Virus record (IMG/VR): IMGVR_UViG_3300017917_005108
Span: 1-64,000 of that record
DNA: 64,000 bases
Direction: 5' to 3' (one strand)
From: a virus
Part shown: positions 1 to 64,000 of the stretch, in pieces
How the letters are laid out: the number at the start of each line of letters is the position of its first letter
Position numbering within the stretch: the stretch's first letter is position 1
Position numbers and translations under genes: made by a program
Notes under the pieces: model-generated
Database searches by the model: none
What the model was told of the DNA's origin: nothing
What the model saw: only the letters and a program-made list of their open reading frames with translations

Positions 1-235
1 CAATGCATGGACGGGTGGCACTGTATCAAACACCTTGGGTGAGTTTTTAGCCCAAGATAATCAGCTCACTTCCAGTGCTGTCAATTCAATTCTGGCAGCA
101 TTTGTTGCTGCAAATAAGACTACTGGAACCAGAATTTTAAATTTAGGAGGCACAGGCAATGCTGCACCCACAGGGGCAGGAATAACAGACAAAGCTACTC
201 TTGTGTCCAGAGGCTGGACAGTAACCACAAATTAA
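1..235 (+). CDS. C-terminal fragment of a phage tail/LRR-cap protein (5' end outside window)
   Basis: Frame open from position 2; ends NQLTSSAVNSILAAF...GNAAPTGAG...LVSRGWTVTTN, a C-terminal cap seen on phage LRR proteins. Confidence 0.55.
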   Translation, partial: NAWTGGTVSNTLGEFLAQDNQLTSSAVNSILAAFVAANKTTGTRILNLGGTGNAAPTGAGITDKATLVSRGWTVTTN

Positions 236-282
236 TATGAAAATTTATTCCAATCAAAATGTAAATACAGAAAATAATGCAT

Positions 283-688
283 TGGAGCTGGCGGGAATTG
301 AACCCGCGTCTTGAATAATTTCACTCACAGGCACTACAAGTTTATTTTAGTTATAATTTCATGAGGATTAAACTAAACAAAAAGCCCTCATTCATAACAA
401 TTTTATACATACAATCTATTAATTGTTATAACCCAGATTATACGGAAACTAGTAACACGCTCCATTTTACAAGCTTCAATCTACAATGGAACGATTGAGC
501 TTAAACTAGCTCAAGTGTGGCTTCTGTGTCCACAAAGCCAGCTGCTGCAAGAATTGCATCAGCCTCTTCGAGACTCATAGCCATGTCGAAGTTGTCTTCG
601 GCATTTAATATGATTGCTATTTTATACTGGCATGCCCCAGTACTTGCACTCATGAACTCCACCATTCAATCGATACCTTTACAGCCCC
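283..688 (-). ncRNA. ssrA: tmRNA (one-piece, 406 nt, CCA not encoded)
   Basis: 5' GGGGCTGTAAAGGTATCGA at 688; 3' GACGCGGGTTCAATTCCCGCCAGCTCCA at 283; acceptor stem GGGGCTG/CAGCTCC with G3-U alanine determinant; resume context TTAAAT-GCC; stop TAA sits at the loop of hairpin TTGAGCT..AGCTCAA. Confidence 0.95.
501..602 (-). other. tmRNA tag reading frame (A)AEDNFDMAMSLEEADAILAAAGFVDTEATLELV*
   Basis: Manual translation from resume codon GCC (600-602) to TAA (501-503). Confidence 0.85.
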
Positions 689-706
689 ATTGAGAAAGAA
701 CTATAG

Positions 707-738
707 TTGATTATATTTTATGCGCATTATATAATCAA
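707..738. promoter_or_regulatory. Overlapping bidirectional sigma70-type promoter (tmRNA / gmd)
   Basis: TTGATT-N17-TATAAT on both strands within inverted repeat TTGATTATA...TATAATCAA. Confidence 0.7.
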
Positions 739-746
739 GTATATTT

Positions 747-1757
747 ATGGCGAAGAAAGCTTTGGTCACAGGTATAACAGGTCAAGATGGGTCCTATTTA
801 GCAGAATTACTCTTAGAAAAAGGTTATGAAGTGCATGGTCTTATAAGAAGGTCTTCATCTTTTAATACAGATAGAATAGAACACCTCTATAGGGACAAAC
901 ATCAAAAAGATACTAAACTATTTTTACATTATGGGGATTTAAGTGATAGTAATGTGCTAATAAAATTGCTGGAAAAGATAAAACCTGATGAAATTTATAA
1001 TTTAGGTGCACAGAGTCATGTAAGAGTTAGCTTTGATATCCCTGAATATACAGGTGATGTTACAGGATTGGGTACAATTAGATTTTTAGATGCTATTTTA
1101 AATGTGTGCCCAACTGCAAAGTTTTATCAAGCCTCTAGTTCTGAAATGTTTGGTTTAGTTCAAGAAGTTCCACAAAGAGAAACAACACCTTTTTATCCAA
1201 GAAGTCCTTACGGTGCAGCCAAAGTATATTCTTACTGGATTACAGTTAATTATAGAGAAAGCTATGATTTGTTTGCTTGTAATGGTATTCTTTTTAACCA
1301 TGAAAGCCCTAGGAGAGGTGAAACCTTTGTTACACGTAAGATTACACGTGCTATAGCAAGAATTAAAGCAGGGTTGCAGGATAAACTATATCTTGGTAAT
1401 TTAGATGCAAAAAGAGATTGGGGTTATGCAAAAGATTATGTAGAAGCAATGTGGTTAATGTTGCAACAAGATAAGCCTGATGACTATGTTATTTCTACAA
1501 ATGAAACACATAGTGTGAGAGAGTTCTGTGAAAAAGCATTTGGTTATGCAGGGTTAGATTGGCAAAAATATGTTGCTTTTGATCCGGCTTATTTAAGACC
1601 TGCAGAAGTAGACTTATTAATAGGTGATTATTCAAAAGCAAAAAAACAGCTTGGATGGGAACCCAGGGTTAAGTTTGATGAATTAGTTAAAATTATGGTA
1701 GATGCTGATATTAATCAATTATCTAAAGAAATGTCTGGTAATAGCATTAGAATTTAA
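747..1757 (+). CDS. gmd: GDP-mannose 4,6-dehydratase
   Basis: [52 protein letters not shown] motifs. Confidence 0.97.
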
Positions 1758-1981
1758 ACGTTTTTATCTACTATATCATCTATTCCATCTTTATTCTTAT
1801 CCTTAAATGATAGAGGATCTCTAACAAATATTTCTTTAGCGTTAAGAAATTCTTCACTTAATTCTTCATCTTTATCTAATATTATTTCATTATGGTTTTT
1901 TTTATACTGTATGAATTTTAATATCAACAGGCCTGCAGAGCTTATTAACATTAATACTAAGCTTATCTCTAAAATATTCAC
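1754..1981 (-). CDS. Small membrane protein with C-terminal DKNKDGIDD (Ca-binding-like) motif
   Basis: N-terminal hydrophobic helix; TAAATA-N5-GTG start. Confidence 0.6.
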
Positions 1982-2046
1982 TATAATATTTATTCGGAGG
2001 TAAATAACATAATTGAATATCTAATTATAGGTAATAAATTTTAAAA

Positions 2047-3291
2047 GTGAAGATATTTGTACAGTTTGCTTCTTATAGAGATCCACAATTAGTACCAACA
2101 ATAGAAGATATGCTTGAAAAAGCTTATTACAAAGACATTTTTAATTTTGGTATATGTTGGCAGTATGGTGAAGATGAGGATACTACAAAGTATGATGGTA
2201 AAAGTAATTTTAGAATAAAAAAGCATCATTTTGATGAAAGTGGCGGTCTTGGGTGGGCAAGAAATATAACAAATCAGCTTTATAATGGTGAAGAATTAAC
2301 TTTACAATTAGATTCACATCATAGATTTGAAAAAGACTGGGATAAAGCTATGCTTGAGGATTACGAGCAAGCAAAAGGCATGGCAGAAAAGCCAATTATT
2401 TCAACGTATTGTACACCTTGGGAGCCTGATAAAAACATCTTTAACCCAACACCTTGTTTAATGTCTCAATATGAGTTTAGCAATGATAAATTATTAATGA
2501 GCAGACCTTATTATATTGGTGATTATAAATCTAGAAATAAAGTTATTAAAGCTAGAACATTATCAGGTCATTTCTTTTTAGTAGATGGTAAATTTATTTC
2601 TGAAGTACCTTATGATCCTGAGATATATTTCGGTGGATATACAGAAGAGACAACAATGAGTGTAAGAGCATTTACAAATGGTTATGATTTTTTTAGCCCA
2701 TATAGACAGTTAATATGGCATGAATATACCAGAAATTATAGAAAGAAGCATTGGGAAGATCATGGTACACAATCTAAAACAAAAAAGACAAGCGGTGAAA
2801 GAGATGTATATGCAAGAAACAAGACAAGACAAATGTTTGGTCAAGAACAACACAATATAGATATGAAAAGTTATGGATTAGGATCAGTGCGCTCCTTACA
2901 TGACTATGAAGTATATGGTGGGTTTGATTTTAAGAACTGCTTAATTCAAGAATATACTTTAAAAGTACAAGAGCCGCCAAACCCTTCAGATTGGGAGCAG
3001 CAGTTTATTACAAATGAATATAAAATGCAGGCTTTATGGGATAATACTAAAGTAAACAAAAAAGACAAAAAGCTGCAGTTTGTTGCAATTGGATTTTTAA
3101 ATAAATCTGGTATAGAGTTAAAAAGAGTAGATCTTAATCAGCAAAATGATCCAGAAGTTATAGTATCTGCAAAAAACAATTATATAACAGAATTAAAGAC
3201 AAAGGATAAGCCTGAAAAATGGGTTCTTCATCCTTACTATGAGGGTGAAGGTTGGGGTGAGCGTCAGGAAGGTTCTATTAAATTCTTATAA
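2047..3291 (+). CDS. GT60-like (Skp1-hydroxyproline / polypeptide GlcNAc transferase family) glycosyltransferase
   Basis: IFVQFASYRD, GLGWAR, LQLDSHHRFEKDWD, EVPYDP..F.G..EE..MSVRAFTNGYD motifs typical of the GlcNAc (PF11397-type) family. Confidence 0.8.
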   Translation: MKIFVQFASYRDPQLVPTIEDMLEKAYYKDIFNFGICWQYGEDEDTTKYDGKSNFRIKKHHFDESGGLGWARNITNQLYNGEELTLQLDSHHRFEKDWDKAMLEDYEQAKGMAEKPIISTYCTPWEPDKNIFNPTPCLMSQYEFSNDKLLMSRPYYIGDYKSRNKVIKARTLSGHFFLVDGKFISEVPYDPEIYFGGYTEETTMSVRAFTNGYDFFSPYRQLIWHEYTRNYRKKHWEDHGTQSKTKKTSGERDVYARNKTRQMFGQEQHNIDMKSYGLGSVRSLHDYEVYGGFDFKNCLIQEYTLKVQEPPNPSDWEQQFITNEYKMQALWDNTKVNKKDKKLQFVAIGFLNKSGIELKRVDLNQQNDPEVIVSAKNNYITELKTKDKPEKWVLHPYYEGEGWGERQEGSIKFL

Positions 3292-3994
3292 AATGGTAAT
3301 CAGCATCAGGTCCGTTACCACAGAAATACCTTTCTCTACATTCAGAAAAGATAACTGTTGGGTCAACCAATTTAAAGCCTAATGATTCAATAAAAGGAAT
3401 ACTTTCATTAACTTGCTTAGCCCCTAAATTGTACTCAACATGCTGTAATTCAATAATTAAGTGTTTTGTGTCTTTTAGGGTATTCCTCATACCATTTAAA
3501 ATATCAATCTCAGCTCCTTGTACATCTATTTTAACAAAATCAGGCAGTGGAAAATTTTTCTGTAATACTGCAGTATCAATAGTGGTAGTAATTCTTTTTG
3601 ATTCGTGCTCTTTATCATATATCTTTTCTGCAGCAGGTGAAAATTTTGAATTTTCCTTGTAATAGGAATTACCACCAAGGTAAAGAGGGTGTTCATAAAA
3701 TGTTACTTCGTTATTATCTTGATTACTAAAAACTCCCAACTGATAATCTATTCCATAATCTTTATAAAAATCTTCTACTTCTCTTAAAGCTTCAAATGCA
3801 ATAATTTTTGCATTTGGCCATAGTGTTTTAGCGTTTTTTGCCCAATGAAGAACCGCTGAACCTATATCATATATAACTGTTGGTTCAAAGTTTAAAATAT
3901 TTTTAATACCTTGTAAGTAATCTATACTTTTTTGTGGTATATTACCATCTTTATGTAACGTTTTATAATAATGTGTTAAATTACTATCTATCAT
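3278..3994 (-). CDS. FkbM-family SAM methyltransferase
   Basis: VIYDIGS, IIAFEA, PDFVKIDVQGAEIDILNG, LIIEL. Confidence 0.85.
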   Translation of the reverse strand: MIDSNLTHYYKTLHKDGNIPQKSIDYLQGIKNILNFEPTVIYDIGSAVLHWAKNAKTLWPNAKIIAFEALREVEDFYKDYGIDYQLGVFSNQDNNEVTFYEHPLYLGGNSYYKENSKFSPAAEKIYDKEHESKRITTTIDTAVLQKNFPLPDFVKIDVQGAEIDILNGMRNTLKDTKHLIIELQHVEYNLGAKQVNESIPFIESLGFKLVDPTVIFSECRERYFCGNGPDADYHFIRI

Positions 3995-5169
3995 AAGAAA
4001 TTATTTAAAAAGCTTTCCCACATAGAGCCAATTTTATTTAAATTAAATTTGTCTAATACATATTCTCTACCTTTTATTTGTTTCTCTTCTTTTAAATTAG
4101 GATTATCTTCTAAAAACTTAATTTTATCTACTATGTTTGATGTTATTTTAAACTTACCTTCATAATCTTTAGAGAGAGGCTCCGCTTGCATTTTTTGAAC
4201 ATCAACCCCTTCTGGAAAATCTAACCAATGACACAATCCATCAAAATTTTCTGGTAATGCTCCCAAAGGATATGTTAATACAGATGTACCTAGCGCTAGT
4301 GCTTCTGCAACTACACAAGAGAAGGTATCCTTATGTACATCCTGGTATGGTGTATATAGAGGGTAAATAAAATATTCACTTTCTGCTAAATGGTGAAATA
4401 GAGTTTCCTTATCTACACCATTATGAATGTGAAAAAAATCATCTTGATGTGCATGAATTACCATTAGATAGTCAAACGCATGAAATTCTTTATCAGGATA
4501 GGGCAAACGTCTAACAGATTCAATCGCTACATTACCTCCTCTTGGCCAAGAAGCATGAAAAATAAACTTATGTTTTTTTCTTTGAATGTTTTTAGACAAT
4601 GTCTTAGTTATTATCTCATCAAAAACAGGATTAGGTATCAATGATCTCTCTGTAGGTACTTTAACATTATTAAATATTGCCTGAACTATAGGCTCTGTAC
4701 AACTCTTTTCCCAATTAGAAATATTAACTATTCCTAATTTTAGGTTATGTTTATTTACATAATTAATAATTTCACCCATTCCATATAACCACTGCATGTG
4801 ACACCAGTAAATTAAACCTTTGGTTATGGTAACTGGAAGGTTTTCATAATTATGAAACCAAAGACTATTAACTAAAATATCAAAAGTTTTGTTTTCAACA
4901 TTTTCAAACTTAAAGTTTGAATAAGTAACACCATTAGAAACTGTTCCCCATTGAAATGTACTGCCATTTTTTCTTAAATTATTTTCTAACTGAGGTTCTA
5001 ATTCATCTGAAACAATAACTACTTCGTGCCCCTTAGATGCGAGATGTTCTGCAACTAAAATAGTACTTGTATCAGTTCCTGAAGCTCCTCCCCCACCGTT
5101 TCTAATAGTATCTCCAGTAAGGTAGTTGCTTCTCCTACTGTTTCCTAGGAGCGTGAATAATATTCTCAC
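3991..5169 (-). CDS. GT4-like (GT-B) glycosyltransferase
   Basis: LVAEHLASKGHEV; FHASWPRG; FIYP...DTFSCVVAEALALG...YPLGALPE. Confidence 0.8.
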   Translation of the reverse strand: MRILFTLLGNSRRSNYLTGDTIRNGGGGASGTDTSTILVAEHLASKGHEVVIVSDELEPQLENNLRKNGSTFQWGTVSNGVTYSNFKFENVENKTFDILVNSLWFHNYENLPVTITKGLIYWCHMQWLYGMGEIINYVNKHNLKLGIVNISNWEKSCTEPIVQAIFNNVKVPTERSLIPNPVFDEIITKTLSKNIQRKKHKFIFHASWPRGGNVAIESVRRLPYPDKEFHAFDYLMVIHAHQDDFFHIHNGVDKETLFHHLAESEYFIYPLYTPYQDVHKDTFSCVVAEALALGTSVLTYPLGALPENFDGLCHWLDFPEGVDVQKMQAEPLSKDYEGKFKITSNIVDKIKFLEDNPNLKEEKQIKGREYVLDKFNLNKIGSMWESFLNNFL

Positions 5170-5529
5170 TTATTTTAAAGTTAAAAGATACTTTAATCTG
5201 TTTAAAACAGCTTTCATTTCATCTCGGATATTAAGAAGATCGCTATCTTTATTATTATCAAACTCATTAGAAAGATTATCCAGAAAATCTATTCCGCTAT
5301 CTATAAATCCTATATAATCGGGGTCAAAATTTGATAGAGTTATATTATACTTTAGTTTTGCTTTTGGCTTACCGTATTTACCAGAATATACCTCTACAAA
5401 CTCATCAACTAAATCATTTAAATCTTCATATGCTTTACCAAAGGCTTTATGCTGAGCGTATGTATCTGATTGCCAATGAAATATACGTAATTGTTCTACA
5501 AGAGAGATAAAAGGGTTTATTAACGTCAC
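5170..5529 (-). CDS. DUF5856-like ferritin/Dps-like protein
   Basis: LRIFHWQS..YAQHKAFG..Y..L.DLVDEFVEVY...DLLNIRDEM...KYLLTL. Confidence 0.75.
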   Translation of the reverse strand: MTLINPFISLVEQLRIFHWQSDTYAQHKAFGKAYEDLNDLVDEFVEVYSGKYGKPKAKLKYNITLSNFDPDYIGFIDSGIDFLDNLSNEFDNNKDSDLLNIRDEMKAVLNRLKYLLTLK

Positions 5530-5581
5530 GTAATTATTTATTGTTTATGAATAAAATACAATATTTTTGCTAAATAATTAT

Positions 5582-5884
5582 ATGAAGTTGAATCTCAACA
5601 TTCAAGATAGACACATAAATGAGGGGCTTCAAGGAGAACCTACCGGATGCGCAATAGCTAGAGCATTAAAAGACAAGATCAATAATATTGTCGATGTAGG
5701 TGTATTTCCTAGCCACTTTTTTGTCTCTATCAAGAAAAACAAAAGAGTTCAATATTATACAGGTAAGCTACCAAAAATTGCTTCAAACTTTATAAAAAAG
5801 TTTGATAGAAATAAGGAACAAGCTACACCGTTTAAAATGACTCTTACAGCTAAATCTACTACAAAAACCTTAGCAACTATATAA
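5582..5884 (+). CDS. Hypothetical phage protein (start revised from 5567 to ATG 5582)
   Basis: TAAATA-N5-ATG at 5571-5584; CAIARAL motif. Confidence 0.6.
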   Translation: MKLNLNIQDRHINEGLQGEPTGCAIARALKDKINNIVDVGVFPSHFFVSIKKNKRVQYYTGKLPKIASNFIKKFDRNKEQATPFKMTLTAKSTTKTLATI

Positions 5885-5888
5885 GTTG

Positions 5889-6329
5889 TTATTTTAGTAG
5901 AGGGGCATTAAAGGCTTTGCAAAGAAGCGATGTAACATCTTTTTCTTTTACACCTTCGTAAGCCTCGTAATCACCATAAGGATCATTAGAAGTAGTAGTA
6001 ATTGAAAGAGGAAGTTTTTTTACTTTATCTAAAATAAGAAGTAAGAGTTGGTTTAAAACAACATCACTATAAGCAGAATCAACAAACTCTTTTATATTTT
6101 GGTAATTAAATTTACCACTCAAATCACTTATAGGATTTGCATACATTCCAAATACATAATGAGGAAGATATTTTACAGTCATTGCAGCACAGTCTTTAAT
6201 AACATGATAAGCAGCAGGGTTTTGTATAGTTACACCACTGTCAGGTGTATCAGAACATTTTTGAGCAGGGCTATATAATTTTGCCTCTTTTAACGGTGAG
6301 TTTTCAATTATAATATCTAGGAAACGCAT
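5889..6329 (-). CDS. Hypothetical protein
   Basis: 146-aa ORF with TAAATA-N5-ATG start. Confidence 0.6.
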   Translation of the reverse strand: MRFLDIIIENSPLKEAKLYSPAQKCSDTPDSGVTIQNPAAYHVIKDCAAMTVKYLPHYVFGMYANPISDLSGKFNYQNIKEFVDSAYSDVVLNQLLLLILDKVKKLPLSITTTSNDPYGDYEAYEGVKEKDVTSLLCKAFNAPLLK

Positions 6330-6333
6330 AAAA

Positions 6334-6747
6334 CTATTTAATATGATCTACCGCAATGCCAGCTTTCTTAAGAAGATCAATTCCAGAATTAATTCTATAA
6401 TACTCTGAGAAAACAACCCTCTTTACTTTCGCCTGAATTAATAATTTAGAACATTCAAAGCAAGGAGAAAGAGTAATGTAAACTGTAGCATCTTTACTTG
6501 ATTGTGTACTAGTGGCTAACTTCATTAATGCATTACTCTCAGCGTGTAAAACCTCTGGTCTTGTTACAAAATTTTCATCTTCACAGGAATTATTAAAACC
6601 ACTTGGTGTACCATTATAACCATCGCTAATTATTTGGTGATCTCTTACTACAAGACAACCAACCTGCATTCTTTTAGCTCTGCTAAGTTGACTCCAGGTC
6701 TTAGCAATTTCTAAATATTTTCTATCAAGAAGAAGCTGGTCTGCCAT
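6334..6747 (-). CDS. dCMP deaminase
   Basis: QVGCLVV, GYNGTPSG, HAESNAL, TLSPCFECSK zinc motifs. Confidence 0.92.
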   Translation of the reverse strand: MADQLLLDRKYLEIAKTWSQLSRAKRMQVGCLVVRDHQIISDGYNGTPSGFNNSCEDENFVTRPEVLHAESNALMKLATSTQSSKDATVYITLSPCFECSKLLIQAKVKRVVFSEYYRINSGIDLLKKAGIAVDHIK

Positions 6748-7408
6748 AGCTAAGCATTTTCATTATATCTGAAAACATATAAGGTGTATAATAAAGTTCA
6801 AATTTATTATCACTATTAAGGTAAACAACTCCTAGTTTACCAACAATCTTACCTGTCATTGTATGATACATGAATGCATATAAGGAAAGTTGTAAGCTAT
6901 AAATGTTGTACTCACACTCACTTAAATGACCAATAGGGTCTAACAGAAAAGACTTATAATTAGAGACTAGGTTAAATCTTTTATTTGTCTTAAAATCATA
7001 TACGTTAAATGTATTACCTAGATCTTCAATTACATCAGCAGTACCTGCTATTCTATAAACATGGTTATAAACAAGTTCTTCGCATTTAGACTTCTTACTA
7101 TCATATAAATTCAGACTAATGAGAGAATCAATTATATCCTTATGCTCCGGGTCTATATCACCTGTTTTATTAAAGATATCAATTACATCATGTATCTTAC
7201 TACCTCTAGTTTTGCTTTGAGCATTCATAGTATTCCACCTCTTCTTTATTTCATCAGGAGAAACACCTTCTTTATCTGCAACTTTTTTAGCAAAAAATTC
7301 TGAATCAAACTTCTTTTTAAATTTATTAATTAAAGTTGTAGCAGATGTGTATTCTATATCTGTAAAGATGTTTTTGTAAGTGTGAGATATCTTATCAAAT
7401 TTTAGCAT
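6725..7408 (-). CDS. PD-(D/E)XK family exonuclease
   Basis: RGSKIH, IAGTADVI, VYDFKT, YSLQLSLYA. Confidence 0.8.
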   Translation of the reverse strand: MLKFDKISHTYKNIFTDIEYTSATTLINKFKKKFDSEFFAKKVADKEGVSPDEIKKRWNTMNAQSKTRGSKIHDVIDIFNKTGDIDPEHKDIIDSLISLNLYDSKKSKCEELVYNHVYRIAGTADVIEDLGNTFNVYDFKTNKRFNLVSNYKSFLLDPIGHLSECEYNIYSLQLSLYAFMYHTMTGKIVGKLGVVYLNSDNKFELYYTPYMFSDIMKMLSYGRPASS

Positions 7409-7430
7409 ATCTCATTATAAATGAGACTGT

Positions 7431-7658
7431 TTATGAATCAACTCTTGCTTTAACTAATACATAAGCAACAGTAAAACTATTTGAAATAGCTTGTTTGAAA
7501 GTAAGCTTGAATCCTATGCTTGTAAGTTTTTTATCTAAAACATCAAACCATTCTTTAGATACGCTAACTAAAATTGAATGATTCTTTTTATCAATAAGAA
7601 CTGTATCTGTAAACTCTTCACAGATTGCTTGTATGTAGCTAATGTATGACGTTGCCAT
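7431..7658 (-). CDS. Hypothetical protein
   Basis: 75-aa ORF, TAAATA upstream. Confidence 0.55.
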   Translation of the reverse strand: MATSYISYIQAICEEFTDTVLIDKKNHSILVSVSKEWFDVLDKKLTSIGFKLTFKQAISNSFTVAYVLVKARVDS

Positions 7659-7683
7659 ACATTAATATTTATTCTAAATAAAA

Positions 7684-7899
7684 TTAGTTGTCCAGATCCT
7701 CGTAACTGTCTGTGTCTGTATAAGCTGAATTAATAAAAGAAATATTTTCCATATCTCTTGAGCCATATTTCATAATTTTGATTAAATAATCTAGTTCAAT
7801 TTCATTGAGGTATAAAATGCCAACCTCTTTTTCATCTACTAAAACAGATATATGAAATGCGGTATCAGAACCGCCAGAATTCTTTAATTCAAACTTCAT
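7684..7899 (-). CDS. Hypothetical protein
   Basis: 71-aa ORF, ATGA-coupled to upstream ORF. Confidence 0.55.
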   Translation of the reverse strand: MKFELKNSGGSDTAFHISVLVDEKEVGILYLNEIELDYLIKIMKYGSRDMENISFINSAYTDTDSYEDLDN

Positions 7900-8075
7900 T
7901 TATTATTGTTTACTGAATTTAAAATAGATAGTAGCTTATCATAAACCCCACCAACTGTAGTGAGATCACCAGCTCTAAAAATACCTTTCGTAGAACAAGC
8001 TTCAATAAGAGTAGCTATAACTTTAAGGTCACTTAATGTTAAATTTGTGGTTAGCTCAGTGGTTTCTTGATTCAT
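7896..8075 (-). CDS. Small phage protein (59 aa, absent from ORF track)
   Basis: MNQETTELTTNLTLSDLKVIATLIEACSTKGIFRAGDLTTVGGVYDKLL...; fills gap, ATGA overlap with next gene; resembles a small myovirus family. Confidence 0.7.
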   Translation of the reverse strand: MNQETTELTTNLTLSDLKVIATLIEACSTKGIFRAGDLTTVGGVYDKLLSILNSVNNNK

Positions 8076-8112
8076 ATAAATTATTCTATATTATATAATT
8101 ATTTATTCAACA

Positions 8113-8292
8113 TTATTTTTTTAATATTTTATTTATATAACGCGACTTTAAATTTGTAATAGCGCACTGAGAGCATTTTGTTTGATTTAATTTTTCTAAA
8201 TCTTTCTTATAATCTTCTCTTAATTGTTCGCAATTTGGAATTTCGTTTGGGCAAGGTTTTGTATCATCAAAAAACAGAGCTAAAATATTCAT
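8113..8292 (-). CDS. Four-Cys mini-protein (59 aa, absent from ORF track); paralog of N-terminus of 20618..21088
   Basis: MNILALFFDDTKPCPNEIPNCEQLREDYKKDLEKLNQTKCSQCAITNLKSRYINKILKK; abuts upstream stop. Confidence 0.75.
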   Translation of the reverse strand: MNILALFFDDTKPCPNEIPNCEQLREDYKKDLEKLNQTKCSQCAITNLKSRYINKILKK

Positions 8293-8502
8293 TTAAACAG
8301 CAAAGCCGCTATTTACGTCGTATACTAGTGCTCCTTGATAATCTGTAATTTTTACTATCTCTTGATAGTTATTTGTTCTATTGTATGCTTTTTTATGTGC
8401 TTGTAGAGCACAGTCTTCTTCAATAATAAATTTAAATGACTTTTTGTTAACTAAATCCTTAACAAAAATTGTAAACTTTTCAATATACATATCCATATAC
8501 AT
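8293..8502 (-). CDS. Hypothetical protein
   Basis: 69-aa ORF in co-directional run. Confidence 0.55.
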   Translation of the reverse strand: MYMDMYIEKFTIFVKDLVNKKSFKFIIEEDCALQAHKKAYNRTNNYQEIVKITDYQGALVYDVNSGFAV

Positions 8503-8531
8503 ATAATATAATTAAAAAGTTAATTATCAAG

Positions 8532-8864
8532 TCATTTTTTTGTAACTAAAGCTTTATAAAGGTAGGCTATTGACGGATATGTGAGTGCTGCTAATGGAAT
8601 AAAGGTTAATGGTAAGTTATTTAGTAAAATTAGTATTGAACTGACAAAAATAGATGTCCAAAAAGAAAAACAAATCCAGCAACTAGATAATGTACCGAGT
8701 TTTATATTTTTAGTTAAAAGCCAAGTATCAAAATCTTCTTGAGTTACAAATTCTTTATTAAAAATTTCTCCAATTGAAATTTTAAACGGGCTAAAAAACC
8801 ATATTACTAATACAGTTAAGACGGTAAAGAGGCCTATTAAATATGGCATTAAAAATTCTGACAT
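8532..8864 (-). CDS. Membrane protein with CxxCxSxW motif (DUF1360-like)
   Basis: Three hydrophobic segments; LSSCWICFSFW. Confidence 0.55.
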   Translation of the reverse strand: MSEFLMPYLIGLFTVLTVLVIWFFSPFKISIGEIFNKEFVTQEDFDTWLLTKNIKLGTLSSCWICFSFWTSIFVSSILILLNNLPLTFIPLAALTYPSIAYLYKALVTKK

Positions 8865-8996
8865 AAAAATATTTAAATGGAATAATTAATATTTCAATAT
8901 AAATTTTTTAATGATTAATATTATAAAACATATAATATTTTTTTTGAGACTTAAGCGAAGAAAAGCTACCAAAAAACAAAAATTTATTTATAATAT

Positions 8997-9854
8997 ATGG
9001 TAAATTGCGATAAAGAGTATTTGATTGTTGTAGGTGACAGTAATAGTTATGGTTCAGAATCAATAGTAGATGGGGATATGGACAGTAGAGAAAATATAAA
9101 CAATTGTTATGGATTTTTTTTAGCAGAAAAATTAGGTATTAAAAAAGAAAATTATCATAATTTGTCTTTACCGGGAGCATCTAATCTCTATATAAGTAAA
9201 AAGGTAACAGAATCTTTAGCCTATTTTGAAGAGAAAAATATAGATTTTAGTAAATTGTTAGTAATTGTTGGTTGGTCAGAGCCAACTAGAACAACTATTA
9301 CATTTCCCGGGGAAAAAACAGCTCAAGTTTCCCTATTTCTTTATAACTTATTCTATAAAGTAACTCTTACAGAGCTGTTAACTAAAAAAAGCAAGACTCC
9401 TAAATCAGTTGAGTTTGAATATGATAAAGAGATATACAAAAAATATCTCTCAAAGTGTAAGGAATATCCCTATTATGAGTCTCTTATTAAAGGACTAGGA
9501 TTATATTTTCTAAACTCTGATCTTGCTTTATATCAGGATTTAATCTTAAGACGTGGTGTTGTGGGTATACTTGAAAATAAAGGTATTAATTATTTTTCTT
9601 TTCCTACAATAAGAGAGATTTATTTTAAAAACTACTTTGATATAATTAATACTTTCTCTATTAAAAATAATATATTTACTTTTAAAAAAAATAAGTACTT
9701 TTTTAACTCAAAAAGCCATGCATTAAATTTTTGTTTTTTTGAAAAATTTAGTAAGTTCGGAAGAAGTTCTGTTGCAGGGCACCTAAAGCGTGAAGCGCAT
9801 AATGAGGTTGCAGAGTTTATTTTTAATGAGCTTAGAGCTAGAAAAATTATTTAA
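8997..9854 (+). CDS. SGNH/GDSL-like hydrolase or acyltransferase
   Basis: VVGDSNSYG, NLSLPGASN, VIVGWS, C-terminal GHL...H. Confidence 0.7.
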   Translation: MVNCDKEYLIVVGDSNSYGSESIVDGDMDSRENINNCYGFFLAEKLGIKKENYHNLSLPGASNLYISKKVTESLAYFEEKNIDFSKLLVIVGWSEPTRTTITFPGEKTAQVSLFLYNLFYKVTLTELLTKKSKTPKSVEFEYDKEIYKKYLSKCKEYPYYESLIKGLGLYFLNSDLALYQDLILRRGVVGILENKGINYFSFPTIREIYFKNYFDIINTFSIKNNIFTFKKNKYFFNSKSHALNFCFFEKFSKFGRSSVAGHLKREAHNEVAEFIFNELRARKII

Positions 9855-10618
9855 ATTAAAGCATTATTGTAATATGGATTGAGCGGTATAAACTTTTGCA
9901 AAATAGACATTTTTTCACTAAAATTATCAATTTTGTGCAATTTATTAAAAAGTAAATAGTTAACAGGATGAATTATTAAGCCATCTTTAGATATATCAAA
10001 AAATTTATAATTTTTATTTTTACCCAAGTTTAATATTGCGGCATTATTTAAATTGCAATGGTAGCCAATGGTTACATCTTCTTGATAGAATGGACATACA
10101 TTTTTTTTAAAGCTTTCTACTATTTTTACTGCAATTTGTCTACTTAAAAAATAGCATCCACCTACAGCATATTTGAAATTTCTATTATAGCCTGTATAGC
10201 TATTAAATGTTATCTGTGAATTTTTAGTTTTTAGTTTATAGTATTTTTCTGAATTTTTTAATCTTTTTTTGTGTTTATTAAAGCTCGTTATTATTCCTAT
10301 ATAATCTCTTCCTTTAAAATCTAATTTAGATAATACATCTAAATCTAAATATGTATCATCATCTACTTTTGCAATATAATCAAATCTTTTTGCAGAATTT
10401 AATGCATGTTCAATCATTTTAATAACTTTATATTTTATAGAAATATAGCTATCTTCTACATTAACGAGAATATATGGTAGATTAACATTTATACTATCAT
10501 TTTTACCGAGAAAAAAGTTAAATTCATACCCACTTTTAGAATAATATTTTATTAAAGACTTATGCTTATGTAAATTATTTTTATGCGTAATAATACCTAA
10601 ATAAATATTTTTATTCAT
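9851..10618 (-). CDS. GT31/Fringe-like glycosyltransferase
   Basis: FDYIAKVDDDTY, YAVGGCYFLS, EDVTIG, IIHP. Confidence 0.8.
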   Translation of the reverse strand: MNKNIYLGIITHKNNLHKHKSLIKYYSKSGYEFNFFLGKNDSINVNLPYILVNVEDSYISIKYKVIKMIEHALNSAKRFDYIAKVDDDTYLDLDVLSKLDFKGRDYIGIITSFNKHKKRLKNSEKYYKLKTKNSQITFNSYTGYNRNFKYAVGGCYFLSRQIAVKIVESFKKNVCPFYQEDVTIGYHCNLNNAAILNLGKNKNYKFFDISKDGLIIHPVNYLLFNKLHKIDNFSEKMSILQKFIPLNPYYNNALI

Positions 10619-10702
10619 TTACTATATTTTTAATACTTAGCCTTCTAATTACTAGAAATCAATATAACTAGACTTCTAAATTTTTACTTATAAATTATAT
10701 AA

Positions 10703-12103
10703 ATGAGTGGTTTTTTAGTCACTAATAAAAATATAAATGATAATAATTTAGAAAAGGTAAATTTTTTTTTAAAAAAAAGAGGACCAGATGAAACTACATT
10801 TTCTAATTACGATGATTTATCTATTATCTTTAATTTAAACAACATAAGCAATAATATATGTAGGTATCCGTTTATTCGTGATAATATTTTAATTTTACTT
10901 GACGGAGAAGTCTTTAATTATAGAGACATTTATAAAGAATCTAACTCTTGTTGTGAAAGCATTTTTCATAATTACAAAAACAAAAGAAAAAATTTCTTGA
11001 ATGGTATTGATGGTGAATATGCTATTGTTTTAGTTGATTTTAATAAAAATTTAATCTACGCTACTACAGATTTATTTGAAACAAAACCATTATATATAAG
11101 CATTCAGGATGAAAGCTTTGGAATCAGCTCTCTTCCTAGTGCACTTAAAGCACTTGGATTTAAAAAAATAAAAAATTTTAGAAGTAATTGTGCTCTTGAG
11201 TTTAATCTCAAAAATAAAAAAATTCAAGATATGTATAGTTATTATAAATTTGATATTAATAATGAGCACAAAAAACATTTTGAAGACTGGCATATAGCTT
11301 TTGAAAATGCTGTAAAAAAAAGAGTATCATCTTTGCTACCCACAAGTAATATATGCTTGTCTCTGAGTGAGGGCTATGATAGTGGAGCTGTCGCTGCTAG
11401 TTTTAAGAAGTTTGATATATCTTGTTTTTATTTCTCTTACATTACTCAATTGAATAACCCTGAAGTTTTAAATTATAGACATGATATTGATACTAATCTT
11501 CCTTTAAATAAGAATGGTGAATTATTTATAAGCCCAAATTTTAAAAATAAAAAATTAATACCTATCGATGATAAAACATTTAATATTAGCAAAGCATTAT
11601 ATAAAAGCTTAAATGAAAGTTTTTATTATATAACTTACTTAAATAACGGTACTTTAGTTAAGCGCAAAGGTGATAATCATTTTATGACGTTCATTTATTA
11701 TAGTTTTTATAATTTTATAAAGAATAATAAAATAAAAGTAGGATTTACTGGTATTTCTGGTGACGGAGTAGCATACCCTAACGTAAATGAAATAATTAAA
11801 AAATATAATAGCATACTGCCTATTGCAAACGGCGGAGCAGGAAGCAATCTTCAAGCAAGTATAATATTTGGTAATTTAGGTGTTGAAAGTAGATCTCCTT
11901 TTACAGACCCTGCGCTTCTTCAGGAAAGTCTATGGATGGATAAGAGTGTTTATAGAAATGAAAATAATAATTTAAAAGCCCCTATTCATGATTATCTAGA
12001 AAAAGAAAAATTTCCATTTTATTCTAGAGACAAAACCGGTAAACTAAAGCATGAAAAATATGGATTTGGAAATTACTTAAACTTTAACATTTTATGTGAC
12101 TAA
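10703..12103 (+). CDS. Asparagine synthetase-like amide ligase (degenerate Ntn domain)
   Basis: RGPD, DGEVFNY, IDGEYAI, KPLY, LSLSEGYDSG PP-loop, TGISGD, GVESRSPFTD; N-terminus MSG rather than MCG. Confidence 0.8.
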   Translation: MSGFLVTNKNINDNNLEKVNFFLKKRGPDETTFSNYDDLSIIFNLNNISNNICRYPFIRDNILILLDGEVFNYRDIYKESNSCCESIFHNYKNKRKNFLNGIDGEYAIVLVDFNKNLIYATTDLFETKPLYISIQDESFGISSLPSALKALGFKKIKNFRSNCALEFNLKNKKIQDMYSYYKFDINNEHKKHFEDWHIAFENAVKKRVSSLLPTSNICLSLSEGYDSGAVAASFKKFDISCFYFSYITQLNNPEVLNYRHDIDTNLPLNKNGELFISPNFKNKKLIPIDDKTFNISKALYKSLNESFYYITYLNNGTLVKRKGDNHFMTFIYYSFYNFIKNNKIKVGFTGISGDGVAYPNVNEIIKKYNSILPIANGGAGSNLQASIIFGNLGVESRSPFTDPALLQESLWMDKSVYRNENNNLKAPIHDYLEKEKFPFYSRDKTGKLKHEKYGFGNYLNFNILCD

Positions 12104-12837
12104 TGAATTTTAAATCTTTTTTATTAAGCAATCAGGTCTCTACTTTTTTTAATAAGTATAAAAATATTATTGGTAATAATAATACCTTAGCTGTATTAAT
12201 TTCAAAAAATTATAAAAATAAAAGCACAATTTCTACTAAAATATACTGTGAACTGAGAGATAATAATGTAGATATATATAAAAACTTTTTTACAGATACA
12301 TTATTAATAGAACAGCTATTACCTTTTTGGAATAAAGATAGAGAATCTAGTCTTTGTGTTGGGTTAAAATATATAGAGAGTGAGAAAATATATGTTCCGT
12401 ACTTCCATATAAAATTTAATTATAATAAAATTATTAATTTAAATATCTATAAACCCGAAAAAAGTATATTACCAGAAAATAACCTTAGAGGGATATCTAT
12501 TGAATTTTACAAAACACCTGTCATTAAAAAATATTTTTATTATAACAGCATTTTAGAAAAAGAATTTTTTTCAAAAAAATTTAAATTACATCAACTTCCA
12601 TCTCATTTTGAATATACAGAGTACAATAATTTAAATAAAATGATATTTGTTTATGAAAATAATACAAATATAAAAACAACAACAAATATTTTAAAATTAA
12701 AAAACAAAAAAATTAATTCAGATATAAAATCTACCTATAAATTGTATAAGGTATTACCTTGCTTTTATGGAAAATATATCTCTGATGATGTTACCAGTGT
12801 TTACTGGTCTTTAACAAAGAAGAAACTATTATTTTAA
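12103..12837 (+). CDS. Hypothetical protein
   Basis: 244-aa ORF coupled to upstream stop (TAATG). Confidence 0.6.
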   Translation: MNFKSFLLSNQVSTFFNKYKNIIGNNNTLAVLISKNYKNKSTISTKIYCELRDNNVDIYKNFFTDTLLIEQLLPFWNKDRESSLCVGLKYIESEKIYVPYFHIKFNYNKIINLNIYKPEKSILPENNLRGISIEFYKTPVIKKYFYYNSILEKEFFSKKFKLHQLPSHFEYTEYNNLNKMIFVYENNTNIKTTTNILKLKNKKINSDIKSTYKLYKVLPCFYGKYISDDVTSVYWSLTKKKLLF

Positions 12838-13592
12838 GTATTAAACCATTGCTTGTCAAAGTTAGTACTACCGTCAGTTATCCTAAAATCTAAAGAAAAT
12901 CTTTTGCCTGTCGTAGTGTTTGTACTACCATGAAGAACATCGCTTCTAAAAATAACTGCATCTCCTTTATTCATATTATTTGCAACCCATGTAGTACTCA
13001 TTTCAGCAGGAGTAATATCTATTTTTGCATCTTGCCATGAACTTGAGGGGTTAACTGAATTAAAAGATGATTTAACTTTATCTATATAAGTCTGCAGGTT
13101 AGTGTTGCTCTCATCTGGTTTTACTAGGCAGAGAACACCATTATTCACTTCTAAGTCTTCTAGTGCAACCCAAATTGTATAAAAATAAGAATTTTGAATA
13201 AAGAAAAACCTATCACAATGCGGATAAGTACCGTGTGTATTTTGTGTTTTTCTTACCCATAAATGGTTTGATAGTACGGGATCTTTTAGAAATTTAAAAG
13301 ATTCAAACAAGGGACTATTTTTGATAGAGAAGTATAAATCAACGTCTGTATCAAAGAAGTATTGTTTTTGAAATTTAAATGTATCTTTAGCTTTGGAAAT
13401 ATTTTTAAAATAAAACATTCTTTTATCGTCTTCGAATTGCTGAATTATTTTTGTTAATTGAATATTGGATACATCCAGAGCATTTCTTAAATATACAAAG
13501 CTATTTTTTAAAAGATAATCATGATAATCAAAAAGTGTATAAAAAGGAGCATTTTCTATACTTACTTCGTCTCCAAATATTTGGGCATTCAC
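12834..13592 (-). CDS. PhyH-like 2OG-Fe(II) dioxygenase
   Basis: HCD...H triad, TIWVALED...NGVL, KGDAVIF...LHGS..N...RFSLDFR. Confidence 0.85.
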   Translation of the reverse strand: MNAQIFGDEVSIENAPFYTLFDYHDYLLKNSFVYLRNALDVSNIQLTKIIQQFEDDKRMFYFKNISKAKDTFKFQKQYFFDTDVDLYFSIKNSPLFESFKFLKDPVLSNHLWVRKTQNTHGTYPHCDRFFFIQNSYFYTIWVALEDLEVNNGVLCLVKPDESNTNLQTYIDKVKSSFNSVNPSSSWQDAKIDITPAEMSTTWVANNMNKGDAVIFRSDVLHGSTNTTTGKRFSLDFRITDGSTNFDKQWFNT

Positions 13593-13639
13593 TATATATT
13601 ATTTATTTTGTTTTTAAATATTATCTATTAAGTAATTGC

Positions 13640-14596
13640 ATGATTTATGTTGGTGATTTAGAAGCAGATTTGCATGAAAAGTGTAATTTAAAGTGCGTAC
13701 AGTGTTCACATAGTTCTCCTCATAGTAATTCAGATGATAAAAATTATAGTATTGAAGCATTTAATAAAGATTTAAATATATTATCAAAACATCTTCATAG
13801 TAGAGTTTTTAGAATTGTAGGTGGCGAGCCATTACTTAATAAAAATTTAGTAAAATTTATAGAAAATATTAAAAATGTAAAAATATCAGATAAAGTTTCT
13901 ATGTTTACTAACGGTCTATTAATTAGTAAAACGGATCCCAGGGTTTTTGAATTGCTTGATGAAATTAGAATTAGTGTTTACGATCTAGAGCCACAAAAAA
14001 TGATAGCTATTAAAAATAATATAGATTATTTAAAACAGTTTAAAAATTTAAATGTTGAATATAATTGTTTAAAAACATTTTTAGTTTTTAATATTGTTGA
14101 AAAAAATAAAAATCAAGAGTTAGTTAAAAAAATATTTGATAATTGTTATCATAAAAAAGACTCTTATAGTATTTTTAATGGTAAATTTTATAGGTGTTTT
14201 GCTGCGCGTAAAAAATATAATTTTTTGTCAAAACATAAAGAATTGGTAAAAGATGATTTTGAATACCTTAGAGATAACAAGCAAGACTATCTAAATATAG
14301 ATAAAAATGTAACGGAAGAATCATTGAAACAATTTATTTTTAATGATAATCCTTTATCAGCTTGTGCATGGTGTTTAGGCTGTTCTGGTAAAAAAATAAA
14401 AAATTATCAAATTAATCAAAGTGAGCCTGAGTATATAGGTACACTTGAGGACATAAATTTTAATGAAGGCAGCTCCTATGTAAGCAATTGTCTTTTGAGT
14501 TGGCATAGAAAAAAAGTTGAAGAGCTTAATAAGGATGAATTCTATAATTACGACTCTTTAAAAAGCTATAAAAAATCACATAGTACTACTTTTTAA
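13640..14596 (+). CDS. Radical SAM protein with C-terminal Cys-rich (twitch-like) domain (start revised to ATG 13640)
   Basis: CNLKCVQC, GGEPLL, FTNG, C...GKFYRC...CAWC; TAAGTA-N5-ATG. Confidence 0.9.
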   Translation: MIYVGDLEADLHEKCNLKCVQCSHSSPHSNSDDKNYSIEAFNKDLNILSKHLHSRVFRIVGGEPLLNKNLVKFIENIKNVKISDKVSMFTNGLLISKTDPRVFELLDEIRISVYDLEPQKMIAIKNNIDYLKQFKNLNVEYNCLKTFLVFNIVEKNKNQELVKKIFDNCYHKKDSYSIFNGKFYRCFAARKKYNFLSKHKELVKDDFEYLRDNKQDYLNIDKNVTEESLKQFIFNDNPLSACAWCLGCSGKKIKNYQINQSEPEYIGTLEDINFNEGSSYVSNCLLSWHRKKVEELNKDEFYNYDSLKSYKKSHSTTF

Positions 14597-15925
14597 TGAA
14601 GAAATGACTCCATCCAGCCTTGACTGATAATATGTCTTGAATTTAAATTTACTTAAAAACTTTATTATTTCTTCTTTTTTACTTTCAGCAAGCGTATAAA
14701 TCGATACTTCTGGTAGTAGAGAAGCTGATACTTCTGTAATTTTATCCTTTAAATTAAAATACGATACGGTATCTTTAACACCATTTTCGTGAATACCTTT
14801 TATACGTCCTCCTAAAGGCCCTCTAACTGTGTTTATAGAAAGATCTATATTATACTTTATACAAAATTCTATAATATTGGGTAATTCATATATGTTTTGT
14901 ATCATTGGACAAAAAGCTATTCCTGCAACACGGTTTAAATCATTAAAAAAATTAAAAGTTTCTAAAACTGTTTTTAAATTACCGTTTTTACGTATAAATG
15001 AATAGGTATTTTCATTTAGTGAGTCAAGACTAAAAATAAGTTTAAAATTTGGCAATGAGAGTACAGTTTCTTTTACTTTGTTATTTAAAATTGAACCATT
15101 AGTTGTTGCAAAAACATTAATATTGGGGTTCAAATTTAAAATTTCATTCCAAATTTTGTAATATATAGGAGTTAAAAATGGCTCACCGCCTAAAAAATTA
15201 CATACCTTTAAATGAGGTATAAACTCCTTAAGTTGATCTACAAAATTATTATCATAAACTTGTTTAAGCGGGTCTAATTTTTCTCTGTTTTTTCTTATAG
15301 ATGAAGAAAAATATCCACCGCACATAATACATTCATAATTACAAATATTAGTAATTTCAAATTCAAAAACTGATGGAAATTGGTTATTAGTATAATTAGA
15401 ATAAAAATCAAACTTATGTAGTAAGGAATTTTTAAAATTACCCGTTTTAATCTGATTAAAACATAAATCACATCCTTTTGAAAAATCAAACTCAGCTAAA
15501 CTTTTTCTCATATGATCTAGATAAGCACCAAACCAGACTTCTTTTATACTGTTTTTTGGAAAAGATCCTAAGCTAAACGATCTACTATAACAGCAAACAT
15601 TAATATTACCTGTTTTATCAAAATTTAGAGTAGTGTAAGGAGCATTACATATATATTTTCTTGAACTATGATTAGCATTAAAATACTTTTTAGCTAAAAT
15701 TTTATTGTTGAGCTGTGTAATAATTGTGGAACCTATTTTATCAGTAGAAAAATTTTCTAAAACAAAGTTGAAGTCGCTTACCCCACTATAATTTACCAGA
15801 TCAATAAATTGAGTAAAAAAAACTTTTAATTCTAAAGTATTATTATTTAAAGTTTTATACTTTTTAAAATAATCTTTTAAATCGTTTAATTTTTTTCTGT
15901 TTGCTGCGGTGAGGTTAAATGTCAT
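14576..15925 (-). CDS. Radical SAM protein with N-terminal twitch/SPASM-like domain
   Basis: CNAPY...GNINVCC...CDLC then CNYECIMC, GGEPFL, TTNGS, FSLDS. Confidence 0.92.
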   Translation of the reverse strand: MTFNLTAANRKKLNDLKDYFKKYKTLNNNTLELKVFFTQFIDLVNYSGVSDFNFVLENFSTDKIGSTIITQLNNKILAKKYFNANHSSRKYICNAPYTTLNFDKTGNINVCCYSRSFSLGSFPKNSIKEVWFGAYLDHMRKSLAEFDFSKGCDLCFNQIKTGNFKNSLLHKFDFYSNYTNNQFPSVFEFEITNICNYECIMCGGYFSSSIRKNREKLDPLKQVYDNNFVDQLKEFIPHLKVCNFLGGEPFLTPIYYKIWNEILNLNPNINVFATTNGSILNNKVKETVLSLPNFKLIFSLDSLNENTYSFIRKNGNLKTVLETFNFFNDLNRVAGIAFCPMIQNIYELPNIIEFCIKYNIDLSINTVRGPLGGRIKGIHENGVKDTVSYFNLKDKITEVSASLLPEVSIYTLAESKKEEIIKFLSKFKFKTYYQSRLDGVISSLKSSTM

Positions 15926-17079
15926 ATAAAAAATTCTGTAAAAATATCTTTAAATTTTATATTACTATTATTATCTTTTTCATTAATTTTACTAAAAAAA
16001 GTTTTAAGAGTTGTTTCTTTTGGCTTATCTAATAATTTAATTATTTTAAAAATTTTACTTTTCGGAAGCATTTTATTTGCATATGAATTATTTACATCAG
16101 ATAGAAATTCAATGTATTTTGTAAGCTTTTGTTTAACTAAACATTTTGTTTTATCAGGAAGAACATTTAAAAAATAATGTTTTGGAGATGACAAAATATA
16201 ATAACGTAAATTATCCTTACTAAGTAATTTTTCGTTATACCATTTATAATGAAAATCTGGTAATGTAAAGATATTCATATTAGTGATAACTGCCTGCACC
16301 ATAAATTTAATATTAGAATATTTTAATAATTCTATTCTATTTTTTTCTATATCACGCCATTTAGTTCCTTTTCTTATGTATTCTGCTCTTTCACCGTATG
16401 TGTCTAAGCTAGCTATAACCGTTGCGTTATTAAATTTATTTAAAAGCTCTAAAATTTCATTATTTAAAATACTTAAATTTGTTATAAAATTTATTTCTAC
16501 GTTTAAATTATTAGTGTTATACAGATGTTTTATCATTTCTAAGTATCCTTTCTGTAGCATTGATTCACCTGCTGCAAAATTAATAACTTTTATTTTTTTG
16601 CTAAATTGTTTAAATAAATCTAATTGAGCTTTCAAAGAAACAAAGCTTTTTAAAAGCTTATTAGAATTATTTGCTTTTTCTTCATAAAACATAGTACTGT
16701 ATTTAAAATTACAATACATACATTTAAAATTACATAAGTTTGACTCGTTGATGCTCCATACAATAAAATTTTCAAAAAATGTACCATCAAATGCAGTTTG
16801 CGCAAAATATTCATTTTTTTTATTTAAAATTTCTTCATTTAAAAAATTATTAATAGGTTGTGGTCCAGCAAAACAATGATTAAAACACTCTTTGCACGGG
16901 GTATTTTTAGTAAACGATACCCTTAATTTTTTTAAAACCTCTGAATTCCATAATTCATTAACATTGTCAGAGGTTTTTCCTACTAAAAATTTTTCATTTC
17001 CTGCTAATTTACAGCATGGGTAGACACTACCATCAGAATGATAAAACATATGTACCCAGGGCAATAAACAACTATTCAT
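15922..17079 (-). CDS. Radical SAM protein with N-terminal twitch/SPASM-like domain
   Basis: CLLPW...GSVYPCC...CKECFNHC then CNFKCMYC, AAGES, ITNLS, YIRKGTKW. Confidence 0.92.
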   Translation of the reverse strand: MNSCLLPWVHMFYHSDGSVYPCCKLAGNEKFLVGKTSDNVNELWNSEVLKKLRVSFTKNTPCKECFNHCFAGPQPINNFLNEEILNKKNEYFAQTAFDGTFFENFIVWSINESNLCNFKCMYCNFKYSTMFYEEKANNSNKLLKSFVSLKAQLDLFKQFSKKIKVINFAAGESMLQKGYLEMIKHLYNTNNLNVEINFITNLSILNNEILELLNKFNNATVIASLDTYGERAEYIRKGTKWRDIEKNRIELLKYSNIKFMVQAVITNMNIFTLPDFHYKWYNEKLLSKDNLRYYILSSPKHYFLNVLPDKTKCLVKQKLTKYIEFLSDVNNSYANKMLPKSKIFKIIKLLDKPKETTLKTFFSKINEKDNNSNIKFKDIFTEFFI

Positions 17080-18313
17080 AATTTAAAACTTTAAATTCTG
17101 GAAAAACATTACATAAATTTATCTTTCGTGATGCATCAAGTTTTTTATTAAAATCAATAAAACCTCTAAGTTGATTGCTTTTATCTTCTTTAAACATGTA
17201 TGATATAAAATTTTTATATTCTTTTACGCTTTTATCGTGGTAAAAATTATATATACCATCTTCTTTTATTGACTCCAACCATTTTATATGCGAATTATAT
17301 TTTTCTGCAATCTTAACTTTTAATAAAGCAGGTAACAGTTGAACTGTGTGATCATCTTTAAATACAGGATTTAATCTAAATCTATTTGCTTTAATATAAC
17401 CTTTATTAAAAAATTCTCTATGAAGGTCAGGAACATGAAGTGCATTAATAGCACTTACAGCAGTATAAAGGTGTAGCTCTACTTGTGGAGCTATTTCTAA
17501 AAGATCTTGTATGTTTTGCTCAATAGTTGCCCATAATCCAGCGTTATCATAGCCTCTTATATATTGATTACATTCTCTTAACCCATCGATACTCATTAAA
17601 ATAATAACTTTTTTAAAGCAGGATAATTTCTTAAAAATATCTACACCTTTAAAAAACCTGGTGCTCATGTTTGTATTATATAAAAGATGAACATCTAGAA
17701 TATTATTATCAATAAGGTAGTTTAAAACATCAATATTTTCGCTTGTGAGAAATGGTTCACCAGCTGAACTCATGTGTATAAGTTTTGCATTCTTAAGTTG
17801 AGGTTTAATTTGATTTAAAAATTTTTGTTTTAATTCTGTTGAAATATTGTAGAAATTAACATCAATTTTTTTGTTAAAAAGTTCCTCTGATTCTTTTATC
17901 CAACTACTACTTCTCTCTGGCTCGCACATTCTACACTTAAAATTACATAAATTAGTAAAACTAAGATGTATATATTTTTTTGGTAGTTTAAAAAACAAAT
18001 TTTCAATTACATATTTTTTAATAAATTCTTTAAAATAATAATTACCCCAATTTCTGGGTGATTTATATCCTATATCCTCATACATTTTGCACATTTTACA
18101 GCAATTTAAAAAATTTTTTTTTCTGCTTCTGCTTTTCATTAGTAATTTAATTCTAGAGAAAAAAGTATTTGTTTCTATTTCTTCAGCATTTAGCTTAAAT
18201 AAGCTATTTTTTTCAGAAAAGGTAAACTCCTTTCTCCACATGCATGGGCAAGGCGAGTAGTACCCGTGTAGATTTCTAAATCCTATCCAAGGAAATATGC
18301 AGAATTTTGCCAC
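17072..18313 (-). CDS. Radical SAM protein with N-terminal twitch-like domain
   Basis: FCIFPW...SPC...CKMC then CNFKCRMC, AGEPFL, YNTN, MSIDG. Confidence 0.92.
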   Translation of the reverse strand: MAKFCIFPWIGFRNLHGYYSPCPCMWRKEFTFSEKNSLFKLNAEEIETNTFFSRIKLLMKSRSRKKNFLNCCKMCKMYEDIGYKSPRNWGNYYFKEFIKKYVIENLFFKLPKKYIHLSFTNLCNFKCRMCEPERSSSWIKESEELFNKKIDVNFYNISTELKQKFLNQIKPQLKNAKLIHMSSAGEPFLTSENIDVLNYLIDNNILDVHLLYNTNMSTRFFKGVDIFKKLSCFKKVIILMSIDGLRECNQYIRGYDNAGLWATIEQNIQDLLEIAPQVELHLYTAVSAINALHVPDLHREFFNKGYIKANRFRLNPVFKDDHTVQLLPALLKVKIAEKYNSHIKWLESIKEDGIYNFYHDKSVKEYKNFISYMFKEDKSNQLRGFIDFNKKLDASRKINLCNVFPEFKVLNYE

Positions 18314-18362
18314 AGAAATATTTACATGCTTTATAGTTGTTTACTAGCTGATAAATATAACT

Positions 18363-19649
18363 GTGAAGGTTACGGAAGAACAAAAACAATTCTTAATACA
18401 AAAAAGCAATATTTTCTGTCTTTCACCTTTCATGGGTAATAAACAATATTTTAATTACTTTTCACCTTGTTTGTCTGAATGGAGAGATCACCATTTTGTG
18501 GAAGACAACGATTTAAAAATATATGATGCTAATGAGATTATTAACTTGGAAAAATACAACAAACTGCGTCTTGCAATGCTAAAAAATGATACAACTTGTA
18601 AAGAATTAGATAGATGTAAAATGTGTAAAATGTTTCAATCTGCCGGATCTAGATGTTCTAGAGAATGGAGTAATTATTATTATGCTGATATTTTTGATGA
18701 AATATTAGATAATATAGATGATGATGGTTCATTAAAAGACCCAAATAAAATTTATTATGTACATCTTTCTTATACAAATACATGCAATTACAAGTGTAGA
18801 TATTGCGAACCGGAGCGCTCAGGTGCACTAACAAGCGAATTTAAAGCTTTAAAGAAAAATATTAATTATACAGTAGATACAGAAAAAAAAGATTTTTTTA
18901 AAAAACAATTATTTGAAAAATGGAAGCCAAAGCTACTGTCTACCAGGCTGATACATTTTACCTGTAGTGGCGAAGCATTATTGACCCAGGAAAATATAGA
19001 TGTAATGAATTTTTTAATTGAAAATAATAAAACAGATGTTCATTTACTATATAATACAAACTTATCTGTAAGAACATTTAATAATGTAGATATTTTTAAT
19101 CTGTGGAGCAAATTTAAAAAAGTAATAGTTTTAGTTTCTGCAGAAGGTTTAGATCCTTACAATAAAATTATTAAAGGTTCACCTTGTTCATTCAAAACAG
19201 TAGAAGAAAATATAAAAACTCTACGCACAATGCCTAATATTGTTTTAAATGTTCATGCAACTTACGGTGCACATAATATGTTACATCTTCCTTACTTTCA
19301 TAGATATTTATACGAACAAAAATTAATAAAAGCTAATGAATTTTATTTAAATCCTTTATTTCAAGACCCTGAAAGCGTACAAATTTACCCTCAATATATG
19401 AAGAAAAAGACAGAAGCAGTATTTTTAAAGCATATAGAATGGTTAAACTCAATAAATGAAGAGGGTATAGTAAATTTTTATTTTAATAAAAGCAATATAG
19501 AATATGAAAATGCTATTAAATTTATGTACTCTGCTGATAAAACAAATTTAATAAAAGATTATATACAGGGTTATATAGATATAGATAAATTTAGAAAAAC
19601 AGATTCTTTTGTTCTCGAAGAGTTAAAGCTTTTAAAGATGCACACTTGA
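18363..19649 (+). CDS. Radical SAM protein with N-terminal twitch-like domain (paralog of 17072..18313)
   Basis: FCLSPF...SPC...CKMC then CNYKCRYC, SGEALL, YNTN. Confidence 0.92.
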   Translation: MKVTEEQKQFLIQKSNIFCLSPFMGNKQYFNYFSPCLSEWRDHHFVEDNDLKIYDANEIINLEKYNKLRLAMLKNDTTCKELDRCKMCKMFQSAGSRCSREWSNYYYADIFDEILDNIDDDGSLKDPNKIYYVHLSYTNTCNYKCRYCEPERSGALTSEFKALKKNINYTVDTEKKDFFKKQLFEKWKPKLLSTRLIHFTCSGEALLTQENIDVMNFLIENNKTDVHLLYNTNLSVRTFNNVDIFNLWSKFKKVIVLVSAEGLDPYNKIIKGSPCSFKTVEENIKTLRTMPNIVLNVHATYGAHNMLHLPYFHRYLYEQKLIKANEFYLNPLFQDPESVQIYPQYMKKKTEAVFLKHIEWLNSINEEGIVNFYFNKSNIEYENAIKFMYSADKTNLIKDYIQGYIDIDKFRKTDSFVLEELKLLKMHT

Positions 19650-20621
19650 TAATGGTACAATAAAGCTTGAAGTTACATTATGTTTTAAAGAATATTTTTT
19701 AATTTTATCTTCAATTTCATTTAATTTATTAGCGGGTATTGATTTAAGAGCTATTTGTGATAGGTTTTCAGGGTTGTATTCAATTATAGTAGGTCTAAAG
19801 ACTATATAATTAGTCATAGTTTTAGAAGCTATTTCTATTATTTTTTCATATTCATAAATATTAAGCGTATTTAAATTTACATTTATTTTAGATATAATAG
19901 TTTCTGGTTTTAGTTCATTAAATGTTTTTATATTATTAATAACTTTGTTAAAATTTTTATAAATTCTTATTTTGCTGTAAGTCTCTTTAGTGCCTGCATC
20001 AATAGAAAAGGTCACATTACCATGAGGCACTTCTTTTAAAAAATTTGTTATTATTGTTTTGTTTAGAAGAGTACAATTAGTAATTATATCAATTTTAAGC
20101 GTGTTTTTAAAGGCTTTATAATTAATATAATTTAATATATTAAAGATATTTTTTTTATAAAATGGCTCAGCTAAGCCGGTAATTTTTAAAGTTTTTAAAG
20201 TTGATAAGTAGGGTTTAATTTTATCTAATATTTTGTATGTTAAATTATCATTCTGCGGTATAAAATTAAGTGATGATCTGGGACACATTAAGCATGCTGT
20301 AAATTTAGTTGGCGCAGGTCCGCCTATATTGCAACTATAATTGGGTAGCTCTATTTCTATGCTTTCTATTTCATTTGTATTAATACAATAATTTTTATGT
20401 AATATCATCTTTGGACAACCTAAACTATTAATACAATTATGATGAAATTTATTATTTAATAAATAGCTTTTGATATTATTGTTGGTAGCATTATTAATAA
20501 TTTCTTCTATGTTTTTTATAAAGATATTTCCTAACGGTATCTTTTGATAACAGCAATTAAAAACATTGCCGTGTGAGTCTATTTTTAAATTATTAAAAGG
20601 ATACAGGCAGCGTACACTCAT
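19632..20621 (-). CDS. Radical SAM protein, N-terminal twitch domain, non-canonical CX12CX2C motif
   Basis: CLYPF...GNVFNCC; CNIGGPAPTKFTACLMC; GLAEPF; ITNCT; FSIDAGTKETYSKIR. Confidence 0.85.
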   Translation of the reverse strand: MSVRCLYPFNNLKIDSHGNVFNCCYQKIPLGNIFIKNIEEIINNATNNNIKSYLLNNKFHHNCINSLGCPKMILHKNYCINTNEIESIEIELPNYSCNIGGPAPTKFTACLMCPRSSLNFIPQNDNLTYKILDKIKPYLSTLKTLKITGLAEPFYKKNIFNILNYINYKAFKNTLKIDIITNCTLLNKTIITNFLKEVPHGNVTFSIDAGTKETYSKIRIYKNFNKVINNIKTFNELKPETIISKINVNLNTLNIYEYEKIIEIASKTMTNYIVFRPTIIEYNPENLSQIALKSIPANKLNEIEDKIKKYSLKHNVTSSFIVPLSSVHL

Positions 20622-21088
20622 AAAAGTTTTAAAGAAAAAATTTCTTTTCTTGTTATTGTATCAAAAAATACACAAAAATAGTTTTTGCTGGTGTTTAAAT
20701 AAATCATAAACATGTAATTTTTTAAATTAAATTTAAAGATAATTTTATAAACAGCTACATAGTTTATACTTAAAAAATATATTAAATTATCATAAAAACA
20801 AATAAAAGCTTTTCTTGCTTTACAATAACTAAAAATAGTAAATTTTTTAGGCTTTATTTTGTTTTTTAAATTATATTTTTTAAGTTTTTTTATTTTATTT
20901 TTATCTAACTTTTTAATGCGTTTTATAAAACTGGACTTTAAAAACGATATATCGCAGTCCAAGCAATTTGTCTTCAATAAAAAATTTAGCTGTTTAAAAT
21001 ATTCGTTTCTTAAATTTTCGCAATTATATATTTCACTTGGACATTGCTTTTCTTTATTAAAAAAATTTTCTATTATTATAGGTGTCAT
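20618..21088 (-). CDS. Protein with N-terminal four-Cys domain (paralog of 8113..8292)
   Basis: FFNKEKQCPSEIYNCENLRNEY...L...NCLDCDI..LKS. Confidence 0.65.
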   Translation of the reverse strand: MTPIIIENFFNKEKQCPSEIYNCENLRNEYFKQLNFLLKTNCLDCDISFLKSSFIKRIKKLDKNKIKKLKKYNLKNKIKPKKFTIFSYCKARKAFICFYDNLIYFLSINYVAVYKIIFKFNLKNYMFMIYLNTSKNYFCVFFDTITRKEIFSLKLL

Positions 21089-21873
21089 AAGTACATCTTA
21101 TATTCTCTTAAAGCTGCTTTTAACGCTAAATATTTGTCAGCTGATATAGCGCCTAAGTCTTCATTTAATACAAAGTCATCGTAATTTTCTTTTAATTCAA
21201 AATTTTTATTAAACCATGGTTTTTTATTTCCAACAAAATGTAAAAAAATAGCACTATTTAATTTTTCTTTTGATAGAAAACTAGTGGTGATGAAATATTT
21301 TTGAGGCAAAAGAGTTAAGTGTTTTTTAAATATTATATTAAATGTAGCTTGATTGCCTAACCAAGAATATTTTTTTGCTGTATTATATGCATTTAAGAGA
21401 AATTTTTTATTTAAAAATTTTTTATTTATCAACATTACACCACAATTAAAGCCATCATTAAATCCTATATGTGGTATTTCTTCTTTTATCATTGGGTGGT
21501 GGCAAGCACCAAAGTCTAAATTAAAATCTAACAATTCCTGTATACTTCCTCTACAAATCATATCTACATCTAAAAATATTATTTTCTCAAAGTTTTTTAT
21601 AGTAAAAATTTCAAATCTGTTACCTGGATTTATTCTCCATTGCCTCATTCCAGAAAACTTTAAATTTTTATATCTTTTTTTGTTTATATCACAAACAGTA
21701 ATGTTGGAGTATATCTGTTTAATGGTTTTTATGTCTTTTTCATCTAAATTACCTTCGTTAAAAATAATATATGGTAAACAAATACCCGGGTTGTTTTTGA
21801 GAATACTTTTTAATAAAACTATAAATCCTGGTACATAGTCTTTTGTTAATGTTGAAACAAAGCACTGCTTCAT
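21085..21873 (-). CDS. GT8 family glycosyltransferase (start revised to ATG 21873)
   Basis: DYVPG...LLKSI, KIIFLDVDMI, FNCGVMLI, NQATFN, LHFVGNKKPW; TAAATA-N5-ATG. Confidence 0.88.
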   Translation of the reverse strand: MKQCFVSTLTKDYVPGFIVLLKSILKNNPGICLPYIIFNEGNLDEKDIKTIKQIYSNITVCDINKKRYKNLKFSGMRQWRINPGNRFEIFTIKNFEKIIFLDVDMICRGSIQELLDFNLDFGACHHPMIKEEIPHIGFNDGFNCGVMLINKKFLNKKFLLNAYNTAKKYSWLGNQATFNIIFKKHLTLLPQKYFITTSFLSKEKLNSAIFLHFVGNKKPWFNKNFELKENYDDFVLNEDLGAISADKYLALKAALREYKMYL

Positions 21874-21923
21874 TAAACTATTTACATTGAAAATTACATC
21901 ATCAATATTATAATAAAGCATAT

Positions 21924-22571
21924 ATGCATGTTGTTTTTTTAGTTCCTCATGCTGATGATGAAGTTTTGCTTGGTGGCGGCACTATATCAAAGCATAAGCG
22001 TTGTAATGATACTGTATCTGTATGTACACTGGAGGAAGGTACTACAGATAGAACAATTTGTCAGAATAATGATATTTATGAGGCCGCAAAAATTTTAAAA
22101 ATAGATAATATCCACTGCTTAAATTTAGATGAGGATACGATTAGCAATAAATTAGACATTTTAGCAAAAAAAATTGAAGAGTACCTCTCTTCACAAAAAA
22201 TAGATATATTATATACAGTTTCTCCTGCTGACAACCATCAAGATCATAGAGCTCTTATTAAAGCTGTTAATATTGCAACAAGAGTAATAGGCCCATGCCC
22301 TATACCTGTTATAAGATGTGGTGAAACTATATCCTCTACAGATCAAACATTTAAATGTTTAGCGGCATTTACACCTAACTACTATAATATTTTGACTAAA
22401 GATGATTTACAGAATAAAATTAATGCTCTTAAATGCTATAAAAAAGAATTTAAGTCTCAACCTCATCCGAGATCTACAGAAATATTAAAAGCGTATGCAG
22501 AAATTAGAGGTTCAGAGTGTGGGAGTATGTACGCTGAGGCATTTATGCAAATGCGTAAAATTTCTTTTTAG
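21924..22571 (+). CDS. PIG-L/LmbE family N-acetylhexosamine deacetylase
   Basis: PHADDEVLLGGG, HQDH, KINALKCY, YAEAF. Confidence 0.9.
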   Translation: MHVVFLVPHADDEVLLGGGTISKHKRCNDTVSVCTLEEGTTDRTICQNNDIYEAAKILKIDNIHCLNLDEDTISNKLDILAKKIEEYLSSQKIDILYTVSPADNHQDHRALIKAVNIATRVIGPCPIPVIRCGETISSTDQTFKCLAAFTPNYYNILTKDDLQNKINALKCYKKEFKSQPHPRSTEILKAYAEIRGSECGSMYAEAFMQMRKISF

Positions 22572-23326
22572 CTTTCGTACTTAAAATAGAGATAATTAAG
22601 ATAAGAATCAGGTAAAGGGTTATTTAAATCATACATTACTCTTGAATTCCACTTACCTGTAGTTACAGCTGTGCTGCACCAGTGTATACAATATCTTTCA
22701 TTTAAAAGATTAATTGAATCACTATAGTTATTCAAAAATTTAAATATTTCTTCCATACTATCATTACCAAAATATTTTTTATCTACAACATACGGTAATA
22801 AATTTTCTGATAATATTTGATTATAAAATATTTTCAATGGCTTTATATATTCATTATTATGTTCATTAATACATTTTTCAGTATTTTTTTTAAGCTTTAA
22901 AAGCATGTGGTAGTCTTTAGGTAATTTTATCGTATTAGATACAACTTTAAACTTATTATGTGGCTTAAGAACAATGTGCTTACTTTGAAAAAAATCACTA
23001 TTAAAATTCTTAATACATGTTGTATCAAAGTCTACATACCAGCCACCGTATTTAAATAATAATTCATATCTAAAAATATCAGAGAACCCTCCAATAGAGT
23101 TTAATGGACAATCACCATTGCCTTGATAATAAAAAACCTTATCTTTAGGTAAAATTTCATTTGCATCAGTTATGTTTAAGTTTTTATGCTTTAAATGATC
23201 AAAAGATTTTGAATTATATGTAAAAATATTAACTTTATGGTTATTGATTAGAAAGCTCTTTATATTTAAATTGTCAAATCTAGTGAGAGGTTTACCATCC
23301 CAGAAAAAATTAATATGGTTTTCCAT
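22568..23326 (-). CDS. GT32-like (DXD) glycosyltransferase
   Basis: FFWDG, DANEI, FSDIFRYELLFKYGGWYVDFD, IHW. Confidence 0.85.
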   Translation of the reverse strand: MENHINFFWDGKPLTRFDNLNIKSFLINNHKVNIFTYNSKSFDHLKHKNLNITDANEILPKDKVFYYQGNGDCPLNSIGGFSDIFRYELLFKYGGWYVDFDTTCIKNFNSDFFQSKHIVLKPHNKFKVVSNTIKLPKDYHMLLKLKKNTEKCINEHNNEYIKPLKIFYNQILSENLLPYVVDKKYFGNDSMEEIFKFLNNYSDSINLLNERYCIHWCSTAVTTGKWNSRVMYDLNNPLPDSYLNYLYFKYES

Positions 23327-24095
23327 TGTTTTTTCTGTGGTATTTATTTAAATTAGAATAAAATGTAGCAAGCCTGCTTTTTGAAAATTTAATAAATTCA
23401 TGAATATCTTTAGTAAAACAGTGACCTCCCCATCCAAATTTTTTATCCCTTCCAGGAACATCTAAGTGGGATGAGCCTATACGCTCATCTAATCCAAGCA
23501 TTTTAGTAAACTCTTTAAAAGTACTCCTTAATTTTAGCTTTTTATGTATTAAAAATAATTCATTAGCTAGCGTGACTTTTAAAGATAAAAATACATTTTC
23601 AGAGTATTTTATAAGTGAAGCTGTCTGTATGTCAGTGGTATGAACATTCTTAACTTTCCTAAGTCTTGATTTTAATATCTTGCAGACTGTTTTAGCAGCG
23701 GAAGACTGACCTCCGGCAATAATAAACTTTTGATTAATAAAGTCATGTATATTATTCCAATGTGAGAGATATTCAGGGCTATGAACCAATTTTAAGTGTT
23801 TAAACTGTTTTTCTGCATTTTTGTAGAAAATAGGTGACGCTGTAGATTTGCAACAAACCAATAATTCAGTAAACGTACTGTTTAATGCTTCTAAAATACT
23901 ATTTAATAGTTTAAAATTTTCATTTTTTGGTGTATCAACACAAACGAAGGCAATATCTATTTTTGTATTTTTAAACGTTTGAATAGTATTATTGTTATAT
24001 TTTGGATCAACTATATGAACAATGTCTTTTTTAAAAGCGGATGCAACAGCTTTACCGACATAGCCATAGCCAATTATTAAAACATTATACTTCAC
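23310..24095 (-). CDS. UDP-glucose/GDP-mannose 6-dehydrogenase family, short form
   Basis: GYGYVG, FVCVDTP, KST, SPEYL, KYSENVFL, DERIG, GWGGHCFTKD; C-terminal domain absent. Confidence 0.88.
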   Translation of the reverse strand: MKYNVLIIGYGYVGKAVASAFKKDIVHIVDPKYNNNTIQTFKNTKIDIAFVCVDTPKNENFKLLNSILEALNSTFTELLVCCKSTASPIFYKNAEKQFKHLKLVHSPEYLSHWNNIHDFINQKFIIAGGQSSAAKTVCKILKSRLRKVKNVHTTDIQTASLIKYSENVFLSLKVTLANELFLIHKKLKLRSTFKEFTKMLGLDERIGSSHLDVPGRDKKFGWGGHCFTKDIHEFIKFSKSRLATFYSNLNKYHRKNNGKPY

Positions 24096-24131
24096 TTAAC
24101 TATTATATAAGCTTTTTGCAGAATTACAATA

Positions 24132-25481
24132 TTAAAAATTAAGATTTACCGGAGCCGGCTGTAAGACTGCTGGCCAGTTAGTTATAACATCTAATATACT
24201 GTAGTTATTAAAATTTTCTGAAAAAGATTTTATAGAATCGTTGATTAGTTCTTTTAGTTCTGTAATATCTTTTAAAACATTACTATCAGTAATATCGTTT
24301 TCGTCATCTAAAAATTTAAATATTTCTTTCTTTCTTTCTTCAAGATACTTTAATTTACTGTTAAAAATTTGCAATTTTATATCTTTTTGTTCTTCAGAAA
24401 GACTATCAGTTTCAAATAATTTTTTAACACTATTAACAGATAAATTGTTATCTGGTACATATATATTAATAGCTTTAATAAGTCTAAGAAGATAGTCATT
24501 TATTGCATAAAATTCAATACGCTTGTCTTCATAATCATTAGTAATAATTTTAATATCCTCACTACTATCTAAGCTAGCAGATGAATCTTTTGTGAGAACA
24601 TAAGTAGAGGTCTCTAAGTTAAAATTATTAAATGGCCAATAAAAGAATACATCGTCAATATTTTTAAAAACTGATAACTCTTCTATAAAATTTACTTTTG
24701 ATATTTTCTCAATTTCATTTTTATAACTGGCTTTTAAAAATCTACTATCTGTATTTTTCTCTGATAAATTTTCTATTTTTTTATTAAGCAAATCAATATA
24801 TTCTTCTCTCTTTTTTGACAAAACTGTATTCCAACAAGCTTTAATAAGTTCTCTTCTTTTATAATCGTCGACTTCGTTAATAACAGAAAGCTGAACTTCT
24901 TTATCAAAATGATATAGAATGTTAGCAATAGGTTGGCTTAGAGCGTCGATAACTTTTTTATTTTTAGAATAAAAAGCTTCTGCAAGAGCACCATCATACC
25001 TAACAATTAATAGGTCTAAGGTATCCATGTTAACATTGACTGGCTCGCCTAACATAGCATTACTTCTAAAAGCATCTATAATTTTTAACTCAATATCTGT
25101 ATTGCGTTGATAAGATACTTTTTGTGTTTTTCTTATTAACTTAAGTCTATCTATAATATACTTACAGTTTGATATTACATCATCTTTTAAAAAGTTACCT
25201 GGGGTTTGACCTGTAGGTATGCTTATAAAAATATTATATGATATATCTTTATAATCTAATGTGACTAAATTACCGCTTTTTAAATCAATAAAAGTTATGC
25301 TATTTTCACCTACTATAATTTTATTAGTGGGTACTGTATCTAAGCAATATTCTAAAAGCTCTTTATTAAGGGTTGTGAAATAAAAATTTTCGTTTGAATC
25401 ACCAACTATATTAATTTGCAGAGATAGCCCCCTTACAAAATGTTCTATATCTTTTTTTGTTATTAAAATTCTATTGCTCAT
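24132..25481 (-). CDS. Hypothetical protein, possible tail-fiber chaperone with two helical units ending in WP
   Basis: DVFFYWPF and DVITNWPAVLQP; last gene of fiber run. Confidence 0.4.
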   Translation of the reverse strand: MSNRILITKKDIEHFVRGLSLQINIVGDSNENFYFTTLNKELLEYCLDTVPTNKIIVGENSITFIDLKSGNLVTLDYKDISYNIFISIPTGQTPGNFLKDDVISNCKYIIDRLKLIRKTQKVSYQRNTDIELKIIDAFRSNAMLGEPVNVNMDTLDLLIVRYDGALAEAFYSKNKKVIDALSQPIANILYHFDKEVQLSVINEVDDYKRRELIKACWNTVLSKKREEYIDLLNKKIENLSEKNTDSRFLKASYKNEIEKISKVNFIEELSVFKNIDDVFFYWPFNNFNLETSTYVLTKDSSASLDSSEDIKIITNDYEDKRIEFYAINDYLLRLIKAINIYVPDNNLSVNSVKKLFETDSLSEEQKDIKLQIFNSKLKYLEERKKEIFKFLDDENDITDSNVLKDITELKELINDSIKSFSENFNNYSILDVITNWPAVLQPAPVNLNF

Positions 25482-26068
25482 GGGTATGTTTGGTTTGGAG
25501 TTTTTTTAAATTCTAGCTTGTTGCCACAACCCTCACTATCTTGAATCCAAATTTGAAAAGTTGCTGTACCTGCTGACATTCCAGAAAATGAATAATCTTT
25601 TGTGGGAGACCCTGATTGCCAGCTATCAAGACCTGCAGCAGTACCGAGATTTGTATTAACCCAGAAATAATATGGTGAACCTGCATCGCTATTTGATCCT
25701 TGACATCGTAAAGTAAAGGTATCTCTATTTCCTGAACCTATATTACTAACTGAAATTACAGGTTTACTATTATAAGAACTAAAAAACTCTGACATTCTTG
25801 CTGCTCTCCAGTTTGTAGAACCAAATGTAGATGAAATTGATTCCCAATTAGCGTTGGGAGCATAAAACCCACCATTTGCTACAGATTTTGCAGCTTCTAG
25901 TTGATATGGCATGCAAAGACTGTTTGCAGCACTGGCATTAGCGGATAATATACCACCCATTGCAGTTACTTCAGTCTGATCTAAAGAACTATTGGGATTA
26001 GTTAATCCCATATAAAATCTTATTGTACTAAACTGTAGTGGATTACCAGCGGTAGGTAGTCTAGCCAT
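25478..26068 (-). CDS. Putative fiber-associated/tip protein
   Basis: MARLPTAGNPLQFSTI N-terminus and RMSEFFS motif typical of genes following S74 fibers. Confidence 0.5.
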   Translation of the reverse strand: MARLPTAGNPLQFSTIRFYMGLTNPNSSLDQTEVTAMGGILSANASAANSLCMPYQLEAAKSVANGGFYAPNANWESISSTFGSTNWRAARMSEFFSSYNSKPVISVSNIGSGNRDTFTLRCQGSNSDAGSPYYFWVNTNLGTAAGLDSWQSGSPTKDYSFSGMSAGTATFQIWIQDSEGCGNKLEFKKTPNQTYP

Positions 26069-26072
26069 AAAC

Positions 26073-27683
26073 TTATTTATTTAATGCTTTTATTGATTCA
26101 ATAAGAAGAGGTATTAATTTCTCATATCTAACAGCTTTATAGCCATCATCTCTTGTTTCTACTATCTCAGGCATTACTTTCTCTACTTCTTGAGCTATAA
26201 CACCATAGTCTTTACCGTTTTTTCCAGAATTTTCACTCCATTCAAAATATACCCCTCTTAATTTGTTTATTTTTTCTAATGGAGATTCAATAGTACTGAC
26301 ATTATCTTTAAGACGCTCATCAGAAGAAGCAAAAGCTATAATATCTTGTGAAGCTCTAATAGCACCAGAAACTGTTAGATAACTAGATGAACCACCAGCT
26401 CCAATACGAGCTAGCATTCCTGAACCTGCACTTATTGTAATATAACTAGAATTTTGATTAAAGTAAATTTTACTACCATTAGTATTTTCTATATTAACAA
26501 AATCACCGTTATCACTTATAATGTTACAAGACCCATTATATGCATATAAAGATCCTGGCGAGTTGTATGCATTGATTGTTAATGCATAATTGTTGTTAGC
26601 AGGATTTATGTTAATACCTGCTACCCCTCCTCCAGAAGAAGCATTATCTTTAATAATTAGATAGGGGCTTGTATCGGGTCCCATTACTCTTAAAATAGTT
26701 TGATTATTAGGGCTACCAAGCTGTTGAATTACTACTGTATCTATATTGTTGTTATAATTAATAACACTTAAAGTACTTGTTACAGATACAATAGTATCGA
26801 GATAAGTAAGATCTCCTTGAACAGATAAATTTCCAACTACAGTAAGGTCACTTGAAAATAAAGAATTATCTCTAAATTGTGCAAAACCATAGAAATCAAA
26901 ATCAGGTGAACCTGCAACACCAGTTCGGTTAGATGAAAATGTAGTTACATATGTATCAGCAACTTTTAAAGCATTTTTTCCATTAGCTTTTAAATTAATA
27001 GAGGCTTTACCCTGTAAATCAAAGTTTCCTGAAACTGAATCTATTAATGAATTACCTAACGCACTTCTTGCATAAATTCCAATTTGATTAGGGCTTACAT
27101 TAATATCATTTACAAAAATATTTTTATCTACATTAACAGTTGCATCAAAATTGTTTAATACTTTTCTATTAGCTATACTACCAAAATAAAAACTGTTGCG
27201 TACAGCACAAAGAGAGAGATACGTAGAATCAAACTGTAGTTTACCTTGAATTCCCTGTATTTGTGTTGCACCTGCGTCGGGGTAACTAACAGAAAACCCT
27301 TCTCCTGTAAAATCTGGAGAAATTCGTAATTTATTTTCAAAAGGATCGCTATTAATGTTAGATATGTTGTTTATTGTATAAAATTTAGGATTTAAATTAC
27401 TCCATGAGCCACCTCCATTGTACGCATATAGAATATTGTTTTCATATATTAAGTCGCCTTGAGAGCTATAAGGATTAAAAGAGTTTTTATCACCTGTTTC
27501 CCCCAGGTATTTGTTACCAGCGGGTGTACCGCCTGGTGTAATACCGTCGCCAATAAACAATCTTCTTGTATCAATTGAATAGCCTAGCTCTCCTTCAGTC
27601 AAAACAGTAAGAACTCTTTCAGATTCTAGTCCTCTACGAACTAAAATCTTTACTATTGTGTCAGATGTAATTTCTACAGCCAT
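26073..27683 (-). CDS. Tail fiber with C-terminal peptidase S74 intramolecular chaperone
   Basis: VRRG...EGELGYSIDTRRLFIGDG N-terminus; SSDERLKDNV...GVIAQEVE..MPE.V......AVRYEKLIPLLIESIK. Confidence 0.9.
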   Translation of the reverse strand: MAVEITSDTIVKILVRRGLESERVLTVLTEGELGYSIDTRRLFIGDGITPGGTPAGNKYLGETGDKNSFNPYSSQGDLIYENNILYAYNGGGSWSNLNPKFYTINNISNINSDPFENKLRISPDFTGEGFSVSYPDAGATQIQGIQGKLQFDSTYLSLCAVRNSFYFGSIANRKVLNNFDATVNVDKNIFVNDINVSPNQIGIYARSALGNSLIDSVSGNFDLQGKASINLKANGKNALKVADTYVTTFSSNRTGVAGSPDFDFYGFAQFRDNSLFSSDLTVVGNLSVQGDLTYLDTIVSVTSTLSVINYNNNIDTVVIQQLGSPNNQTILRVMGPDTSPYLIIKDNASSGGGVAGININPANNNYALTINAYNSPGSLYAYNGSCNIISDNGDFVNIENTNGSKIYFNQNSSYITISAGSGMLARIGAGGSSSYLTVSGAIRASQDIIAFASSDERLKDNVSTIESPLEKINKLRGVYFEWSENSGKNGKDYGVIAQEVEKVMPEIVETRDDGYKAVRYEKLIPLLIESIKALNK

Positions 27684-27684
27684 A

Positions 27685-28377
27685 TTATAATTTTACCTTT
27701 AAAATTCCTGTTACAAGCTCGTAATACACCTGCCCTGTTCTGAGTGAGCCTACTGTAGAAGAATCTGGCAGAGAAAATAAAGCAAGATTACTCCATGTTA
27801 AATTTTTACCAGAGAAGTTTAAATTATTCACATTTAATGCTGATTCATCTACAGTTAAAGCACCACCAACTATTTTAATCTTCACATTATCATAACTAAC
27901 GCTCACCTTGCCTATACCTGAAGCTCTAGAAAAACCTTGAGTTAGGTCAAATACATCAGAGTTTACCTGAGCGGCACTAATACCTGTAGTTTGCACTACA
28001 AGTTGACCGCCGCCATTATATGTCATTGTTTTATTATCTGTTCTTGGACCTATAAATTGATAGGCTGCAGGATCTCCATAATTTGGAAAATTTGATGAAT
28101 CATAACCTGTTAATGCATAAAGCTTGCTATCGCTAGTACTAAAAATAATATCACCTATCTGCGCAGTAGCTAAATTAGTCCCTGTGGCCACACTTCCATT
28201 ATAATAAAGCTTAGCCCCGGTAGGATATCCGCCTTTTGTAACACCATCGCCTGCAAATAGGCGTTTTGATGCAGAATCAATAACATAGCCTAATTCTCCG
28301 TTATCTAGAGTAATTAGCTTTCTTTCAGCATCAGTACCTCTTCTAACTTTAAGTTTTACTACATTTACTGTGGCCAT
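27685..28377 (-). CDS. Short tail fiber-like protein (Mtd-N/hyaluronidase-like N-terminus)
   Basis: KLKVRRGTDAER...GELGY...KRLFAGDGVTKGG. Confidence 0.7.
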   Translation of the reverse strand: MATVNVVKLKVRRGTDAERKLITLDNGELGYVIDSASKRLFAGDGVTKGGYPTGAKLYYNGSVATGTNLATAQIGDIIFSTSDSKLYALTGYDSSNFPNYGDPAAYQFIGPRTDNKTMTYNGGGQLVVQTTGISAAQVNSDVFDLTQGFSRASGIGKVSVSYDNVKIKIVGGALTVDESALNVNNLNFSGKNLTWSNLALFSLPDSSTVGSLRTGQVYYELVTGILKVKL

Positions 28378-28408
28378 TGAAATTATTTATTAAAAATACT
28401 CTATTTCA

Positions 28409-30028
28409 CTAGTTTAAATATATAATAGTACTATCTAAAGGAGCCTTTTTAACTTCATCTTTTAGAATATTTAAAAGATTTTCCTGTATGTCATATATCT
28501 TCTCTAGACATCTATTAACGACAGCATTTTGAAATACTTCATTTTTACCTATAAAAAAGTCAATATCAGTTTCAAAATAAATAGATTCTCTTTCTTCTAC
28601 TGTTAAATATCTTGTAAATTTAAAAACTATATTATTTTTTTCATCTCTTTTAAATAAAAATTTTCCTATTATTTGATCTCTAAATCTCATATGATTTATT
28701 AAAAGTTTAGAAAGTGCTTTATTAAAGATCCAGCTTTGAACATACTCTAATTCATTAAATTTGATTTCATCATATGTATATACATCATAATTAGGAATAG
28801 TTAAAATATCATATAGGTTTACATTATCGTAAAATGAATTAAACATAGGCGTGTTTCCGTTTTTTGTATATACTATATTTCTATCATTTTGATTATCTTT
28901 AGTTGGAATTGTGGTAAAACCGTAAACTATTTGAGGTGTGGTGTAGTTAAAGAGGTAGAACAAATATTTACCTATTGTTTCTTGAGGAAGTGAGACAAAT
29001 TTTTTATATATATTTTTGTTGCTAGTTACATAAAATATATTGTCATCTGTTTGTGAGAAAAATAAATTAGTAAAAACCTCATCATCATTAGTAATAGAAG
29101 AAAGAGATACAACAGTTTTTGTACTGAAATTACTGTCGTATTTTAATAATAAACTATTATTACATAATATATACATATTTCCAAAATTATCATTTTTAAT
29201 TCTTATAGGGTATGCGCTTAATAAATCTCTTTGTAAGCCGTAAGTATATTTCCAATTTAAATTTTCATCATATTCTTTTACACATAAATTTCCGCTATCT
29301 AAGATGTAGATATTATTATCGTAGTAGCTTATACCTCTTGGATTCTTAAATTCATACTTATCTTTTATAGAACCATTACCGCCAATAGCTTTTTGAAAAA
29401 ATAACCTATTGGTTAAAATATTATCATCTGTGTAGAGACCGTTACCATCGTACTTGTAAAGTTTACTTGCACTTAAATCTAAGACTAAAATACTATTATT
29501 TGGGCCTTTACTAATGTCGTTAATATATCCGAAATTAATACCGGTTGGCTGCTCTGTGCTATAATCAGTAGTACTCAATACAACTCCTATAGTAGATTGA
29601 TTTATATTTGAATCTAATAGTATTAATTTTTGTCCTGTTGTAGCTAGAATATTATATTTTTGCGCTTCAGGGTTATTTGCACCGTAAATTAATGTAAGAT
29701 TATCAAGGTCAGGGAGGCCTACACTTGAAAGAGGTTGAAATTGTTGTGAAGATGCACCATAATACCACGTAAATTCATTATGCAATGAAGACACACCAGC
29801 AATCGCTGTTGAAGATAGAGGAATTAAATTGCTAGCAATTTTACTGTATTTGTAGAGATATAAAAAATTATCATATAAATGTTTTATTTTTAAATTAACT
29901 AAACCTGCAGTTACGGTATCGTTTGGCGCTATTTTTATTTTATCTCTATTAAAAGGTAGAGTTAAATTATAACTTACAAATCTATCGTATATTAATCCTG
30001 AATTGTTAAAGACTTCTTCTATATTCAT
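28409..30028 (-). CDS. Putative virion protein with NHL-type beta-propeller
   Basis: FKNPRGI...IYILDSGNLCVKEYD. Confidence 0.6.
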   Translation of the reverse strand: MNIEEVFNNSGLIYDRFVSYNLTLPFNRDKIKIAPNDTVTAGLVNLKIKHLYDNFLYLYKYSKIASNLIPLSSTAIAGVSSLHNEFTWYYGASSQQFQPLSSVGLPDLDNLTLIYGANNPEAQKYNILATTGQKLILLDSNINQSTIGVVLSTTDYSTEQPTGINFGYINDISKGPNNSILVLDLSASKLYKYDGNGLYTDDNILTNRLFFQKAIGGNGSIKDKYEFKNPRGISYYDNNIYILDSGNLCVKEYDENLNWKYTYGLQRDLLSAYPIRIKNDNFGNMYILCNNSLLLKYDSNFSTKTVVSLSSITNDDEVFTNLFFSQTDDNIFYVTSNKNIYKKFVSLPQETIGKYLFYLFNYTTPQIVYGFTTIPTKDNQNDRNIVYTKNGNTPMFNSFYDNVNLYDILTIPNYDVYTYDEIKFNELEYVQSWIFNKALSKLLINHMRFRDQIIGKFLFKRDEKNNIVFKFTRYLTVEERESIYFETDIDFFIGKNEVFQNAVVNRCLEKIYDIQENLLNILKDEVKKAPLDSTIIYLN

Positions 30029-31755
30029 TAATTACTCCATTTAATTTCATTTATTTTTATATAAGCAGGAACTGTTTTAGCTAAAATAGAATATATTCTT
30101 TTTTCTATTTCTAACTTTAATTCATCGTTTAATATACTGCTATTTTTAAGAACTATATTCATTAAGGTAGATTTATTACCGGGGATACTAAATTTAAAGT
30201 ATCTTTCAATTTCTTCTAAATAATTTCTCCTACCACAAGCAGTGTCAAATACAATATCTTGAATTTCTCCAGAATTAGCTTTAGCATGAAACGCAATATC
30301 AAAATAATTTAAAGGTTCACTATATAAATAAAAATTTTTCATTGTAATACCTGTTGTGTTAAAATTATTATCTTTTAAAAATTCAAACAACGGTAGTGAA
30401 TTAGTGTAAGGTGCTGTTCCTATAAAAAACGGTCTATCTATTAAATTAGAAAATTCATATTTTCTTGGCTTGAAAGTGTCATTAGCTACTATTTGATTAT
30501 CTATTAGAAAATAAGCTGTTCCTGTATATGTATCTACACGGAAACAGAAATTATGGTATCCAGGATCTAGAGTGGATAAATTATATACCAAATTTACATA
30601 AGCATAATCTAGATTATTAAGAGAATTTACAAGTTTTAATTTAAAATTAATACTTGATTTTGGATATAAATCCAAAATATATTCTCTTAAATAGCTAGTC
30701 TGTGTTAGTGGGATATTTACTGACGGTATGTAGTAAATTTTATAATCTTTAAATATCTCTAAATTATCATTCATTTTTAAAAACTGTGTATGATAAGATC
30801 CTGAAGAAGAAATGCTTTGTACTAATGCAGTTTTTACTATTGTATTATTTTCTAATTCATAGGTAAAGTCTATAGACGTGCATGATTTTGCGAAATTTAT
30901 AGTTGATGCAGATGCAATAAACACTAATGTGCTATCAAATTTCGAAACATTTGTATTATTATGTAAAATCCATATATTACCATCTAGATCAATATTGTAA
31001 TTGTTTAAGATTGTCTGAGATTGAAAAACTTCTGAAACATCAAAAAATGGAGAGGTTATGTTTTTCCATTTATAGATAGAATTGCCGTCAACAAAATATA
31101 TAGTACTTTTTACTCTTTTAGAATTGTTTTTTCCAGTTAAGTATAGTTTATCATCGTATAAATTAATCGTAGTTGCTCGTGAGAGAATAGTACCATAAAC
31201 TTTTTTCTCAACATCAGTATCAGCTATTACATCTTGTATGCTTCCTGTGTCTAATTCAATACGAAGTATTGATCTTCCTGGGTTAGTATTAACAAGAAAA
31301 TAAGCATATTTTTCATCGTAATCATAATCTAAAAGCTCTGTTAGAAGTGAATTATATACTGAATATACCTCTACATTTAGATTTGTGTATTTTATAAAAA
31401 TACCTGTATCATATAGTATAAAATAATCATTAAATCCTTCTTTTCTTATAACAGCAATTGCTGAAGCAGGTAATTCTACAGTATTTAAAATATCAAAGTT
31501 TAAATTGGTAATTACTAAAGCGCTTGCAGAATTTATAAATAGTGTAGGTGTTAGGTAGTTAATATTAAAAATTCCAAAACCGTCATTTGAATAATTTCCG
31601 ATTAACTGATAAGAAAATGGCTTATTCCAGTCATCCGCATACATGTCAAATACTAGAGTGAAGTTGTTTGAATATTGTATAGAAGAAAGATTGGTTGTTT
31701 TACTATATGTATATTTGTCAAAATATACTTCTTCAGTGTCATAGTAAACTGACAT
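30028..31755 (-). CDS. Putative virion protein, LamG-like halves flanking a propeller-like insert
   Basis: FTLVFDMY..DW; GYHNFCFRVD...FLIDN...FFIG...MKNFYLYSEPL. Confidence 0.55.
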   Translation of the reverse strand: MSVYYDTEEVYFDKYTYSKTTNLSSIQYSNNFTLVFDMYADDWNKPFSYQLIGNYSNDGFGIFNINYLTPTLFINSASALVITNLNFDILNTVELPASAIAVIRKEGFNDYFILYDTGIFIKYTNLNVEVYSVYNSLLTELLDYDYDEKYAYFLVNTNPGRSILRIELDTGSIQDVIADTDVEKKVYGTILSRATTINLYDDKLYLTGKNNSKRVKSTIYFVDGNSIYKWKNITSPFFDVSEVFQSQTILNNYNIDLDGNIWILHNNTNVSKFDSTLVFIASASTINFAKSCTSIDFTYELENNTIVKTALVQSISSSGSYHTQFLKMNDNLEIFKDYKIYYIPSVNIPLTQTSYLREYILDLYPKSSINFKLKLVNSLNNLDYAYVNLVYNLSTLDPGYHNFCFRVDTYTGTAYFLIDNQIVANDTFKPRKYEFSNLIDRPFFIGTAPYTNSLPLFEFLKDNNFNTTGITMKNFYLYSEPLNYFDIAFHAKANSGEIQDIVFDTACGRRNYLEEIERYFKFSIPGNKSTLMNIVLKNSSILNDELKLEIEKRIYSILAKTVPAYIKINEIKWSN

Positions 31756-31789
31756 ATTATTATTTACTATTCAAGTTAGATACAACTAC

Positions 31790-32356
31790 TTATGAAATTT
31801 TGTTTATTTTCACATTAGCATAGATTTCTGTAGTAAAGTTACCTTCAACTCCAAATCCATTAGTGCTTTGGGTAGATTGACATCTTTGCTGTAATTCAAA
31901 CGTTTTACTAGAAGCAATAGTAAATCTACCTTGTATAATATTGTTTACAGTAACGTTTGAATAAGCGTAAATAGCTCCTCCTAGTAAAGTTGTAGATGTG
32001 TCTGTTATATTTTGCAGCCTTGCTTGCACTCTATTACAAGAATAGGCTGGTGCTACTGCAAAAAAATCATATGTACCTGGAGGCAAAGTAAACTGATTAC
32101 TAGCTAGTGAACATATATTGCCTGTATCTAATACTTTAGTATTAAGTGTTCTAGTTCTCCAATCACCGCTAGTAAATGACCCACCGGGGGTGTTTTGAGT
32201 TTTTTGATCCTGTAAAACTACTGTATAGTCAACTCTACCGGTTGAAACAGCAGAAGCTAATGTAGTTCTATACGTTACTACCCCAGTTGTTAGTGGAAAA
32301 TAGTCAAAACTAGCTGGCTGCTGTATAGGTAAATCTATAATTTTTACGTTTGCCAT
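31790..32356 (-). CDS. Small fiber/spike-like protein (C1q/TNF-like head)
   Basis: MANVKIIDLP N-terminus; WRTRTLNT...NQFTLPPGTYDF...FELQ. Confidence 0.55.
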   Translation of the reverse strand: MANVKIIDLPIQQPASFDYFPLTTGVVTYRTTLASAVSTGRVDYTVVLQDQKTQNTPGGSFTSGDWRTRTLNTKVLDTGNICSLASNQFTLPPGTYDFFAVAPAYSCNRVQARLQNITDTSTTLLGGAIYAYSNVTVNNIIQGRFTIASSKTFELQQRCQSTQSTNGFGVEGNFTTEIYANVKINKIS

Positions 32357-32366
32357 ATATTATTAT

Positions 32367-34232
32367 TTATGGTCCAGTTATTATATAGTCACCGCTATCT
32401 GCAATAATAGGATCACTTGCATCTGTTAATAGCTTATCTACTAAAGTAGGTGTAGGAGTGGGTGTAGGCGTAACAGTAGGTGTAGGTGTTGGTGTAGGTG
32501 AAGGACCAGGAATTGTTGGAGTAGGTGTAGGAGTTGGTGTGTTTGTAGGTGTAGGAGTAGGTGTAGGTGTGGGTGTGGGTGTAGGTGTTGGTTTTGGAGC
32601 AGTAAATCCATTAGTGTCTTTTTCTATTATATTAGTATTAAATAACTGTAACCCTTTTTGAACTAAACTACCTGTTAATGAGTTTAATAGGTTTATACTA
32701 AAATCTGGTCCTATATGATGATAGGCGTAATACGTGCCTTTTTCAAATACTAAACTTGAAGGTATGTCAAATACATCAACATAACCAAACAAATCATTAA
32801 TATCCTTTACCAAACAATCAAAAACTGAAGTAAATTCAATAGCATTAAAAGTAGATGCAGTCAATGCATTTATATAGGATACTTTTATAGGGTTATAATA
32901 TCTGTCTATCCATATTGGTTTAACTTTTGGGTCTAAACTACCAGAAAGCCAAGAGCATAGAAAATCACCAGATGTTTCTTCTAGTGTATTGCCAAAATAA
33001 CTATTTCTTGAATAGTTTCCTTTTTTCTTAAAAATTTTATCACTCTTAAGAGGATGATCACCTGGAATTGCTCCTGCCTCTATTAACCCTGAATCATTTA
33101 TATTAAGTTTTGTAAATGGATAAAATATTTGGGGTATGTGAAAATAAGTAACTTTATCTTTTTTAAGAATTATATTTGAAGTATAACTTTCATATCCAAC
33201 AGTTATATTATCATTTCCTAGTAATTGGTTAGATCCTGTAAACAGTTTTTTATAATCTCTTTGAACAATTCTTTGCTCATTAAAAAATGGGTTATTTCTA
33301 GATTGATAATTTTCAGGTGTATTAGAATTCTTTAAAGATAGTAAATTAATATAAATTTCATTGCCAGAAATAGTAAAATATTCATTATTAAGTAAAAAAT
33401 TATCAAATGCATCATTATAGCTTAAACTTTCATTTATTGGTAAAGAATTATTTTTAAAGTTTTTAAGATATGATACCCAGGGGTCTGAAATATCTGTAAA
33501 GTTAGGCCCATAATTTCTTTTAACACATCTAAAAATAGAATTGTTTGTAAAAGCAGCTTGAGTACCTGTAATGGGATCAACTAAAGTTAATTCATCTAAA
33601 TCAGGATTATAAGTTACATATTTTATAATATCATTTATATTTTTTTGCAATACTATAAAATTATCACCTCTATCATAGTTGTAGATAAAAATTTGAGGTG
33701 AATACTGTCCAAAATTATCTGCATCAATATCTTTACACATGCTTAAATTTCCTGTATAATCAAGTGTTAAAAATCTCTTTACACCGTCATTTTCATGAGC
33801 AATTTTACACAATGCATCAGTTAAAAATACAATTTCAAAAAAGTATCTGTTGTCAATTAAGTCACTTTTACCAGAAACTGCTACATTACAATTAAAAATG
33901 TTTGGTGATGGCTCTGCTGCAACCCAAAATTTAGAAAGCGGTGAAATAAAATCAATAGCGTTTACAGCAAGATAGGTAGAAAACCCCTCATCTGGTAATG
34001 GCTCTAATGGTTCTATCTCTAGAACATCAGATAAAAAATTAGTTTTAGAAAGATATAAATTCGAGTAGTTGTTTGTTGAAGTATCATTAGCATCTTTAAA
34101 AACACTTGCAAATGAAAAATTTATACTGTTTTCAGTATAAATGTTTTGTGTTTTTAAATTTAAAGTTTCGTCTAAATTATACTTGGCTGATAAGGGTATA
34201 AAATTAGTAGATGATAAGCCAAATACTTGCAT
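32367..34232 (-). CDS. Putative virion protein with C-terminal Pro-Thr stalk and terminal acidic peptide
   Basis: 621 aa; (PT)n tract then [19 protein letters not shown]. Confidence 0.65.
32445..32597 (-). repeat. (Pro-Thr)n coding tandem repeat
   Basis: Degenerate 6-bp GGTGTN/GGAGTN repeats on the + strand. Confidence 0.95.
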
Positions 34233-34240
34233 ATTATTAT

Positions 34241-36217
34241 TTAAGAAATAGTTCCATATACAACACCTGCCCCTATATTATTTACAGTAGCAGTATATCC
34301 GTTTAAATTAATTGCTTTGCCTGCAGCGCCACCTTGGCCTCCTCCATTTGAAGCTGATGCTCCATTAATACCTAAATTACCACCATTACCGCCAGGAGCA
34401 GCAGACGCACCAGCAGCGCCTCCTGTAAGATAACTGCCAGGGCTTGAAGCTTCTCCTACACCAGATGCGCAATCTCCTAGCGCCAACCCTTGACCAACAT
34501 TTATTCCAGCGCCACCACCTGAGCGACCACCTCTAATTGCTCCAAATATAATATTAGTTGATCTTCCTCCTCCTCCTGCACCTCCACCGCCACCTATAAT
34601 ACCTGAGTTATTAATTGTTAGATTATAGTTTAAGTTAATTGCATTTCCACCAGAATTGCCATTTAAAAACTCACATACGCCATTGCCACCCTTACCAGCC
34701 ACGACACCATTTGCAGGTGAATTGGTTCCATCAGATACAGCTGGTACTACCAATGTAATATTTGATCCAGCAGGCCAGCTACCGGTATCTAATGCTGCTG
34801 TTCCTGTTGAAGTGCTTCCTATATTTCCTATTACAGTAAATGAAATGTTTACTGGGTTATTGGATGAATCACCGGTTTGAGATTCATAAGATGATCTAAG
34901 ATTTACATTATAAGTAGTTGAGCTAGCGGAACCAATAGTTAGATTACTAGGTGTGTTAGTTGGAGTAGGCGTAGGTGTTGGAGTTGGGGTAGGTGTAGGA
35001 GTGGGAGTTGGTGTGGGGGTAACGCAAATTTGCATTACTGCTGGTAGCCCACCAAAAGGATTAGTAAATCCAGTGGCATTGTTGCAATAGTACACAGTAG
35101 CTCCGGAGCCTAAGTCATTACCAACGCCTAAGCTTGGAGCATTTCCAGAAAAATAAATACCCGATAAGCTATCACAACTACCAAACACAAGATCATCTAC
35201 TAGTGTTACACTACTTGGAATGGTAATATCTTTTAAGAGTTTGCAAACTGAAAATGCATTACCCAGAATAGTAGTTACACTGTTAGGTATATTGACGCTT
35301 GAAAGCCCATAAAGATTCCGGGCAAAACAATAATAATCAAGGGTTGTTACACTGTTTGGAATTGTATAAGCATCTTTTCTGCCAGCAGGGTAAGTCAGCA
35401 AAGTAGTTTGATTTTTGTCAAATAGTACTCCATTGATAGAGCTGTAATTAGGATTAGCAGGGTTTACATTGATGCTTGATAGTGAAGTACAGGATGAAAA
35501 GGTACGGCTGGCTATAGATGCTAGCCCGCTACCTAACTCTACAGATCCAGTAAGAGCAAAACAATACCTAAAAGAACTACTTCCAAAAGTGGTCACATTT
35601 TTAAGGCTAGGAATAGTAACTAGATAAGAACATGAGGTGAAAGCTTGTGAACCTATGTTAGTTACGTTAGAGCCACCCTCTACACTTATTAGACTGCCTT
35701 GATTATAAAACGCATTACTACCAATGCTGGTGACACCAGAGCCAATGACTATATTGGTAAGTGTTTTACTTGTATTGTAACTGTTTGATGTTAATGTGGT
35801 ATCAGAACTCTGTGAGGTAGTATTGTCACTATAAAAGAACACAGTATGTACGGGTGGTAGCGTGGGTGTAGGCGTAGATGTCGGAGTATTTGTTGGTGTA
35901 GGTGTTGGTGTAGGGGTAAATGTTGGAGTGGGAGTGGGAGAAGGTGTTGGTGTATTAGTTGGAGTAGGTGTAGGCGTAGGAGTACCTACTGGTGTAAAAT
36001 TAACTGGTATTGTGTTTAAATCAAATACATAATCTTTATTTGGTTCTAATGAAGTTAAAGTATTAGTAACGCTATTTGGGGTAAAAGTAATTAAACCTGT
36101 TCCAGCAGTATTAGGAGTAATAATTCTATTAATTTTATTTTTATCAGGAAAATTAGGTAAGAAGCATCCTTCTGCTTCTGTGTATTTAGTAATTATTTTA
36201 TTTTTGTTTATATTCAT
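34241..36217 (-). CDS. Modular adhesin: N-module / PT / BspA-type LRR / PT / gp38-like Gly-rich head
   Basis: [16 protein letters not shown] repeats; C-terminal [13 protein letters not shown]...GGAAGKAI. Confidence 0.8.
34949..35021 (-). repeat. (Pro-Thr)n coding repeat
   Basis: TPTPTPTP tract. Confidence 0.9.
35856..35985 (-). repeat. (Pro-Thr)n coding repeat
   Basis: [14 protein letters not shown] tract. Confidence 0.9.
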
Positions 36218-39200
36218 GGTATATACTCATATGTTACTACATTTCTAGATACGTCACCGCCACCTATTATATAGACTTTTTCTGAGCTGTCCTTTGTTAT
36301 TCCCTCTCCGCCGTAACCACCTTGATTTATTGAGGAGGAAACAAAAGATAAAACAGGCTGATTACCATTTGGGTAAACTGGATAGGTAATGACAATTCCG
36401 CTTGCAAGTGTTGTACTCCCTACAGCAATTAATCTTTTTACCCCGCCATTATTAGTGAAAATAGCATTCGATATACTATATGTAAAATTCAATGGAACGT
36501 TGGCCCAGGTAGCCCCGTTATCATTAGAGCATTTAAAAAACTGTGAGGTTGAGGGAAATTTAGCTAATCCCATAGCAACCCAATTGTTACTTCCATCTGT
36601 TGTAACTACTCTAAAATCAAAATTATCTGTATTAGGATCAGGATCTGGCCAGTCGTTCCATTGTAATTTTGACCAAGAGAGACCATTATCTGTAGATCTA
36701 TAATAAGCTTTGCTTAATCCTACAGCAACCCATACCCCATTACCGTAGTCTATAGATCTTATATCGGTGTTGACAGTACCTACTGATGGTTGAGAGATGG
36801 TAGTCCATGTGGCTCCGTTATCTGTCGATCTATATAATCCTCCATTTTGAACCCATGAAGCTATCCATACCCCATTACCATATTTTGCTACAGATTGATT
36901 GAATACCGTACTTTCAAGTTTTTTACTCCAGTTTAATCCATCAGTAGAGTATAGATATCTTGTATAAGGGCCTGGTGTATTTAAATCATCAAAGCTGCCG
37001 CTCATTATCCACAAACCATTACCATAAGCTATATCAAAAGGCTGAGTATTAATTGGAAGATTAGTCATCTTAGTCCAATTAACACCATCTGTTGATGTTA
37101 GATATTCATTATTGCCTGGGGGAGGTGTATTAAAATTAATAGCTGTGAATCTATTGTTACCATAAGCTACTTTATAAACTGCGCCATTAAAAGGTGCAGG
37201 TAACTTATTGCTATATAAAGTAAATCCAAGATCTCCTGGTATTTGTGTAGACGTTGGGGTAGGTGAAGGTGTTGGAGTAGGAGTAGGTGTAGGGGTAGCA
37301 GTAGGCGTTGGAGTGGGTGTGTTAGTAGGGGCAGGTGTAGGTGATGGTGTAGGAGTAGGTGTAGGTGCAAAAGGATCGTAATTAATTATATAAGGAATAA
37401 CTGATGAGTTAATCAAATAATATCTGCCAGCAGAAAGGTATTGCATAGTGCTAGGTCCACCAGGCTTATAAATTAAGAATGTAGTTCCGTTTAAGTCTGT
37501 CCCAGTAATTCCTATGATGTTACTGTTACCATAATATCCTGGCATGAAAATGTCAGTCTGACTATTGTTGTAAACTATTTGCCAGTATTTGTTGACTTCT
37601 ATGCCCAGAGGGTTAAGAGTGGGAGTAGGCGTAGGTGTAGGAGTAGGGGTAGGAGTGGGTGTAGGAGTGGGTGTAGGAGTAGGGCCTTGACGAGGTCTAG
37701 TATATAAATTGTATATTTTTAATATAGAAGATCCAGTATTTGCAAAAGTAAATGAATATAAGCTTTCTTGTGTAGTACTAATGGTTGCATTAGTTGTTAT
37801 ATAAACAGGATTATTATCTATAGAAGTTTCAGAAAAATTATAGGCAGATAGATAATTTTGAGCATATATAGGCGAATAGTTATTAAAGAAAGAATGATTA
37901 GGGAAGGGCGGTGAAATTAAATCTACATCATAGAATACATTAAACGAGGTAACATTTGTAGCTACTGTTATGTTATAAGACTCAGTAGATTTTACAAATA
38001 TATCTAAGCCATTTTTATCTATATAGTATGTAGATTCTTTAGGCAACACTTGATATGAAATTACATCTGTAGAAAGTAATTTAAAGTTTGTAACATAGTT
38101 AGCAGAATCAGCTTCTGCTACAATCATATTTTTATAGATATCATTGCTCAATCCTATTTTGTTTAGAGCGTTTATATTTTCTACATCATAATAAGATAGA
38201 GGTACGGAAGTAAAAGCAAGGTTAAAAATGTTAAAAACTGAATTTCCATTTATAACAGTTACAGAAGGTGTATAAAGTGTTAGGTTTTCATTTTGAGGAT
38301 AATATTCATGCTTTGGATATACAAACTTTGGATTACCTGGCTGATATCCAAAAGTATTAGAAGCATTAGGGTCTATGTTTGTATAATTAACTATAATTTC
38401 TTTTTCTACATCTAATATTTCAGAACCATCTCCAAAATCATATATAACTTTTAAAGTAGTATAAAAAGAATTATCTATAGCTGAGGGTATAAAAGTTAAA
38501 GTATATGGACCTTTTAAAATTCCTAAATTTATATTTTCTATCGTATTTTGTATTTGATATCCCCATGGAAAAAACAACCCACCATATGTAGATAAAGTAT
38601 ATGCAGATGTTTGACCAAATAAAAATGTTGATGTATAATAGTCGTTTAATACTTCTGCCTGTGAGAGCGCGGTGTTATAAATTTTTACACTTTGCACATT
38701 ACCCTTAAACCCCTCTCCGTTTGTTGGATCATTAGTAGGATCAGCTCTTCCTATTAAAAACGGCGCAGTGTTGGTTGCTGATAATGTTGTTGCAGCTGCA
38801 GAAAAATCTAAATCAAAACCACTAATATTTAAAACTAAATTAGTTGCAACATGTGATTGACTAGGACATAAAAACTTTTTAGATCCGTTTACATAGCACT
38901 GTAATATTTTGCTGGACTGATCTACTACTAATGCAACATGGTTATAACCATTTATAATACAGTTATCAATAGTAGTATGATAGATTGCACTAAGTGGACT
39001 CGGACTAAGCCCTGATCCAATACCAACATAAACATTTTTATTAGCAGTTTGTATTATATATCCAGGGCTAAAAAACCAATGTCCTTTATTTACAACTCTT
39101 TGCAAACTACTTCTTCCTGATGAAAAAATAGCAGTAATAGTAAAGCTGTTTTGTTCAAAATTAAATCTTTTATCATTATCAGCTGATAATACGGAAAGAC

Positions 39201-39510
39201 TACTGTAGAGAGTGTTATTTAAAGAATATACTCCAGTATTACTTGTTCTGTTTAATTTTAAATCATTTGTTTGAGTGGTAGAGGTATCATTAGCTGATAC
39301 CGTACTATATCTTGATTCAGGGTCTTCTGTATCTATTTTTAATACTTGAGGTGTTATGCTTGCAGAAAGAACTGTAAAAACACCGCCATCTACGTTATTT
39401 GGATATGTAAAGGCTGTTCCGTATACAGGATCTAAGAAAAACCAGTGATTTAAGTAATTTGGCTTTCCAGATATTTGATAACTGGACAGTATTACATTAA
39501 GAAAATTCAC
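36214..39510 (-). CDS. Large virion protein: LamG, PKD-like, two PT tracts, BNR/Asp-box propeller
   Basis: YNHVALV...YVNG...FKGNVQSVKIYNTALS; YDFGDG; STDGxxW / STDNGATW repeats. Confidence 0.8.
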   Translation of the reverse strand: MNFLNVILSSYQISGKPNYLNHWFFLDPVYGTAFTYPNNVDGGVFTVLSASITPQVLKIDTEDPESRYSTVSANDTSTTQTNDLKLNRTSNTGVYSLNNTLYSSLSVLSADNDKRFNFEQNSFTITAIFSSGRSSLQRVVNKGHWFFSPGYIIQTANKNVYVGIGSGLSPSPLSAIYHTTIDNCIINGYNHVALVVDQSSKILQCYVNGSKKFLCPSQSHVATNLVLNISGFDLDFSAAATTLSATNTAPFLIGRADPTNDPTNGEGFKGNVQSVKIYNTALSQAEVLNDYYTSTFLFGQTSAYTLSTYGGLFFPWGYQIQNTIENINLGILKGPYTLTFIPSAIDNSFYTTLKVIYDFGDGSEILDVEKEIIVNYTNIDPNASNTFGYQPGNPKFVYPKHEYYPQNENLTLYTPSVTVINGNSVFNIFNLAFTSVPLSYYDVENINALNKIGLSNDIYKNMIVAEADSANYVTNFKLLSTDVISYQVLPKESTYYIDKNGLDIFVKSTESYNITVATNVTSFNVFYDVDLISPPFPNHSFFNNYSPIYAQNYLSAYNFSETSIDNNPVYITTNATISTTQESLYSFTFANTGSSILKIYNLYTRPRQGPTPTPTPTPTPTPTPTPTPTPTLNPLGIEVNKYWQIVYNNSQTDIFMPGYYGNSNIIGITGTDLNGTTFLIYKPGGPSTMQYLSAGRYYLINSSVIPYIINYDPFAPTPTPTPSPTPAPTNTPTPTPTATPTPTPTPTPSPTPTSTQIPGDLGFTLYSNKLPAPFNGAVYKVAYGNNRFTAINFNTPPPGNNEYLTSTDGVNWTKMTNLPINTQPFDIAYGNGLWIMSGSFDDLNTPGPYTRYLYSTDGLNWSKKLESTVFNQSVAKYGNGVWIASWVQNGGLYRSTDNGATWTTISQPSVGTVNTDIRSIDYGNGVWVAVGLSKAYYRSTDNGLSWSKLQWNDWPDPDPNTDNFDFRVVTTDGSNNWVAMGLAKFPSTSQFFKCSNDNGATWANVPLNFTYSISNAIFTNNGGVKRLIAVGSTTLASGIVITYPVYPNGNQPVLSFVSSSINQGGYGGEGITKDSSEKVYIIGGGDVSRNVVTYEYIP
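37254..37684 (-). repeat. Two (Pro-Thr)n tracts flanking an ~80-aa module
   Basis: PT tracts at ~37254-37368 and ~37617-37684. Confidence 0.9.
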
Positions 39511-39562
39511 TTAATTATTTAATTTTATATTATATTATCCAATATATAAATACATCTTTATG

Positions 39563-41125
39563 TTACTGTAACAATGCAAAGCTTTCTAAAGCTCCAGCTT
39601 GAGCTGCTGACCAGCTACCAGATATCTGACTAAATGCACCTCTTGTTGTTGTATCACCCAGTCCTAATTGACCGTATTCATTATATCCTGTTCCTAGTAA
39701 TACAGTACTATTAGCTGATAATCCTATTGTATGACCTAATCCAGCTCCTACAAATTGAGACCAGGTACCTGTCATTGATGTAAATGTTGTATAATTTGTA
39801 AAGGAACTAAACCCTAGCTGGCCTAAATTATTAGCTCCAGTACCGAATAGTTTATAATAACTACCGTTTGCAGATATACCTATAGTGAATGCACTGCCAG
39901 TGCTTACAAGAGTTGAAGATGAAATTACATGTACAACAGTAAATGTTGTTCTATCTGTAGTATCTCCTACACCCAACTGACCCCTATTATTACTGCCAGT
40001 CCCATACCACCTACAATTTGCAAAAGGTGTACCAGAGGATAGAGCAAGAGTATGGTTATAGCCAGGTGATATACTATCCCAATTTCCAGGTAGTCTATTA
40101 AACCCATTTCTACTAATTCTATCTCCTAACCCGAGTTGACCTGATAAGTTATTTCCTGTGGTAAACCATACACTATTAGGTGTAGCTGATTGTGCAAATA
40201 CATAATTATCACCTGCAAGTACTGTATTCCAACTACCTGTTAGCTGAACAAAGGTATTAGATGTTGCGGGTATATTAGCTTGCAAACTAGTCAAAGTACC
40301 AGCTGCAAACATAGTATTTGTACCAGCAGAAATAGCTACTGTAAATGCACCTGCTGGAGCTATATAATCCCAGTTTCCATTTACAATAGTATAAGTTGAT
40401 TTGTTAGTGTTGTCACCTACACCTAACTGACCTTCTGTATTTCTACCCGCAGCATACCACGTAGTGGTGCCTGTACTTCTAGCAAACGTATATAGATATG
40501 TATTGCTCTTTGTAGATTTAAATATGTCAAAGTTTCCTGGTACATTACCAAATGAATTCATTTGACTACCTGTACCGGATTCACCGTAAATATTAGATCC
40601 TGCTCTTCTAATTATATAAGTTGGTACTGTAGGTGTAGGCGTGGGTGTATTAGAAGGTGTGGGTGAAGGTGTTGGTGTGTTGGTAGGTGTAGGTGTGGGT
40701 GTATTAGTAGGTGTATTAGTTGGGGTAGGCGTAGGTGTATTGGTAGGTGTTGGTGAAGGCGTAATAGTGGGTGTATTGGTAGGTGTCGGTGTAGGTGTAA
40801 TTGTAGGCGTCGGTGTAGGAGTATTTGTAGTAAAGATTGTAGGTGTGGGAGTCGGAGAAGGAGTTGGTGTGGGAGTTGGAGTTGGTGTGGGACAAATAAT
40901 AGTATAGGGAACTGTATTAGAAATAAACAAATAGTCTGTATTTGGAAAAACGTGATTTAAGGTATTTAAAGAACTTAATGGGTTGTATGTTAATAGATAA
41001 TTTCCAGTTGAACCTATTCCTATTATCTTATTGATATTCAAACGACTAGGAAAAGCTGATAGGGGTATAGGTGTAGATGTTGTACACCCTAGATTAACAA
41101 ATTCATATATGTTAGAAATTGTCAT
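39563..41125 (-). CDS. Modular protein: N-module / long PT stalk / RCC1-BLIP-II propeller
   Basis: Repeated GxNxxGQLGxGD motif. Confidence 0.85.
40628..40892 (-). repeat. Longest (Pro-Thr)n tract (~88 codons)
   Basis: [13 protein letters not shown]...TNTPTPTP. Confidence 0.95.
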
Positions 41126-41139
41126 TTATTATTATATAT

Positions 41140-44100
41140 TTATAACACCTGAACAGAGCCAGGTGCAAATATCCCTTCATAATTAGTTTGTGTATTAAAC
41201 TTAAAGTATGTAAATTTTTGACCTAGATATATTGGATCAAAGTTTACAGTAGCAACAAAAGCATTATTAATATAGATATCCATTGTTAATGGTAAATCAG
41301 TTGGATACTTGTTATCATAGGAAAGAATATCGCTTTGATACAATGAAGCAAATGAAACACCATAATAGCCTACAACGCCTCCGGAGATCGGTATCTGTAT
41401 AGAGGAATCAAATGTAGTAGGCTCTACAGGAGTACTATAATCATTATTAAAGTAGCCATTAATATTGAAGTTTTTAATTTTTAATGTAGCAGCTGTTAGA
41501 CCAGAGCTATATGATAAACAAGGTCTAACTGCGTTAGGCGTTAAATCACCAAAATTATAATCAAGATAGGTAGAAAAATCTCTAGCACTTAATTCTTTTT
41601 GTTGAACTATAACTCTTTTACCTAAATCACAAAATCTAATTCTTATTCTTCTATATACAGGCAAATCTGTACCAGTTATTTGTTGATAAATTGAAATTGG
41701 ATTGTCAAAGCTAGATAAAGAGTTAGTTCTTGTTATAACTTGATAGTTATCATAAAATCCGCCTCTTAATGTTATAGAGTTTGATACGCTTGTAGGTAAT
41801 CCAGTTACACCATAACTTGAAGTGCCAAAATTACCAGTTGAGTCAAAGCCTATACCTAAGATACCACTATAAAGACCGTTATAATTTATAAATGCTGCGC
41901 CACCTGTTGAATTAGTACTCAAGTAATTAGCGTTTGTATAATTCAACCCATATCCTGGTGCGCCACCACTTACTATAGGTGTGTAACCTATTAAAGATAC
42001 ACAGAATCCTTCTCCTGCTTGTGTTGTTGAACCGTAGAAAGCATAATCAAAAGTAATTACTATATCTTTTCTTGTATCAAAACCGCTTGTGCTATAAATT
42101 AGAGTGCTTTTTGCACTTACAGGTAACGTATAAAAGCCTGTTGGGTAAATTGTCATGGTTGTAGTGGCTGAACCAGAATAATTACCGTTCACCGAAACAG
42201 CACTTACTGTATAAGAACCTGTTTCAATTGGAGTGACAAAACTACCTGAAGAAAGATAATAGGTTAACAACCCTACACCGGGATAAGAAGGTGAAAACGC
42301 TGACACGCTCTTTGGACTACCTGTATAAACAAAGCTGGTATTTGTAAATTGTATAAAATTAGAAATGTCTAATCTTGTTAGTGTAATATCAAATAAAGCT
42401 GTTGCAGGAGCAAAAACTGTAGTGGATAAAGAGCTTACTAAAACTGTTATTGTACCTGTACCAGATAAAGCAGAAACTGTTGGACTTAAAGTCTTACCAG
42501 GACCACTTAGAACTGTATAAAATGTTTGTAATCTGTTACCCAGGTATGATGCAGTTGCTGATAAGTCTAGGGTTTGTGTGTATTGAAGTGTTGCAGGCAG
42601 AGAAGGCTGAACTATAGATATTTTAGGAACAGGCTGGCTTACAGTATTGTTGGGTTCATCAGGGTATAAGACGACTCCCTGAGTAGACATGTGTGTATAC
42701 TGCTGATTGGAATAACTGGATCTGCCAGTTTTGTTGTTTGTATAATCATAAATGTAAGCGCCACCTGCGCACAGTGAGTAAAATAATGCATCTATAGATT
42801 CTGAATCTAGTAAATTGTTGTTTACATATGCTTCATAGGAAATTTTTGTAGAAGTAAGAACATTTATTGATGTTAAATTATTGTACTCGCAATGAATATA
42901 CTCTAACCCGGTGAGTGGTGTTAAATCTAATGTTGAAATGTTATTGTCTTGAATTTGAAGGTTGGTTATGTTTTTGCTGTAGTTTAAATTAATTGTAGAA
43001 AGATAATTTGTAAATGCTTGAAAATATATAAGAGACGAAAAAGCAGATAAATTGATACTGCTTAGCTGATTAGTATTAGCTGTAAACTCTGTTATACCGG
43101 AACATTTATGCAAAACGGTGAAATTGTTAATTTCTCTTAAACGGTTATTACTAATATTAACTGATGAAAGATTTACAGAGCCAGTAAAATCAAAAGACGT
43201 CAGTCCATTGTTATTGAGGCTTAGATAGGCTAGATTAGGGAGATTAGACAACGTAATGCTGTTAGCGTCTCCGCCTCCAAATACCAGATAGTTTAATACA
43301 GGGTAATTGGAAAAGTTAATAGATGAGATGTTATGATAATAAACATTTATTCGTTCCATTGTGCCTGGTAATGTTGGCAGCGATGTTAAGTTAGTATAAT
43401 AAAGAAAAATGCTTGATAAAACAGTACAATTTGTAAAATCAATAGAGTTTATAGGTCCATAATAATATATTTGATTTAAATTGTAGCAGTTAGAAAAATC
43501 TACAAATTTATTTGAAGATTGTATGCTGAGAAAATAGAAATAATTTAACTGTGGGTTGTTTTTTATATTAATGTTTTTTAATGGAGAGCCATCCATATAA
43601 ATGGTTTTTAAAACAGGAGCACCAGTCAGAGTGAATGCGCTCAACGAATTGTTGTATCTAGTAAAGAAAAAACTATCAAATGTTATAGAAGTTAAACTAG
43701 CAAAATAGTTGTTTTCAGTTTTAACTGCAGAAAGGTGCACATTTCCTGTAAAAACTAAAGTATCTATACTGCTTAGACCTTTAGTTAAATCTATTTCAGG
43801 GGCAGAAGTTCTGCAGTTAAAATATTTTAATGCACTCAATCCAGCTAGCTGCACAGATGATAGACTGTATGAATTAAGTGTTAATGATATTAAATTGTTT
43901 AGTGTATTGTAATTAAAGGAAGTGATAAAACGTGAGTTAGTAAACGCAATATTTTCTAAATTGTTAGGTATTGCAGGTAGAATTAAAGATCTTAGATTAG
44001 ATGTGGCTCCTAAGTCTAAAAATTTGAGGGCTGACAGACTTGATATATCTAATGAAGACAGGGATTGGCTATTAAAGAGGTTTAAAGCTGTTAGAGAGTC

Positions 44101-45246
44101 TGCTAAATTATCTAAATTTAGTGAAGTCAGGGAACAATTTAATGCTGATAAATTTCTAAGCTTAAAAGAAGATGGGTAGTTATTAAAATTTATTTCAGTT
44201 ATAGGATTACAAGATACATCAAGTGTTTCAAGTGCAGATAATGCTGATAGACCTATAATAATGTTTAAAGAACTTAAAGAACCAACAGGAGAAGAAAAAT
44301 AATTATAGCCGCCTACATCTAAATACTGTAATGCTGTTAGACCTGTTACATTAAGTGATGTCAGAGGATTGGTATTCAGATACAAGTATTGTAGAGCAGG
44401 TAAATTTATTAGAACAGGATCAGTAATTAAGTTACCATTTGTTAATCCAAGATTATAGTAAGTAATTGGATCGTACCCACGGCGATCACCGAGGTGTAAA
44501 TAACTCAAAGTAGGTATGTTTTGTAATACAAAAGAAGTTAGCTGGTTGTTATTACAGAAAAGATATCGCAAACTGCTCAAAGGCCCAGTAAAATTAAATG
44601 AGCTTAATCTACTAGTGTAATTGGAATAGATGTTATGAGGCCCTAGATTTAAAGATGCAATACCACTAAGAGCTCTGGTATCAGATAGTGTAAAGTCTAA
44701 TACTTTTAATGGTGTTCTACCTATATCTAATGAAAATAAGCTACAATTATTAAATTTAAATGCACTAAGATAAGAGCTGTCTAGATTAAGGTAAGATAAT
44801 TTAGTACCACTTAAATTAACATACTGATATGATCCATTGCGTATGTCTAGACTAAAGAGGTTTTGTAGTCCTATAACTCTGATGCCTGATATACCGCCTG
44901 TCCATGTGTAGAAATTATATAAAGAAGCATTTTCCCTTAGATCTGCTTCAAACAATGTATTGTTCCCTGCTCCATGAAATGTCACCAGGTTAGGAAATAA
45001 TCTGAAATCTAAATATGTAAGAGACTGCTGAAATGGTAGTTCATAAAGTCCGCTGTATAAATCTGTTACTAAAGCCAATCTAGGTGAAGTGTTTTCAATG
45101 TAAAGTGTATTGTTACCGACGTTTAAGCCTTCTTTTTGCACATAATAATCAGTGCCAGAGAGTAAAGGAGGGTATGGTACAAAAAAAGCAGATATACTAC
45201 TTGTTTGATTGTTATTGCTTGCGGTTGCTGCTCTTACCCATGCCAT
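41140..45246 (-). CDS. Giant LRR protein with MBG-like and L-type lectin-like domains
   Basis: LxxLxLxxNxLTSL repeats; FVYTGSPK...GSYTVSAV...NYSGSAT; GEGFCV...LGIGFD. Confidence 0.8.
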   Translation of the reverse strand: MAWVRAATASNNNQTSSISAFFVPYPPLLSGTDYYVQKEGLNVGNNTLYIENTSPRLALVTDLYSGLYELPFQQSLTYLDFRLFPNLVTFHGAGNNTLFEADLRENASLYNFYTWTGGISGIRVIGLQNLFSLDIRNGSYQYVNLSGTKLSYLNLDSSYLSAFKFNNCSLFSLDIGRTPLKVLDFTLSDTRALSGIASLNLGPHNIYSNYTSRLSSFNFTGPLSSLRYLFCNNNQLTSFVLQNIPTLSYLHLGDRRGYDPITYYNLGLTNGNLITDPVLINLPALQYLYLNTNPLTSLNVTGLTALQYLDVGGYNYFSSPVGSLSSLNIIIGLSALSALETLDVSCNPITEINFNNYPSSFKLRNLSALNCSLTSLNLDNLADSLTALNLFNSQSLSSLDISSLSALKFLDLGATSNLRSLILPAIPNNLENIAFTNSRFITSFNYNTLNNLISLTLNSYSLSSVQLAGLSALKYFNCRTSAPEIDLTKGLSSIDTLVFTGNVHLSAVKTENNYFASLTSITFDSFFFTRYNNSLSAFTLTGAPVLKTIYMDGSPLKNINIKNNPQLNYFYFLSIQSSNKFVDFSNCYNLNQIYYYGPINSIDFTNCTVLSSIFLYYTNLTSLPTLPGTMERINVYYHNISSINFSNYPVLNYLVFGGGDANSITLSNLPNLAYLSLNNNGLTSFDFTGSVNLSSVNISNNRLREINNFTVLHKCSGITEFTANTNQLSSINLSAFSSLIYFQAFTNYLSTINLNYSKNITNLQIQDNNISTLDLTPLTGLEYIHCEYNNLTSINVLTSTKISYEAYVNNNLLDSESIDALFYSLCAGGAYIYDYTNNKTGRSSYSNQQYTHMSTQGVVLYPDEPNNTVSQPVPKISIVQPSLPATLQYTQTLDLSATASYLGNRLQTFYTVLSGPGKTLSPTVSALSGTGTITVLVSSLSTTVFAPATALFDITLTRLDISNFIQFTNTSFVYTGSPKSVSAFSPSYPGVGLLTYYLSSGSFVTPIETGSYTVSAVSVNGNYSGSATTTMTIYPTGFYTLPVSAKSTLIYSTSGFDTRKDIVITFDYAFYGSTTQAGEGFCVSLIGYTPIVSGGAPGYGLNYTNANYLSTNSTGGAAFINYNGLYSGILGIGFDSTGNFGTSSYGVTGLPTSVSNSITLRGGFYDNYQVITRTNSLSSFDNPISIYQQITGTDLPVYRRIRIRFCDLGKRVIVQQKELSARDFSTYLDYNFGDLTPNAVRPCLSYSSGLTAATLKIKNFNINGYFNNDYSTPVEPTTFDSSIQIPISGGVVGYYGVSFASLYQSDILSYDNKYPTDLPLTMDIYINNAFVATVNFDPIYLGQKFTYFKFNTQTNYEGIFAPGSVQVL

Positions 45247-45252
45247 AAAAAA

Positions 45253-48200
45253 TTAGAAAGTTAGTTCTCCTCCGGTTAGAGTTGGCGTATCACCTATTAC
45301 AACAAAAGTGCTGTAATTTAATAAATTAGTTGGATTACTAAAATTGTTGTGTATTGTTCCTATATTTGGTCTATACATACTACTTTGTATATTAGTTAAT
45401 ATACCGTTAAAGTATTTAAAGTCTGTTACAAATGCATAAAACATATTAGTTGTATCTTTGGCAAGATAGGTAATACTATATATATTTGTTTCAGAATTTA
45501 AAGTCATAATAGGCTTGTCTATAGTAATAATATCAATGTTCTGGTTAGTACCTGTTAGACTAAACTGTACTACGTCAAGATAGTTTACATCTGCAAGCTT
45601 TTTGTAAGGGTAGAGCTGTACTAAACTAAATGTGTTTAAATTTAAAGAATATATAACAGGATATATTGATTTAAAGTTTGAAGCACTAGCTATAGGGTGT
45701 AGTGTTGTTTTTGCAAAAATAAGTTCATTATTCTTTTCATCAAACCAAACAGTGGAAAACTTTTCAAATTCTTTATTAATACCTCTTTCTACATAGGTTT
45801 CGTTATTAGAAGGTGTCCTGACATTATTAGTGGAATAATTAAAATCAATTTTATCAAAAATTAAATGATTTTCTGTTTCAACTTGTAATGTATCATAATA
45901 TACATCAAAATTAATAACACAGTTATTAACCTCTTCTCTTATATGTTGAGGGTATTTTATAAAAATGCTTGAAAGTGCAGAAGAAACTGGTTCTATTAGA
46001 GAAGAATTAGAATTTCTCATATAAAAATCTCCATATGTAGAATATCTAGTATTGTAAATAGAAACTTTACCTGAGGAGCCTGTTAAAGTAGGTACATATT
46101 CAGTTTCTCTATTTTGTAGTCTGATATTAAAGAAATTACTAGGTAATGTAAAATCAGGCTCCTGTGTAAATTGATCATTACAGGGAGTAAATTGATCGGT
46201 AAAACTACTTACAACAAAATAATAACCTAGATATTGTGGTAAAGCAGAAGCTGGGGGTTCAAATGTAAATGAAGCTGCATATGCAAATGTGGGTCTATAA
46301 TCAGGTGCAATAGGATTAGCTCCTGCATCTACAAGCTCATCATAAAAAGTTGGTGTTACATTAGGTACAAATGAGGGGTTATCAGTGCAGGGATCAACTA
46401 ATAAAGTTCCATTTGGTGAGATAAAAGAAAATCCGTCTTTAACATAGCAAATAATTGTAGTTTTAACTATTTCTGAACAAAATCTTTCTGGTTGAAATGC
46501 ATAGGATGCAATGTTATAAGGTGAACCAGAAAGAGCAAATTCTGGTATACCGTCTGTGTACTGTGTTGCTGAAAGCGGTGATATTGCAGTAAGAGATCCA
46601 GAATAAACAAAATAACCTGATCCTGGAGGATAGTTATTAGTTGTTCTTAATATAACACCAGAATAATTTTTTAAAGCATTAATTTCTGTATAATCAAAAT
46701 TAAATCCTGATACAACATCATAAAAAACATGTCCATCTATTATTAAACAATCTTTATCTGTTAAAAGACTACCACTATTTGAGTATGCAGATAAAATACC
46801 GGAAGTGTTTTTAAAGTCACCAGTAATTTTGTATAAACCATAATCATTACCATAGACATCTGATTTAAATTGAACTAATGTTTTGTTAAGTGAAAGTAAT
46901 TTTTCAAGTCTTAAATCTATTGGGTATTGGTTAACAGGGTGGAGAGGATATATATCATCATTTGCCCAAGTATCTTTTTTATAATTTTTAAAAAATTCTT
47001 GAGGGTCTATATATCTAGATAATCCTTGATTAGAAAATGTTATGCTTTGCTCTCTGCTTTGATATCCTCTAAAAGTATGTAATAGAGGGTCACTTTTAAC
47101 ATCGCCGAATTTATAGCCGTTTGTATAATCTATTTGAGTAAAGCTATTATCTTCTATAAAAATTAAGGGTGACTCTTGATCTTGCTGTGTATTACCTGAG
47201 ATATTTCCAAATTTACTTGGATCTGGAAAAATATAAACAGTGTTGGGTGTTAAAGTAGAAACACTTACTGTTGAAGTAAAATTAAAATTATAAAAATTAA
47301 GTAGCCCTAATTTATCTGGTTTAAAAAACAATCCTTGTGCTTTTGGTGTTTTTAAAAGACTTTCTTCGGGTACAAATGCTACAGTTGGAGAAGTTTTATT
47401 TAAATAGTTTGCAAATGGGCTCTCTGCTTTAAATAAAATACCAGAGGTAATATTTGTAACTGTATTTCCGGTTGATACATAATAAAAATCTGTACCCATG
47501 TATTTTTTTGTAACTTCTTTAAGTAAGCTTAGCCTTAAATTATTTTGACTATTATTGTTTATATTATTAATAAAGTCTCTATCTTTAAGAAAGTTTAATT
47601 GGGTTGAATTAATTGTTGGTGTAATAGAGAAATTATTTGTACCTAATTCAACTAAAAAGAATGGGTAGCTTGTGATTGCATTTACTATAGATTTGTCAAA
47701 ATTTAAATAATAATTTGCATCTATATCTAGTAAATTAAGAACAAATTCAGTATTTCGTAATCCTGTTGCCCCGTAGGCTGATGCGGGTAAAGTACCTAAA
47801 TCAAAATAGCTAGAATTATTATCATATAGTTCTTCTAACTCTACTATTATGTTATTTCTTACTGCAGAGGGAGTAATATTTAGAGTTTGAATTAGTTCAG
47901 TTAAATCTTGTGCTTCTAAACTTTTTGATATTTCATTGTAGATTAGTTTTTCTACGCCGTATATACTACCCTTTAGGTTATACTCAACAGCGCTAAACTT
48001 TGCTTTATCACGTAAAGTAGAGAAATATATACAAATATCCTTTATTTTTTTAGCAAAAAATGGAACTGCAATAGCTAAGTCTCTAGGGCTGTTTTTATCT
48101 ATATTTTGTAAGAATCTTCTTTCATCAATAGATGAATAATTTAAAACTATTTCTGTTATAAAGTCTTTATATAATTCGGTAATAGCATCAGAAGATGCTT

Positions 48201-48411
48201 GAGGCGCATAATCTTTAGCTTCAAACCAATTATTAAGATAATTGTTATATCTTTGAAATAATTCTTCTGTACTTAGGGATAAGGTACCGTTATATTTTAA
48301 CCAGTCTATAAATGATATAGGTGTTGTTCTATCAATTGGAAATTCAACTAATGTGTCTTTAGTAATAGAATTATCTAATTTTTCATCTACAAATCTATTA
48401 ACATCTGGCAT
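45253..48411 (-). CDS. Large putative virion structural protein
   Basis: 1052 aa within baseplate/tail run; TAAATA-N5-ATG. Confidence 0.6.
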   Translation of the reverse strand: MPDVNRFVDEKLDNSITKDTLVEFPIDRTTPISFIDWLKYNGTLSLSTEELFQRYNNYLNNWFEAKDYAPQASSDAITELYKDFITEIVLNYSSIDERRFLQNIDKNSPRDLAIAVPFFAKKIKDICIYFSTLRDKAKFSAVEYNLKGSIYGVEKLIYNEISKSLEAQDLTELIQTLNITPSAVRNNIIVELEELYDNNSSYFDLGTLPASAYGATGLRNTEFVLNLLDIDANYYLNFDKSIVNAITSYPFFLVELGTNNFSITPTINSTQLNFLKDRDFINNINNNSQNNLRLSLLKEVTKKYMGTDFYYVSTGNTVTNITSGILFKAESPFANYLNKTSPTVAFVPEESLLKTPKAQGLFFKPDKLGLLNFYNFNFTSTVSVSTLTPNTVYIFPDPSKFGNISGNTQQDQESPLIFIEDNSFTQIDYTNGYKFGDVKSDPLLHTFRGYQSREQSITFSNQGLSRYIDPQEFFKNYKKDTWANDDIYPLHPVNQYPIDLRLEKLLSLNKTLVQFKSDVYGNDYGLYKITGDFKNTSGILSAYSNSGSLLTDKDCLIIDGHVFYDVVSGFNFDYTEINALKNYSGVILRTTNNYPPGSGYFVYSGSLTAISPLSATQYTDGIPEFALSGSPYNIASYAFQPERFCSEIVKTTIICYVKDGFSFISPNGTLLVDPCTDNPSFVPNVTPTFYDELVDAGANPIAPDYRPTFAYAASFTFEPPASALPQYLGYYFVVSSFTDQFTPCNDQFTQEPDFTLPSNFFNIRLQNRETEYVPTLTGSSGKVSIYNTRYSTYGDFYMRNSNSSLIEPVSSALSSIFIKYPQHIREEVNNCVINFDVYYDTLQVETENHLIFDKIDFNYSTNNVRTPSNNETYVERGINKEFEKFSTVWFDEKNNELIFAKTTLHPIASASNFKSIYPVIYSLNLNTFSLVQLYPYKKLADVNYLDVVQFSLTGTNQNIDIITIDKPIMTLNSETNIYSITYLAKDTTNMFYAFVTDFKYFNGILTNIQSSMYRPNIGTIHNNFSNPTNLLNYSTFVVIGDTPTLTGGELTF

Positions 48412-48419
48412 TGAATTAT

Positions 48420-51400
48420 TTAATTATTGTATACAATATCAACAGTATTAGTAAATAGCTTTAAGCCTTTAGTTAGCTCATAACTTAAAATATTTTGCAT
48501 GATTCCGTTATTCTTTGACCAGTCTTTATAAGAGCTTAATGTGGGAGACAGTAGATTAATTGGGTCATTCCAATTTAAAATATTGTTATAGAAAGAGTTT
48601 TCAGTAATATCATTAAATTGATAGAAGGAATAATAATTTTTAATATTTATACCAGTAAGACTCTTAGGCGCTACTAAGCCCCAGCCCCAGTCATACGTGT
48701 ATGAACTTAAAGGTAATATATCTCCTAAATTATAGCCTTTGATATTAGATGTGTTTACTATTGTATAAAGGTCAGAGAAGAGCTCTAAAGCTACTATAGA
48801 TTTTCCAGAAATAATAGTACCTGACAATACATTTATTTGATTGCCTAAATTTATTCCATATTTTGAGCTATTAATATATCCTTTTTTATCAAAATTTCTA
48901 TTAAACGTATTTCTATCACCCCAAAGTATTTTGTGTTTTATTGATAAAAGATCTACAAGTCTTCTTAATTGAGGTGGAAAGGGATAATTATATTCCTCAA
49001 ACTGTAGACTTAACTCATCGCAAAAAGATAGAAGTTTATCTAAATTGCATTTATCTATATCTGAGTTGTTGGAAACAAAGTTTGCTGTTTTTTCATATAC
49101 TACTTTTCCCAACTCATAAGGTTGAGCACTAATGCTGCCTACTATTGTGCTTAAAAAATTATCAAAAAACATTTTTTTATTAAAAAGAACTTCTTGATAT
49201 CTTAAATCTTTATAAAAATTACCAGCATCAAAATCTTCATTTATTTTTGTAACGTTATATTTACCGGTAGAAGGATATACGTTAAAAAGCGCAGACTCGC
49301 CAGATAGATATCTTGTAACATTAAAAGGAACCATATATTTGTTAATCCATCTTGATCCAATCCAATCACCGTAGGCCTGGAATATTCTTTCTTGGAAAGC
49401 AGATACGGGATTAGATGTTGAATCTGGAGGAAACTCTAAAGTAATACTGTCAACACCTGCAATAGAAGACATGCTTTCGTTAGTAGTGTCAACATAATAC
49501 AATTTGTTTTCAAAATTGTTTATTACCCAAAGATAATTTGCAGTATCACATGCAATACCACCTATACTACCTATATAGTTTGTTGTGTTAACACCGGAAC
49601 CGCCAGGAAAAGAAGTAACTTTTTGAGGATTATTTGCATCTAGCTTTATTATTGTTTCTCTATCATTAACAACATAAGCATTTTGTGCACCATCAACAGT
49701 TATATTGCCTGCTAGTCTAAACCCTGTAAGAGGATATCCTGTGAGAAGGTTACCGTCTTTATCAAACTTATATACAAAATCATTTTTACCTGTTAAAGAA
49801 ACAGAAGGTGAAACAGGATAATTCATATTTAAAGTAGTAAGCCATACATAATTGTTTCTATCAACACAAATTTCTACCGGGGATATTAAACTTGGAAATG
49901 GTATTACTTTTATAAAATTACCTGTATCATCAAATTTAAATAAAAAGTTTGATATTGGATGTGTATAAGCAACCCATATATTATTTTGTGTATCGGTATC
50001 TATAGATGCAGGTAGTAAAGTATTTTCACCAGCAAATCCACTTAGGGGAGCTAAATTGTAATCAGAACTTAAAGCATACACCAGATTTTTATACATAGGT
50101 ACAGCAACAGATTTTGCTTGTCCTGTATATCTATCAATTTTTATTGATGAGACTGCATCAAAAAGTGTAAACCATACATCGCTATTACCGTCCATAACAA
50201 TACTCGCAGGAGCAGCGCTAGATAGTTCTGTTGATCTAAGATCAACATAGTAGGTAGAGTTGTATCCTGAAAAAGGATATGAAGATAAATTAAATGCAGA
50301 GAGAATTCCGCCGTAAATATCAATTTTATAAATTTTATCTGCTTGTCCGTCTGCTACCCATGTTCTATAGTCTTCACCAAACCCTGCTCCAGATGGTGCA
50401 ACTTGAAATGAATAGCTTTCAACACTTCCAGGTGTATCATAATCTGATACATAGGCTGAAAGAAACTCTTCCATTGTACCATCACAGTAATTAAAGTTTC
50501 TAGTTTTAAAAATACGTTTTACCTTGAAGTATTGTGGCATAGATACCCATCCTACTAAACTATCTTTAGGAAAGTTTACCGGGTCAACAACAGTCATGCC
50601 AGCAGTTAATAATAAATTCTCACTGCTAATATGAGGAATAAAATATCCTTTATAAAATCCACCAATGCTTCTTGGTATATCAACAGAAAAATCACTATAA
50701 AAGCTTACTGCAGATATACAGGTGCGAGTTAAGTCATTATTTTGCTTTACTAAGCTTATGGCTAAATCATAAGAAGTGACATTTTGCGCAAGAGTTTCAA
50801 TTGTAGATGATGATAGAGGTGGATATGTTTTTGTAGTATAATTTTCAAAATCTTTCATTCTAATAACAAAAGGTATCTCAGTATACTGCCAACTAATTTC
50901 AGGAATGTTAAAGTTAGTTGCTGACAAAGCACCTTCGCCATCAATACCATTGGAAGTAATGCTCAGTCTACCTGCAGAATTATGTCTAACTTTAATAATA
51001 GGTAGACATGCGGGGTCTAGTTGCTGAAAACCGTAAGGCGGATATCCAACGTAGTCTTGTATGCTAGTAACCATGGAGTATGCATCTTTAAATTTTGCAT
51101 TGTCAAAAGTAGCAAAAATTAAAATTGGCGGTTCTCTTGTAGTGTAATTTTTTGTTCTATCATCAACATAATAAAATTCTGCATATCCGGTGGTACCGGC
51201 AAACCTAGATCCAGTGTCATTCTCTTGACACTGTTGAATATTGTTATTAACTATGTTTGCGTATATTTTTGTATCTTTTGTTATCACTTTATCAACTATT
51301 ACAAATTCATCAAAATCTCCTATTTTTTGAACTTCATAAAGTCGTGACAAACTTCTTAAATGACTCCATTTGTCTCTAATAAAAGAATTATAATCAATAT

Positions 51401-51893
51401 AGTCTCCAGCTGCTCCAGAAGCATAAAGATTTAATGTATATCCTTCTGCACTTAAAGCTCTATAGGACTGCCAACTATTTTGACGTTGTATTGTGAGAGG
51501 CTCTATAATTCTACTAGCTGGTACGTCATATATAAAACGTTTAAAATCTTTGAACCCTAATTTATCTGCAACAAAGTCGTAAATTGCAATGGTTGGTTGA
51601 TAACTAGAATCGTATGCATTACCATAGCTGTCAAATATAACAAGCTTCGGTTTATAAAAACCGGGGAATTTATAATGATGAGTAGCTGTTAAATCGTTTG
51701 AGTAAGTTCCATCACCAAAATGCCATTCAATTTTTTTATTACTAATAACTGTAGATCCGGTTAATAATGGAGAAGAAGTAAAATCAGGAATAAAAGTTAT
51801 AGGTGTTATATCAAGAGAATATGAAGAAAGGGTATTATTTCCTGAGTAATCTCTAGTATAAAAATAGAGATATGTGTAGTTTAAAGATTCCAT
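48420..51893 (-). CDS. Baseplate-associated protein with PKD domain and beta-propeller
   Basis: IEWHFGDG...HHYKFPGFY; DxxNxVW repeats; directly after gp6-like gene. Confidence 0.7.
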   Translation of the reverse strand: MESLNYTYLYFYTRDYSGNNTLSSYSLDITPITFIPDFTSSPLLTGSTVISNKKIEWHFGDGTYSNDLTATHHYKFPGFYKPKLVIFDSYGNAYDSSYQPTIAIYDFVADKLGFKDFKRFIYDVPASRIIEPLTIQRQNSWQSYRALSAEGYTLNLYASGAAGDYIDYNSFIRDKWSHLRSLSRLYEVQKIGDFDEFVIVDKVITKDTKIYANIVNNNIQQCQENDTGSRFAGTTGYAEFYYVDDRTKNYTTREPPILIFATFDNAKFKDAYSMVTSIQDYVGYPPYGFQQLDPACLPIIKVRHNSAGRLSITSNGIDGEGALSATNFNIPEISWQYTEIPFVIRMKDFENYTTKTYPPLSSSTIETLAQNVTSYDLAISLVKQNNDLTRTCISAVSFYSDFSVDIPRSIGGFYKGYFIPHISSENLLLTAGMTVVDPVNFPKDSLVGWVSMPQYFKVKRIFKTRNFNYCDGTMEEFLSAYVSDYDTPGSVESYSFQVAPSGAGFGEDYRTWVADGQADKIYKIDIYGGILSAFNLSSYPFSGYNSTYYVDLRSTELSSAAPASIVMDGNSDVWFTLFDAVSSIKIDRYTGQAKSVAVPMYKNLVYALSSDYNLAPLSGFAGENTLLPASIDTDTQNNIWVAYTHPISNFLFKFDDTGNFIKVIPFPSLISPVEICVDRNNYVWLTTLNMNYPVSPSVSLTGKNDFVYKFDKDGNLLTGYPLTGFRLAGNITVDGAQNAYVVNDRETIIKLDANNPQKVTSFPGGSGVNTTNYIGSIGGIACDTANYLWVINNFENKLYYVDTTNESMSSIAGVDSITLEFPPDSTSNPVSAFQERIFQAYGDWIGSRWINKYMVPFNVTRYLSGESALFNVYPSTGKYNVTKINEDFDAGNFYKDLRYQEVLFNKKMFFDNFLSTIVGSISAQPYELGKVVYEKTANFVSNNSDIDKCNLDKLLSFCDELSLQFEEYNYPFPPQLRRLVDLLSIKHKILWGDRNTFNRNFDKKGYINSSKYGINLGNQINVLSGTIISGKSIVALELFSDLYTIVNTSNIKGYNLGDILPLSSYTYDWGWGLVAPKSLTGINIKNYYSFYQFNDITENSFYNNILNWNDPINLLSPTLSSYKDWSKNNGIMQNILSYELTKGLKLFTNTVDIVYNN

Positions 51894-53755
51894 TAGAACT
51901 CTCTTTCAAAATACTGAATGGAAGGGGTTATAACATTTATTTTGTTTATAAAATCTAATTGATTATTTAAAAATGGAAATTTAAAAAATGGCAGTGCAGT
52001 GTCTTGTGTGATAATCTGTATATCATCATAAGGATACACTGGGTTATATACTAGTAAGCTAACCCCTGGTGTTTCTATTTGATTACCATCTATATTTTTT
52101 ACTGTTTTAATATCCTGTACTCCTTCAATTGCTCTTATTTGATTTGTAATGTCGGTTAGTGATATAGATAATCCAAGATTATCTTTTGTAGTTGAAAAAT
52201 AATTTTGAAATATTTGACTTATTTGTTTTTTAATAGTTTCAGGATTTCTTTTAGCTGTTACTGTGCGTGTTATCTGTAAAAAGGTATTATTAGATAACTC
52301 CGGAGTTAATTCTTCACCGGAAGCTCTTAGACCTAAATCAACTAATACATAAACTGGATCAGTTACAACTAATTCAGCTGTTGCAAGTTTTACATTATTT
52401 AAATCATTTGTAATTAATTGCTTTTGTGCACTATTTAAGTAATTAGCTCTCGTGGTTAGTGAGGTAAGTTTTTCTAATTTTGGTACAGCATATATATAAA
52501 TGTTATTAAAATTACAAGTATCTGAAAACTTTACTTGGTTAAACAATACTCTCGATTCAATATCAGGTTTTTCAACACCAATATCAAAATAATATTTTAT
52601 ATGCTGGCTTAAAAAATCCCAGTTGTTGACAACTTTTACAGATGCTAAAATATTGCTATAGTTTTTAAGAAGATAATTAGTGAAGTCTTCTGAAGTTATA
52701 AGTCTATACTGACTTTTAAAGGTATTAATAGCATTTTGTTTGATGCTAGTTACAGATTCAGCTTCAACAAAATTAGTTGAGGGCTCGGGGTTAGAGAATG
52801 TTAGATAACCTGCTTGTGTTTGAGTTATTAACGTGAGATTTAAAGGAGTAGTATCAATCTGTATTTGTGAAAATCTTGAAGTATTATAAAAAAACAATTG
52901 ATTATTATCAAGCAAGCTATTGCTTATCTGTCCAGATGTTCCATCTGATTTTAGATAATAAATAGCAATTTCATCATTAGCATTAAGCATTTTACCGTTA
53001 ATGTTATTTCCAAATTTTATTTCATACCTGCCATTTTCGTTTAAACGAATTTCATATTTTAATGCATTTGATCTTTCTAAGAATAAAGATGCAGTTGGTT
53101 CATATTTAGCCCATTTTGGATTTTCTATAGTATTATCTTTTACGTAAACATCAACATTAAAATGATCAATTATTGTATTATTATTAGTTGAATCAACAGT
53201 AGTCATAGTAACTACTTCAAAAGGTTCTCCAGTAGCTATATAAGTTGGATATTCAGTATATGTGCCTTGATATAGTAAATACTGAGAAGAAAAATCTTCT
53301 AATACTTCTGTACCTGAAGTTGCTTTAGTAAATGAAATATCATTATTAAATGAGTAGTTTACTCCATTAACAGTAAAATAAGAATATCTTGGTATGGTAT
53401 ATGTTTCAGGTACTAATTGATCGGATGCTGTAGCTATAAATGGTAAAATAGCAGTTTGATAGCCTGTGGGGTTATAATTTATTAATTTTACAATTTTATT
53501 AATATTTTCATATAGCTCAGCGTTTGTAAAAGTGGCTTCTGAACTTGTTCTGTTGAGATAAAAAAGCAGTACATGATATGCATACGCAATTATATCAATT
53601 ATGGAAGATATATTGCTACCTTCAAAATTTTGATCAGTAAAAACAGTATTACTGTTTAGTCTTTTTATAATTAAATTTTTTAAAGAAAGAGCATCAAATG
53701 CAGCGTAGCCATCTACATTCAAATTAAAGTTGTTAAATGTGTTCTGTGTTGCCAT
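51893..53755 (-). CDS. Baseplate wedge subunit (T4 gp6-like)
   Basis: FTDQNFEGSNISSIIDIIAY, YEIKFGNNINGK, ESVTSIK...QYRLITSEDF. Confidence 0.88.
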   Translation of the reverse strand: MATQNTFNNFNLNVDGYAAFDALSLKNLIIKRLNSNTVFTDQNFEGSNISSIIDIIAYAYHVLLFYLNRTSSEATFTNAELYENINKIVKLINYNPTGYQTAILPFIATASDQLVPETYTIPRYSYFTVNGVNYSFNNDISFTKATSGTEVLEDFSSQYLLYQGTYTEYPTYIATGEPFEVVTMTTVDSTNNNTIIDHFNVDVYVKDNTIENPKWAKYEPTASLFLERSNALKYEIRLNENGRYEIKFGNNINGKMLNANDEIAIYYLKSDGTSGQISNSLLDNNQLFFYNTSRFSQIQIDTTPLNLTLITQTQAGYLTFSNPEPSTNFVEAESVTSIKQNAINTFKSQYRLITSEDFTNYLLKNYSNILASVKVVNNWDFLSQHIKYYFDIGVEKPDIESRVLFNQVKFSDTCNFNNIYIYAVPKLEKLTSLTTRANYLNSAQKQLITNDLNNVKLATAELVVTDPVYVLVDLGLRASGEELTPELSNNTFLQITRTVTAKRNPETIKKQISQIFQNYFSTTKDNLGLSISLTDITNQIRAIEGVQDIKTVKNIDGNQIETPGVSLLVYNPVYPYDDIQIITQDTALPFFKFPFLNNQLDFINKINVITPSIQYFEREF

Positions 53756-53756
53756 A

Positions 53757-54236
53757 TTAATTATTAAAATAGAATCCAGAATTACTTAATGTTCCAATCA
53801 GTCTGAACGAAGAGTTTATAATTCTAGGAACAGTTATTGTTAAAGTTATTATGTATTCTTGTTTGTCTACATTTACCACAACATCAACATTATTAACTGT
53901 TACTCTTGGTTCAAATTTATTAATGCCTTCTACTATTTCTTGACCTATAAGATAGCCATTGTTCTGGCTAACTGGCTCAAACAAGTATTGAGCTAAATTA
54001 AGACCATAAACAGGGTTCAACAGCTTTTGACCGGGTATAGTAGTAAAAAGGTTGTAAATACTGTTTCTTATTGCATCATAGTCTAGGCTATTTACAGAAT
54101 CCTTAATTTCTTTATTTTTAAGTAGTTCGTTGTTTCTTGTATAGTCAAACTCTAAATCTAATGTTATGTCTGAATACGTAAATCCTTGGTATGTTTCAAC
54201 TGGTTTTCTTATTGATTTTACATTAATAGAGGCCAC
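53757..54236 (-). CDS. Baseplate wedge subunit (T4 gp25-like)
   Basis: AIRNSIYNLFTTIPGQKLLNPVYG...YLFEP...FEPRV. Confidence 0.9.
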   Translation of the reverse strand: MASINVKSIRKPVETYQGFTYSDITLDLEFDYTRNNELLKNKEIKDSVNSLDYDAIRNSIYNLFTTIPGQKLLNPVYGLNLAQYLFEPVSQNNGYLIGQEIVEGINKFEPRVTVNNVDVVVNVDKQEYIITLTITVPRIINSSFRLIGTLSNSGFYFNN

Positions 54237-54295
54237 AAAATTATTTATTATAAAAATTAAATAAGAAACTCATATTGAATAAGATAAATATTTCT

Positions 54296-54898
54296 ATGGA
54301 AAAGAAGTTTGTTAAGCTATATGAAACAACATTAAGCAGATACAATAGAGGAGGCTTTCTTACTAGCGATAGAGTTAAGTTTATTGATAATGTTTTACGT
54401 AACGATTTCTTTAAAAACCAACCAGACTCTGTAAGAGATGCTGTAAAAGGGTTAATTGATTCAGGTCTTAACTTAAGAGTTAAGAACGTAAAATCATATT
54501 TTCCTACAGCTATGGGTGCTGGTAATACTGATTATAATGGATATAGCTATACAGTAGAAATAGTGCCTGAAATAGCTCCTGGAAGATTTGATGTTAATAA
54601 GACTGTAGTAGTCCCTGCAAGCTTACTAACACATCAAAATGATGGTGTAAATCTACCTCCTGTACCTGATCAATTTAAATATAACAACAACGTTAAAATT
54701 AAGCCTGAAGAGCCTGAGATAGCTGACACAAAAAATTATTTAACACCTAAACAACAAACACATAATTCTGATGTAAATGGTAAAATGGTACCAGGTGATA
54801 GAGAGTTGGGCGATAAAAATGTAAAAATTCCTTCCTCACCTGCTGAAGGTCAAAAAGACCCTGCTGCTTATACAGCAATGTATTTACCTAAAAACTGA
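54296..54898 (+). CDS. Hypothetical protein (start revised to ATG 54296)
   Basis: TAAATA-N5-ATG. Confidence 0.6.
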   Translation: MEKKFVKLYETTLSRYNRGGFLTSDRVKFIDNVLRNDFFKNQPDSVRDAVKGLIDSGLNLRVKNVKSYFPTAMGAGNTDYNGYSYTVEIVPEIAPGRFDVNKTVVVPASLLTHQNDGVNLPPVPDQFKYNNNVKIKPEEPEIADTKNYLTPKQQTHNSDVNGKMVPGDRELGDKNVKIPSSPAEGQKDPAAYTAMYLPKN

Positions 54899-55834
54899 AA
54901 ACAACGCAGGTTCAGTTAAAAGTATAAAACAACTAAAACAGTTAATTTCTTGATCTACTACAAAACTAGATCTATAGAGATGCTCAGCAATAATTATTAA
55001 TGATTTCTTTTTCTGTTCTAGATTGCTTTCATTTTCTTCGATATACTTAAACAAGGTTCGTAATAACGAAACATAATCTGAATTAAACGATCCTTCATTT
55101 TCAATTAAAGCTTTTCTTAGTGCATTTATGTTTTTTGCTTTTATTTCTTTATAAATTAGTGTTACTAGTTCTTCATTTTTAAAATTATAGATTTTTAATT
55201 TACCTGTAGAAGAATATTTCTGTAATTCGTTAATACATGACCTTAGGTCTGGATAACAAGACTTAATAAAATCTAAGAGTATACTCTTTTGCTCACTATC
55301 AATTTCAACCTTTTCTTCCTTAAGAATAGATACACATCTTTTTATTGATCTATCTAACGGAGGCGTTAAATCTAAGAACTGACATCTGCTTTGCAAAGCA
55401 GGTATAATTCTATATTTGTAGTTCGCTGTTAGTATAAAGCGCGTAATAGAGGAAAACTCCTCCATGGTATTACGCAATGCTCTTTGTCCTTCTAGTGAAA
55501 TACCGTCTGCTTCATCTAAAATAACAACCTTTATATTACCATCTATGCTTTTTGTTTGAGAAAATTGAGTTACTTTTGTTCTTATAGTATCGATACCGTT
55601 TTCATCGCTTGCATTTATATAAAGATATTGACACTTTAAAATATCGTTTACAATAATTTTAGCTAGTGACGTTTTTCCAAGACCTTGTTTACCTGCTAAG
55701 AGCAAATTAGGTATTTGACCTTTAACAGAAAAGCTATTAACTATTTCTAAATTTGAATCTGATATTACAAAGTCATCTAGCTTTTTAGGTCTATACTTCT
55801 CTACCCACAAACTTGATATATCACTTAAATTCAT
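54884..55834 (-). CDS. Sliding-clamp loader AAA+ subunit (T4 gp44 / RFC-like)
   Basis: LWVEKYRP, GKQGLGKTS, INASDENGID, VVILDEAD, QSRC. Confidence 0.93.
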   Translation of the reverse strand: MNLSDISSLWVEKYRPKKLDDFVISDSNLEIVNSFSVKGQIPNLLLAGKQGLGKTSLAKIIVNDILKCQYLYINASDENGIDTIRTKVTQFSQTKSIDGNIKVVILDEADGISLEGQRALRNTMEEFSSITRFILTANYKYRIIPALQSRCQFLDLTPPLDRSIKRCVSILKEEKVEIDSEQKSILLDFIKSCYPDLRSCINELQKYSSTGKLKIYNFKNEELVTLIYKEIKAKNINALRKALIENEGSFNSDYVSLLRTLFKYIEENESNLEQKKKSLIIIAEHLYRSSFVVDQEINCFSCFILLTEPALFSVFR

Positions 55835-56298
55835 TTACCAGAACTACCAAAACCCTTTTCACCTCTAGATGTTTCATTAATTTCACCCCATTCTATCTGC
55901 ATTCCTATATTAAAATATACAACGAATTGTGCAATACGATCACCAGCTTTAATAGAATAGTCGGTATCAGATAAATTATACAGCTTTACACCTGCATCTC
56001 CTCTATATCCATTGTCAATAATACCTGGATGTGCGAGTATGCTATGTTTAAACCCAAGGCCACTTCTACTTTCTACTTTTACCCAGTATCCTTCCGGTAT
56101 ATCTGCAAATTTTAACCCAACACTCACCACGGCGTTACCTTTTGCGGGTATTATCTTGTCTTCTACTGAATAAACATCGTAGCCTGTATCAGATTCGTGG
56201 TTCTTAGTGGGTAATTTTGCATCTTGATGTGTCTTAGCAAACTTTAACACTGGTATATACGCAAAATTAGGGTCTAATGCAGTGGTAGAAGAGATCAT
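55831..56298 (-). CDS. dut: Trimeric dUTPase
   Basis: GYDV, RSG, GIIDNGYRG, GDRIAQ, RGEKGFGSSG. Confidence 0.95.
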   Translation of the reverse strand: MISSTTALDPNFAYIPVLKFAKTHQDAKLPTKNHESDTGYDVYSVEDKIIPAKGNAVVSVGLKFADIPEGYWVKVESRSGLGFKHSILAHPGIIDNGYRGDAGVKLYNLSDTDYSIKAGDRIAQFVVYFNIGMQIEWGEINETSRGEKGFGSSGK

Positions 56299-56349
56299 AC
56301 CACTATAATAAGATAAGTTTATAAAAAATCAATTGTAATAAGTAATAAT

Positions 56350-56826
56350 ATGAGTGATGAGCTTAATGAAATGGTAGGAGATCTTCTAAATCAATTGGAA
56401 GATGCTAATAAAAAGGCTAAAGATATTGAAAAAGAACAAAATACATTAAAAAAAGAAGATCTAGAGAGGTTTGTTGTTGAAAAGGCAGGGTCACTAGTAC
56501 AAGAAAGCCTGGAAATGTTAAAAAATGTAAAAGATTATATTGTAAGTGCGCCTGAAAGTAAGGATGTAGCCTCTTTTAGTGAATTAGTTGCAGCAACTTC
56601 TACAGCTTTAGATACCCTTAACAAAATTTTAGTAAGTGATAAAAAGAATGAAACGATTGTTAATGTTAAGAAAATGGATATTGATGCTAGAAAAGAATTA
56701 AAACAGGAAGATACTACACAAAAAATGTTAGCTACAAGAGAAGAAGTGTTTAAAATGCTTTTAAATAATGTAAAGACCGCTGAAAAGGAAGTTATTGAAA
56801 TAGAATCTGAGAATACTAGCAAGTAA
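56350..56826 (+). CDS. Helical protein, possible terminase small subunit (gp16-like)
   Basis: Two amphipathic helices and C-terminal LATREEVFKML; TAAGTA-N5-ATG. Confidence 0.35.
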   Translation: MSDELNEMVGDLLNQLEDANKKAKDIEKEQNTLKKEDLERFVVEKAGSLVQESLEMLKNVKDYIVSAPESKDVASFSELVAATSTALDTLNKILVSDKKNETIVNVKKMDIDARKELKQEDTTQKMLATREEVFKMLLNNVKTAEKEVIEIESENTSK

Positions 56827-58498
56827 ACAGATTTTTATATAAATCTTCAAACGTTTTTGTTATATTATCCACAAAGTTATCTGCAGCATTTTCTAATACT
56901 TTGGATAAATCAAAACTATCGATACCGAATTTAGGAAATATGTTTAAAATCTTAAAAAAGGAATCAAAGAAATTAGCAGGAAAATCAAAATTAGGTGCAG
57001 TAAATGTTGGTAACTGAAAGTTACACAGTGTTGTTTTAAGTTGCTCAATTGAGTTAAATATAGCCATAGGATCTGAAGGTAGTCCTCCATTAAAGGACGC
57101 TGCTAATCCTGCTAGTTCTCCAAATGACCCCAATCCAAAGCCGGGTAAAAATTGGTTAGATGTTGCAAAACCTGTAAACTGGTTTAATAAACTAGGATCT
57201 AGAGATGGTAAAAAGTTAGGAACTGAGGGTAAGCTGAGCTCAGGTATTATAGTGTTTAAATTTAATGACTGTAAAGGTGTATTTTGAAATACATTTCCAG
57301 CAAATTGAGTAGGAAAATTTAAAAATTGATTAACATCACCTATTGCGGTATTAAAGAATTGATTTGGCAAATTCAAGTATTGGTTAGCTTGACCTATAGT
57401 ACTATTTAGTAATTGGTTAGGTTGATTTAAGTAATTTGTAAAATCTATATTAAAATCAAATTTAGGTAGCTCTAAGCTTGTAGGCGAAGGTATAGATGTC
57501 TTTGAAACACTTGGATTCAGATTTAATTGATTTGTTGACCTGTTGTATGCATACGTATTTCTTGTCTTTGGATTAGATAGAGTATTTTTAATTGTTTTGT
57601 CGCTTAAAACTAGCTGAAGTTTGTTGAGCAAGAAGTCAACATTTTGAGTTACATTTTCAACATTAATATCAAAATAAAAATTGTCTACTTTCTGTGCATT
57701 AGATTTATCTAAATCTCTCAGGTTACATGCAATATCGTTTTTTATGTTACTATAATATTCAATAAATGTAAAAAGCTTATTATAATAATCCATTAAAGAA
57801 ACAAATAATCTTGCTAAAATATTTGTATAATCAATAAAAAACTTATAATCACTAACTAAATTCAACCCATGTGATACAGTTGAATCAACATATGGAGGAG
57901 TATTTGGTGAAACATAGTATATATTTCTTAAATTAGTTCTAATCCTAGATGTAGTTTTACTGCTTAACTCATTACTAATATTTGCAGTTATCTCAGATAT
58001 TTTATTTCTAAGCTGTACTGGTATATAGTTAGGAGCACCATATATATTGCAATATATATCGTATGTAGGTGTTGTTGAATCATCTAATTTATTTTCTGTA
58101 TTAACTAGTAAACCTATAGAATCAGAAACAGATGTGTAAAAATTTTTCTTTTTTCCTATCTTTTCTAGCACTTTTTGCTTTATAGGCTCTATAGAACTAT
58201 AAAATCTTTTAGACCAAAATTCTATAAATTCATTGTCTATTTGTTCAAATTTATTATCGTTTAAATCTAAATAAAATTCAGTTAGCTTAGTTACTGGGTC
58301 ACAATCTTGTATATTATTATAGTAAGCTAAGCTTATATTAATTTGATCTTCTATATTTTTAATATTTTCTACATATGTGGAGAATTCTTTAATTATATCT
58401 AAATTAGATGCATAATTTATATCTGCTAGCTGTGGTTGTACAGTCTTCAGGGTTGTTTTTTTGTTACTAGTTTTTTTAGCTGTAAATTCAGGTATCAT
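56816..58498 (-). CDS. Hypothetical protein with 18-aa internal repeat
   Basis: 560 aa; NQPNQLLNSTIGQANQYL/NLPNQFFNTAIGDVNQFL. Confidence 0.6.
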   Translation of the reverse strand: MIPEFTAKKTSNKKTTLKTVQPQLADINYASNLDIIKEFSTYVENIKNIEDQINISLAYYNNIQDCDPVTKLTEFYLDLNDNKFEQIDNEFIEFWSKRFYSSIEPIKQKVLEKIGKKKNFYTSVSDSIGLLVNTENKLDDSTTPTYDIYCNIYGAPNYIPVQLRNKISEITANISNELSSKTTSRIRTNLRNIYYVSPNTPPYVDSTVSHGLNLVSDYKFFIDYTNILARLFVSLMDYYNKLFTFIEYYSNIKNDIACNLRDLDKSNAQKVDNFYFDINVENVTQNVDFLLNKLQLVLSDKTIKNTLSNPKTRNTYAYNRSTNQLNLNPSVSKTSIPSPTSLELPKFDFNIDFTNYLNQPNQLLNSTIGQANQYLNLPNQFFNTAIGDVNQFLNFPTQFAGNVFQNTPLQSLNLNTIIPELSLPSVPNFLPSLDPSLLNQFTGFATSNQFLPGFGLGSFGELAGLAASFNGGLPSDPMAIFNSIEQLKTTLCNFQLPTFTAPNFDFPANFFDSFFKILNIFPKFGIDSFDLSKVLENAADNFVDNITKTFEDLYKNLFTC

Positions 58499-60054
58499 AG
58501 TGTATTTGATGTTAAGAATATATTATTGTTTGCATAAGTTTTAACACATACCAAATCATTAAAATAAGTAGCATTTTCAAAAACATGTTTCACATTTACA
58601 ATAAAATATACACCTAAAAGCTTTGAATCAAAATCTGACTGAGGTAAGTTAGTATCTCTACTAATTGAAATAAATCTTCCTGCTTGTCTGTGTGTTGATC
58701 CATAAACTCTAAAAATTACAACGTTACTATTCATTACATAGTCATATATTACATTTGATCTTCCAATTGAAAGTCGCTGTTCAGGAGTGCTCTCAAGAGG
58801 ATAAAAAATGTGTTTTATATTTTTATTTTTATCTCTAAATTCTCCTGGTATAATATTAGCATAGTTTGAATTAAAAGGTGTACAAAAATAAGCTATTATT
58901 CTTTTAAAAGTTTCTTTAGAAGAATTTTGTTCATAATCAATCTCAAACATTTTATCTGTATAGCTATAATAATGTACAGCTGTGGGTATTATTTCATCTT
59001 GACTGTGATCTCCTGGCATATTATCAAAAGAATATGAAATAATGTTACCTAGTGTTCTAAAGTAAGGAGCAAACTTTGGTGAATAATTATTTAAAACAGC
59101 ATAATTAGATTGTGTTTGTCCATCTGCGTAACCAGCTAAACGATAGTCTTCTAAATAATATCTGCCTGGTGCCATACCATCTCCAGTTTTTCTAACTGCA
59201 TTTACAAAATAATCACTTAAACTTATTAAAGAAAATTCTTTTGGATATCTCTCTAGTCTTAATATACTAGGCTCATAAGCTGCTCCATCAGAAACTTGTA
59301 AAGAGACGAGGTAATTTAAACTGTCTATAGCTTTATATTTAGCGGGGGCAGAAAAAAATATACTTGTAGCACCCTCATTAAAGTCATCACTAAATGTAAT
59401 ATTAAGATTTTCTTCCTGGTTAAGTGATTGTCTTAAGAGTTCTTTTATTGCTATACCGGTTTTAAGAGAACGCTGCGAATTAGATAAATCATATACTTGA
59501 CCCTGTGTTTGCGGTTCAGAATTATCTGAGTTTATATTAGCAGTAGAAAAATAAGAATCTTTTTCTTTTAAAATTTCATAGTGAATATCCCAAAAATGTA
59601 GTGTTTTGGTTTTATCTGATATATTTTTACCTGCAGAGTCTTCTTCATGATATATAATAAATTCAAAATCTAGTAAAAAATATTTTAAAGACTCTTCATC
59701 TATTGTATCAGCTCCTTCAGTTAGTTTTGGCATTATCTGTATTTTTAATACATCTCTACTATCTCCTTTTAAAATAAATCCTCTATTTTGTTGATTACTC
59801 TCTTCTAATTTTGTTTGTTCTAAATTATCAAAAGAGTTATCAAGCACAACAAATCCTTTGTGAAACGGTGTAGTTAGATCATCTTCTATTACTAATTTTT
59901 TTATGGATTGTGGATTTAAAACTTTTAATCTACCATCAAATGTAGCGATAGAAACACTAAAAATATAATAGTTGTCATTAATTACATAATTAAAGCCTTC
60001 GCTTAAATTGTAGGTTTTTAAAAATGAATTGTTTGAAGGCTGTGTTGAGTTCAT
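58495..60054 (-). CDS. Putative baseplate hub / tail protein (gp27-like)
   Basis: LVIEDDL..PF..G; G.T.RQAGRFI.I...LLGVYFIVNVKHVF....Y...L.CVK C-terminus. Confidence 0.6.
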   Translation of the reverse strand: MNSTQPSNNSFLKTYNLSEGFNYVINDNYYIFSVSIATFDGRLKVLNPQSIKKLVIEDDLTTPFHKGFVVLDNSFDNLEQTKLEESNQQNRGFILKGDSRDVLKIQIMPKLTEGADTIDEESLKYFLLDFEFIIYHEEDSAGKNISDKTKTLHFWDIHYEILKEKDSYFSTANINSDNSEPQTQGQVYDLSNSQRSLKTGIAIKELLRQSLNQEENLNITFSDDFNEGATSIFFSAPAKYKAIDSLNYLVSLQVSDGAAYEPSILRLERYPKEFSLISLSDYFVNAVRKTGDGMAPGRYYLEDYRLAGYADGQTQSNYAVLNNYSPKFAPYFRTLGNIISYSFDNMPGDHSQDEIIPTAVHYYSYTDKMFEIDYEQNSSKETFKRIIAYFCTPFNSNYANIIPGEFRDKNKNIKHIFYPLESTPEQRLSIGRSNVIYDYVMNSNVVIFRVYGSTHRQAGRFISISRDTNLPQSDFDSKLLGVYFIVNVKHVFENATYFNDLVCVKTYANNNIFLTSNTL

Positions 60055-60416
60055 GTAAGAGAGGTGCTTATTTCAGAAAGCACATTTTTTAAGTATGAGG
60101 GATTTAGTACTTTTAAAACTGTTCCTATATCTGGAGCTCTTATAGGGTTTTCTATTTTATTTAACAGACATATAAGCCACCAAAGTTCTGTAGTACCGTA
60201 CGTATTATAGCTTATAGTTGTCCAAGGCATTTTTTGTCTTACTGTTACATAGCCTAATTGAGTTGAATCAAGTTCTTCTGGAAAATTAATAGCTTTTTGA
60301 ATATTATAATAAAATTGACCTGTTTTTAACTGATACATTTTAAAGATATTTTCATATCTTATATTGCTTAATTTAGACAATTGAGAAACCTCGTTTTGGT
60401 ACTTACCTAAATCCAT
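60051..60416 (-). CDS. Baseplate wedge protein (gp53/LysM-like)
   Basis: WTTISYNTYGTTELWWLICLLNKIENP. Confidence 0.8.
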   Translation of the reverse strand: MDLGKYQNEVSQLSKLSNIRYENIFKMYQLKTGQFYYNIQKAINFPEELDSTQLGYVTVRQKMPWTTISYNTYGTTELWWLICLLNKIENPIRAPDIGTVLKVLNPSYLKNVLSEISTSLT

Positions 60417-60441
60417 AGAAGTATTTATAAGTAAATTATTA

Positions 60442-61884
60442 TTATACAGTAATGCCTGTATAATTAGGTAACCTAGTTGGAGAATTATTTAGTACTTCAG
60501 AGCTAGTAGTATTTTGTGGGTTTAGCGTAGTGCTTGTTATTAAATCAGTGCTTCCGGAAGCAAAACTATCTGCTAAAGATGTTTCTCCTGAGCCACCGCT
60601 AGAAGCGCTTTCTCTTACTGTAATTTTATTTGTTTGTGACTTTAATTTATATGTGTATGCTAAGAAATTTTTAGTTTCGGATAGTAAGGATCTTAAAGTT
60701 ATTTTAACTTGATATGCATCAGGAATAATAGCTTCAATAGTACTAGATGTATAGTTTACTTGCGATCCTACATTTTGATTGTTTGGCATATAAGGTGTAG
60801 GTGAATCAGATGTTGGTGTTACAAAGAGTGAGTTAGGACCCTGTGGAAGATTAAATTTTAATTTTCTTCTAGCTCCTTTAAAAGTAACTACCATTTCAGA
60901 GATATAGCAAAATGGTATAAATTTTTGGCCTGGTATTTCAGCTTCATAAATTACAGGGGGTTCAATAACCGTTCTATTAATTCTTGATGGCTTGTTTTGA
61001 TATAAAAGTAAAAATAAAAATTGCCAGTTTTTAATAACATCTTCAAAAGTAGCACTTCCAGTATTGATAAGAGGAAAATTAATTACAAATTCTTCACCAT
61101 TTTGATCAAAATTATAAAATTTTGCTCTCTCTTGAAAAGAAAATCCAAATGATGATTGTAGTGACCCTATAACATCTGCTGCAGTTACTAATTTAGCTCT
61201 AGTTGGTGAAAATATATTTAAAGGAGCATCGTCACCAAATGTTACATTACTTGCGTTGTAGTAATCTTCAAAGTAAGGAAGTCTGTAATTAAACCCTGTT
61301 GGTTCAGTTAAGTATAAATCTTTATAAGCCCTTAGAAGATCGTCATTAAGTCTAGGATTATCATCTGTGGTATAGTTTTTTATATCTTCTGCAATTCTTG
61401 AATTAGATACAGACTGCCCTAGATTACCTATTTGCTGACCAACACTTTGTGCTATATTTGTAGATGCTATTCTTGTTAAGAAAGATGTAAAACTGCTAGA
61501 GACATTGCCTAGAGGTGTATTTACATTTAAATAATTTACAATATTAGATATACCTTCAACTGATGCTCCAAAAGATGATTTAATTTGAGCTATAACTGAA
61601 TTTGTTTTTAAGCGTTTCTCACTTAAAAAAATAGAAGGCACCTCTAATCTTGCAGGTTCACCTTTTTTAGAGTATGTCCAATAGAAATCTTTAACAACAT
61701 CAATAATAGTATATTTTCTATTTGGTCTTAGAACTGGTGGAATACTTTCAAGTCTAACATTTGAAGTAGAAGAGTTGTTCTGCGCAACATAATTTGTATT
61801 AAAATTGCCACCTAGCCCACCTGCGGTGTTTCCGTTAGAATTGTAAGCAAGTTCAGGGCCTGAAACTACATAATCTGTTGGCAT
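60442..61884 (-). CDS. Putative tail-tube initiator / baseplate protein (gp48/gp54-like)
   Basis: INFPLINT, PPVIYE..IPG....PFCYI....V...G, IIPDAYQVKITL. Confidence 0.5.
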   Translation of the reverse strand: MPTDYVVSGPELAYNSNGNTAGGLGGNFNTNYVAQNNSSTSNVRLESIPPVLRPNRKYTIIDVVKDFYWTYSKKGEPARLEVPSIFLSEKRLKTNSVIAQIKSSFGASVEGISNIVNYLNVNTPLGNVSSSFTSFLTRIASTNIAQSVGQQIGNLGQSVSNSRIAEDIKNYTTDDNPRLNDDLLRAYKDLYLTEPTGFNYRLPYFEDYYNASNVTFGDDAPLNIFSPTRAKLVTAADVIGSLQSSFGFSFQERAKFYNFDQNGEEFVINFPLINTGSATFEDVIKNWQFLFLLLYQNKPSRINRTVIEPPVIYEAEIPGQKFIPFCYISEMVVTFKGARRKLKFNLPQGPNSLFVTPTSDSPTPYMPNNQNVGSQVNYTSSTIEAIIPDAYQVKITLRSLLSETKNFLAYTYKLKSQTNKITVRESASSGGSGETSLADSFASGSTDLITSTTLNPQNTTSSEVLNNSPTRLPNYTGITV

Positions 61885-61894
61885 ACATTAATAT

Positions 61895-64000
61895 TTAAGC
61901 ATAAACTGTAGGTCCCTGTAGACCTACACGGTTTCTAAAAGATGTTGAAGTATAAGAATCTACATTTATTAAATTGTTATTAACAGCTGTATTAACCATA
62001 CTAACATTATTTCCTTCCTCAGTTAGTATTTGGTTTAATTCTGCTATTTTTTCTAAAAGAGTTGTTTGCTTTTTGACTTCAACAGTTGTTTCAAAAGTTC
62101 CTTTCTTTTGCTGTTCAACTAACTGTTTAAGAGCTTTTTCTACATTTTTATAACTTTCAGCTATTTGATCCTTCAGTGGATCAAAGACTCCTGCAGATTT
62201 AAATGCTAATATATTATCTTCTGAAGAAAACATTATTGGTGGTTGATTAGGTCTAGAGAGAAAGTCTTGTGCGACTCTTGTTTTATTACCAAATAGCTGT
62301 CCAAAGGGGCCCTGCTCTTTCCCAGGTTGCGTAGGCGCTGGCACGGAAGCTATATTACCTAATTTATCAAATTTCAATTTGTTTAAGTTTTCTACTGCAT
62401 TTTTAACTGAATCTGTACCGCCTGATCCTAAAGCTTTAAATATATGTTCTATAGCTTTAGCATTTCTGTCTAATTTATCCCCATCTATTTTTTCAAAATC
62501 TTTAATTATATCTAATGCAGATTTTTGACCGGTTAATTTACCCCAAAAATTAGTAAAAGTATTTGCAAGTGTTTGTGTTACACCAGTAAATGATTGTAAG
62601 GTTAGAGCACCAACTAAAGCAGAAATACCACCTGCAACTAATAGTAAATTACTGCCATTCATTTCAGAATATGACTTAAATAAATCTCTCAGCCCCTCAA
62701 AACCAGGCATTCCTTCTTCTAATGCTTTACCAATTAAATAAATAGAACCTGCTACCGCAGCACCACCTAAGAAAAATACTCCAAGCCCGGCTAAAACTAA
62801 CGGATCTGCTAAAACTGCACCAAATTTTCCCAATGCTACTAAACCGACTCCTAAAGCTCCTAATGCTGTACCAGCCTTTCCTATAGTTTCCCAGTTTATT
62901 GTATCCCACCCTTCTAAAGCAGCTTTAATTCCTTTCAAATAAAATATAATGCCTGCTCCTACACCTCCAGCCACTAAAAACGGTTTAATATCATTAAAAG
63001 TTGGGCCCATTTTGGAAGTAAAAAACAACACTCCAAATAAACCACCTATTGCTGCAGTGGCTTTACCTATTGTTTCCCATGAAATTTCCTCTAATGTTTT
63101 AAACGAATTAAAATAATACCCTAACGAATATACCAAAGCTGCAGTTGCAGCAGCATTTAAAACTCTTAGAGGTTTTGTAATAGCAGCAATTGCTGCGATT
63201 AAACCTACCGGTAAAGATAGTGAAAATAAAAATAATAAATTTTGATAAAAACTATTTTCAGATAGTTTTTTACCTAAATCATTCATATCATTTAAAAATC
63301 CAACAATCTCCTGTCTAATAACTGGAATATTTTTAAGCAATAAGTCAAATAAAACAGGTAATTGATTTAAAAGGCTATCTATTGTATCTAGTGTTCTATC
63401 AAAAAAGTATATTGCAGTGTCTGTAAAATCATCCCAAAATGGAAACAAATTCTTTCTCAAAGAGTCTAAGATATCTGGTAAATTTTGTTTTCCTGATTTT
63501 AAAACCATATCAATACTTTTTGCTATTTTTTCTATATTTTTTACAATATAAAATGCTAAGGCTATGCCGCCTGCTGTTAGCAATAAAGGTATTAGCTTAT
63601 TAAATGATCCTAGAAATCCAAATGCACCACCAATTAAATCACCTAGAAATCCTAATACGCCTCCTTTTTTTGCTGTTTTTTCTTTAGTTACTTTACCTAT
63701 TGCTTCAGCAATATCAGGTATAACTTTTTTAATAGTACTCTCTATACCTCTAAAAGTTTTTTTATCAAAAGTTACGGTTAATGCTTTTGATTTTTCAATT
63801 CCTTCTTCTTCTTTATTTGGCTCTAAATTTTCAAATAAATCTTTAAATTCTGTTTTATAAATTTTTGCTATTTTTTGTATTCTTCTTTTTTCGTTGCCCT
63901 GTACCCTTACATCATTCCTGTCCTCTAATAAAGCTTCTTTAACAGAAGATGTTATCCCTGTTTTTTGTTCTTTAGTTAAAGAGGTGTCTTTATTTAAAAA
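61895..64000 (-). CDS. Tape-measure-like protein (5' end beyond window)
   Basis: Frame checked open from 63583 to window edge; Ala/Gly/Leu amphipathic repeats, duplicated WETIGKA. Confidence 0.65.
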   Translation of the reverse strand, partial: FLNKDTSLTKEQKTGITSSVKEALLEDRNDVRVQGNEKRRIQKIAKIYKTEFKDLFENLEPNKEEEGIEKSKALTVTFDKKTFRGIESTIKKVIPDIAEAIGKVTKEKTAKKGGVLGFLGDLIGGAFGFLGSFNKLIPLLLTAGGIALAFYIVKNIEKIAKSIDMVLKSGKQNLPDILDSLRKNLFPFWDDFTDTAIYFFDRTLDTIDSLLNQLPVLFDLLLKNIPVIRQEIVGFLNDMNDLGKKLSENSFYQNLLFLFSLSLPVGLIAAIAAITKPLRVLNAAATAALVYSLGYYFNSFKTLEEISWETIGKATAAIGGLFGVLFFTSKMGPTFNDIKPFLVAGGVGAGIIFYLKGIKAALEGWDTINWETIGKAGTALGALGVGLVALGKFGAVLADPLVLAGLGVFFLGGAAVAGSIYLIGKALEEGMPGFEGLRDLFKSYSEMNGSNLLLVAGGISALVGALTLQSFTGVTQTLANTFTNFWGKLTGQKSALDIIKDFEKIDGDKLDRNAKAIEHIFKALGSGGTDSVKNAVENLNKLKFDKLGNIASVPAPTQPGKEQGPFGQLFGNKTRVAQDFLSRPNQPPIMFSSEDNILAFKSAGVFDPLKDQIAESYKNVEKALKQLVEQQKKGTFETTVEVKKQTTLLEKIAELNQILTEEGNNVSMVNTAVNNNLINVDSYTSTSFRNRVGLQGPTVYA

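Follow-up and report, generated by a model that had tools for sequence, protein, structure and literature searches.

Three adjacent genes of the window (the whole 64,000-nucleotide stretch analysed, positions 1 to 64,000 of IMG/VR record IMGVR_UViG_3300017917_005108) each encode a single copy of a domain of about 77 residues, hereafter the module, joined by Pro-Thr (PT) linkers to differing heads. The module is a genuine, previously undescribed domain family, and the modular, PT-jointed and shuffled architecture built around it is very probably real. Genes A, B and C, all on the minus strand (Table 1), occupy a hypervariable stretch with baseplate genes on one side and tail-fibre genes on the other, being flanked by a gp6-like baseplate wedge gene (phrog_219, 1e-38) and by Mtd_N/S74 tail-fibre genes. 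The best explanation as a whole is that the phage, which is uncultured and T4-like, uses their products as accessory adhesins (probability about 0.55).

The module family and its associated heads

The initial annotation had described a shared module adjoining a PT tract in each of the three genes and, in B, tethered between two such stalks; both descriptions held. Pairwise BLASTP aligned the modules of A and C at 44% identity across 52 aa (E 5e-14), and the B module, just 20–25% identical to the other two, was matched to A at E 3e-5 and to C at E 6e-6. An HMM trained solely on modules from outside the window, with PT tracts left out of all profiles, gave E-values of 5e-23 for A, 9e-22 for C and 9.5e-7 for B among the 646 ORFs of the 162-kb genome, where the best other ORF reached 0.011 and no fourth copy was found. 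The family was rare, with about 40 clusters in 1.84 billion representatives, and 42 database matches agreed on the 77-aa boundary. The module began at residue 1–10 in about 35 of 41 family proteins, followed by a linker of PT or Ser-rich type and then by unrelated heads, and it was the sole element common to every member, the remainder being variable. No family in Pfam or PHROGs matched it. The low identity of the B copy could be taken to mean that the likeness is a product of chance, or a low-complexity artefact of the adjoining PT tracts. That reading has a negligible probability, and chance similarity is ruled out by the PT-free outside-window HMM, the consistent database boundaries and the confident predicted fold.

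Table 1. Features of the module-bearing locus, by position in the window.
Feature	Position	Strand	Description
Gene E, neighbour	32367..34232	-	621 aa, without module
Gene A	34241..36217	-	658 aa; order module, PT, LRR_5, PT, gp38-like head
gp38-like Gly-rich adhesin head of A	34241..34945 (stop codon included)	-	Pfam GP38; phrog_11439, phrog_2056 tail fibre
PT tract 2 of A	34946..35020	-	aa 400–424
BspA-type LRR_5 head of A	35021..35860	-	Pfam 3.3e-33; PDB LRR surface proteins, 4gt6 3.9e-38
PT tract 1 of A	35861..35983	-	aa 79–119
Module of A	35984..36217	-	aa 1–78; BLASTP and HMM
Gene B	36214..39510	-	1098 aa, GTG start; PT-flanked module between N-terminal part and BNR-like head
BNR/Sortilin-like propeller head of B	36214..37245 (stop codon included)	-	aa 756–1098; sub-threshold Pfam, repeats
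PT tract 2 of B	37246..37371	-	aa 714–755
Module of B	37372..37617	-	aa 632–713; diverged copy, PT tract on both sides
PT tract 1 of B	37618..37683	-	aa 610–631
B aa 1–480	38071..39510	-	conserved N-terminal part and insert
Gene C	39563..41125	-	520 aa; module joined by a long PT linker to an RCC1 propeller
RCC1-like beta-propeller head of C	39563..40618 (stop codon included)	-	Pfam RCC1 4.5e-13, WD40_RLD 2e-38
PT linker of C	40619..40891	-	aa 79–169
Module of C	40892..41125	-	aa 1–78; BLASTP, HMM, AF2 pLDDT 92.8

A and C were made up solely of module, linkers and heads, and the start of A and the stop of B shared 4 bases. The heads differed from gene to gene, as had been proposed from the sequence. 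In A, the LRR_5 head (PF13306) scored 114.7 bits against a gathering threshold of 27.7, and the GP38 match (PF05268, aa 460–655) 27.1 bits against a cut-off of 25 (E 4.4e-6); the propeller of C reached 50 bits for RCC1 (gathering 21.7) and 27.2 bits for RCC1_2. The B head remained below the Pfam cut-offs, both for Sortilin-Vps10 (1.3e-6, 28 bits, cut-off 33) and for BNR (0.0065, 16.7 bits, cut-off 27), and Asp-box-like motifs recurred in its translation. Upstream in B, aa 1–45 and 301–480 matched a short conserved protein of the relatives (B-short, 215–263 aa), while aa 46–300 formed an insert that was specific to the window and matched Laminin_G_3. The variety extended across the family, in which RCC1, BNR-like, LRR_5, gp38-like, LamG-like, FGE/C-lectin-like, beta-helix and cupredoxin-like heads were found.

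Predicted fold of the module

A single module gave a confident AF2 prediction that was beta-rich and held no helix of four or more residues. The natural tandem-module protein P0044 was predicted as a single rigid body (pLDDT 96.3, pTM 0.89). At E ≤ 0.001, Foldseek gave a single module no match in PDB or BFVD and the tandem model none in PDB, and the best VIA-align wide hits of the tandem model (HPr and RCK, Z 4.7) were within the tool's stated noise range. ESM Atlas yielded unnamed clusters alone, with scores ≤ 0.90.

Dockerins (type I/II, Dockerin_1) are mostly helical, duplicated Ca-binding F-hand segments of about 70 aa, and the cohesins that bind them are nine-stranded jelly-rolls of about 140 aa. 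The module was rejected as a dockerin, since Pfam gave no match with the E-value limit relaxed to 5 and the predicted fold is beta-rich. For cohesin there was likewise no Pfam match, the module is half the size, and none appeared among the VIA or Foldseek matches listed. Small beta domains of the seven-stranded Ig-like and fn3 type occur as T4 Hoc-type decorations, which provide weak, broad adhesion and are mobile among structural genes. The module had no Pfam match to these either, and no Ig or fn3 structure exceeded Z 4.7; an iterated module HMM did match the fn3 repeats of P0045, a local profile similarity of 41 columns to which hhalign gave just 42% probability. Known anchors of receptor-binding proteins (RBPs), whether T4 gp10-like or N-terminal adaptors of P22 or T7 type, showed no Pfam, PHROG or fold match, but the module may still be analogous to them in function.

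Pro-Thr joints and rearrangement among related phages

The initial annotation had suggested that PT-coding repeats could drive head swapping, with a comparison of strains for breakpoints in PT DNA as a check; the comparison of relatives supported the swapping well. In G001, whose neighbouring genes were 59–68% identical to those of the window, the domains were ordered LRR_5-PT-module-PT-gp38 and RCC1-PT-module-PT, whereas the window counterparts read module-PT-LRR-PT-gp38 and module-PT-RCC1. A third arrangement, gp38-PT-RCC1-PT-module-PT-gp38, was found in L011. The module of P0031 was 99% identical to that of G001, yet the P0031 copy was flanked by unrelated BNR-like heads, and the identity ended inside the PT tracts on both sides. 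P0005 combined a module 90% identical to that of C with an inserted extra head, while C and P0047 were 83% identical in module and 72% in head. These comparisons lend good support to the view that the joints at which heads and module were swapped, inserted and reordered among related phages lie in PT-coding DNA.

No long DNA homology was detected between PT tracts, in which codons were mixed and the longest exact matches were 11–22 nt, so that recombination would need microhomology or short homology. When the linker regions were compared with PDB sequences, they matched solely the PT linker of a solved glycosidase (8zvk). The module was absent from G002, G004 and G005, of which G005 is 91% complete and G002 showed no cassette in the 42% of the genome covered; these absences speak for an accessory nature of the cassettes. 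Searches for related loci with the C module alone and with P0008 found nothing, and a metagenome scan matched a single 1.2-kb contig. Three genes of glycosyltransferase families (GT31-like, GT8 and GT32-like) lie about 9.8–23.3 kb from the locus. Among the relatives, the GT31-like gene had a match in G002 alone, and a weak one; GT8 was present in G001, G002 and G003 and not in G004 or G005. The distribution of GT8 follows relatedness as much as PT cassettes, and the co-occurrence is not clean.

Candidate roles of the module and comparison with known systems

Under the adhesin reading, A, B and C are flexible strings of independently folding domains on PT linkers of 20–90 residues; the beta-rich domain of about 77 residues is the only constant bead, and the others are interchangeable ligand-binding folds. 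The module would act as an assembly element, either docking the string onto the virion or pairing with another module or doing both, and flexible tethering would allow it to work N-terminally, internally or near the C-terminus. The conserved N-terminal part of B would probably anchor this protein in the virion, with its own tethered module on offer, while the heads would bind host-surface ligands and so widen or tune adsorption.

The docking reading draws on a constant, mostly N-terminal module with a variable remainder, which is the classical layout of RBPs with a conserved anchor; a specific role of the module in docking or pairing has slightly less than an even chance. Every module-bearing genome or contig held at least two modules (three in the window, two each in G001 and G003, three each in L021–L023, and at least two in L024). 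Five members of the family were headless, having just two modules plus a Ser-rich linker and a conserved peptide at the C-terminus, and these may suit equally well a module that is the working end. When single modules were scored against first- and second-position tandem profiles, no complementary module classes emerged, nearly all single modules being second-position-like and that of B ambiguous. B-short is the obvious scaffold candidate, but its distribution counts against it, being absent from L011, which has modules, and present in L012–L016, which have none. Between the window and G001, orthologous heads were 63% (gp38) and about 40% (RCC1) identical and the attached modules 17–28%, a divergence unexpected of a domain docking at a conserved site. 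Co-evolution of module and partner, or module exchange, may explain it.

The same rapid divergence would fit a module that is itself a bead, either ligand-binding (lectin- or CBM-like) or a spacer, with the proteins attached to the virion through the N-terminal part of B, one of the heads or a terminal peptide, or needing no fixed anchor. The conserved C-terminal peptide of the headless members could then be the actual anchor, the tolerance of any position (G001, L011) would be natural, and the weak local likeness to fn3-like repeats would agree with their frequent use on phages as accessory adhesion or spacer domains. This is unlikely, though well short of negligible: the module alone is constant where all else varies, its bias to the exact N-terminus is strong, A and C would be left without any attachment element, and lectins and CBMs gave neither a Pfam match to the module nor a structural one (best Z 4.7). 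It is improbable that the products are free of the virion, soluble proteins of infection or lysis that coat surfaces of host or debris, block superinfection or serve as decoys, and very much so given that the genes are co-oriented and tightly packed, down to the A–B overlap, in a baseplate/tail-fibre operon, that B extends a protein of the conserved structural cluster, that the gp38-like head is a known type of fibre-tip adhesin, and that the N-termini show no apparent signal peptide. Monomeric-type heads on floppy linkers, unlike rigid trimeric fibres, and the dispensability of the cassettes in relatives are what would favour it.

The initial annotation had also proposed a cellulosome-like scaffold. 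The shared domain and its varied heads stood; association between modules is hinted at by the tandem prediction and by the module count per genome, and the module does not resemble dockerin in sequence or predicted fold and gave no cohesin match in Pfam or among the structural matches listed, which makes the comparison one of analogy and not of membership. In its strict form, the A, B and C modules would bind across proteins, with baseplate-fixed B as the scaffold for A and C and with glycosylated stalks. The rigid tandem pair agrees with this, although it consists of two covalently joined copies with a short linker; so does the recurrence of at least two modules per genome, although the three of the window allow no even pairing. 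B does join a conserved structural N-terminal part to a tethered, diverged module, but G001 and L011 carry modules on no structural protein, and the glycosyltransferase genes nearby include a GT8 that also occurs in G002, cassette-free in the portion covered. The dockerin signature and fold are lacking, no cohesin appeared in Pfam or among the structural matches listed, and the strict form is improbable. It is also doubtful that the module is a self-pairing "phage dockerin" of new fold, whose copies on separate polypeptides would join one another or a baseplate site and build a noncovalent, changeable, multi-headed adhesin bouquet, on mucin-like, phage-glycosylated PT stalks that double as in-frame recombination joints for reshuffling the heads.

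The host range of phages is set by RBPs, whose exchange of modules has as a rule been deduced from fibres that are rigid and trimeric. The construction here differs, with monomer-type binding folds on PT linkers around a single constant, undescribed domain. The dual RBPs of Klebsiella phages and the tailspike sets of CBA120 and G7C are alike in having adjacent genes, a common attachment element and exchangeable specificity domains (PMC8262889, PMC13579863). Those proteins form rigid homotrimeric spikes whose anchors, gp10-like or otherwise known, have a fixed N-terminal position, whereas the window proteins combine an unrelated 77-aa constant domain, long PT joints, monomer-type heads and permuted order. 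Cellulosomes and PT-linked glycoside hydrolases share the arrangement of beads on PT linkers and of a small constant module with many functional domains; the locus differs from the cellulosome in its phage tail-region context as well as in the module, and no scaffold bearing more than one receptor module was detected. At its C-terminus, A has a head that resembles the T-even gp38 adhesin (PF05268), passing the Pfam threshold and matching tail-fibre PHROGs. This head differs in lying behind an LRR on a PT linker, without the gp37-binding N-terminal part, and in the relatives the gp38-like head is joined to RCC1 and module in other orders. A literature search on PT-linked phage fibres and phage dockerin-like systems found nothing relevant.

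For annotation, the module adds a small domain family with a high-confidence fold and no relative in Pfam, PHROGs or PDB. The 99%-identical module amid unrelated heads, its breakpoints in PT and the permuted domain order provide direct comparative evidence on the joints. Should the module turn out to be a docking unit, it would be a naturally occurring plug-and-play attachment site through which to study the diversification of adsorption in environmental phages.

A further PT tract, the fourth and beyond those listed initially, lies in the module-free gene E (32445–32591, aa 548–596), where it is followed by a 25-aa acidic tail at the C-terminal end. In all relatives one gene encodes the whole protein, of which E is the front half.

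Module family and attached domains

The initial annotation had placed a homologous module in three adjacent genes, here A, B and C, and this was confirmed, the diverged B copy included, by an independent HMM built from 60 modules, all outside the window (A 5e-23, C 9e-22, B 9.5e-7; next ORF 0.011). The A and C modules were 44% identical over 52 aa (E 5e-14), with E-values of 3e-5 for A–B and 6e-6 for B–C, and an HMM of the three detected no fourth copy in the genome. A search with the three-copy profile against 1.84 billion representative proteins returned 42 matches at E ≤ 1e-3, and for seven the E-value was 1e-10 or lower. About 38 held up on local iteration as consistent members, their boundaries agreeing at ~77 aa; three initial matches were lost, and P0045 corresponded to fn3 repeats. 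The module begins at residue 1–10 in about 35 of 41 proteins, forms a tandem pair in twenty, and in most is followed by a Pro-Thr (PT) or Ser-rich linker and then by unrelated domains. The survey of attached domains proposed earlier recovered RCC1 (P0025, P0016, P0041), FGE-sulfatase/C-lectin-like (P0012, P0016, P0041), right-handed β-helix (P0019), BNR-like propeller (P0028, P0031), gp38-like (P0046, P0048, P0049) and LamG-like (phage contig L011) domains, along with several that had no Pfam match. A second lineage, of 160–180-kb phages, encodes a tandem-module giant protein with FGE-like, RCC1 and BNR-like heads (L021:276-5171, L022:5078-11168, L023:8167-13072); the gene immediately preceding it, in a setting of 1100–2200-aa proteins, bears a module that is more diverged.

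The single module was modeled by AlphaFold2 (28-row alignment) as a small β-rich domain (pLDDT 92.8, pTM 0.82) and is predicted to fold on its own. No Pfam or PHROG family matched it, cohesin, fn3 and known anchor families included; ESM-Atlas held no informative neighbor, Foldseek gave no match in PDB or BFVD, and exhaustive VIA-align with a tandem-module model reached a top Z of 4.7, under the tool's stated noise level. Similarity to fn3-like repeats was weak and local (hhalign, 42% over 41 columns). A dockerin was ruled out by the β-rich predicted fold and the absence of a Pfam match. The module is treated here as an undescribed domain, its fold having no recognizable solved relative, and a literature search yielded no paper on this domain or on PT-linked phage adhesins. 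A, B and C are a modular receptor-binding architecture in a new form, built around a new domain family. Functionally closest are phages whose multiple receptor-binding proteins combine shared anchors with exchangeable specificity domains (PMC8262889, PMC13579863); PT-linked cohesin-dockerin systems are a more distant analogy.

Organization of the locus

Features of the window discussed in the text
Feature	Position	Strand	Description
Sugar-handling cluster	9851-24095		adjoins fiber genes; Galactosyl_T/Fringe-like, GT8 and Gly_transf_sug glycosyltransferases (Pfam, 9.8-24.1 kb), PIG-L deacetylase, UDP-sugar dehydrogenase-like, glutamine amidotransferase-domain protein, PhyH
Tail-fiber genes	26073-28377		Mtd_N and S74-chaperone domains
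575-aa protein	30028-31755		
Tail-fiber-like gene	31790-32356		188 aa, phrog_24210; fills gap between 575-aa and 621-aa genes
621-aa protein	32367-34232		
A	34241-36217	minus	658 aa: module 1-78, PT 79-119, LRR_5, PT 400-424, gp38-like
B	36214-39510	minus	1098 aa, GTG start: 609-aa N-terminal part, PT 610-631, module 632-713, PT 714-755, BNR-like propeller
C	39563-41125	minus	520 aa: module 1-78, PT 79-169, RCC1
1368-aa protein	41140-45246		upstream of C; LRR, MBG and EndoS-LRR matches, no PT tract; C-terminal part (about aa 1039-1272) kept in all relatives
gp6-like baseplate wedge gene	51893-53755		phrog_219, 1e-38

The window covers the opening 64 kb of a virus record of 162.5 kb, the completeness of which is estimated at 77%. 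A, B and C, whose layouts were derived from translations and a scan for PT tracts, sit in a single co-oriented minus-strand block between the tail-fiber genes and the gp6-like gene, whose product shares about 25% identity with cyanomyovirus gp6. Pfam agreed with the heads first named for them: LRR_5 (3e-33) and GP38 (27.1 bits, cut-off 25) in A, RCC1 (4.5e-13) in C, and BNR and Sortilin matches, under their cut-offs, in B. The phage is AT-rich (about 25–33% GC), and GC rises locally at 34–38 kb because the PT tracts there are 49–58% GC.

Sequence comparison shows that B is a chimera. Its residues 1–45 and 301–480 match B-short, a conserved protein of 215–263 aa in relatives; the additions are a LamG-like insert and everything beyond aa 480, including PT-module-PT-BNR. 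A Laminin_G_3 match covers aa 239–287. In the related genome G001, the B-short homologue (L019:8924-9881) stops at a 29-aa PT tail to which no further domain is joined; the gap between it and the next structural gene holds a tRNA-Gln (CTG) encoded on the other strand.

Accessory cassettes and shuffling at PT joints

Contigs of related phages, fetched by anchoring on conserved neighbors of A, B and C, share a backbone of a large protein (D or D-like), a variable stretch, one 1100–1240-aa protein, homologues of 28409-30028 and two Mtd_N fiber genes. Module/PT cassettes fill the variable stretch in three cases only: the window, G001 (neighboring genes 59–68% identical to the window) and L011 of G003 (55%). 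D directly adjoins the large protein in L010 (G002, 58%), and L012–L016 (44–46%) carry other genes there. Whole-record searches did not find the module in G002, G004 or G005 (91% complete); with other genes or none at the locus, the cassettes are therefore accessory. The 1100–1240-aa protein is one gene in 8/8 distinct relatives and is split in the window only, into the 621-aa protein (the front half) and the 575-aa protein; the front half has acquired a PT tract as well as an acidic tail of 25 aa.

Domain orders are permuted between the window, G001, L011 and P0005. Head swapping, as initially suggested, is well supported, with the PT tracts as joints. G001 encodes LRR_5-PT-module-PT-gp38 (683 aa) against module-PT-LRR_5-PT-gp38 in A (gp38 parts 63% identical, LRR parts about 40%), and RCC1-PT-module-PT against module-PT-RCC1 in C. 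L011 arranges gp38-PT-RCC1-PT-module-PT-gp38 in one protein of 1132 aa and module-PT-LamG-like in another, and P0005, with a module 90% identical to that of C, has an extra PT-bounded domain inserted between module and RCC1. The most telling case is P0031 (1345 aa), which has BNR-like propellers on both flanks of a module 99% identical to that of the G001 RCC1 gene; identity starts and stops inside PT tracts, placing breakpoints there at the protein level, the outcome sought by the strain comparison first proposed. The six PT tracts of the window use mixed Pro and Thr codons and share exact matches of only 11–22 nt, so the joints offer in-frame microhomology, not long repeats. Within a PT tract of G001, an in-frame TAA (L019:7620-7622) parts RCC1-PT-module-PT from a same-frame PT-cupredoxin-like-PT-unknown ORF; it may reflect a nonsense mutation of recent origin or an error in sequencing, or it may mark a genuine gene boundary within a linker.

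Role of the module

The module is the one constant element of the family proteins and tolerates any position on flexible linkers. We favor a docking or pairing (assembly) element, at a probability of roughly 0.45–0.5, because the proteins follow the receptor-binding-protein scheme of a constant anchor with variable heads and show a strong N-terminal bias of the module, because A and C hold nothing else able to attach them, and because C and P0047, a close pair, are somewhat more alike in the module (83% identical) than in the head (72%). Two hints point toward module–module pairing: P0044, which naturally contains two modules, is modeled as one rigid body (pLDDT 96.3, pTM 0.89), and each module-bearing genome or contig has at least two modules. 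Association is plausible. A strict scaffold, in which the modules of A, B and C bind one another with B as scaffold and glycosylated PT stalks, is a quite improbable special case of docking or pairing. The sugar-gene set is compatible with putative glycosylation of the linkers; GT8 homologues are present in G001, G002 and G003 and absent from G004 and G005, and a GT31-like gene is almost unique to the window.

Docking or pairing is opposed by the occurrence of B-short, which does not track modules across relatives, and by first-position versus second-position profile scoring, which gave no complementary module classes. It is also opposed by the comparison of the window with G001, where modules are far less conserved than orthologous heads; this would suit a binding or spacer bead, which we consider unlikely, if somewhat less so than the strict scaffold. 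Headless members (P0008, P0020, P0027, P0033, P0042; L024:477-875), in which one or two modules are joined through a Ser-rich linker to a conserved C-terminal peptide of acidic/hydrophobic character, could likewise indicate that the working end is the module. At its start this peptide is similar to the tail of the 621-aa protein, and it may be a docking peptide.
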